From Tolypothrix carrinoi HA7290-LM1 (GTDB lineage: Bacteria; Cyanobacteriota; Cyanobacteriia; Cyanobacteriales; Nostocaceae): a stretch of DNA of 38,944 bases. The notes under the pieces are model-generated. The model was not told the origin of the DNA, did not search any database, and saw only the letters and a program-made list of their open reading frames with translations. The stretch spans positions 1-38,944 of the forward strand of contig JAHHIK010000081.1 in the NCBI GenBank assembly GCA_019358935.1. Direction: 5' to 3'. The position numbers and the translations under genes are program-made. Below are positions 1-38,944 of the stretch, piece by piece. The number at the start of each line of letters is the position of its first letter. Position 1 is the first letter of the stretch.

Positions 1-98
1 GGAACCACACTGAACCCATCCCGAACTCAGAGGTGAAACACAGCAGCGGCGACGATAGTCTAGGGGTAGCCCTACGCCAAAATAGCTCGATGCCAGGA
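1..98 (+). rRNA. rrf: 5S rRNA (5' end outside window)
   Basis: Conserved 5S motifs GGAACCAC..CCCATCCCGAACTCAGAGGTGAAAC..GGCGACGATAGT and 3' end GATGCCAGGA; terminator follows. Confidence 0.95.
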
Positions 99-113
99 TT
101 TATAATTTAAGAC

Positions 114-154
114 AAAAAGCCTTCTCTAAATAATTAGAGGAGGTTTTTGTTTTT
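114..154 (+). terminator. Intrinsic terminator after rRNA
   Basis: GCCTTCTCTAA-ATAA-TTAGAGGAGGT stem (119-144) with an A-run before and TTTTGTTTT after. Confidence 0.8.
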
Positions 155-189
155 GCTATGATTATTTAAACATGCGGTGGATTACTTTC

Positions 190-843
190 ATGACATTACC
201 CACCATCACCCAAGATACGATTGAACTTGCTCCGGGAGATGAGTTAATCCTGCGATTTAGGACTTGGCATGATTATGAAGATTTGCTCACCCGTCGGCTG
301 GATAAAGCGGGACTAAAGATTCGATATAGCAGCGCTACTCAAGAAATTAGAATTATGTCACCTTTGCCGGGGCATGGCAAAAATACTGATATACTAGCAG
401 ACTTGGTGAAGGCAATGTTGCGACATCAAGGTAAGGACTGGGAGGCTTTTACACCTATTACTCTCAAACGAGCAAATCAACAAGGAGTAGAACCCGATTA
501 CTGTTTTTATATTCAAAATCGAGAGCGCATCTTAGGAAAGGAGCGCATTGACTTTGAAGTTGACCCTCCTCCCGATTTAGCAATTGAGGTTGATTTAACT
601 TCTACTACGAAAGCAGAGGACTATCAAGCGATCGCCCCTACTGAACTTTGGATTTACCTTAGGAATAATTTACTTATCTATCTGTTCGATGGGCAACAGT
701 ATCAGGAAAGTCAAACGAGTTATAATTTTCCTGATTTTGATGTGAAAAAACTGATATCGCAGTACGTTGAACGAGGATGGCAGATTGGTTCTAGTGTTGC
801 TGTGCGAGAGTTTGAAAGGTTTTTGAAAGAAGGTAGTTATTGA
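190..843 (+). CDS. Uma2 (DUF820) family putative endonuclease
   Basis: Motifs TWHDYE, IMSPLPGHG, GVEPDYCFYI, PPPDLAIEVD and ELWIY are typical of cyanobacterial Uma2. Start could be 172 or 190. Confidence 0.9.
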   Translation: MTLPTITQDTIELAPGDELILRFRTWHDYEDLLTRRLDKAGLKIRYSSATQEIRIMSPLPGHGKNTDILADLVKAMLRHQGKDWEAFTPITLKRANQQGVEPDYCFYIQNRERILGKERIDFEVDPPPDLAIEVDLTSTTKAEDYQAIAPTELWIYLRNNLLIYLFDGQQYQESQTSYNFPDFDVKKLISQYVERGWQIGSSVAVREFERFLKEGSY

Positions 844-964
844 CTCAAAATTATTAGTGATATTGTAAGTTGGTTAAGTTAAGTGCAATTTAATCAACAA
901 CATAACGAAGTAATTATAAACATTTTCTATTATCTGTAACTGCTTGGTTATCTCCTCTTGTATT

Positions 965-1272
965 TTAATCCACAATTATTTTATACATAGTGGTATTATA
1001 TGCCATCAAACATGGGAATATAAAGAAGTTTAATAGCTGTGCAAAGAATGATATGAGACATCATCACTCCAAGTCATCCTATTTATCTGATTTGTTGCAC
1101 CACCCAGCATCAGTAACTTCAAAAAAATCATTCCTCTATACCCTTTAACAATCTGCCAACTTCGTTTAAGAGATTGTACAACAGAACATTTTTCAAGAAT
1201 GATTGTTTGCAGGTAAAATATTAAGGAAAATCCTAGATACATTGCTGGTATTATAAAAAGTATTATTCCCAT
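965..1272 (-). pseudogene. Decayed multi-pass membrane protein fragment (GPDPase membrane-domain / DUF975-like)
   Basis: ORF 1030-1272 has a 'LFIIP..Y...ILEK..VVQSLKRSWQIVKG' motif. A hydrophobic tail (LISFFAQLLNFFIFPCLMAYNTTMYKIIVD*) continues in another frame to a stop at 965-967. No N-terminal half is visible. Confidence 0.55.
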
Positions 1273-1350
1273 AACGACAATAATCTAGTAAAATCCGGAT
1301 TTGAAAGAATTGGTATAAGTCCTACTTTTTATCGTGCAGAGAAAAGTGCG

Positions 1351-1392
1351 AAACAAAAAATCACCCCCCTCTTTGCAATTAAAGAAGGGGGT
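1351..1392 (-). terminator. ndhCKJ terminator
   Basis: Minus strand reads ACCCCCTTCTTT-AATTGC-AAAGAGGGGGGT then GATTTTTTGTTT, just after the ndhJ stop. Confidence 0.75.
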
Positions 1393-1415
1393 AAGAGTGT
1401 CAGGTACTATTCACT

Positions 1416-1943
1416 CTAGTAGGCGTCTTGCATCTCGTAGAAATCAGGGGAGATGTAATCTTTACGCAAAGGAAAACCTACCCAATCTTCTGGCATCAAC
1501 AGCCGTTTGAGATTCGGATGTCCTTCATAGATAATACCGAATAAATCGTAAGATTCACGCTCTTGCCAGTCTGCGGTCTTCCAAATCCAGTAGACTGAAG
1601 GTACTCTGGGATTTTCTCGTGGTAAGAACACCTTTACTCGCACTTCTTCAGGGCGATCGCTATTATCACCGACTTTAATCAAGTGATACATACTGACCAA
1701 CTCCTGTCCAGGTCCAGTATCAATACCACATTGACACTGAAGATAATTAAACCCGTAGGCATACAGTGCAGTAGAAATTGGCAACAAGAAATCTGGCTCA
1801 ACCTTAATAATTTCTACCCCATTATGGTCGGGTGCCAAAAACTCATGAGCAAAGCCATTTTCTGTTAACCATTGGGAAACTTTACCCGCTTGTACCAAAG
1901 ACTCTTTTTCTACTGGTACTGGTTTGGATTCTTCATCAGCCAC
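1416..1943 (-). CDS. ndhJ: NDH-1 subunit J
   Basis: [46 protein letters not shown]; operon order ndhC-K-J. Confidence 0.98.
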
Positions 1944-2670
1944 GGCTAGCTTCCTCCTTTTGCCCCTGTGTTAGCAGCGCAGGTGGTATCGGCATACCTA
2001 TAGCTTCCGTCAATTCCTTGGGCGGTGTGAAGCGAGTTTCTGACTGCATATACTTGCCAGTGAGAATTTGCTCGGCTTGCTTCATGTTGTGAGTCGTGCT
2101 GTAATAACGGTGAGTTTGCTTAATCAAACTCCGCTCTTGCATCGAATCATTAGCTATCTTTTTCCGCAGCTTGATGATCGCGTCAATAATTGCTTCTGGA
2201 CGCGGTGGACAACCGGGTAAATACACGTCCACGGGAATCAGCTTATCAACTCCACGCACTGCTGTGGGAGAATCCACGCTAAACATCCCACCAGTAATCG
2301 TACAAGCTCCCATAGCGATAACATACTTGGGTTCCGGCATTTGTTCGTAAAGACGCACCAACTGAGGTGCCATCTTCATCGTGATCGTTCCTGCCGTAAT
2401 AATTAAATCAGCTTGCCGGGGGCTAGAACGAGGAATTAGTCCGAAACGGTCAAAATCAAATCGGGAACCAATCAAAGCTGCAAACTCAATAAAGCAGCAA
2501 GCCGTACCAAACAATAAGGGCCACAAACTCGAAAGCCGCGCCCAGTTGTATAAATCATCAACCGTAGTGAGAATTACGTTTTCTGAAAGGTCTTGAGTAA
2601 CTGTAGTCCGCTCAATCGGATTGATAATTCGCTCTTTATCTTCGGTAGTTGAATTAGTATTCAAGACCAT
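1936..2670 (-). CDS. ndhK: NDH-1 subunit K (NuoB)
   Basis: [39 protein letters not shown]e-S motifs. Confidence 0.99.
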
Positions 2671-3023
2671 TCCAAAGCTCCTTTACGCCATGCATAAACT
2701 AGGGCAACTACAAGAATCGCAATAAAAATCAGTGCTTCAATAAATGCCAATAGCCCCAAACGGTGGAAAGCGACCGCCCAAGGATAGAGAAACACCGTCT
2801 CCACATCAAAAACGACGAAGACCAGCGCAAACATGTAGTAGCGAATATTGAACTGAATCCAAGCTCCACCGATGGGTTCCATGCCGGATTCATAGGTGGT
2901 GCGCCGTTCCGGGTTGCGACCACTGGGTCTGAGGAGCTTCGACGCTGAAAGCGCCAGGGCAGGCACTAGGCTACAGACTAATAAGAAGCCTAGAAGGTAT
3001 TCGTAACCGCTGAGGACAAACAC
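2661..3023 (-). CDS. ndhC: NDH-1 subunit 3
   Basis: [40 protein letters not shown] start. Confidence 0.99.
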
Positions 3024-3219
3024 AATAAATATCTACCTACCGCTATTGGTGTAAATAACTCTGTTACCTTCTTTTACATTATTATATCTTTTTGATGGAT
3101 GCTGAATGCTGCGAAACAGACAGGCTTGAGGTATTTGATTCCTTTTTGATTGTGATAGAAAAGTCTAACAGTTATGTCATAATTTTTAACGTATATTTAA
3201 TATTTGCCCCTTAGCCGCC

Positions 3220-3555
3220 ATGAGTGAACAAGCTGTTGAGACTCAAGAGTTAGACCGCTACGAGTGTCGTGCTTGCGGTTACATCTATCAACCTGAAAAG
3301 GGAGATGACAGCAATGACATTCCCCCAGGAACACCTTTCGCAGAATTGCCCATAACTTGGCGTTGCCCAGTTTGTGCTGCGAAAAAGAACGCTTTCGCCA
3401 ACGTCGGTCCCCAAGGCACAGCATCCGGCTTTAAGGAAAATCTCGGTTATGGATTGGGTGTCAACCAGCTGACACCGACCCAAAAGAATATCCTGATTTT
3501 CGGTGCATTGGCTCTTGCCTTCTTGTTTTTTTTAAGTCTCTACGGTTTACAGTAG
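3220..3555 (+). CDS. rubA: Membrane-anchored rubredoxin
   Basis: CRACGY and WRCPVC iron-binding motifs, C-terminal TM helix, position upstream of ycf48-psbEFLJ. Confidence 0.96.
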
Positions 3556-3649
3556 GTTGGGCGTTTGCCTTACCTACGTAAAAACCGATTACTTAAAGTA
3601 ACCTTTGAAAAAACCCCTAGACAAATTTAGAAGAAACTAAAAAATACAG

Positions 3650-4672
3650 ATGCATTCAATTGTGAGAAGTTGGCAAAGAATAGTTGCCTTGTTGGTAGTC
3701 GTCCTCATGTGTATAGGTTGTAGCAAAGTTCCCTCTACCAGCTACAATCCTTGGGAAATCATTACTGTACCAACACAGGCGAAACTGCTGGATATTGCCT
3801 TTACTGATAACCTTCAGCATGGCTATTTAGTCGGTAGCAGCGCTACTTTGTTGGAAACAAAAGACGGTGGTGAAACTTGGAAACCTTTAACACTGCAACT
3901 TGACGATCCGAAGTATCGGTTTAACTCAGTCAGTTTTTCTGGAAAAGAAGGATGGATAGTCGGAGAGCCAGGTCTGGTATTGCACACCACTGATGAAGGT
4001 GCTTCGTGGTCGCGCATTCCCGTAAGCGAAAAGCTACCCGGCGGTCCAATTAGCATTTTGGCATTGGGAAAAAACTCAGCTGAAATGGTTACAAATGTAG
4101 GAGCAATATATAAGACTACAGACGGCGGTAAAAACTGGAAAGCACAGGTAGAACAAGCAGTCGGTGTGCTGCGTAACATCAAGCGATCGCCTGATGGTAA
4201 ATATGTCGGGGTTTCTGCCAAAGGTAACTTCTACTCAACTTGGGAACCGGGACAAACTGCTTGGGTTCCTCATAACCGCAATAGTTCTAGACGAGTTGAA
4301 AATATGGGGTTTACCGACAATGGGCAATTATGGATGCTAGCACGAGGGGGTCAAGTGCAATTTAACGATCCAGAAAAACCTGAAGAGTGGCTAGAAGCTC
4401 AATATCCAGAAGTGTCTACAAGCTGGGGCTTACTGGATATGGCATATCGCACACCCGAAGAAATTTGGCTCGGTGGTGGTAGCGGTAACTTGCTGCGAAG
4501 TAACGATGGTGGCAAAACCTGGGAAAAAGACCGTGATGTGGAAGGAGTTCCGGCGAATTTGTATAAGATTGTGTTCTTTTCTCCGGAACACGGATTTATT
4601 ATTGGCGATCGCGGTATTTTACTAAAATATCAACCAAGCGTTGCAGCAAGTTCCAAATCAGAGGCAGCTTAG
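3650..4672 (+). CDS. ycf48: PSII assembly factor Ycf48/HCF136
   Basis: Lipoprotein-like signal (CIGC), BNR repeats (TKDGGETW, TTDGGKNW, SNDGGKTW), RNSSRR motif, synteny. Confidence 0.97.
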   Translation: MHSIVRSWQRIVALLVVVLMCIGCSKVPSTSYNPWEIITVPTQAKLLDIAFTDNLQHGYLVGSSATLLETKDGGETWKPLTLQLDDPKYRFNSVSFSGKEGWIVGEPGLVLHTTDEGASWSRIPVSEKLPGGPISILALGKNSAEMVTNVGAIYKTTDGGKNWKAQVEQAVGVLRNIKRSPDGKYVGVSAKGNFYSTWEPGQTAWVPHNRNSSRRVENMGFTDNGQLWMLARGGQVQFNDPEKPEEWLEAQYPEVSTSWGLLDMAYRTPEEIWLGGGSGNLLRSNDGGKTWEKDRDVEGVPANLYKIVFFSPEHGFIIGDRGILLKYQPSVAASSKSEAA

Positions 4673-4796
4673 TCTTAACCTCATTCCTTGGGTATTTATG
4701 TTGCAATTTATGAGAAGTAGGTTGCAAGTTGTAACTCTTTCTAAACTTTGTAGGATAATATTCTCAAGAACAATCTCACTAAGATAGGAATCACGC

Positions 4797-5048
4797 ATGT
4801 CAGGTACCACTGGAGAACGTCCGTTTTCGGACATTATTACCAGCGTTCGTTACTGGGTAATTCACAGCATCACCATCCCCGCATTATTTATTGCAGGTTG
4901 GTTATTTGTCAGCACCGGACTGGCTTATGATGTATTTGGCACACCTCGCCCCAACGAGTATTACCCAAGAGCGGAGCAGGTAGCACCGCCAATTGTCAAC
5001 GATCGCTTTGAAGCTAAAAAGCAAATTGAGCAATATACAGGAAAATAG
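4797..5048 (+). CDS. psbE: Cytochrome b559 alpha subunit
   Basis: [31 protein letters not shown]. Confidence 0.99.
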
Positions 5049-5054
5049 TTTGAC

Positions 5055-5192
5055 ATGACCACCGGCAATAACGTTAATCAACCAATTACTTACCCCATTT
5101 TTACGGTTAGATGGCTTGCAGTTCACACTCTAGCTGTACCCACCGTGTTCTTTTTGGGTGCGATCGCTTCAATGCAGTTTATTCAACGCTAG
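5055..5192 (+). CDS. psbF: Cytochrome b559 beta subunit
   Basis: Hand translation: [45 protein letters not shown]. Confidence 0.98.
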
Positions 5193-5201
5193 GAGGAACT
5201 C

Positions 5202-5321
5202 ATGGATAGATCGCCAAATCCTAATAAACAGCCGGTCGAACTAAACCGGACTTCGCTTTACCTGGGACTACTACTGATTTTTGTTCTGGGGATTCTATTT
5301 TCCAGTTACTTCTTTAACTAA
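5202..5321 (+). CDS. psbL: PSII protein L
   Basis: Hand translation: [48 protein letters not shown]. Confidence 0.98.
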
Positions 5322-5393
5322 CAAAGAACGACTGGTATTAATCCTTGTTTATTTAACAAGCGTTGATTTTTTTATTAAGGGAGGAGAAAAGCT

Positions 5394-5513
5394 GTGTCTG
5401 GAAGTGGAAGAATTCCCCTGTGGGTTGTCGCTACAATCGCAGGGTTAGGTGTAATTACTGTTGTAGGCATTTTCTTTTACGGGGCTTACGCCGGAATCGG
5501 TTCTTCCATATAA
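5394..5513 (+). CDS. psbJ: PSII protein J
   Basis: GTG start after [44 protein letters not shown]. Confidence 0.97.
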
Positions 5514-5577
5514 TTGTGGCTGGAACTGAATACCGTTGCTGTGTGAATTTTAAGCGCAATTGTTGAGAAATCAGCAT

Positions 5578-5621
5578 AAAAAAACCGCCTGTCTTTTAAA
5601 GATAGGCGGTATTTTAATTTT
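5578..5621. terminator. Terminator after psbJ (probably bidirectional)
   Basis: ACCGCCTGTCT-TTTAA-AGATAGGCGGT (5584-5610) with A-run before and T-rich tail after. A second hairpin CAAAAAATCGATGA..TCATCGGTTTTTG lies at 5641-5675. Confidence 0.75.
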
Positions 5622-5696
5622 GAGTAGCCTGATAAATCTGCAAAAAATCGATGAAAAATTAATCATCGGTTTTTGGGATTGGGGATTTATCCAAAC

Positions 5697-5807
5697 TTAG
5701 GCTATATCTTCGCGTTCAATGTATATAAGCATGAACGCAAATACCACTGCTGGAAAAATTAAACCAGTCAGAGGAACCAAGATAGAAGGCAAAAATGAAG
5801 CTGACAT
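5697..5807 (-). CDS. psaI: Photosystem I subunit VIII
   Basis: Hand translation: [46 protein letters not shown] motif. Confidence 0.95.
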
Positions 5808-5954
5808 AGTAAAGATTCCTGTTAAATCTCACTGCAATTCATTCTGGAGCTTACTGCAAATTGTGCCTCATTTTTGAAAATCTATCATATTTTTAACAAA
5901 TTGAGATTTTATAAGGGGTAGGGATAAAAATTTTCCCCTTAACTCCCCGCAAGC

Positions 5955-8537
5955 TCATATTCCCAGCAGTTCATCTAGCTGCAAAGTTGGCAAATCTGGA
6001 GGAATCACAGTCCTTGTGATTGTAACTTTATGACTTTCCTGTTGAGTTGCCATATCTATAGCGATCGCTTCTAAGCGAATTTCCAAACAGCCAAAGGGAA
6101 TATTTAATTGAGTCATCACCTCCAAATCTCCCAAAGAATTAGGTAGCAAATTCTTCAGCAAATGCGGACCGTCTAGCAACCAGCGAGTTTGACAATCCTC
6201 CATCCATAACTTCACAGCCATTTGCGGACGCACGTAAGGCAGATGCACGCGCACCCTGACAGACTTACCAGCGATAAGTTCACCTTCTGGTACATGCAGT
6301 TGCGGAATTGGCAATGGATTCCAATTTGCCGCTGCTATAGCTAGAGAAACCGATAAATCTGTAACAGGTTCGTTTTTTTGCTTCAACAAACCGCTTTGCG
6401 TAGTATCGGCTTCATATTCATTCGCTGTATCATCTACAACAATCTCTTGTGCTAACCAAGTCGGCTGGATTTGGAGATGAGGGGCAGGTGGTAATTGTGG
6501 TACTTGCGGTGATAAGGAAACTTCTGATACTTTTTCCTCAGGGAGCGTGTCCGTATCTTCTTCTACAATATCGCCTTGTTGTGTCTCCATATCAGATACT
6601 AACGGCGAATTAACATCAGCAGTCAAAGTTTGTTCGTCCAAAGAAACCGGATGTTGTTCAGAAATGGTCTGGTTAGCTGGAGTATAACTATAGTAGTTCT
6701 GAGGCTGCACATCGCTCGGTTCAGGCAACGAGTAGCCTTGAGTCTGCATCCACTTTCTGATTAAAGGAGATGAATAGGGGTTGTCTGGTGTGATTAATTC
6801 AGAAGTTTGCGGAAGAACTACTTCTGCAAAAGAATTATCTGGCGATCGCGCATCCAGTTCGACTAATTCCGGTGCATCTGGAGAGCCTTCTAAGTCAATT
6901 GCATTTTCTGACTCAGCTACAGTAGTATTAAGCTGCGGGGATTCCTCATGAGTTTGATAATCCAAAGCATCTTGCACGTTGCTTTGAACTGCTTCAAAGT
7001 CAGTAGGTAAGGGTTTAAGCGGTGTCAAATATCTAAAAGTAGAGCCTGCACTCAGAGAAAGTCTTGTTTGTTCCTCAATTATTGGTACTTGATGCTCGGT
7101 TATAGTATCTGTGTTCTCTAAACGCTGCAATTTTGGCGAGGTATCCAAAACAACAGCAGCAGCAATCATTTTAGTTTGCCCGCGAGAAAACGTTGGCAAT
7201 TCAGGCGATGTCTTTTGACAAGAAGCAGAGCTTCTACGCGCTGCTGCTGATTTCTCTAGCGATCGCGGATCAATTCGCGGTGGTAAAGCTTTTTTCGGCG
7301 ATGTCTGAAAAACCAAATTCCGATCACATCTTACGCTTTTTACCAGATTAAACAGTTGTAAATCAAGGGTTGATGGTAATGGTTTTTTAGGAATAGGCGG
7401 CGCGATCGCTGAATCTAGTTCTGGTGTACTATGTTTGACAGCAGTGGTAATTGCCAGTAATTCTGTCACATCTGCTGTAATTGTGAAAGACTGACTGGCT
7501 AACAGTGTTACCTCACCAATTCCAGCGAGTGCGCCATAGAAACTCATGTCTGCTAAAATCAGCTTGGATTCGCAATCAGCCGGAATTTCAATCTGACTGC
7601 TAATAGTACACGGTAAAATCTTTTCCGGTAAAGGTTGCCTGACTTGAGTTAATATTTCCGATTTTTGGGGCGATCGCATTTCAATTCGCACTTCTGCCGC
7701 ACAGACACTTTCTAAATCTGATGTGTCACTCAGCAGCTCTTGTTTTAATTCTACGCGCCCATTGAGACAAAGAGTTTCTCCCCAACGAGCAATATAAGTT
7801 TCCTGCTCTAAGGTTAGCAGTAGTGGTGGCGGTGCTTGCTCTTCTGGAGTCACATCAATCGCTTCATCATGAAGCAAAGATTCAGAAGCGGGTAAAGCTA
7901 ACTCTAATAAGTTTTGTAAAATTTGCTCTGCTGTTTCACCTTTAACCCACACTGGGGTAATAGGTGCATCTTCTTCTTTTATAGTTGGCAAAGGCTCAGT
8001 AGTCGCAGCGTTACTTTGTGTAGTAATTACTGATGCCTTAACGGTGATAGTGTTATGTATGGTACTAGAAGTTTGGGCTGCGGCTGTTGATAAGCTGTTG
8101 CGATGAGAAAAAGTATCTTCGCGATCGTCATCGCGTGAAAGATGATGCTCAGAGTCGTCCAATCTCCTGACATCCGATAAAACTGTTGATTCGGGCAGAA
8201 CTTGTATTTTGATGGTATGTTGCCAGGATTTACCGAGCATATCAGACATCAAATCGCCAGAGCATCGTAACTCCCAAATTCCCGGTTTCAAGTGGGTGAA
8301 GGGGATAACTGCCATTAAACCTTCATTGTTAGTGCGACGCGATCGCTTTTGAACTCGTCGCAGAAGCGGAACTTCCTGAGTGGAGGAGTGAATTACGCGC
8401 ACTTCTACATCTATATTAGGACGGTTAGAGCGAGCCAAAACTCGATACCGACCTTCCAATATTTCTAAGTTTGGCGATTCCAAGGTATGCCAAGAGCGAT
8501 CGCCCTGTTTCTGTATTAGAAATTGCCAGTGTTCCAT
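5955..8537 (-). CDS. Large conserved cyanobacterial hypothetical protein
   Basis: 860-aa ORF with beta-rich N-terminal, middle and C-terminal blocks separated by acidic P/S/T-rich linkers; 7 HIP1 sites. Confidence 0.88.
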   Translation of the reverse strand: MEHWQFLIQKQGDRSWHTLESPNLEILEGRYRVLARSNRPNIDVEVRVIHSSTQEVPLLRRVQKRSRRTNNEGLMAVIPFTHLKPGIWELRCSGDLMSDMLGKSWQHTIKIQVLPESTVLSDVRRLDDSEHHLSRDDDREDTFSHRNSLSTAAAQTSSTIHNTITVKASVITTQSNAATTEPLPTIKEEDAPITPVWVKGETAEQILQNLLELALPASESLLHDEAIDVTPEEQAPPPLLLTLEQETYIARWGETLCLNGRVELKQELLSDTSDLESVCAAEVRIEMRSPQKSEILTQVRQPLPEKILPCTISSQIEIPADCESKLILADMSFYGALAGIGEVTLLASQSFTITADVTELLAITTAVKHSTPELDSAIAPPIPKKPLPSTLDLQLFNLVKSVRCDRNLVFQTSPKKALPPRIDPRSLEKSAAARRSSASCQKTSPELPTFSRGQTKMIAAAVVLDTSPKLQRLENTDTITEHQVPIIEEQTRLSLSAGSTFRYLTPLKPLPTDFEAVQSNVQDALDYQTHEESPQLNTTVAESENAIDLEGSPDAPELVELDARSPDNSFAEVVLPQTSELITPDNPYSSPLIRKWMQTQGYSLPEPSDVQPQNYYSYTPANQTISEQHPVSLDEQTLTADVNSPLVSDMETQQGDIVEEDTDTLPEEKVSEVSLSPQVPQLPPAPHLQIQPTWLAQEIVVDDTANEYEADTTQSGLLKQKNEPVTDLSVSLAIAAANWNPLPIPQLHVPEGELIAGKSVRVRVHLPYVRPQMAVKLWMEDCQTRWLLDGPHLLKNLLPNSLGDLEVMTQLNIPFGCLEIRLEAIAIDMATQQESHKVTITRTVIPPDLPTLQLDELLGI

Positions 8538-8722
8538 TGTGGGTGATGCCGAAACCGAAGGGAAGCACAGTAATATTTTGCATTACTTTGCTAGCCAGTG
8601 TACCCCAGGAATTTGTAATTTCATCACCTGAAATTATGTTTTGATTCAAACACTGGCAGGATATGCTTTAGAGGATTTGTAACACTTTCGTCAATAGTAT
8701 TTAATAATTGTCATAATTTCCT

Positions 8723-9655
8723 TTAGATTAAAGTTGCTTCCCAGTATGGCGGATCGCCAAATCGTTTAATCAAGAAATCGATCAACGTTTTAACTCGCAC
8801 AGAATGCCTGCGATTCGGCAGATAAAGCGCATAAATGCCCATATCCATGTCAGACTGGGGATGCACTTGAAAGTCGATGAGTACGGCTTGCAATCGACCA
8901 GCCCGAATGTCCTCACCAATCAACCAAGTCGGCATCACAATTATACCCGCACCATCCAAGCAGACTTGGCGTAGTACCTCAGAATTATTCGCTACAAGTG
9001 AACCACTCACTTTGACTTCAAACACATCAGTGTCTCGCTGAAACCGCCATATATCATAGCCTGTGAAATACTTAAACAACAGGCAGTTGTGATGCGCTAA
9101 CTCTTCTGGATGTTTTGGCTTGCCATGCTGTTTGAAATATGATGGACTACCGCAGACAAAGCGTGTATGCGAGGCAAGCTTACGGACAATCAAGTTAGCA
9201 CCCGATCGCTCAAGATTTCCGATGCGGATGACAATATCCAGTTCCTCCTCCACTGGGTTAGACAATGTATCAATGAATCGGAGGTTCAGTTTCACGGCTG
9301 GATATTGAGCTAGAAACTCTGTGAGGATTGGTGCAACATGTATACGACCAAACGCGACAGGTAAACTGACCTGCAACAGCCCGCGTGGAACATCCTCACC
9401 CTCTGCCACGCATTGGTTCGCTTCCTCCACATCTTGCAGGATACGAACTGCTTTCTCGTAGTATTTATGACCTTGCGGTGTAAGGGTAATGCTGCGCGTT
9501 GATCGATTGAGTAGCTGAGTATTGAGCATTCCTTCCAAAGCATTCACCTGACGCGTTACAGAAGACACTGCCATCTGCAACTGCCGCGCAGCTTCAGAAA
9601 ATCCGCCGGTTTCTACGACCTTTACAAATGCGTGCATAGCTGCAAACTGATCCAT
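8723..9655 (-). CDS. LysR-type transcriptional regulator (CrgA/DmlR-like)
   Basis: HTH FVKVVETGGFSEAARQL..LEGMLNTQLLNRSTR; substrate domain PKHPEELAHHNCL. Confidence 0.96.
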   Translation of the reverse strand: MDQFAAMHAFVKVVETGGFSEAARQLQMAVSSVTRQVNALEGMLNTQLLNRSTRSITLTPQGHKYYEKAVRILQDVEEANQCVAEGEDVPRGLLQVSLPVAFGRIHVAPILTEFLAQYPAVKLNLRFIDTLSNPVEEELDIVIRIGNLERSGANLIVRKLASHTRFVCGSPSYFKQHGKPKHPEELAHHNCLLFKYFTGYDIWRFQRDTDVFEVKVSGSLVANNSEVLRQVCLDGAGIIVMPTWLIGEDIRAGRLQAVLIDFQVHPQSDMDMGIYALYLPNRRHSVRVKTLIDFLIKRFGDPPYWEATLI

Positions 9656-9676
9656 CGGCTCTCGTATTCTTCTACT

Positions 9677-9693
9677 TTTGCAAAAAACGCAAA
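9677..9693. promoter_or_regulatory. LTTR box (T-N11-A dyad)
   Basis: TTTGC-AAAAAAC-GCAAA interrupted palindrome 22 bp upstream of the LysR start, in the divergent promoter. Confidence 0.7.
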
Positions 9694-9785
9694 GGTGTTT
9701 GGCGTAATAGCCATATTATCATTTTTTCTGAGTGGGATTATAGTTGAGATGTAGGAAATCAATGTGTAGCTTGAAGAAGGCACTT

Positions 9786-10430
9786 ATGACCTTAACAATC
9801 GAAATAACCTCAGATTTTATCTGCCCGTGGTGTTTAGTCGTAGATAGACGATTAAATCAAGCGATCGCCCAACTCAAAACTCCTATTGAGATCCAGCGCA
9901 TTTGGTATCCATTCGAGCTAAACCCAACCATGCCGGAAGCAGGCATCGATCGCAAAACTTACCGCTCCAATAAATTTGGTAGTTGGGAATATTCACAAAC
10001 ACTGGATGCTCAAACCATGCAGGCTGCTATTGGTGACGGCATAGAATTCCGCTACGACTTGATGCAAGTCACTCCAAACACCTTGAAAGCTCATCGCTTG
10101 ACTTGGAAAGCTTGTCAGTTCGGCAAAGCAACCGAGATGGTAATCGCTATTCTGAACGCTTACTTTACTGAAGGACAAGATATTACCGATGTCGAAACCT
10201 TAGCCAAACTCGCTGCTGAAGTCGGGATGGATGCTAACCAAGTTAGAGCCTTCCTAACTTCTACTGAAGGTGTTGCGGAAGTGAAAGAGCTAGAAAAGCA
10301 GGCAGCGAACCGAAGTGTACGCAGCGTACCAACCATCAAAATTGGTAAGGAAACGATCGTCGGCGCACAGTCTGTTGATGTCTTTTTAACAGCCTTGCAA
10401 ACCGCAGTGAATGAAGTAGCGGCGGCATAA
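9786..10430 (+). CDS. DsbA-family (FrnE-like) cytoplasmic dithiol oxidoreductase
   Basis: SDFICPWC active site, PFELNP, AYFTEGQDI, VRSVPT, GAQ. ATG 9786 follows GAAGG; no signal peptide. Confidence 0.92.
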   Translation: MTLTIEITSDFICPWCLVVDRRLNQAIAQLKTPIEIQRIWYPFELNPTMPEAGIDRKTYRSNKFGSWEYSQTLDAQTMQAAIGDGIEFRYDLMQVTPNTLKAHRLTWKACQFGKATEMVIAILNAYFTEGQDITDVETLAKLAAEVGMDANQVRAFLTSTEGVAEVKELEKQAANRSVRSVPTIKIGKETIVGAQSVDVFLTALQTAVNEVAAA

Positions 10431-10465
10431 CGCCGATCATCAGAAGAATCTATTAGGAGGGTTCA

Positions 10466-11707
10466 ATGACCATGAAACCCACAGTCAACCACGCAATCGT
10501 CATTGGCGGATCGCTAGGCGGCTTGTTTACCGGGATCGTGCTGCGTTCCATTGGCTGGGATGTCGATATTTACGAACGGTCTTCCCACGATCTTGACAGT
10601 CGGGGTGGTGGTATTGTACTCCAGCCAGATGTACTAGAAGTGTTTCAACGCACTGGCGTTCGTTACGAAGAACCACTTGGTGTGGTAGCCCATGAGCGGT
10701 ATTATTTAAACCGCGATGGCAGCATCGCCCAACCCATGTCCATGCGTCAGGTGCTGACCTCCTGGAGTTTGCTTTATGGTTCGATGCGTCGGCATTTTCC
10801 GTCCGAGCATTATCACCAAGGTAAGACCCTAACTGACATCCAGCAGAATGGTGAGCGTGTCACTGCGATTTTTGCTGATGGCACTCAAGACACAGCTGAC
10901 TTGCTAATTGGCGCAGATGGGGGTGGCTCGACGGTGCGTCAGCAATTTTTACCGGATGTGCAATATCGGTATGCGGGTTATGTCGCTTATCGCGGCTTAG
11001 TAGATGAGACCAAACTAAATCGCGAAACTGCCGCTCTGTTTACTGAGCGCTTTGTTTTCTATCAATTCCCAAACTCCCACATTCTCCAATATGTCATACC
11101 TGGCGCAGATGAATCCTTGATATCAGGAGAACGCCGCTTCAACTGGGTCTGGTATGTCAACTATGATGAAGCCAATGAATTGCCTCGCATTTTAACGGAT
11201 AAAGTGGGGAAGCATCGCGATTACTCTATTCCCGCAGGGATGCTGGCACCAGATGTCGAGCGTGAAATGCGACGGTATGCAGATGCTGTGCTTGCCCCAC
11301 CATTCCAGAAGCTGATTGCTGCAACTACTGAACCATTTGTCCAGGCAATTCTTGACTTGAGTGTTAGCCAGATGGCTTTTGGGCGGGTAGCATTGGTTGG
11401 TGATGCAGCCTTTATTCCTCGACCACATACAGCAGCAAGTACCGCTAAAGCGGCGGCAAATGCGATCGCCTTAGCCGATGCACTAATTAAGCACAATCAT
11501 GATGTTATAAAAGCGTTGCAAGCCTGGGAGCCGATTCAAATGGCACACGGAAACCAACTTATGGCACACGGTCAGCTACTTGGCGATCGCTCTCAGTTCA
11601 GCTACGGGACTCTTCGGTATGGCGAGAACTTAGATACCTCAACATACGCCGTGAGGAAAGAAAGCGATCGCTACTTACATCCCAATAATAGAAGGGAACT
11701 ATCATGA
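10466..11707 (+). CDS. FAD-dependent aromatic monooxygenase (2,6-dihydroxypyridine hydroxylase-like)
   Basis: VIGGSLGGL, IGADGGGS, YAGYVAYRG, RRFNWVWY, LVGDAAFIPRPHTAASTAKA; GGAGG RBS. Confidence 0.9.
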   Translation: MTMKPTVNHAIVIGGSLGGLFTGIVLRSIGWDVDIYERSSHDLDSRGGGIVLQPDVLEVFQRTGVRYEEPLGVVAHERYYLNRDGSIAQPMSMRQVLTSWSLLYGSMRRHFPSEHYHQGKTLTDIQQNGERVTAIFADGTQDTADLLIGADGGGSTVRQQFLPDVQYRYAGYVAYRGLVDETKLNRETAALFTERFVFYQFPNSHILQYVIPGADESLISGERRFNWVWYVNYDEANELPRILTDKVGKHRDYSIPAGMLAPDVEREMRRYADAVLAPPFQKLIAATTEPFVQAILDLSVSQMAFGRVALVGDAAFIPRPHTAASTAKAAANAIALADALIKHNHDVIKALQAWEPIQMAHGNQLMAHGQLLGDRSQFSYGTLRYGENLDTSTYAVRKESDRYLHPNNRRELS

Positions 11708-12987
11708 CGGAACTAAAACATCCACATTCACAATCATATCAGAAGAAAGTCCGGCTTTACGGTCAGCCTGACTCAGCCCAAGCCTACGAAATCCGTGATT
11801 TTCTCAACCGTACTGTTGTCGAATTCGACTGGATTGCCCTCACTTGCGATGCTGACTGTTATAAAGAATTGGGACTGCCATCTTTAAGTAATGTCAGATT
11901 GCCAGTAGTTGAATTCCCGGATGGAACCCAGCTATTTGCCCCCACAATCCGAGAAATTGCCCAGCGCTTGGGATGGGTGACGCAGCCGAAATTCAAAGAA
12001 TATGACTTATCTATCTATGGTGCGGGTCCGGCTGGTTTAAGCGCCGCCGTTTATGCTGCATCGGAGGGCTTGCGGACTGTTCTCGTAGAGCGTCATGCCG
12101 TTGGCGGGCAAGCTGGCACTAGTTCTCTAATTGAGAACTATATGGGGTTTCCTGAAGGAATCAGCGGTGCCGACTTAGCTGAACGGGCACGCCAGCAGGC
12201 AGTTAAGTTCGGCATCGAACTTCTGCTGTTGCGCGAGGGAATGAAATCAGAATTTAAGCACAACCGGATCTATACCGACATGGCTGATGGCAGCAAAATG
12301 ATTGCACGGGCAAACATTTGTGCAACTGGTATAGAGTATCGGCGGCTAAATCTGCCAAATGAAGATCAGTTTCTCAAGGTCGGACTGTTCTACGGTGCCG
12401 GTGCAAGCGAAGCGCCAATGTGTGGAGGTGAACACGTCTTTATTGTCGGTGGCGGTAACTCAGCAGGGCAAGCTGCAATGTATCTTTCCCGCTATGCGAA
12501 AAAAGTAACCATGCTCATTCGCGGCGATACTCTAGCGGCTACCTTATCGCATTATCTCGTTGATCGAATTACTAACACAAGCAACATCGAAGTGCTCTTT
12601 CACGCTCAGGTTACCGGGCTTCTGGGTGATACATCGTTGCATCAGATTGAAATTACCAACTGTCGTGACGGTTCGGCGCAGAAAATCGATACTCGACGGC
12701 TGTTTGTTTGCATTGGTGGTGCGCCAAACACTGAGTGGGCAAAGGACACCAACATTATGCGCGATAAAGCAGGTTATTTGGTGACCGGATCGGACTTGCT
12801 CAAAGAGGGTCGTCCACCAGAGTGTTGGACGCTCGACCGTGACCCTTTCTTTCTCGAAACAAGTGTTCCAGGTTCCTTCGCTGCTGGCGACGTTCGGCAT
12901 GGCTCCGTAAAGCGAGTTGCTTCAGCCGTTGGTGAAGGTGCTATGGCTGTGACCTTCGTTCATAGATATTTAGAGGAAACGGCTTGA
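11704..12987 (+). CDS. Thioredoxin-reductase-like flavoprotein with N-terminal glutaredoxin-like domain
   Basis: GAGPAGL, GGQAGTSSLIENYMGFP, VGGGNSAGQAA, TSVPGSFAAGDVR; canonical CxxC absent; ATGA overlap with the upstream gene. Confidence 0.9.
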   Translation: MTELKHPHSQSYQKKVRLYGQPDSAQAYEIRDFLNRTVVEFDWIALTCDADCYKELGLPSLSNVRLPVVEFPDGTQLFAPTIREIAQRLGWVTQPKFKEYDLSIYGAGPAGLSAAVYAASEGLRTVLVERHAVGGQAGTSSLIENYMGFPEGISGADLAERARQQAVKFGIELLLLREGMKSEFKHNRIYTDMADGSKMIARANICATGIEYRRLNLPNEDQFLKVGLFYGAGASEAPMCGGEHVFIVGGGNSAGQAAMYLSRYAKKVTMLIRGDTLAATLSHYLVDRITNTSNIEVLFHAQVTGLLGDTSLHQIEITNCRDGSAQKIDTRRLFVCIGGAPNTEWAKDTNIMRDKAGYLVTGSDLLKEGRPPECWTLDRDPFFLETSVPGSFAAGDVRHGSVKRVASAVGEGAMAVTFVHRYLEETA

Positions 12988-13150
12988 GTCTAATGTTTAT
13001 CAGGGCAAACGCACCTTGTCAATAAGACATCCTCAATATTAATAAGCCAGGTTTCAATGGCATTAATGGTTGCAAGACTAAAAACTGTCTTGGCTTGGTT
13101 TATGAAAAGCGATCGCCTGAGTTTCTTAAATAATAAATCAGTAAACAAAC

Positions 13151-13188
13151 AAACTACCCAACAAATTATCGCTCTGGTTGGGTAGATT
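13151..13188. terminator. Hairpin between convergent genes
   Basis: CTACCCAAC..GTTGGGTAG stem; the minus strand continues TTTGTTTGTTT. Confidence 0.55.
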
Positions 13189-13251
13189 AACTTCACCGTA
13201 ATAAATCTTGACTAGCGGACTAGTTCAAAAACTTGATATTACCTTAATTCG

Positions 13252-13497
13252 TCAAACACCATAACGATTTTGATAGTAAGCCAAAATTTCCTTGACACGT
13301 TGCCGACTTTCTGCATTAGAGTTTGGCATCCAAGATATCTCTAAGTCGGCGATTTGGCTTTGATTGTAATCAAACTGTGGAGACGACTGGGGAATTAAAT
13401 CGACTTCTACCCCTTCGACTTGACGTAGATGAGCCGCTATTTCTTGATAGACTGCTAAAGCCAAGCCAGGAAATTCAATTTTCTCCTTCGTCTCCAT
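13252..13497 (-). CDS. Small conserved cyanobacterial hypothetical protein
   Basis: GLALAVYQEIAAHLRQVEGV..FDYNQSQI..ILAYY. ATG 13497 lies a few bp after the upstream stop. Confidence 0.8.
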   Translation of the reverse strand: METKEKIEFPGLALAVYQEIAAHLRQVEGVEVDLIPQSSPQFDYNQSQIADLEISWMPNSNAESRQRVKEILAYYQNRYGV

Positions 13498-13502
13498 TTT
13501 TA

Positions 13503-14441
13503 TCAAGCTCCGGTACTAGTAGGATTTTGGGGTGGTGTTGTGACTGAAACAGGATTTTGCGGTGTTGTCGTGGGTGAAGCTGCGTTGATAGGCGATTCTC
13601 CTACATTTCTAGCAACTTCCATACCGTATTGTTCAAAAATCACGACTGGATTAGAACCTTCATTCATTTCAATACGTTTTACCAGTACACCATTTGCCAA
13701 TCGCTGTCCTGCCAGCACATACCGACTCGTTGGTTCATTTGGTACTTTGATAATTGCCTGGGGTTCTTGACCAATTAAAACTACACCTGTGACAAGAACT
13801 GCTCTTGCTAATTCAGGTTGTACTGGCGGTGGTAATACAGATACTAAAGTCGGGTTGGGGACAACTAAAGGCAAAACCTTGGGTACGACTGGAGTAAAAC
13901 CAGGGCTAGGTTTTGGTAGGCTACCTGAAGCGATCGCTCCTTTGTTTATTTTATTTATTTTATTCTTTTGTGCCCTCAAAAGTTGTGGCTGACTCGGTAT
14001 TCTAGTTTTGGCTGATATTACCGCGCTCGAGCGTGTGGGAAGTCTTCTTGACGTAATTATTGCACCCCTAGCAACTGGTAGGGGAGGTAACACCGGAACC
14101 GATCTGCCAAATGTAGTAGGCGTATTCGTGTTCGTGTTCGACGTGCTGGCATACGTCGGCGAGAAAAGTTGTCCAAACGGGTCAGGGCGACCTTTTGACA
14201 CTACAATTACCCGCTCTGTGGCATTAGTTGGTTGAATTAAGTTAGGAGTAGTAGAAGCTACTATTGGAGCCTGTTTAGCAGCTACAACTGGATTTTTAAA
14301 CGATTGAATCGCCGATGGGGACTGAGTTGGTGCGCTGTTGGGAGTTGGCGTAGGATTACTAGCTTGTTCTGATTCGTCAGCACAAGAGGCGATCGCTAAA
14401 GCTAAAATAGCTGCCACTACAATTTTTAAATTTCTGCCCAT
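13503..14441 (-). CDS. Lipoprotein with PilP/GspC-HR-like C-terminal domain
   Basis: Lipobox LAIASC, P/T-rich linker, GRPDPF motif, C-terminal beta domain VTGVV..PQAIIKVPNE..RYV.AGQRL.NGVLVKRI. The CDS is secure; the PilP resemblance is inferred. Confidence 0.8.
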   Translation of the reverse strand: MGRNLKIVVAAILALAIASCADESEQASNPTPTPNSAPTQSPSAIQSFKNPVVAAKQAPIVASTTPNLIQPTNATERVIVVSKGRPDPFGQLFSPTYASTSNTNTNTPTTFGRSVPVLPPLPVARGAIITSRRLPTRSSAVISAKTRIPSQPQLLRAQKNKINKINKGAIASGSLPKPSPGFTPVVPKVLPLVVPNPTLVSVLPPPVQPELARAVLVTGVVLIGQEPQAIIKVPNEPTSRYVLAGQRLANGVLVKRIEMNEGSNPVVIFEQYGMEVARNVGESPINAASPTTTPQNPVSVTTPPQNPTSTGA

Positions 14442-14616
14442 TAACCGTTCTCAAAAGCTATAGGAAAATTTGTTAATTGAAATCTACCTTGTGAAATTTA
14501 CATCAAAGGCGAAATCTGTTCCTTTTATAACCTACTTTTTTGCTTTTTAAAGATGGCTTTAAATACTGTCAGTAAGCGTGAAAATGCGGTGAACTTTTTG
14601 TCAGTATTACTGACAT

Positions 14617-15393
14617 TTAATCTTCTGGCACAGACATTAGATGTTTCAACAAGCCCAGCCCTTTTTTAACTCTCCGGGAAACTGTTACTACACTAATTCC
14701 TAAATGTTCTGCAACTTGTTTTTGTGTCAAGTCCTGTAAAAATACGCATTCTAAAACTTCGCGGGTGCGTTTTTCTAGCTGAAAGAGTGCTTGTTGCAAA
14801 CGAATTTGGTCTTCTTGCGCTAGTTGAAAGCTGCGGTAACGGTTATCTGGAACCAATTCTCCCAAGTTAGTAGAATTTTCTTCTCCGTCCTGTACAGGCA
14901 CATCTAAGCTCAATGGAGCGCGATTGACCCAGGCTAATTTAATTTCTTGCCATTCGCTTGTAGAAATTAAGAGCGCTGCTGCTAATTCCGAGTCAGTTGG
15001 CTGACGATTGTATTTTTCGCGCAAAGAACGCGAAACTCCGATTGACTGCTGTTGCAGCGCTAACCAGCGTCGGGGAATCCGCACGGTGACACCTTTATCT
15101 CGGAGGTAATGTTGAATTTCACCCCGAATGTAAGGAATGGCAAAGGAACTGAAGGCATGACCTTTGCAAATTTCAAATTTTTCAATAGCTCGAATTAAAC
15201 CTAAACAACCCACCTGGAGCAAGTCTTCATAGTTTTCCTGACATTGATTCATCCAGTAGTGAGCTTCTTTTCTCACCAGTCCAAAATTAAGTTTTACCAG
15301 TTGATTGCGAACAGTTGCCGAGGGGGATTGCTGATATTCTCGCAACAACTGCCAAATTTCATGCTTCAGTTCGTAGGTGACAGTGGTTGGCAT
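14617..15393 (-). CDS. sigF: Group 3 RNA polymerase sigma factor (SigF type)
   Basis: LNFGLVRKEAH, EDLLQVGCLGLIRAIEKF, FAIPYIRGEIQHYLRDKG, region 4 LTQKQVAEHLGISVVTVSRR; adjacent to psbO. ATG 15393 preferred as start. Confidence 0.88.
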   Translation of the reverse strand: MPTTVTYELKHEIWQLLREYQQSPSATVRNQLVKLNFGLVRKEAHYWMNQCQENYEDLLQVGCLGLIRAIEKFEICKGHAFSSFAIPYIRGEIQHYLRDKGVTVRIPRRWLALQQQSIGVSRSLREKYNRQPTDSELAAALLISTSEWQEIKLAWVNRAPLSLDVPVQDGEENSTNLGELVPDNRYRSFQLAQEDQIRLQQALFQLEKRTREVLECVFLQDLTQKQVAEHLGISVVTVSRRVKKGLGLLKHLMSVPED

Positions 15394-15744
15394 AGCACCG
15401 CTTTTATGAGTCAAACAGACAATGAAAAAGAGGGGGAAATATGAGTGTTTTTTATTTAGCTTTGGGATGACCTATAGCTGGAAAAAACTACCTAGACAAA
15501 AAATATAAAATTTGTTACTAATTATCAAACCGAAATTGTACTTAATTTTTATTTATTAATAATCGGGTTTTCGTCTAGAGATAAACTGAAGCTAAAAAGG
15601 ATTTATATAGATACGAGCAACTTTTTTCAGCAAAATTACTGAAATTTAAAAAAGTCATTCATGACATCTTTAAATTGGGGACGCTTGGATTAGGAACTGG
15701 GAAAACTTCTTGCCAATCGCTAGGACGCTTGATATTCACCCAAT

Positions 15745-15772
15745 AAAAAAAAAGGGCTGTGTAGCCCTTTTT
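15745..15772 (-). terminator. Terminator downstream of psbO
   Basis: AAAAAGGGCT-GTGT-AGCCCTTTTT with A/T runs on both sides. Another hairpin (TTGAGTA..TACTCAA, 15929-15957) abuts the psbO stop. Confidence 0.75.
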
Positions 15773-15964
15773 GGATTTAAATTGGTTGTGATGATGTCAG
15801 GTAAGTCAAATAAGAGCGCTTTTTAGCAGAAGAAAAGCCTTAGTCCCCTAGCATTTCTCAGATGAAATATGAAAGGGGAAGAAGGTGCGTGAGCCTGATT
15901 AACCTAAACATTGAACAAAATTACGGTTTTGAGTACCATTTATGTGTGGATACTCAATCTTGAT

Positions 15965-16795
15965 TTAGGCAGTTGGTTCAACCCGACCGTAAAACAGACC
16001 GCGAATTTTAACTTCTTTAGGTTCGCCAGCGCCTAAATCGGTATCGGAGGGCTGGTCACTCTCGAATGTACCAGCAATTTCACCAGTAGCACTGTCTACT
16101 TTGGCAATCGAGAGAGAAATTCTGCCTTTAAGAACTTCTGCACGCTTAACATTAGTTCGGGTAAGGTCTTTCTTATCTGCTTGGGCAGGGAGAGCCACAG
16201 CATTATCATAGCCACTGACGACACCGCGACCTTTAGGATCTAAAAAGGCAGCACCGCGATAAGAAGGAACTTTGAATTCGCCTTCAAAATCCGTGGAAGT
16301 ATTAATCGAAGTCAAACCAGGTTGTGATTTCGCAACCAAGTTTTTGATGGTGAACAGGAAAGGTACTCGTTCACCGCCAGGTAGTTGTACAGTGGTGGCT
16401 TGGAAGTCCAAACCATCTTTTTCCACAAAAGTCAAGCTTTTATCTGGGTTGACTTTTATATCGCCTTGCACCTGGTCAATGGTGGAAGTGTATCTGGTCA
16501 ACAATTTGCCCGCAATAAATTCAGCTTCTTGCCGTTTGTTAGCAGGTTCTTCTTTGATAAAGTAATTAGTCGGTTCCAAACACAGTTCTTTGAGCACGTA
16601 AGACTGGCTAGAATCAATGGGAATGGAACCACGGCTTGTTTCTGTTAATTGGGGGCATTTGTTAGCCAAGCCAGTGCCTCGAATTTGTTCGTAAGTGAGT
16701 AAATCCCTGCTGCTAGAAGAGGGAGCATCACTACAAGCTGTTATTAGTCCCAGGCATAAAGCCAAGAATGCAACAATTAAAGCGCGATACCTCAT
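15965..16795 (-). CDS. psbO: PSII manganese-stabilizing protein
   Basis: GTGLANKCP, LLTRYTSTIDQ, GGERVPFLFTIK, FLDPKGRG, QPSDTDLG; ATG 16795 (MRYRAL). Confidence 0.99.
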   Translation of the reverse strand: MRYRALIVAFLALCLGLITACSDAPSSSSRDLLTYEQIRGTGLANKCPQLTETSRGSIPIDSSQSYVLKELCLEPTNYFIKEEPANKRQEAEFIAGKLLTRYTSTIDQVQGDIKVNPDKSLTFVEKDGLDFQATTVQLPGGERVPFLFTIKNLVAKSQPGLTSINTSTDFEGEFKVPSYRGAAFLDPKGRGVVSGYDNAVALPAQADKKDLTRTNVKRAEVLKGRISLSIAKVDSATGEIAGTFESDQPSDTDLGAGEPKEVKIRGLFYGRVEPTA

Positions 16796-17297
16796 GGTCA
16801 ACCTCAATTTCGTCAAAAATTAATATCTCAGTTGTAAAACTGGGTAGGGTCAAGGAAAATATGGCTATTCTTCTTGTCCCATCCGAAGCAGTGCGTGGGA
16901 TTTTTACCCCACACGGCTACAATCATGCGTTTTTACCCTTTTGTCATTATCGGGCTTCAGGCTGCCATCAGTAACAGTTTTTTCGTCATGGCATAGCATC
17001 CATAGCGTAGACAAAAGTCTTTGGTTGTTACGTAGATGTCGCCACTACATGTCTTATGGAATTAAACTATGCCAGATCATACGATTTTTTTTAAGGAAAA
17101 ATCTAAGGACTTTGATCTAAGGCAGGAAAATAGCGATCGCTTAGACGGTCATCCGCTCGATTCCCACCCCAAAAAAGTTCGCCTTGAGAAGCGTTTGTGT
17201 TTTCTTGCCCTGATGCTGTAAATCTCTGTCCAGTCTTCTCATCAAGCGATTTGCTGGCTGACTCGTAATATTCTGATTTATAACTTTAGCAGTGATG

Positions 17298-20200
17298 TTA
17301 CTGATTTTTACAGACCGTAAGTTTTTTTTGCTCCTCTGGGTGATTGGCGAGGTAATCTTTAAGCCAGGTACAGCCCCTAGTGATTAATTTGTCTAAGTCC
17401 TGTAATTCATCAAAACTGGACAATTGTACGGTACCATCCTGCCCGGATGTCACCACCCCATGTCCATCAGGGATAAAATTTACACTCCAAATTGTGGCAT
17501 CATGATTGGTAGGAAACTGCATGAGCGGTTGCCCAGATAAGTCCCAAAACCTAACTACATAGTCTGTTCCTGCGCTAACTAGGTGCTTTCCATTCGGACT
17601 AAAACTAATACCATAAACTTTACTTTGATAGCTTCTCATCACAGCAAGTTGTTGTCCAGAGAGATTCCATAGTCTAACTGTGCGATCGTGTCCTGCTGTC
17701 GCAATAGTTTTCCCATCTGGACTAAATTTGACACGATAGATAGGTCCTGCATGACCCTTCATTAAGGCTAGTTGTTTTCCAGCTAGATTCCACAGACGAA
17801 CCGTACCGTCAAATCCTGCTGTCGCAACGATTGGCTCAACTAAACTAAAACTTACACGCAGAACTCCCCCATAATGCCCTTTTAACAGACGTATTTCTTT
17901 CCAAGAATTGCCAGAAAATTGATAAATTCTTGCTCCATCATCGTTAGCTGTAGCAATGAACTGATTATCTCGGCTAAAACTAACATCTCCACCTGCATTA
18001 TCGTAGCCTTTCAAAATTGCTACCGTTTGTCTTGAGGCAAGATTCCAAATTCGGACTGTAGCATCCCTTGAAGCGCTGGCAAGAAGCTGTCCATTTGGGC
18101 TAAAAGTTAATTTTTCAACGTGCCATCTATGACCGTTTAACACAGCCAGTTGTTTGTTTGATGGGTATTCGTAAAGCCGAACGGTATTATCCTGTCCTGC
18201 GGTAGCCATTACTTTTTTATCTGGACTAAAAGCCACATCTCTAATACCTTCCCACTCACTTCTAAATAAAGTCCTCGATAAAACTGTTTGCTTGTTTGAG
18301 AGGTTCAAAAGTCTGGCTCTACCATCAAATGCTGAGGTAGCAATATAATTGTCATCTGGGCTAAGACTTGCTCTAGCAACACCCCCGACTAAAAGCTTGA
18401 ACTTATTCAATATAGTTGGTTCATTTAAAAGGTTATCCCAAAGTCGAACTGTATCTCCTCCTGCCATCATCAAGTGCTTTCCATCTCGACTGAAACTGAT
18501 GCTTTTTACCCATTCCTCACCAGAATCAAATTGTTTCAGCATCTTTCCTGAGATATCCCAAATTCTTGCCACACCATTTCCATCAGAAGCAGCAATATAC
18601 TTTCCGTCTGGACTGAACGCTGAAGCCCCGGCTGAACGATCTACTAATGACAACGATTGCTGTGTAGATAAATTCCAAAGTAAAATTTTGTCCTCTCCTG
18701 TCGTCACCAAATGTTGTTCATCTGGACTAAAATTCACACTCCAGACTTGTCCTTGACTATTTAAGGTAGCTAGTTGCTTTCCTGACCAGTCCCAGATTTT
18801 GACTTGATTGTTATTAGTGCCTCCTACTGTTGCAATGAGTGGTTTTTGATTCTTGCTAAAACTGAAGCTAATAATTGGACTGCCATATGCTGGAGATTGA
18901 GTTACTATCTTCTGTTGTGACCAGTCCCAAAGTCGAAGTTTATCATCTTTACCTGCTGTAAATAGATACTTTGAATCGTTATTAAACCATGTAATCGAGT
19001 CTCCTGGTGCTTGCAATTGAGTTTGTAGTTTTCCAGACAGATTCCAGATGCGGATGATACCATCTACTCCTGTTGTAGCTAGATATTTTCCATCTGGACT
19101 AAAACTTACATTGTTGACCCTACCTTGATGACCGGAAAATTGATTTTGTTCGTGAATTTTTTGTATAATCGTCCATAGAGCGAGTAGAACACTGCCTGGA
19201 TATTCTTTAACGTCTTTTTCACTCAACAAGGTTTTTAACTCTTGTCCGCTTTGCATAGCTAAAAGTAAAGCGGACATTTGATCGTCAGACTCAAATTGTT
19301 GGATAGCTTCATTGGCTGCTTTTTCGATTTTTTTGATTTGAAGTTCTCTTGATGCTTTTTTTATATCTGTTTGTGCTATTTTAGCTTGATTTTCAGCCTG
19401 TTTTTGTCTTTCTATTGCTTGTTCTTCTTTTGCTTTAGCTTCTTTTACTTTTTGTTTAGCTTCATCAACTATCTGGTCTGATTCTCCTTGTACAGATTTA
19501 AGTCTTAGTTTTGCTTGCTGAGTTTCTTCATGGGCAATTTCGGCTTCTTGCTTTGCGTTCTCTGCTGCAAATTGGGCTTGAACTGCCCCTAATTTTGACC
19601 TATCGTTATCTTGTTTGGCTCTATCAGCTTCTTGTTTGGCTTTTTCAGCTTCTCGTTTTGCCTTATCTTGCTCTTTGTTTGCTTTTTCCGTGATTTCCTT
19701 GGCTTCTAGTTTGGCATCTGTGGCTAATAATTCTTGCGCTTTAGCATTCATAAAAGCCTTACTCGCATTCATAAAAGATGCGCCTGCTGTCAGTATGGCG
19801 ACTCCAACAAGAAAAGAAGTTACAATTACGATAATACGTCCTCTTTTAATCCTGGTTTCTACTTCTTTTTCGGCTTCTATTAATCTTTGGTTAACTTGTT
19901 TCTCTTGCTCTCGATAAAGTGCTATCTGTTGCTGTGCTTGTGCTAAATCTTCTTCAAATTCTCGATTTTCTAACTCCTGACAAGCAGCTAAAAATTGATA
20001 ATCTCGATCGCTTAAACTTTTTCCTGCTGACCATTTGAGTGCTTGCTGTAATTTTTCTCCCCGCAAGAGTTGAGACTCATCTCGATTGTGGTCAGCTACC
20101 CAAGCAGCTAATGCCTGAACATAAAAATCAGGTCGCAGTTGTGTTAGTTTCACATCAACCCAAGATAAATTAAAGACAGATTCGTAAATTCGGTTATAGG

Positions 20201-21242
20201 TTTTTAACTGACCTTGACGAGCAACAACTAACCCTGATAGCCTTAAAGTCATGTGTTCGGGGGTATTATCTGCTACGATCGCTCCTTGCTGTAAAATTTG
20301 TTGATATAATCCCAACAGACGACTGGCTTTTAGTTGATCGCTGAGGATACGATCGCGAATCGTTCGCAAATGTTCTTGAAGCTCTTGTGATTCCCAACTT
20401 TGCAGAATATGCGATCGCACTAACTCTTCAATGACTGCCGCTTCTTTCCCTGCATTAATAAAAGATGAAGATTCAACTACTATTTGACATAGTTTTTGGG
20501 TCAGATATGGTTGCCCACCTGTCCAGTCTAAAATTGCTTGCAGAAGCGATAAAGGCTGCTCAACTTTTCCTTCTAATCCCTTAGCTAGTGGCTGGACTTC
20601 TTCTAACTTGAAGCCATACAAATCAATCGCTCTACCAATATTAAATGGGGTGCGTTGTTTATCCTCAATTAAATCCGAAGGGGTGGCTACTCCAATCAGC
20701 GCAAAAGATAGGCGTTTCAAAGCTGGATTGTCAGGACGTTGATTATAAAAAGCGCGAATCAAAGCAAAAAAATCATCCTTAAAGTCAAATTTGAAAATAC
20801 TGTCAACTTCATCGATAAAGATGACAATCTGCTGCGGAATTTCCACTAACAGCACTTCTTCGATAAACTCTGCGAAACGTTCAATTAGGGATAATTCCTC
20901 GCGTTCGTACCACCACTCTTTAACTTTAATTTTGATTCCCAGACTTTTTACCAACCTAGTGACAAAGCTGATATACCATTCGCCTGGGGTAATATTGTGA
21001 GTGCCAATAGCGCTAATATCAATCACACCACAGGCAATATTTTCTTTTTGCAGTCGAGCCATTGCTTGTACACGCAGGCTAGATTTGCCCATCTGTCGGG
21101 AATTTAACACATAACAGAATTCATTTTCTTTAAGAGCGTCATAGAATTGCTCATCGCACGATCGCACCACATAGCTGGGAGCATCTTTTTCCAAGCTTCC
21201 ACCGACTTTATATTTATATGTAAAGTTAGGTGCGCTACTCAT
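17298..21242 (-). CDS. AAA_35-type STAND ATPase - TM - coiled coil - WD40 repeat protein
   Basis: VGGSL..YVVR, NSRQMGKSSL (Walker A), IVIFIDEVD (Walker B), WTGGQPYLTQ, hydrophobic helix IIVIVTSFLVGVAILTAGASF, A/K/E/Q coiled coil, about 13-14 GH..FSPDG..W repeats. ATG 21242 preferred. Confidence 0.93.
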   Translation of the reverse strand: MSSAPNFTYKYKVGGSLEKDAPSYVVRSCDEQFYDALKENEFCYVLNSRQMGKSSLRVQAMARLQKENIACGVIDISAIGTHNITPGEWYISFVTRLVKSLGIKIKVKEWWYEREELSLIERFAEFIEEVLLVEIPQQIVIFIDEVDSIFKFDFKDDFFALIRAFYNQRPDNPALKRLSFALIGVATPSDLIEDKQRTPFNIGRAIDLYGFKLEEVQPLAKGLEGKVEQPLSLLQAILDWTGGQPYLTQKLCQIVVESSSFINAGKEAAVIEELVRSHILQSWESQELQEHLRTIRDRILSDQLKASRLLGLYQQILQQGAIVADNTPEHMTLRLSGLVVARQGQLKTYNRIYESVFNLSWVDVKLTQLRPDFYVQALAAWVADHNRDESQLLRGEKLQQALKWSAGKSLSDRDYQFLAACQELENREFEEDLAQAQQQIALYREQEKQVNQRLIEAEKEVETRIKRGRIIVIVTSFLVGVAILTAGASFMNASKAFMNAKAQELLATDAKLEAKEITEKANKEQDKAKREAEKAKQEADRAKQDNDRSKLGAVQAQFAAENAKQEAEIAHEETQQAKLRLKSVQGESDQIVDEAKQKVKEAKAKEEQAIERQKQAENQAKIAQTDIKKASRELQIKKIEKAANEAIQQFESDDQMSALLLAMQSGQELKTLLSEKDVKEYPGSVLLALWTIIQKIHEQNQFSGHQGRVNNVSFSPDGKYLATTGVDGIIRIWNLSGKLQTQLQAPGDSITWFNNDSKYLFTAGKDDKLRLWDWSQQKIVTQSPAYGSPIISFSFSKNQKPLIATVGGTNNNQVKIWDWSGKQLATLNSQGQVWSVNFSPDEQHLVTTGEDKILLWNLSTQQSLSLVDRSAGASAFSPDGKYIAASDGNGVARIWDISGKMLKQFDSGEEWVKSISFSRDGKHLMMAGGDTVRLWDNLLNEPTILNKFKLLVGGVARASLSPDDNYIATSAFDGRARLLNLSNKQTVLSRTLFRSEWEGIRDVAFSPDKKVMATAGQDNTVRLYEYPSNKQLAVLNGHRWHVEKLTFSPNGQLLASASRDATVRIWNLASRQTVAILKGYDNAGGDVSFSRDNQFIATANDDGARIYQFSGNSWKEIRLLKGHYGGVLRVSFSLVEPIVATAGFDGTVRLWNLAGKQLALMKGHAGPIYRVKFSPDGKTIATAGHDRTVRLWNLSGQQLAVMRSYQSKVYGISFSPNGKHLVSAGTDYVVRFWDLSGQPLMQFPTNHDATIWSVNFIPDGHGVVTSGQDGTVQLSSFDELQDLDKLITRGCTWLKDYLANHPEEQKKLTVCKNQ

Positions 21243-21244
21243 AA

Positions 21245-23380
21245 CTAATTTTTTAGATGAATGCGGAAATAATCGCGATACATATCGCAACGTGGTATAG
21301 CTTCATTACCTTGCAGTTTGATCAGCCCCATACTATCCAGTTTAAATGTAGCTTCGTTGCCCAATTCTAAAGGTTTACCTTTGAACGCAATCTGACGTAA
21401 AGCTTCAGCTAAAGCTGGATACTGTTGAAGATTCAATAAGTGTCGTCGGAGATGATCGCTATAAATTCCAGCTTCGGTAGGGGCAGTTTGTAGCAATTGC
21501 TCCCAGGTTAGATCCTGCTTGCGTAGGTGATAGAATGCTTTACGTATTAAGTAAGGATGTCCGCCAAGAACTGCAAGCAGTTGTTGCAGTTGAAGTTCTG
21601 ATAATAGTAATCCATATCTTTGTGCTAAATCCTGGACTTGAGCAGGGATAAATTCTGGTAACTCAACGTTTTTCCCTACATTAAACGGTGATTGATTGAT
21701 GTTTAAAGGTATGTAAACTTCAGTGGAGTGGACAACTACTAAGCGCAGTTTTTCCCACAATTCGCTGCTAAAATCGCCGTAGCGGGCAGACTCGTACCAA
21801 GAACGCACTAAACCAAAAAAGTCATCAGCAATTTCACGATGGGGAAATACGCGATCAACTTCATCCAATCCTAAAACTAAAGGAGTATCGATTTCTGTTA
21901 ATAAACATTCTTCAAAATAGTAAGTACATCTGTCGTTACCGTCATGGTCTTGCCAATAATCTTCTAAGCGATGCAGTCGTTCTAATCTGCGACCTACTTG
22001 TTGACAAAGCCAGCGCAATAAGTAATCAAGATTGGTAAACAGGCGGTTATCAGCACGTTGCAAACTAATCGGTATAGTTTGATAGCCTTGTTCGCTGGCA
22101 TAATTCAGAATTCTTGCCATTAGAGAAGTTTTTCCCATCTGTCGGGGAGCTTTAATCCGGATTAAGGCTCCTGGTTGGATAATTTCGGCAAAACAGTCGG
22201 TTTCGATTGGGAAACGCTCCACATACAAACCAGAACGCAGTGGTACTGTTCCTCCTGGTTCTCTATTTAACTCTGGTTCTGCTACAGGTAGAGGTGGGCG
22301 ATCGGGGTTATCTTGAGGACAGATACATATGGTGTTTACTGCTAACTCAGCGTTTTCTAGTTTGGGCGGTGTTGTACCTGATGCCACAATGCGGAGAATT
22401 TCCTCTATAATTACAGGGGTATCTTCAGAAGAATGCCACTCCCGTTGCTGAATTTGATTGAGATAACCCCGCAGTTCGTAGTTAAGGGGCAAATCTAGGG
22501 AAAAGTTGACGCGAATGGGGAGAATAATCGGCTTTTGTTCTGGGTGGGTATCTCGCAATTCTCTGGCACGCTTTACCTCTTCAATTACCATTTCACTGAC
22601 GACAGATTGAGGTGATAAAAGTAGCAAAAAGTAATCACAGCGTCGTAATTCTGCATCAATGCGCTGCACCCAGTTTTCACCTAAGCGAATACTCTCAGCT
22701 GCCATAAAAGCTTGATGTCCAGCACTGGTTAAAGCTTCATAGAATTGTTGAGCAAGATTGCGATCTGGTTCTTGAGTCCGATAGCTGATAAATACGCTTT
22801 TCGGCGTTTTTTTGTCGGCAATTAAGCGCTGATTGATTTTTAAGACTGGTATTTCTGATTCTGGGATACCTTCTAACTCAATAGCATTACAGCCAAATTC
22901 ATAGGCATCTTCAATGGATCTTCCCGCTCCCAACCCATCATAAAAACCAATGGCAAATTCTCGTGCAGCTTTATCTCCAATCGCCTGACTCATGCCAATG
23001 ACATAATCGATGTGTTGGTGAATTGCCTCTGCCTGCACCTTGGAATAGCAGGCATTTAGCAAAACACACTCAATACCCTTAAATAACTTAAATAATCTGG
23101 ACAATGATTCCGCACTGATTAATTTAGCTTGTCCTGTGTCATTTTCTAATGCCAAGCCTTGATTGCCAGATCCGTGCCCAGAAAAATGGACAATCTGAGG
23201 ATCGCAATCCAAGAGAGTACGACGCAGATCGTCAGGACGGACTGCCCATCTGGTAATTATTTCAAACTGTTCGCGCTTTTTGGCTCGTTCCAATCCTGCT
23301 TGGATTTCCCGAAGCTCTTCATCTAAGCGTAGCCTATCCGTATTTTTCGGATTGGCTGTCAAAATTAGAATTTTTTTCAC
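21245..23380 (-). CDS. CHAT protease - TIR - AAA_35-type STAND ATPase fusion
   Basis: CHAT: ILILTANP, IVHFSGHG, LLNACYS. TIR: VFISYR, YFLLLLSPQSVVSEMVIEEV. ATPase: KAPRQMGKTSL, LVLGLDEVD, QSPFNVG, GGHPYL. GTG start. Confidence 0.93.
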   Translation of the reverse strand: MKKILILTANPKNTDRLRLDEELREIQAGLERAKKREQFEIITRWAVRPDDLRRTLLDCDPQIVHFSGHGSGNQGLALENDTGQAKLISAESLSRLFKLFKGIECVLLNACYSKVQAEAIHQHIDYVIGMSQAIGDKAAREFAIGFYDGLGAGRSIEDAYEFGCNAIELEGIPESEIPVLKINQRLIADKKTPKSVFISYRTQEPDRNLAQQFYEALTSAGHQAFMAAESIRLGENWVQRIDAELRRCDYFLLLLSPQSVVSEMVIEEVKRARELRDTHPEQKPIILPIRVNFSLDLPLNYELRGYLNQIQQREWHSSEDTPVIIEEILRIVASGTTPPKLENAELAVNTICICPQDNPDRPPLPVAEPELNREPGGTVPLRSGLYVERFPIETDCFAEIIQPGALIRIKAPRQMGKTSLMARILNYASEQGYQTIPISLQRADNRLFTNLDYLLRWLCQQVGRRLERLHRLEDYWQDHDGNDRCTYYFEECLLTEIDTPLVLGLDEVDRVFPHREIADDFFGLVRSWYESARYGDFSSELWEKLRLVVVHSTEVYIPLNINQSPFNVGKNVELPEFIPAQVQDLAQRYGLLLSELQLQQLLAVLGGHPYLIRKAFYHLRKQDLTWEQLLQTAPTEAGIYSDHLRRHLLNLQQYPALAEALRQIAFKGKPLELGNEATFKLDSMGLIKLQGNEAIPRCDMYRDYFRIHLKN

Positions 23381-23636
23381 TGTGTCGCTGCTGTGGAAAT
23401 TGATTTTGTATTATGGATTAGGCGTAATGTTTTTCTAATAGTGGCAGCATATCAGCCATTGTCACATTCTCCTCAACCGCCTTGAGGATAAGCTTTTTAC
23501 TTTATTTTCTCTGTTTTTAGCTTGCATCTTTGACAAGTTGCTCTTTTTTTTAACTTGTCATTAATGGGGATATACTTTACCTTTCATGCTTTATACTTCA
23601 TCCTTTAAGTGACCTCCTAAACAGATATACGGTGGC

Positions 23637-23978
23637 ATGAACAACGGCATTAATGTTGAACAAGAGAAGTTGTCTTTTAAATTGCAAGCGATCGCAACTG
23701 CGGTACATGATGCATCGGAAATTTGTCAAGGGGATACTATTGCGCTTTTGGCGTTGCTACGGCAGTTAGAACAGTTACACCGAGAGATCCGAGATGGGGT
23801 ATTTCAAGAAAGTTTGCCTGATAACCGTCAAGCACTGTACGCACTCCTGAAAGACATTGAGTCTGAGGGGGGCTGGCCCTATATTGAGCGCATGAGGCTA
23901 CAAGCCTATATAGCAAATATGCAGCAAGAAGAGCGGCAAGAAAACGAGGAACTGAAACAGAAGCGATCGCAACCTTGA
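23637..23978 (+). CDS. Conserved cyanobacterial helical hypothetical protein
   Basis: LLALLRQLEQLHREI..FQESLPDNRQALY.LL.DIE.EGGWPYIERM. Confidence 0.85.
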   Translation: MNNGINVEQEKLSFKLQAIATAVHDASEICQGDTIALLALLRQLEQLHREIRDGVFQESLPDNRQALYALLKDIESEGGWPYIERMRLQAYIANMQQEERQENEELKQKRSQP

Positions 23979-24166
23979 TTGGTAATGGGGCATGGGGCAT
24001 GGGGAATGGGTAATTGGGAATTGGTAATTGGGCATGGAAGGAATCCTATTAGAACGCGCATTACGTTCTTGAGTTTTTTTAATTCCCATTGCCCATTACC
24101 CATTACCCATTACCCATTACCCATTACCCATTGCCCATTGCCCATTGCCCAATGCCCTATGCCCAA
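23979..24166. repeat. Inverted arrays of heptamer tandem repeats (STRR type)
   Basis: Left arm (TGGGCAT/TGGGAAT/TGGTAAT)n about 23979-24037; right arm (CCCATTA/CCCATTG)n about 24085-24166; central AGAACG-N7-CGTTCT hairpin plus T-run. Confidence 0.9.
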
Positions 24167-27100
24167 TTAGCGCCTTTGAGTAATATCATCACACATATGG
24201 CGATCGCGCTCTTCAACATTGTGGTTGTGCTTGAGGTAATCACTCATCCAGCTACAACCACGAACTAGCAGGTCGTCTAAATCTAAATTCCACAAAATTA
24301 TCGTGTTGTCATCACTAGCCGATGCTAGTGTATTACCTTGTGGGCTAAAGCTGACACTTAATACTGCACCAGTATGTCCGTTGAGGGTTTTGATCAATTT
24401 GCCTTCATGACTCCAGAGTTTGACAGTGCTGTCCCAACTAGCAGAGGCTAGAAGTTCACCGTTGGGACTAAAAGTGACAGCGTTAACACTATCGCTGTAC
24501 CCCCTTAACAAGGTTTTCAACAACGTACCATCCCAGCGCCACAGCTTAACTGTGTTGTCCCAACTGGCAGAAGCTAGCAGGCGATCGGTAGGGCTAAAAC
24601 TCACGCCTAAAACCCAACTTTCATGGGGTAAAAAACTTTTTAACAAAGTACCATCCCGTCGCCAAAGTTTGACTGTTTGGTCATCGCTGGCAGAAGCTAT
24701 AACTCGACCATCGGGACTGAAATTAACGCTATTTACCCAACCCTGATGTCCTTTTAAGGTTTTTAGCAAACTCCCGTCACGATTCCAAAGTTTAATTGTC
24801 TTATCTTTAGAAGCTGATGCCAGTAACTGACCATCGGGACTGAAACTGACACTCATCACACTATTACTATGCCCTTGGAGAGTATGAAGTAAAGAGCCGT
24901 CGCGTCGCCAAAGTTTCACAGTTTTGTCATAACTTGCTGATGCTAGTACTTGACCTGTTGGGTCAAAAGTGACACTAGGAACTCTATCAGTATGTCCCAA
25001 GAGAGTTTTATAAAGTCGAGTGACAATGCCTTTATTAGTAATTTCTCGTTGCCAGAGTTTGACAGTGCGATCGCGACTGCCTGAAGCTAATATTTTGCCA
25101 TCCGCACTCCAAGCAACGCTCAAAACACGATCCTTATGTCCAGTAAGGATGGGCAGCCTGGGAGGATTTAAACTCCATAGTTTTACGCTTTTGTCGTAAC
25201 TTGCTGATGCCAAAATTTTGTTATCTGGGCTGAAAGCGACACCGGCGACAGCATCGCTATGTCCTTTCAAGGTTTTAAGTAACGTACCGCGAACACTCCA
25301 GACGTTGATGGTATTGTCATCACTTCCTGAGGCTAGCTGTTGACCATTGTCACTGAAACTGAGGCTCCAAACTGGACTTGTATGCTGCCGTAAAATTCTG
25401 TAAGGACGAAACTTGAGGACATCTTGAGTACTCTTGCCACGTCGCCAAAGCATCACTTTTTTGTCTCGACCTGCTGATGCTAACAGTTGACCGTCGGGGC
25501 TGAAATCGACAACAGTCACGCCCTTTTGATGTCCTAACAAAGTTGTAACTAAACTACCGTCTCGGCGCCAGATTTTTACTGTTTTGTCATCACTTGCCGA
25601 GGCGATGAACTTACCATCGGGACTGAAAGTTACCCAATTAACCCATCCTTTATGTCCCCTCAGTATTTTTACTAAAGTCCCGTCGCGCCGCCAAAGTTTG
25701 ATGGTTGCGTCTTTACTGCCAGTAGCTAACAACTCACCGTCAGGACTGAAATTAACGCTATAAACCCAATCACGGTGTCCTTTTAAGGTTTTGTATGGTT
25801 GGGGGTCAAATTCGCCATTGATGGGGTTTCTGTGCCAAATCAGCACTGTTTTGTCGAGACTGGAGGAAGCCAGAGTTTGACCATCGGGGCTGAAACTAAC
25901 GCTGCTAACAGCATCGCTATGACCTTTAAGGGTTTGGAGTAAGGTGCCGTCAGGACGCCACAGTTTCACTGTTTTGTCGCGGCTACCTGATGCCAGTAAC
26001 TGACCATCGGGGCTAAAACTTATACCCCAGACAATATCAGCATGTCCTTCCAAGCGGTTTAACTCAGTTACTCCATAAACTGCCTGCTGGAGTGCTGTCA
26101 CTACCCGCATCCGAGTATCTGGTTGGATTTTATCTGCAATTTTGAGTCGTTGCCAAGCCCGCAAACTTTCTAAGAGAGCATCAAACTCTTTATTTGAGGC
26201 AAATAGCGCTTCACTAGTAGCAGTGAGGGCACTAATTTTAAAGTTGCTTTCGCTGCGTTCGGCTCGTAAAGTTTGGAGAACTGCGGCTCTTTTTTGTGAG
26301 TCTGCTTGCCACCATAATGTTGCAATTGTGCCTAGCATGATGAAGAGCGATAAGCCTGCTATGCGTGCTTCTCGCAGTCGGCGATGCAAAACTAAATTTA
26401 ATTGCTCTTGAGAGAGTTTTTGAGCTACTTCTGCTCTAGTTTTTTCAAAGCGAACTTTTTCGAGTTCGGCGACCATTCCATAATCGTTTTTTTGGCGAAT
26501 TGGTTCAACTAAATAATCGTGAACTAGCTGGTAGCGATCGCCTGACTCTTCCCATATTCGCAATACTAAGCCTGAACCCACCAAAATGTCTAAAATCAAT
26601 TCCATCGAGACATTCATTGGCGTAATTTCTTCTTTTTTATTGTCTTTCTCTGACTCGACTTCTTCTATCTCTACAGGAAATTCCTCTTCACCGCCTTTTA
26701 GAGATAACTCGTTGTCTCCTATTACCACAGTCACCAAATCAGCTTTTGTTTTTAATGGTCTTGTGCCTTTTTCATCAGTTAACTCAAACAATAATTTCCA
26801 ACTAAGTTGTTCGTTTTCTTGACCGCAATCTTTAATTACTTCCTCAAGCCATCGCTGTACTAGTTTTTTCGACCCGCCACAAAGCTTGTATTGTTCAAGT
26901 GTGGTAATGTTTTCTGCTTGAAGTTGAGCGCCGACTATTTGTAATTCTATTGGATGTACTTCGTCCAGTTCTCCTGCTAAATCCTCGACTAGTTGGTGAA
27001 TTAATTCATCAGTTAGTTCATAATGCGAACGTTGAGTCAAACTGTGGATAATGCTGATTGCATCTTGGCTAGAGAAGTTTCCTAAGTAGTAACGAATATT

Positions 27101-29353
27101 CTTATCGAGAATATTTTTATTAATTATTCCTAAATCGGACAAATTACCGTGCTGTTTTTCTTGGCTCAAACGTTCAAATTCTAATAAATAATGTAAATAA
27201 TCTTCTCTCAAAGAAATAATTATTTTTACAAAGCAAATATTGATACATTCGCTAAAAAATTTGTAAAACTCTCTTATTTCTTGGGGATGCTTATTAATAA
27301 AAAACAATTCTTCCATCTGGTCTAATATAATAACTATTATATGATTGCGCTCGGCTAACAACCGAATTTTTTCTAGCAGTATGCTGGAAGAATTTTCTTT
27401 AATAATTGAAAGTTCCGTTTGTACCAATGCCTTATTAATAGTACGTCTTAAAGCTGTAAGCCAATCAGTATAAACAGATAATACAATCGGCAAAGGTATG
27501 CGTTCGCCAATTACTTTTTCCTTCAAAACTGGTACTAAACCAGCTTTGAGAATTGAACTTTTACCAACGCCTGAGGGTCCATGAATTACTGTAAGTTTGC
27601 AGTCAGCACGGGTAATTCTTTCAATCAAGCGATTGATATCTTGCTGTCTTCCAGAAGCGGCTATTTCCTGAGCAAGTCCCGACTGATTAAACGGTCTTTT
27701 TTGCGGCTCCAAAACTGAATTAATTCTGTAGCGTTGTGACTGTAATTGACTAGGACCGATAAAGGCGCGAAAGCCGTACTGATGTTCTATTTGAATTTTT
27801 TCTTGCTTGAGGCTAAAAGCTTCGGTGTAATCATGACGCCCAAAAAAGTAGAGCGATCGCAACTGCTCTAAAATCTGCAAATATAGCGATGGCTCGTATT
27901 GTACTTCACAAACTACTCTCGCCCATTCCAGATTATTGATGGCTTCCTCACACTCACCCAAATGTCGCTGAGTGCGTGCCAGCAATAAAAGATACCAACT
28001 TTCCTGCTGTCGGGAAACGTCGGCGGCATTTTCGGAAATAGAAAGTGCTGTATTTGCTAATTCATGAGCTAGTAACCAATTAGACTTAGAAGCCGCCACA
28101 TCTGCTAAAAAACCATAATCTTGAGCCACTTGTGCGGGAGTACCATAAGTTTCATGCAGTCGCCGAGACTTTTCGGCTAATTGCTGCAATTCTTCCCAGG
28201 CTTGTAGGCGTTGTAGCATATCAAGCGCAGGCAAAATAAACTTAGCAACTAAGTCTTTTCTTTGCGCTGTTTCCAATACCTCAAGACATTGCTTAAACCA
28301 CAATAAAGCATCTTGCCAGTAGGTTTTGCCCAGAGTTGGGTGTAAGTCTGCCATCCGGCGATAACACAGCCCTAGGTGGAATAGTACTACCGCCTGTCCA
28401 AGTTGGGGGGATGGGATGGGGAGAGGGGGGGATGAGGGAGATGAGGGGGATGGGGGAGATGGGGGGGATGAGGAAGATGGGGGAGAAATAGTAGTCTTTT
28501 CCTTGTCCTCCTTGTCCTCCTTGTCCTCCCTGTCCCCTTCCCTGCTCCCCCTGTCTCCAAGGAGTCCCCTTGCCTCGTTCCAAAGTGCTAAACTTTTTTG
28601 ATAATGAATTAAAGCATCATCTATTTGGTCGTCGGCGTATTCGTCACGCCCCAATACGAATTCTAAACTCGCTTCTAATTCTGGTTCTAAAGTGACGTTA
28701 TATAGGCGTTGCAAATCATTACGGGCTGACTCAATTTCGCGGCGATGTTGAGATTTGGGAGCTAAATCAAGAGCAGCATTAGATAAAAAGTTTTCGGCAC
28801 CGGCTTCTAAAACTTTGGCAAAGATAAATTCTGTTTCTTGCTGCACCAAAGTAATTAAATCGTATGCAGCCATTTCAAATTTAATGGTGGTTGCCGCCCA
28901 GCTTTTAAAATCGGGTGCTAACCGAGAAAGCGATGTTGCTACTTCATCTTGTAGCCATAAAACTAATGGAAAAGGAAGACTCGTAGCGTAGATATCTCGT
29001 GCTTGGTTGATGTTAGTGAGTAAGTCTTCGAGGTCAATTACTGATTCTAGACCAGAAACCATCACAGCTGACGGTAATGAATCTGTGGCAACGGTAGGAT
29101 TATCTAGAAATAGTTCTGAAATTATTGTGGTGTGTAAGGCAGTAGTTGATGGCTGAAGAAAGATTTCTCGTAAATTGATATCTTTGGTGAGAAAGCGCAG
29201 ATGCTCCAACATTGAAGAGCGTAATTGCTGATAATTGCACCTAACTAAAATCAGGGCAAATTGATTTTTTGAAAGTGCGATCGCCCGAATCAGCCTTTGT
29301 AGAGAATGCTGATTTTCGCTTTGTTTGCTTGCATGTGTTAATTGCCATGTCAT
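24167..29353 (-). CDS. Degenerate P-loop domain - TPR-like - nSTAND1-type ATPase - TM - WD40 repeat protein
   Basis: N-terminal FALILVRCNY..VMVSGLE..FPLVLWL..APDFKSW without GKS/T; TPR-like helices; HGPSGVGKSSILKAGL and IILDQMEELF; YQLVHDYL; TM IAGLSLFIMLGTIATLWW; about 14 regular WD40 repeats. Confidence 0.93.
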   Translation of the reverse strand: MTWQLTHASKQSENQHSLQRLIRAIALSKNQFALILVRCNYQQLRSSMLEHLRFLTKDINLREIFLQPSTTALHTTIISELFLDNPTVATDSLPSAVMVSGLESVIDLEDLLTNINQARDIYATSLPFPLVLWLQDEVATSLSRLAPDFKSWAATTIKFEMAAYDLITLVQQETEFIFAKVLEAGAENFLSNAALDLAPKSQHRREIESARNDLQRLYNVTLEPELEASLEFVLGRDEYADDQIDDALIHYQKSLALWNEARGLLGDRGSREGDREDKEDKEDKEKTTISPPSSSSPPSPPSPSSPSSPPLPIPSPQLGQAVVLFHLGLCYRRMADLHPTLGKTYWQDALLWFKQCLEVLETAQRKDLVAKFILPALDMLQRLQAWEELQQLAEKSRRLHETYGTPAQVAQDYGFLADVAASKSNWLLAHELANTALSISENAADVSRQQESWYLLLLARTQRHLGECEEAINNLEWARVVCEVQYEPSLYLQILEQLRSLYFFGRHDYTEAFSLKQEKIQIEHQYGFRAFIGPSQLQSQRYRINSVLEPQKRPFNQSGLAQEIAASGRQQDINRLIERITRADCKLTVIHGPSGVGKSSILKAGLVPVLKEKVIGERIPLPIVLSVYTDWLTALRRTINKALVQTELSIIKENSSSILLEKIRLLAERNHIIVIILDQMEELFFINKHPQEIREFYKFFSECINICFVKIIISLREDYLHYLLEFERLSQEKQHGNLSDLGIINKNILDKNIRYYLGNFSSQDAISIIHSLTQRSHYELTDELIHQLVEDLAGELDEVHPIELQIVGAQLQAENITTLEQYKLCGGSKKLVQRWLEEVIKDCGQENEQLSWKLLFELTDEKGTRPLKTKADLVTVVIGDNELSLKGGEEEFPVEIEEVESEKDNKKEEITPMNVSMELILDILVGSGLVLRIWEESGDRYQLVHDYLVEPIRQKNDYGMVAELEKVRFEKTRAEVAQKLSQEQLNLVLHRRLREARIAGLSLFIMLGTIATLWWQADSQKRAAVLQTLRAERSESNFKISALTATSEALFASNKEFDALLESLRAWQRLKIADKIQPDTRMRVVTALQQAVYGVTELNRLEGHADIVWGISFSPDGQLLASGSRDKTVKLWRPDGTLLQTLKGHSDAVSSVSFSPDGQTLASSSLDKTVLIWHRNPINGEFDPQPYKTLKGHRDWVYSVNFSPDGELLATGSKDATIKLWRRDGTLVKILRGHKGWVNWVTFSPDGKFIASASDDKTVKIWRRDGSLVTTLLGHQKGVTVVDFSPDGQLLASAGRDKKVMLWRRGKSTQDVLKFRPYRILRQHTSPVWSLSFSDNGQQLASGSDDNTINVWSVRGTLLKTLKGHSDAVAGVAFSPDNKILASASYDKSVKLWSLNPPRLPILTGHKDRVLSVAWSADGKILASGSRDRTVKLWQREITNKGIVTRLYKTLLGHTDRVPSVTFDPTGQVLASASYDKTVKLWRRDGSLLHTLQGHSNSVMSVSFSPDGQLLASASKDKTIKLWNRDGSLLKTLKGHQGWVNSVNFSPDGRVIASASDDQTVKLWRRDGTLLKSFLPHESWVLGVSFSPTDRLLASASWDNTVKLWRWDGTLLKTLLRGYSDSVNAVTFSPNGELLASASWDSTVKLWSHEGKLIKTLNGHTGAVLSVSFSPQGNTLASASDDNTIILWNLDLDDLLVRGCSWMSDYLKHNHNVEERDRHMCDDITQRR
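28405..28574. repeat. In-frame G-rich/C-rich 9-mer repeat tract inside the CDS
   Basis: (GGGGATGAG-like)n 28405-28485 facing (CCTTGTCCT-like)n 28500-28558; encodes EDKEDKEDKE..SPPSSSSPPSPPSP. Confidence 0.85.
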
Positions 29354-29487
29354 AACTAAAAACTGGGCTATTAAATAAAGAGAAAAAATGCCACATCAAA
29401 AATTCAAACATACGCGCTACAGTATGTTTGAATTTCTCAGTTGTTGTATATACAGCTAAGACCAGAGATGCATCGCTGTGAGAAAGC

Positions 29488-30828
29488 TTATACTTTTGTC
29501 TTATTTTGCTGCCAAGTCACGACTTTTTCTGTTTCTGCCAAGGCAGGACTGATGCCAAACCAGCGTCCGATGCGATCGCGATATTCAAATACCAACATGC
29601 TTCGCAGTAATCTTTGGTAATCAGACTCGCCTTGAACGCTTTGCTGGTGTACTACTTCAAATAACAATTCCCATTCTTCTTCGTTAATCGCTAACAGCAA
29701 ATCGTCACGGTAATCTTTAATCACCGCTTCTAAACAGTTTCTAGTAAAAGGTGGGTCTTGCCGTTGCAGGCAACTATAAAGCAGTCCTAGTAAGTTACGA
29801 ATGTGACCGCCACTCACCCGGCATAGACGATCTAGTGTTTCTGGCTCGTCGAATAATTCGCCTATTAACGAGGGTCTGGTATTCCAAGGAACTTGAGGAA
29901 AGGCTCTGGCTAATACTAGCTGGCTTAGTAGTGACATACCTGGTTCGTAGTCAATACCATCTCTTTGCCGCACCAACACCATTGGCAAGACTTTGGGAGC
30001 AATACCTCCCCCCAGACGATTTTTTAATGTTTCGTACTCGTTCGAGAAAATTAATGGTAGGGGAATTGTGTAAACTAGATGGCATTTGAGCCGGCGCAGT
30101 TGTTCGCCTCGGTCGATGAAGAGATACTCTGGTTGCGATCGCCCGGATGCTAAAGTACGCATATCTACTCGATCCAAGTTATCGACGATGACAACCAGTC
30201 CTTTTTGACCCCGAAGTTTTAGCTGTTCTATGCCTTTGTCTAAGACTTCTTCGTTAATCGCTTGCAAAATACTATTGGTACGCGGTTCCAGATATTGCCT
30301 GAGCTGAGTACGCATCTGAGGGCTATCTTTTGCTTTGGCGCTGATTTTGGCAATACCTAAGGAAAACTCTGCCTCTGCTGATAACTGTATGGGTGTTTGC
30401 AAAAAATCCCCAATATCTTTAAACAAGTTGGCAAAGTAACCTGGTTTCAATTTGATGCCAATCGCTTCTAAACTGACACTGACTTGACGTGCTACACTTA
30501 GCAAAATGTCGCTAATATCTATATCCGCCATGTCCAAATCTTGACTGGACTCAAAATAAACGACATGAAATCCTGCTAACTCCAACTCGGCTTTGAGGCG
30601 CTGCAATTCTGTTGATTTACCGCAGCCAATATGACCTGTAAATAATTGGCAGGTCGGCTCATCCGGAGAAATACGCACGATTGTTCGTTGCAACTCTTCA
30701 ACAATCTTGCAACCACGTACATCCGAAAAATCTATGTAATACTGCCGATCCAGCGCATTACTCATATTTAACGTGTAGCTTGGGTTACAGGCTTTATAAA
30801 AAGTTGACAAATTTAGTGTGGTTTTCAT
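29488..30828 (-). CDS. P-loop (AAA+/STAND-like) ATPase
   Basis: FTGHIGCGKSTEL (Walker A), LVVIVDNLD (Walker B), SGGHIRNLL, C-terminal winged-helix-like LVFEY..RWF..SP. Confidence 0.92.
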   Translation of the reverse strand: MKTTLNLSTFYKACNPSYTLNMSNALDRQYYIDFSDVRGCKIVEELQRTIVRISPDEPTCQLFTGHIGCGKSTELQRLKAELELAGFHVVYFESSQDLDMADIDISDILLSVARQVSVSLEAIGIKLKPGYFANLFKDIGDFLQTPIQLSAEAEFSLGIAKISAKAKDSPQMRTQLRQYLEPRTNSILQAINEEVLDKGIEQLKLRGQKGLVVIVDNLDRVDMRTLASGRSQPEYLFIDRGEQLRRLKCHLVYTIPLPLIFSNEYETLKNRLGGGIAPKVLPMVLVRQRDGIDYEPGMSLLSQLVLARAFPQVPWNTRPSLIGELFDEPETLDRLCRVSGGHIRNLLGLLYSCLQRQDPPFTRNCLEAVIKDYRDDLLLAINEEEWELLFEVVHQQSVQGESDYQRLLRSMLVFEYRDRIGRWFGISPALAETEKVVTWQQNKTKV

Positions 30829-31526
30829 GTAGATGCAATTAACTGTACGTTTATATACAAATAATCTCTAACTAAAACTGTGGTTGATGATTAACTCACA
30901 AGTTTGGTCTTAAGAAGAAAAGTGCCGGACGCAAAGACGCTATAAATAGCAACTATCCTGCTCTAGTAAAGATTAGTTGTTGTCCCTGATACATTAAGTG
31001 TACCTGTTCTTTTTACAGATACTGTTACCGTTTTAACAATTTGAAGTTGAACAATTCTTTTTTTAACTGAGTTAATTTTGTACAAAAACTTACTTTTTGG
31101 TAGGGTCTTCCTTCGTATAAATGCTGATTAAGTAGGACAATTAATTCTAGCAAGATGCGAATAACTTACATCATGGTTAGTTACTATTATTGTGTGTTCA
31201 TATTAAGTATACTTAAGTATATATATGATATTAGATGTCTCAAGAAAAATTTGCAATCTTTTCCAGAAAAATTTCCAATAACTTTATGTACCAAATATCA
31301 CTTCTTCATACAAGTTTGGCAATATTTTTTTTGGTTGATTCTTTGATCGGCATCCACAAGGTACAGCATTTGCATAATGCCTTCGCCTTGGTTTCCCCTT
31401 CTCCCAAAGAAAGAGGCGATCGCGGAGTGCGGTGAAGAAATAAATGCTTATATGTGCTTGTTATTTTTTTTGCTTATAGGTATAGGACTTACGCAAAAAA
31501 TCGGCGTAGTTCCTTAATTTACGAGT

Positions 31527-31548
31527 GCGATAATTCATGAATTATCGC
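31527..31548. repeat. Perfect 22-bp palindrome, REP-like
   Basis: GCGATAATTCA|TGAATTATCGC followed by TAC. Confidence 0.7.
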
Positions 31549-31694
31549 TACAGAAGATATGTTTTGCGCTCAGGGAGTGAGGTATTGTGGCAACGACACA
31601 TCGACACTGAAGCGCATTCAAGGTGCCGAGTAGCGATCGAGGAGTGTACCCAAGTGGCACGTAAACACACACCAGAAAACGCTTTATCAAAAAA

Positions 31695-31920
31695 GGCAGA
31701 GGGCAGGAGGCAGCTATGCTGAAGGAATACTGCCTCCTGCCCTAGAAGTGTGACCGAAGGGAACAAGGGTTTAAGACCCCCACTGAACTCTTGTTCAGTG
31801 GCTCCAAGTCAGGAGGGGGCGGCGGTTCGCCGGACAGAAGGTTCTGTCCGGCGACACGCCTTTTTTCATCCCCTTCTGACTTGTTCCTTCTGCCCTCTGC
31901 CCTCAGCATAGCTGCCTTCT
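31695..31920. mobile_element. Nested palindromic MITE-like element
   Basis: 15-bp IR AGGCAGCTATGCTGA (31708-31722 / 31903-31917) enclosing several perfect or near-perfect internal stems; GGCAGAG/CTGCCCT heptamers at the ends. Confidence 0.6.
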
Positions 31921-32317
31921 TCAATTTATTTTTATGGATCGCGCATCGTCGGACTGCGATCGCCCGTATGTTGCCTCCTCATTGAAGCCTCTCGGCAACC
32001 CCTCCCCTGTTGCTTCAGAACAGGGCAGCCTTCCGTCCTGGAAGGCTGGGCAACAAAAAAGCGCTAGGCGATCGCGCTTCAGACAGGAAAAAGGCTACAT
32101 TAAGTTCTAATTCAAGACAGCAAAATTTCACTTCAGTTCAAATTACAAGCACCATAATCTTTATCGTTGTGTGGTTGTTGTAAAGTGTTACATGCAAGCG
32201 TGAAAAAGTCACCGAAGATAACCCAAGGGTGACGGCCAGGAGAGTGCGTTTACTAAAATTAATTGACGATACAAGCGTATCAACGTTCTTATACTTCCAT
32301 GTGTGAAAGGAGTTTGA

Positions 32318-33163
32318 ATGGCTGGCATGGTATCAGTTTCCCGCACGGATTTGCGATATCGGCGTCATAAATTACGTCGGCAACGGCAAATGAAAATTAT
32401 TCAGGCTATTTGGCAAACCTTTGCCGTTAGTAGTCTGTTAGGTGGTTTACTATGGGTGGCAAGTCAACCGATGTGGGTGCTTTCTGCTCCCAAACAAATT
32501 GAGATCGCTTCAGGTTCACGCTCACTTTCTCCTGAAGCGATCTCTTCACTGCTGGTGTTATCCTATCCGCAGTCATTATGGAGGATTGAACCGTCAAGGG
32601 TCGCTGACTCTTTGACAAAACAACCAACTATTGCCAAAGCAAGCGTTAAGCGTCGTCTGTTTCCACCTGGATTAATTATTGATATTCAAGAGCGAGTACC
32701 CGTGGCGATCGCGCAAAGGCATCACCAAGCAATCGCTAGTGACACAAACATTGCTTCATCGACGGGGTTATTAGATGCAAATGGAATTTGGATGAATGAA
32801 GAAAAATACACATCACTTAATCCTACCGTAAAGTTGCCCAGTCTCATAGTTATTGGTTCCTTTGAACAATACCGTCCTTACTGGAATCAGCTTTATCAAT
32901 CTGTGAGCCAAAGTTCCGTTAAAGTCATGGAAATTGATTGCCAAGATCCAACAAATATAATTCTGAAAACAGAACTAGGATATGTGCATCTCGGTGCTGT
33001 GAGTCCCCAAATAAGCGAACAAATCAAAGTACTCGCCCAAATGAGCCATTTACCTACACAACTTAATCCCAATCAGATAGAATATATCGACTTGAAAAAT
33101 CCGGAATCTCCTTTAGTACAAATGAACCAAAAAACAGTCAAGTCTAACTCTCAAACTCGTTAA
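32318..33163 (+). CDS. ftsQ: Cell division protein FtsQ/DivIB
   Basis: Basic N-terminus, one TM helix, POTRA-like region ending RRLFPPGLIIDIQERVPVA, YIDLKNP; AGGAG RBS; upstream of ftsZ. Confidence 0.95.
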   Translation: MAGMVSVSRTDLRYRRHKLRRQRQMKIIQAIWQTFAVSSLLGGLLWVASQPMWVLSAPKQIEIASGSRSLSPEAISSLLVLSYPQSLWRIEPSRVADSLTKQPTIAKASVKRRLFPPGLIIDIQERVPVAIAQRHHQAIASDTNIASSTGLLDANGIWMNEEKYTSLNPTVKLPSLIVIGSFEQYRPYWNQLYQSVSQSSVKVMEIDCQDPTNIILKTELGYVHLGAVSPQISEQIKVLAQMSHLPTQLNPNQIEYIDLKNPESPLVQMNQKTVKSNSQTR

Positions 33164-34104
33164 AAATATTAAACGGGTGAGAACTAATAATTGCTCAGAG
33201 TCAATAAATAAGTTTTATGCCAATAAATAAATATTTATTATTTTTGGTATTCCCATAACATACACAAAAATTGGCGTTAACTTCGCTCTTACAATGGGAG
33301 AAACAATTATAAAACCTTCATGCATGGGAGTAAAACCCCGCTTGTTGTTACCCTAACATAAGCGTGAAGCATTCATACGAGTGCGAGTGCTGGGGTTCCC
33401 CCTTGCCTTGGAACGCTCTTGAGTGCAACATGTTAAACATTCTGATGATAGTGTCTGGGGTGGAAAACGATTCTTTGGCATGATTAAATCTTCTACTGAA
33501 TGGAGTGCGTTAAACACAAGAGTCTGTCAGGTTTTTATTTATCAGCGACTCACAATCGAAGGATATTTTCTGCCACAACCCAACAAGGGTTTGGTTGAGT
33601 CTTCTACTCCAGGAGAGTTAATGAGACTGGTGTGAAAAAGAGAGATTTTCAAAGTGAATGGTAAGCCAGACAGTGACTTGATGCCAATTTATACAAGAGG
33701 TATGCGATCCATAAAGTAAAATTTAACCGCAACTATTATGTATTTGGAGGCACACCAAACAGCAAATCAATCAGCGAGTTCCATCAACGATAAGTAAATC
33801 ATTTGTTACCTCCAGTTTAAGGATAAGTAAGTATAAGGTAAATTTTGTGTTCTCAGTTGTAATAATCTGAATGCTCAAACTGATTAACCATATCATTAAG
33901 GAAGACAAGACGCGCCACGGCGGGTCTTTACAAGTTACACAATTCACCCAGAATTGCGCTCATGAAATTGTTAGTAGAAAAATTGCGTGTATACTAAATA
34001 ACTCGGAGTTATTCAAAATCGGTGATTGGGAGGGACTTTCACTCTCACAATGTCAGACGGTTCCTTGTGAACTCGTTCCACAAATCCCCACGACTATTTC
34101 GGAT

Positions 34105-34233
34105 GTTCGCGCTTGTGTTGTTTTGTCAAAGACGCTTTTCTTTGGGACGCACACGAAACGCGAACGAGACGCTTCTCTTGTTTTGTCAAAGACGCGCTTG
34201 GGACGAGAGGCACACAAGACGCGATCGCGTCTT
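34105..34233 (+). repeat. Two ~60-bp tandem hairpin units plus 18-bp HIP1-centred palindrome
   Basis: TTGTTTTGTCAAAGACGC at 34118 and 34178, each followed by TTGGGACG; AAGACGCGATCGCGTCTT at 34216-34233. Confidence 0.75.
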
Positions 34234-34831
34234 TCCTTGGGAGAAGGCTGTCCACTGTGTTACGCAAAACGTGTAGCGGCAACGAGGAAGAATTGGTGGT
34301 ATCAGTGGTTATATTGCTCGTGCAATTTCATATTCTACAGTAAATTTCAAGTGGTCGCAGGTATAACTCCTAAGAGTGATAATGGTAAATTTAATCATCA
34401 ATATAAATTATTAGGAGAAAAATGGATAGGTAATTGGGGATACAAAATAAATGCAACAGAAAAATAGCAGTAAAGATATTAAGGAGGAGAAGAAGTTATA
34501 CAGGTCAATATTAGGTAAATATAGGTATACTTCTCTAGAATTGGCAGTGCGCGAGCTTTACGGATTATGTACAACAGGCTTGCTTTGGGCAAGGTTGCCC
34601 TGTTCTATAGAAATAGGGGATAAGTTGTCTTGGGGCAACTTATGGACATGCGGGCGTGAGCCTGCGTTAATGGTCGATCTAAGAGTAAAATTTCGCTTTT
34701 CTAATCCTGTTAGGCTTGCAATAAGTGAGAACAAGAAAGAACATAGCCATAGATTATGGCATCGTCAAATATAGTTGACTATTGGCGTGAATAACACCTG
34801 AAAAATTCGTTGATCTACCCTTTTCAATCCA

Positions 34832-36115
34832 ATGACACTTGATAATAACCAAAAACTTAGTTATATAAACTCCCAGTCTCCGGGACAGCCAGGAATGTCA
34901 CTAGCAGTTAACTCCACCAATCCCTTTAATCATTCCGGACTGAATTTCGGACAACATAACGATAGTAAAAGAATCCCTACTGAAGATCCCCGAATTGGCG
35001 ATATTGTTCCCGGTCGAGTCGCCAACATCAAAGTAATTGGCGTAGGTGGGGGTGGTGGAAATGCCGTAAACCGCATGATCGCCTCTGATGTGAGTGGAAT
35101 AGAGTTTTGGACAACAAACACCGATGCCCAAGCTTTAACACAAGCACAGGCTTCCAAACGCTTACAAATAGGACAAAAGCTGACGCGAGGTTTAGGCGCG
35201 GGTGGTAATCCGGCTATTGGTCAAAAAGCTGCTGAAGAATCGCGGGACGAAATTGCTACAGCTTTAGAAGGTGCCGATTTAGTGTTTATCACTGCCGGCA
35301 TGGGTGGCGGTACAGGTACGGGTGCAGCGCCAATTGTCGCTGAAATCGCCAAAGAAATGGGCGCTCTCACAGTCGGTGTGGTAACACGTCCATTTTTGTT
35401 TGAAGGACGCCGACGCACCAGCCAAGCCGAGCAAGGTATTGAAGCTCTTAAAGGTAGGGTAGATACGCTAATTATTATCCCAAATAACAAGCTGCTGGAA
35501 GTAATTCCAGAGCAAACGCCGATGCAAGAGGCTTTTCGCTATGCAGATGATGTATTGCGTCAAGGGGTGCAAGGCATCTCTGATATCATCTTGATCCCCG
35601 GTTTGATCAACGTTGACTTTGCCGATGTGCGAGCGGTGATGGCAGATGCAGGCTCGGCGCTGATGGGGATCGGTGTTAGTTCCGGGAAGTCAAGGGCAAG
35701 AGAAGCAGCGATCGCAGCTATTTCTTCGCCCTTACTAGAATGTTCTATTGAAGGAGCTAGAGGAGTTGTTTTTAATATTACTGGTGGTAGCGACCTCACC
35801 TTACATGAAGTCAATGCTGCCGCTGAAACAATCTACGAAGTAGTCGATCCCAACGCCAATATTATTTTTGGTGCGGTGATTGATGACAGGCTGCAAGGTG
35901 AAGTCAGGCTCACCGTAATTGCCACAGGATTTACAGGTGAAATGCAAGCCACACCACCGCAAAATGTCGCCAATCCTAGGGTAGTAACTCCACCACCACC
36001 AAGACGACAGGCACCTCAGCCACCAGTAAAAGAGCCAACACCAATTCCAGAACCCAAAGAAAAACCCGGATTGGATATTCCTGAGTTTCTGCAACGACGG
36101 CGACCCAAGCCTTAA
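34832..36115 (+). CDS. ftsZ: Cell division protein FtsZ
   Basis: [26 protein letters not shown] tubulin signature, C-terminal LDIPEFL; about 60-aa N-terminal extension. Confidence 0.99.
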
Positions 36116-36495
36116 GCTGACAGGATTAGCTAGTAGCTTGCTCCCGCCTTAATTCCAGTTCCCAGGTTTCACCGGGAGCAGGGTTGACACTCCCCTGCCG
36201 TTTGCGCTCTTGGTTTCCCTCTCCTTGCAAAGACGCTGCGTGTGTTCTTTGCTCTTGGTTCGCTCTGCGTCAGCTTTCTTCGAGTCTTCAAGGTTCTTTT
36301 AGACGCTTCTGTTGGAGATGCTGCGGAGCGTCCCTTGTTTTGAGCGTCAGGGCTTGTTGCACTTCTGCTACCGCACAACAAGCGCTCCTAACACATCAGG
36401 AAAAAAAAGAAATTAAAAAACGCTTTCTTTTTTGCCTTTTTCCTTCTTACAAAGTTAGGCGGGACGGTACAGGCAACCGCCTTCATAGTGCGCTT

Positions 36496-37470
36496 TTAAC
36501 TTTTGCCGATTAAAGCTTGCTCAACCCATTGAATTACCTGTTGACCAAGGTGGGTGTTGTCTAGGCGATCGATTTCGCGAATTCCGGTGGGACTGGTGAC
36601 ATTGACTTCAGTCAGGTAGCCACCTATAACATCAATACCGACAAAAATCAAGCCGTCTTTACGTAGAGTTTCGGCTAATTGGGTACAAATTTCATACTCT
36701 CTAGGAGTAATTTCGGTTTGAGCAACTGTACCACCAGTCGCCATGTTATTCCGAAAGTCACTTCCAGAGGAAAGGCGATTGAGGGCACCAATTGGTTTTC
36801 CATCAAGCAAGATAATTCGTTTGTCTCCCTCTTTTGCTTGGGGTAGATAGGTTTGCACCATAACTGGAACGCGACCTAAAAGGGTACTGAGTTCGACAAT
36901 CGAGTTAAAATTGCGATCGCCTGCTTGCAAAAATAAAATCCCTTCTCCAGCTTTGTTACCCAATGGTTTGAGAACTGCTGCACCTTTTGCTTCCACAAAT
37001 TCCCGAATAAATTGCTTATCGGCACTGACAATAGTTTCTGGAATTGCTTTGGTAAACTGGAGGGCATACATTTTTTCGTTTGCCGCTCTAATTCCACTGG
37101 GACTATTAATCACCAGGGTTTTGTTTTGGTCGATGTAGTCCAGAATGTACGTAGCATAAAGATAGGGAACATTAACTGGTGGATCTGTCCGCATAAATAC
37201 GGCATCCATTGTTTCCAGGGAAGTTAAGGTACGTTGGCTCAACTTGTACCAAGGATTTGCCGCTAAATAGCGTCCTTGGACCAACTGCACTGGTACGAGT
37301 TCCACCCGTTCTAACAATGCCCAAGCTTTGCTATCTACCACACTCAGCAAATTTGCTTGAGTTACCCAAATTTCATGTCCCAAGATTTGCGCTGCTTCCA
37401 TCAGAGCAACGCTGGTATCATGACACGGGTCAAGAGTATGGATGGAATCTATTATAAAAGCCAGTTTCAC
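36496..37470 (-). CDS. gshB: Glutathione synthetase
   Basis: HDTSVALM, MRTDPP, ANEKMY, GDKRIIL, DFRNNMATGG, YLTEVNVTSPTG. Confidence 0.98.
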   Translation of the reverse strand: MKLAFIIDSIHTLDPCHDTSVALMEAAQILGHEIWVTQANLLSVVDSKAWALLERVELVPVQLVQGRYLAANPWYKLSQRTLTSLETMDAVFMRTDPPVNVPYLYATYILDYIDQNKTLVINSPSGIRAANEKMYALQFTKAIPETIVSADKQFIREFVEAKGAAVLKPLGNKAGEGILFLQAGDRNFNSIVELSTLLGRVPVMVQTYLPQAKEGDKRIILLDGKPIGALNRLSSGSDFRNNMATGGTVAQTEITPREYEICTQLAETLRKDGLIFVGIDVIGGYLTEVNVTSPTGIREIDRLDNTHLGQQVIQWVEQALIGKS

Positions 37471-37584
37471 GCTTAATGCCTCAATCGCCAGGAAATTCCG
37501 CTGTTATCAATTTAGATTATCCCCTGACGATTTGATTGATGTGCATAGCATTTTGTCGCAAGACATCGCACTCATATGATGAAC

Positions 37585-37857
37585 TTACACATTATTAGTT
37601 GCAGCTAGTAACTCATCTAGCTTGCCTTGGGCTTCTATTGCGTGTATATCATCACAACCACCTACATGGCGATCGTTGATGAAAATTTGCGGCACAGAGC
37701 GTCGTCCATTTGCCCTTTGAGCCATTTTATCGCGTGCTGCCTCGTCTCCATCAATGCTGTATTCAACAAATTCAACGCCTTTTCTTGCCAGTAAACTTTT
37801 GGCACGGATGCAAAACGGGCAAGTTCTCCAAGTGTAAATTTCTACTTTAGCAGCCAT
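37585..37857 (-). CDS. grxC: Glutaredoxin 3
   Basis: CPFC active site, RSVPQIFI, VGGCDD. Confidence 0.95.
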   Translation of the reverse strand: MAAKVEIYTWRTCPFCIRAKSLLARKGVEFVEYSIDGDEAARDKMAQRANGRRSVPQIFINDRHVGGCDDIHAIEAQGKLDELLAATNNV

Positions 37858-38189
37858 AACGCCCTCAACTTTATTTGATGCTTCTTAATTTTAGAACTTT
37901 GTCACTGGCTGTTGTAGCCGCTCTATCCCGTTTTCAGGTAATCCTCTTTCATCTGCTTCCTTAGTCGGTGATGATCTGCACTTTCTCAATAACGCATGAA
38001 AATTGCTTTTTCCTTTCTTCTGCTGTCTAGCTTGAAAAAGGCAGCGCGAGCAGCTTTGAGCCTAATAATAAAACAGCGGAGCCTTTTCGTCAGACATTGC
38101 CTGACGAAATCAGCACCGCTATGCTCCTTGTTTTTTAGATTCAGCAATCTTTTGATGAAAAGCTTAGTTTTTCCTAAAACTAAGTTTAT

Positions 38190-38820
38190 TTACTTCTGCA
38201 CATTTTTAGACTGGCGACGGCGGGCTGCTTTGACCATTCCACCCACAACTAGACCAAGACCTATGGAAGCACTCGGTTCTGGAACTCTAACTTTTGGGGG
38301 TACGGGGGGCTTTACGTAAGAAGCTACAAATAATGAAGCGTGAGACAGTTCCTTACCTTGTTTACCATTTCCAGCTAGAGCAACGCCAATGGTATTGAAG
38401 ACTCCTTGTAAACCTGTTTTCGTAAGATCAATGTCTTTAAACAGATAGGCGCTGTATTTGGTACTGCTCTTCAGGCTAATTACGAATGTACTAGGACCAC
38501 TGCCAAGTGCTTTACCTAGACTCCATGAGCCAGTATTATAGTCGTTTTGTGCTTTAAATCCAAAGAGATTGTTTTCGTTCGAGTCCGATTTACCAGCTAA
38601 CGACCAATTGACGTTAGAACCAAGATCGAATAAACCGTTGTTCAACTGAGTAAGTAAGGGATTTCCTGCCCCTGTGTCATTACCATCAAAAGGTCCCTTA
38701 CAAGCTGTAGCATTAGTTTTTCCAATTGAGACATTAGTAAGACTACAAGCGACATTAGAAGTAGAGCTTGTAGTGGTCGTGTTGGAAGTGGTGCTGCCAG
38801 TATTGCTGGTACTGGTGTTA
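38190..38820 (-). pseudogene. PEP-CTERM sorting-domain protein, 5' end cut off by an insertion
   Basis: C-terminal VPEPSASIGLGLVVGGMVKAARRR. The frame stays open upstream of 38645 (NTSTSNTGSTTSN..ACSLTNV..ACKGPFDGNDTG) up to a stop at 38832-38834, with no ATG or signal peptide. Confidence 0.8.
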
Positions 38821-38944
38821 CTCCCTTCCCATTAGAAGATTACCTAAACTAATCGATAAATGTGTTTAATAGTATTTTGAATTTGTTCAGGGGTTTGAAG
38901 ATTCTTAGTAGCTAGAAAACTTTCTAGCTTTTCTCTAACAAGTT
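38819..38944 (-). mobile_element. Right end of an IS630-family element (transposase C-terminus, partial)
   Basis: Minus-strand frame 38942-38844 reads LVREKLESFLATKNLQTPEQIQNTIKHIYRLV*, resembling cyanobacterial IS630 transposase C-termini. The element ends ..ATGGGAAGGGAG|TA at a TA (38819-38820). Confidence 0.7.

Follow-up and report, generated by a model that had tools for sequence, protein, structure and literature searches.

The window analysed here, a stretch of 38,944 nucleotides from Tolypothrix carrinoi HA7290-LM1 (GenBank assembly GCA_019358935.1, contig JAHHIK010000081.1, positions 1 to 38,944), carries two neighbouring genes, A and B, with an ATPase of the STAND/NLR type in each product. 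The question raised by this locus is whether the two proteins work as one receptor-effector complex and, if so, in which process. A literature search found no published description of a pair of this kind.

Domain composition of the two genes

AAA_35 modules fall into two classes, a canonical one found on effector proteins (S-type) and a divergent one found on long, mostly membrane-anchored proteins (W-type); gene A carries the former and gene B the latter (Table 1). The sequence-only reading had described two genes 2 bp apart with an RQMGK-type ATPase in each, the first also having CHAT and TIR domains with intact catalytic residues. This was borne out by reading the junction (...AAT TAG TT ATG...) and the motifs, and by a Pfam scan that matched, as expected, CHAT, TIR_2, AAA_35 (in both proteins) and WD40.

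Table 1 Features of the A/B locus (positions of the window; a dot marks features given without a strand)
Feature	Position	Strand	Remarks
Gene A	21245..23380	minus	GTG start; 711 aa incl. stop codon; CHAT-TIR-AAA_35 (S-type), putative effector subunit
CHAT (caspase-like) domain	22826..23380	minus	residues 1-185; His69, Cys111
TIR domain	22376..22801	minus	residues 194-335; Glu268
S-type AAA_35 NTPase module	21263..22258	minus	residues 375-706
Gene junction	21240..21247	minus	TAG of A 21245-21247, 2 bp, ATG of B 21240-21242
Gene B	17298..21242	minus	1314 aa incl. stop codon; AAA_35 (W-type), hydrophobic helix, stalk, 14 WD40, Cys-pair tail
W-type AAA_35 NTPase module	20172..21200	minus	Pfam 2.9e-36 (residues 31-373, TTG-start ORF)
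Single hydrophobic helix IIVIVTSFLVGVAILTAGA, RIKRGR directly before	19779..19835	minus	19-residue Kyte-Doolittle mean 2.51
A/K/E/Q-rich stalk, ~190 aa	19203..19778	minus	composition
14 WD40 repeats	17415..19202	minus	B residues 681-1276; Pfam WD40 2.2e-94 and propeller families
C-terminal tail, 38 aa	17301..17414	minus	two Cys 20 apart (RGCTWLKDYL...C)
Accessory segment, 6463 bp	17141..23603	.	contains only genes A and B and flanks
GCGATCGC palindrome, left break of homology	17133..17140	.	read at junction
Promoter-like hexamer pair, 5' of gene A	23410..23437	minus	consensus match only
Terminator-like hairpin, then T run, ~105 bp past gene B stop	17180..17193	minus	consensus match only

In the product of gene A, Pfam placed CHAT at residues 7-159 (4.9e-11), TIR_2 at 196-314 (1.2e-20) and AAA_35 at 375-706 (4.2e-136), and PADLOC reported a 'chat' match (1.1e-19). 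The motifs HFSGHG (65-70), LNAC (108-111), SEMVIEEV (262-269) and RQMGK were all present, and among 120 homolog clusters the catalytic His69 and Cys111 were kept in 118 and 120, respectively, and Glu268 in 119. The CHAT domain matched the activated SAVED-CHAT filament of PDB 8tl0 by sequence (3e-11) and by fold (rmsd 2.7-2.8 Å over 188-190 columns, 25-26% identity). Glu268 was aligned to a Glu of the PDB TIR chains 7uxr and 9mud, and the fold of this domain matched the TIR domains of SARM1 and SPARTA. The AAA_35 module is built of a P-loop domain, a helical domain and a winged helix, with Walker A K417, Walker B D506/E507 and a GGHPYL motif; the Walker A Lys and the Walker B Asp-Glu pair were found in 120/120 clusters. 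This whole architecture is common to more than 120 homolog clusters (56-70% identity), the named ones all being cyanobacterial. The STAND/NLR-like fold proposed earlier was recovered in the AF2 model of the module (pLDDT 88.8), for which the best Foldseek matches were the archaeal ATPases 2fna and 2qen (TM 0.6), followed by ORC/Cdc6, Avs3/4, NRC4, Roq1, RPP1, CED-4 and Apaf-1; for full-length A, the best fold match was the plant TIR-NLR RPP1. Promoter-like hexamer pairs near gene A were no more frequent than in shuffled sequence.

The open reading frame of gene B begins with TTG at 21290, and its first ATG (21242) gives the 1314-aa length that is also that of a database protein (P0128) with 98% identity to the product. 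Its ATPase retains Walker A (RQMGKSS), Walker B (DEVD) and GGQPYL, so that both classes keep their Walker motifs, and a profile-profile match between them covers the module in full (probability 99.9%, 22% identity). The KRGR-preceded hydrophobic helix of the earlier reading was found where it had been placed, with five K+R on its N-terminal flank versus two on its C-terminal flank. Of the ~150-aa coiled coil that was to follow, the charged stretch itself stood, but it is longer, with A, K, E or Q making up 115 of 202 residues, and could form a coiled coil or else one charged helix. The estimate of 13-14 WD40 repeats settled at the upper figure, a number sufficient for two 7-bladed propellers. 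The WD40 part has no Cys, and the tail pair represents the only Cys residues C-terminal to the helix; such a two-Cys tail also occurs in most complete WD40 partners, and exactly two tail Cys were counted in 20 of 31 complete partners.

Accessory position and relation to known systems

In a BLASTN comparison of positions 15500-33500 of the window with five same-genus genomes (L108-L112), homology in each of the five ended at 17140, to resume at 23604 or 23611. The A/B segment is thus missing at this site in 5/5 congeners, where 216-293 bp of unrelated filler take its place, in agreement with the earlier expectation that the module is not a housekeeping locus invariably present in relatives. Contigs from two other metagenome runs span both junctions of the segment (~94-98% identity). 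The palindrome at the left break is presumably the cyanobacterial HIP1 repeat; several GCGATCGC copies are also seen in the filler of the congeners. The same-genus genomes searched gave no full-length match above 48% identity, and the number of AAA_35 matches per genome ranged from 0 to 40 among 30 relatives. The neighbours of A and B are psbO and cell-division genes and form no classical defence island. The PADLOC check suggested by the sequence-only reading supported the CHAT domain but named no system; together with NCBIfam, it returned domain-level matches only. The adjoining gene (24167-29353), present at 90-95% nucleotide identity in all five module-less congeners, encodes a protein resembling B in its NTPase, hydrophobic stretch, 14 WD40 repeats and two-Cys tail, but it is a single chain with an nSTAND1 NTPase (4.3e-29) and without an enzymatic effector.

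In NAIP-NLRC4 and in plant sensor/helper NLRs, which in plants are encoded by adjacent genes, two paralogous STAND-type ATPases, one for sensing and one for execution, are believed to assemble with each other into oligomers. The A/B pair likewise has two paralogous STAND-type ATPases, and the fold of the A model is similar to plant TIR-NLR and NRC resistosome chains. Unlike in paired NLRs, the ATPase of A is AAA_35 (neither NACHT nor NB-ARC is among its Pfam matches), the putative sensor subunit B appears to be membrane-anchored, with a repeat domain predicted to be extracytoplasmic, and the effector subunit A combines a protease with a TIR domain. Among solved structures, the CHAT domain of A is most closely related to SAVED-CHAT of type III CRISPR (8tl0), which seems to be activated by assembly since the entry title refers to an activated filament. 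There, however, the trigger is the SAVED sensor, the ligand of which is cyclic oligoadenylate, whereas the ATPase pair would be the assembly module of A/B.

A predicted mobile bacterial two-gene operon of paired nSTAND2 NTPases with variable effectors, expected to form a hetero-multimer, was described by Kaur et al. (2021; eLife, PMC8195603), and it shares with the A/B pair, in the passages concerned, the two-gene arrangement and a STAND-type NTPase core in both products. The NTPase family differs: nSTAND2 (PF20702) is not among the six Pfam families of A and was not found for gene B among the matches listed (25 of 50 families). According to the same passages of PMC8195603, one nSTAND2 partner differs in its NTP-binding motifs, while both A and B keep Walker A and B, and these passages describe no membrane-spanning sensor of the type proposed here. 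The combination of effector (N-terminal), STAND-like ATPase and repeat sensor (C-terminal) is also that of Avs1-5/7, bNACHT and the bacterial Apaf-1-like caspase-STAND-WD40 proteins, the last of which join a caspase-like protease with WD40, as outlined in parts of PMC13581612; the fold of the A ATPase model is similar to those of Avs3 and Avs4. Unlike these single-chain STANDs, the A/B design is spread over two genes with an ATPase in each, and a membrane helix separates the ATPase of B from its sensor. PADLOC gave no Avs match for A/B.

Pairing, membrane topology and role

The explanation that we favour, and consider on balance probable, is an accessory module in which two paralogous AAA_35 (STAND-like) ATPases form one transmembrane receptor-effector complex. 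Subunit B would be a membrane-anchored protein whose ATPase lies in the cytoplasm and whose stalk and double WD40 propeller lie on the opposite side, and subunit A would be soluble, with the CHAT protease and TIR domain N-terminal to its own ATPase. Binding of a cue to the propeller would make the B ATPase assembly-competent, B would nucleate or join a hetero-oligomer with the A ATPase, and CHAT and TIR, brought together in this way, would start proteolysis as well as NAD+ cleavage or signalling.

That the two genes are one functional unit, as had been claimed, is supported by the S gene preceding the W gene on the same strand at 75 of 80 related loci (in three of the other five, the downstream sequence is shorter than 1 kb). 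The pairwise distances of S and W are correlated with r = 0.954, a value reached in 0/2000 permutations of this mirror-tree comparison, which still includes shared ancestry among related loci. At least 19 of 41 long relatives carry both modules on a single chain, with either order occurring, and seven of these are Trypsin-TIR-S-W-TM proteins. Within the source genome, a W gene adjoins, or lies on the same contig within ~2 kb of, 8/9 S-type genes. Independent action of A and B, with their adjacency a mere legacy of tandem duplication, would fit the complete ATPase module in each protein, the five W-type genes of the source genome without an S neighbour and the 20 S-type genes sampled from relatives, of which only 9-10 showed a W gene in the stretch retrieved. 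Nevertheless, we regard it as highly improbable in view of the conserved order and strand, the short gap, the repeated fusions and the co-divergence over paralogous subfamilies despite the low S/W identity; moreover, A lacks a sensor domain and B an effector domain. The placement of the propeller is less simple. WD40 propellers are classically cytoplasmic, and so are, usually, GUN4, TPR and CHAT domains. A helix occurs at the position of that in gene B in 64/70 W partners of judgeable length, and the part behind the W module may hold CHASE2, four PG_binding_1 domains or trypsin between two helices. The helix accompanies CHASE2 (6/7), PG_binding (4/4), PF12849 (3/4) and PF01094 (1/1), that is, 14/16 W proteins, versus 0/32 with Pkinase (0/26), PAS/GAF (0/3) or PF02492 (0/3). 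Because the helix tracks domains of the CHASE2, peptidoglycan-binding and periplasmic-binding types and is absent with the others, the propeller of B is probably located outside the cytoplasm, that side being the periplasm or perhaps the lumen of the thylakoid. Alternatively, the helix could serve only as a tether on the cytoplasmic face of the plasma or thylakoid membrane, or be re-entrant, the propellers being cytoplasmic sensors as in Apaf-1-like bacterial STANDs. Known STAND WD40 sensors are cytoplasmic, 6/27 WD40-type relatives have no helix nearby, and the helix is also present with GUN4 (11/11), TPR-only (3/3) and CHAT (2/2) partners, so that it may not always divide compartments, or something other than the periplasm may lie beyond it. 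The extracytoplasmic propeller of the sequence-only reading is supported by inference, from the helix/domain pattern and the Cys data. Bacterial Apaf-1-like propeller sensors are described in a part of the 2026 STAND survey in Nature (PMC13581612). Such tethering is nonetheless unlikely given the 14/16 versus 0/32 split, the four-fold depletion of Cys after the helix (0.29% versus 1.18% N-terminal to it in W partners) with the conserved pair kept, and the signal-anchor form of a single 19-residue helix with a basic N-flank, although the positive-inside bias across the family is modest (mean K+R 3.4 vs 2.2).

Given its protease and TIR outputs and its variable locus, the role of the proposed receptor-effector complex is most likely defence of the abortive-infection type or regulated death of cells in a filament. 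The pair could also be a general transmembrane signalling device, neither immune nor death system, whose outer domain responds to a cue from the environment or the envelope, whose paired ATPases act as the switch and whose CHAT and TIR domains are regulated enzymes that signal, by limited proteolysis and through an NAD-derived messenger, and do not kill. This is compatible with the many AAA_35 copies per genome, reminiscent of sensor kinases, and with the survey of swapped effectors proposed earlier, in which protein kinase, HTH, cyclase and EAD1 were found as outputs on the S/W platform, alongside CHASE2, peptidoglycan-binding, PF12849/PF01094 and PAS/GAF inputs. Against it, intact CHAT together with TIR is what known conflict systems usually have as effectors, presence/absence between close relatives with sharp expansion and contraction of the family is a pattern of conflict genes, and the EAD1 fusion ties the family to an adaptor network that is assigned to conflict systems in the part of Kaur et al. 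(2020; PMC7159879) dealing with it, and we consider this general role rather doubtful for the A/B pair itself. The split sensor/effector immune reading is thus partly supported and needs widening at the level of the family. The A/B pair belongs to a large family of paired AAA_35 modules in cyanobacteria, and because the outputs, trypsin included, and the inputs found on it are so varied, the S/W platform may serve general signalling and not immunity alone.

Domains, catalytic residues and ATPase modules of the pair

Every motif that the sequence-only reading had quoted from genes A and B was found in them, and the CHAT His/Cys residues that it had called intact, like the TIR Glu, are retained in nearly all homolog clusters of A. 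The ATPase module of A matches Pfam AAA_35 (PF14516; curated cut-off, 27 bits) with 453.6 bits over profile positions 2–330 of 331, and its GGHPYL motif is nearly invariant across the 120-sequence alignment of the table. The CHAT match spans profile positions 83–258 of 289 only (Pfam); its closest solved relative is PDB 8tl0, with the entry title "activated SAVED-CHAT filament" (sequence match, 3e-11; fold match of the predicted model of A, rmsd 2.7–2.8 Å), and His69 and Cys111 of A align with HFIGHG and LNAC of that chain. When the TIR domain is aligned with the solved TIR chains 7uxr and 9mud, Glu268 falls on a Glu in both, which we take to be their catalytic residue. Judged from these alignments, the CHAT domain carries a predicted caspase-like His-Cys dyad with its catalytic residues intact, and the TIR domain retains, after the third strand, what appears to be the conserved Glu of catalytic (NADase/cyclase) TIR domains.

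Features of the window, with the conservation of key residues of A in a 120-sequence alignment (A and 119 homolog clusters)
Feature	Position	Strand	Details
Gene A	21245–23380	minus	711 aa
CHAT	A residues 7–159		Pfam, 4.9e-11
TIR_2	A residues 196–314		Pfam, 1.2e-20
AAA_35	A residues 375–706		Pfam, 4.2e-136
CHAT His	A residue 69		kept in 118/120
CHAT Cys	A residue 111		kept in 120/120
TIR Glu	A residue 268		kept in 119/120
Walker A Lys	A residue 417		kept in 120/120
Walker B Asp-Glu	A residues 506–507		kept in 120/120
Gene B	17298–21242	minus	1314 aa, from ATG at 21242
Tail of B	17301–17414		38 aa
nSTAND1-WD40 protein	24167–29353	minus	1728 aa; TPR, nSTAND1 (4.3e-29), 14 WD40
P-loop protein	29488–30828	minus	446 aa; weak KAP_NTPase and nSTAND5 matches only
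ORF	5955–8537	minus	860 aa; no Pfam match at E <= 0.001
ORF	13503–14441	minus	312 aa; no Pfam match at E <= 0.001

The match of B to AAA_35 is weaker than that of A (125.4 bits, 2.9e-36, profile positions 4–329). GKT/GKS (Walker A) and DE (Walker B) are invariant both in the S class, i.e., canonical AAA_35 on effector proteins such as A, and in the W class, i.e., divergent AAA_35 on long, mostly membrane-anchored proteins such as B; the GGHPYL motif of A and the GGQPYL motif of B are likewise conserved. Searching the PDB by sequence with AAA_35 profiles gave P-loop-level matches to RecA and DnaB and nothing beyond, so a fold search was needed. The AlphaFold2 model of the ATPase module of A (mean pLDDT 88.8) consists of a P-loop domain, a helical domain and a winged helix; Foldseek placed the archaeal ATPases 2fna and 2qen first (TM 0.60), then ORC/Cdc6, with further matches to Avs3, Avs4, NRC4, Roq1, RPP1, CED-4 and Apaf-1. 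The full-length model of A (pLDDT 79.8, pTM 0.48) has three domains with low-confidence linkers, and its best fold match is the plant TIR-NLR RPP1.

In STAND proteins, a P-loop NTPase with Walker A/B motifs is joined to a GxP-containing helical domain and then a winged helix, in a fold common to AP-ATPase and NACHT proteins; effectors or adaptors lie at the N-terminus and repeats or sensors at the C-terminus. An effector/sensor fusion of this type is present across the A/B pair and across the family, here divided between two proteins. The Foldseek matches and the conserved motifs suggest that the AAA_35 module is STAND-like; it may belong within STAND or beside it, given that the archaeal ATPases and ORC/Cdc6 outrank the STAND chains.

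Layout and predicted membrane topology of gene B

The start of B follows the stop of A after 2 bp, and its product has the same length as P0128, a database protein 98% identical to it. From the N- to the C-terminus, it comprises AAA_35, a hydrophobic helix, an A/K/E/Q-rich stretch of ~190 aa, 14 WD40 units delimited by eye and pattern (Pfam 2.2e-94; 8 stretches above threshold) and a tail with two Cys residues, the sole ones beyond the helix. The hydrophobic helix proposed from the sequence was recovered as a single, strongly hydrophobic one, directly preceded by RIKRGR. The tail motif G-C-x-W/R-L-x-x-Y-L, followed by a second Cys 17–20 residues later, closes the WD40 part; this two-Cys tail is common to most membrane-anchored partners in related loci (e.g., L045, L051, L058 and L081) and to the nSTAND1-WD40 protein of the window (RGCSWMSDYL...C), and may form a disulfide-closed cap. 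The latter protein also has a hydrophobic stretch, IAGLSLFIMLGTIATLWW, between its NTPase and propeller, which is not flagged at a KD threshold of 1.6.

Among the 74 W-type ORFs of related loci, 70 were long enough for the helix to be judged: it lies within 110 residues after the W module in 64, further on in 4, and is absent in 2. In place of WD40, W partners carry CHASE2, four PG_binding_1 domains, a trypsin domain with a helix on either side, a domain of thermolysin type, or Ig-like parts with several helices behind them. Over the wider database matches, the presence of the helix was tallied against the class of domain after the W module. A helix was found with CHASE2 in 6/7, with PG_binding in 4/4, and with PF12849 (3/4) and PF01094/PF13458 (1/1), presumably periplasmic-binding-protein families; with protein kinase, PAS/GAF and PF02492, it was found in 0/26, 0/3 and 0/3, respectively. 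With WD40, the count was 21/27. Additionally, Cys makes up 1.18% of residues before the helix vs 0.29% after it across the 31 WD40 partners that are complete and have a single helix, and in 20 of these the part beyond the helix holds exactly two Cys residues, located in the conserved tail; such a pattern would fit an oxidising compartment.

The CHASE2 and PG_binding swaps, the agreement of domain class with the occurrence of the helix, and the Cys pattern together argue indirectly, with moderate confidence, for a type II topology in which the propeller of B is probably extracytoplasmic, in the periplasm or the thylakoid lumen. The part of W partners after the helix may, on the other hand, not always be extracytoplasmic: GUN4 (11/11), TPR-only (3/3) and CHAT (2/2) partners have the helix although such domains are usually cytoplasmic, and the charge bias across the helix of W proteins is modest.

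Pairing of the two ATPase classes and the accessory locus

The source genome has 25 AAA_35 matches, which fall into the two classes. Those of the S class (Pfam E-values of 1e-108 to 1e-148) lie, with one exception, C-terminally in short proteins, together with CHAT-TIR (twice), CHAT (twice), an XRE-type HTH or an uncharacterised ~140-aa stretch; those of the W class (1e-25 to 1e-36) stand at the start of long proteins, mostly with WD40 and once with CHASE2. The exception in the S class (contig C139, 113–2182) is an AAA_35 module truncated at the contig start, behind which lie two CHAT domains, in the reverse of the gene A order. Profile-profile comparison aligned the S and W modules over their whole length with 22% identity and a probability of 99.9%.

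A W gene adjoins or lies within ~2 kb of 8 of the 9 S genes of the source genome, where 5 W genes are without an S neighbour. In related loci from other cyanobacterial genomes, S is followed by W on the same strand in 75/80, and for three of the five loci without this order, the sequence available downstream is shorter than 1 kb. Pairwise distances of S and W over 27 pairs correlate with r = 0.954, a value inflated by the shared ancestry of the loci and reached by 0/2000 permutations. Moreover, S and W modules are fused in one chain in at least 19 of 41 long proteins holding an S module, as Trypsin-TIR-S-W-helix (7), S-W-helix-WD40 (1) or W-(CHAT)-S (at least 11); by the classical fusion argument, these natural fusions suggest that the two modules work together. 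Since S genes with other N-termini (20 genes from 14 relatives) had a W neighbour in 9–10 cases within the stretch fetched, pairing is not universal but characteristic of the CHAT, CHAT-TIR and trypsin-TIR subfamilies.

In 44 of 75 related pairs, at least 600 bp separate the end of the S ORF from the beginning of the W module, enough to accommodate a third gene. In one CHAT-AAA_35 locus of the source genome (contig C101), a 206-aa HSDR_N-like gene (3.5e-8; 4369–4989, minus strand) is located between S and W. The outputs seen in the family include CHAT, TIR, trypsin, kinase, HTH and cyclase. The variant closest to the TIR and ATPase parts of the window was found in Nostoc sp. NIES-4103 (6374–8518 and 8458–11112 of its locus, L028): its S protein is Trypsin-TIR-AAA_35, and its W partner has another trypsin domain, flanked by a hydrophobic helix on each side. 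From this closeness, gene A appears to be a domain-shuffled form in which CHAT replaced trypsin. A recent duplication was considered for the paralogous pair on contig C91 of the source genome (A, 68% identical) and was rejected because the ATPase of the partner is 59% identical and a thermolysin-type peptidase end takes the place of WD40.

The genes of the window include ndhCKJ, rubredoxin, ycf48, psbO, ftsQ, ftsZ and gshB, as in a piece of cyanobacterial chromosome. Here, psbO and ftsQ are 15.5 kb apart, vs 8.7–10.8 kb in five same-genus genomes. BLASTN homology with these genomes (88–95% identity) runs up to position 17140 and resumes at 23604 in four of them and at 23611 in the fifth, and they have 216–293 bp of unrelated filler between the breaks, for which BLAST against the window gave two chance-level matches of 19–21 nt and nothing more. 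Invariant presence in all relatives, which the sequence-only reading had set against its own proposal, is thus not observed; the module is absent from the site in 5/5 congeners. The left break falls at a GCGATCGC palindrome (17133–17140), and such palindromes recur in the filler of two congeners (L108 and L109), which hints at recombination at these sites; reading the junctions by eye revealed neither a target-site duplication nor a terminal inverted repeat. An assembly artefact was rejected as the origin of the segment, given that contigs of two other metagenome runs bridge both junctions (X3, ~98% identical; X5, 94–96%), one X3 contig also spanning the A/B junction. In the same-genus genomes searched, nothing matched A over its full length with more than 48% identity, and, compared with 30 relatives, its nearest relative is a paralogue in the source genome (68%).

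The nSTAND1-WD40 gene and the 446-aa P-loop gene directly upstream of it, considered as further parts of the module, were rejected because both are conserved (90–95%) in five congeners without the module. The former has 90–95% nucleotide identity in 5/5 congeners and the latter is kept there; the two may constitute a pair of their own. At 23850–24183 of the window lies a short sequence that is apparently present in many copies in the metagenome runs: the summed contig depth is 3730, 1592, 369 and 76 in runs X2, X3, X5 and X6, respectively, against single- to low-double-digit values nearby, and many loose ends and short joints of metagenome contigs fall at 24000–24168.

Relation to known systems, proposed mechanism and significance

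PADLOC, proposed earlier as a check, returned domain-level matches for A and B ("chat", ThsB TIR and HEAT-ARM_XIII on the WD40 part), and neither Avs nor any other anti-phage system was named; NCBIfam gave TIR-only matches far below the cut-offs and likewise named no system. All named relatives among the best 41–120 matches listed per search are cyanobacterial, including one Sericytochromatia. The literature on AAA_35, PF14516 or the "AAA-like domain" yielded nothing relevant to the family, which is no proof that it is undescribed because authors may use other names; these terms do not occur in PMC7159879, PMC13581612 and PMC8195603 (text and supplements, the last without file 13) or in the text of PMC10907252. 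Among published ideas, the nearest found is that of Kaur et al. 2021 (PMC8195603), who predicted a hetero-multimer of two nSTAND2 NTPases encoded side by side in a two-gene operon. Unlike that pair, A and B have no PF20702 match among the families listed, which are all 6 for A and 25 of the 50 for B; PF20702 does match an unrelated protein of the source genome. The membrane-spanning sensor would be new relative to the passages of PMC8195603 on the nSTAND2 pair.

A is an effector without a sensor, and B is a membrane-anchored repeat subunit without an effector; we class the two as a probable NLR-like system of STAND type, in which sensor and effector are divided between two partners that would together act as a receptor across the membrane. 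In the proposed mechanism, the ATPase of B would lie in the cytoplasm with the propeller outside, and binding of a cue to the propeller would change the nucleotide state of B, which would then assemble with A into a hetero-oligomer. NAIP forms such hetero-oligomers with NLRC4, as do plant sensor NLRs with helper NLRs. The resulting clustering would switch on CHAT and TIR; the SAVED-CHAT filament, as named in the 8tl0 entry title, is a precedent for this principle, and TIR assemblies are activated by clustering.

With a protease and a TIR domain together at a locus that varies, the role suggested is abortive-infection-type defence or regulated cell death. At the same time, kinase, HTH and cyclase outputs occur in the AAA_35 pair family, and the A/B family may instead have a general signalling role. 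A broader reading, offered tentatively and with somewhat less than even confidence, is that paired AAA_35 proteins constitute a third, unrecognised bacterial transmembrane signalling route, in which one ATPase, bearing an interchangeable sensor on the outer side (WD40, CHASE2, a peptidoglycan-binding domain and others), would be coupled by nucleotide-driven hetero-oligomerisation to a paralogous ATPase with an interchangeable output on the inner side (CHAT, TIR, trypsin, kinase, HTH or cyclase). A and B would then be an "outside-in apoptosome", i.e., a periplasmic propeller triggering a cytoplasmic caspase-like protease and TIR enzyme.

To our knowledge, descriptions of NLR-like immunity in bacteria have so far concerned single chains that sense in the cytoplasm. 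If the proposal is true, a periplasm-reading receptor that fires a caspase-like protease and a TIR domain would represent Toll-like logic (sensor outside, TIR inside) in bacteria, built from STAND parts, and A/B would parallel, in bacteria, the pairs of sensor and helper NLRs. The presence/absence polymorphism among close relatives provides a ready control for genetics. Scored database relatives at E <= 0.001 number >4,500 and almost 8,000 for the two subunits, and matches to A range from 0 to 40 per genome among 30 relatives. Since the AAA_35 pair family is large, modular and unstudied, the characterisation of a single pair would supply an annotation for thousands of genes that are now called only "AAA-like domain-containing protein".
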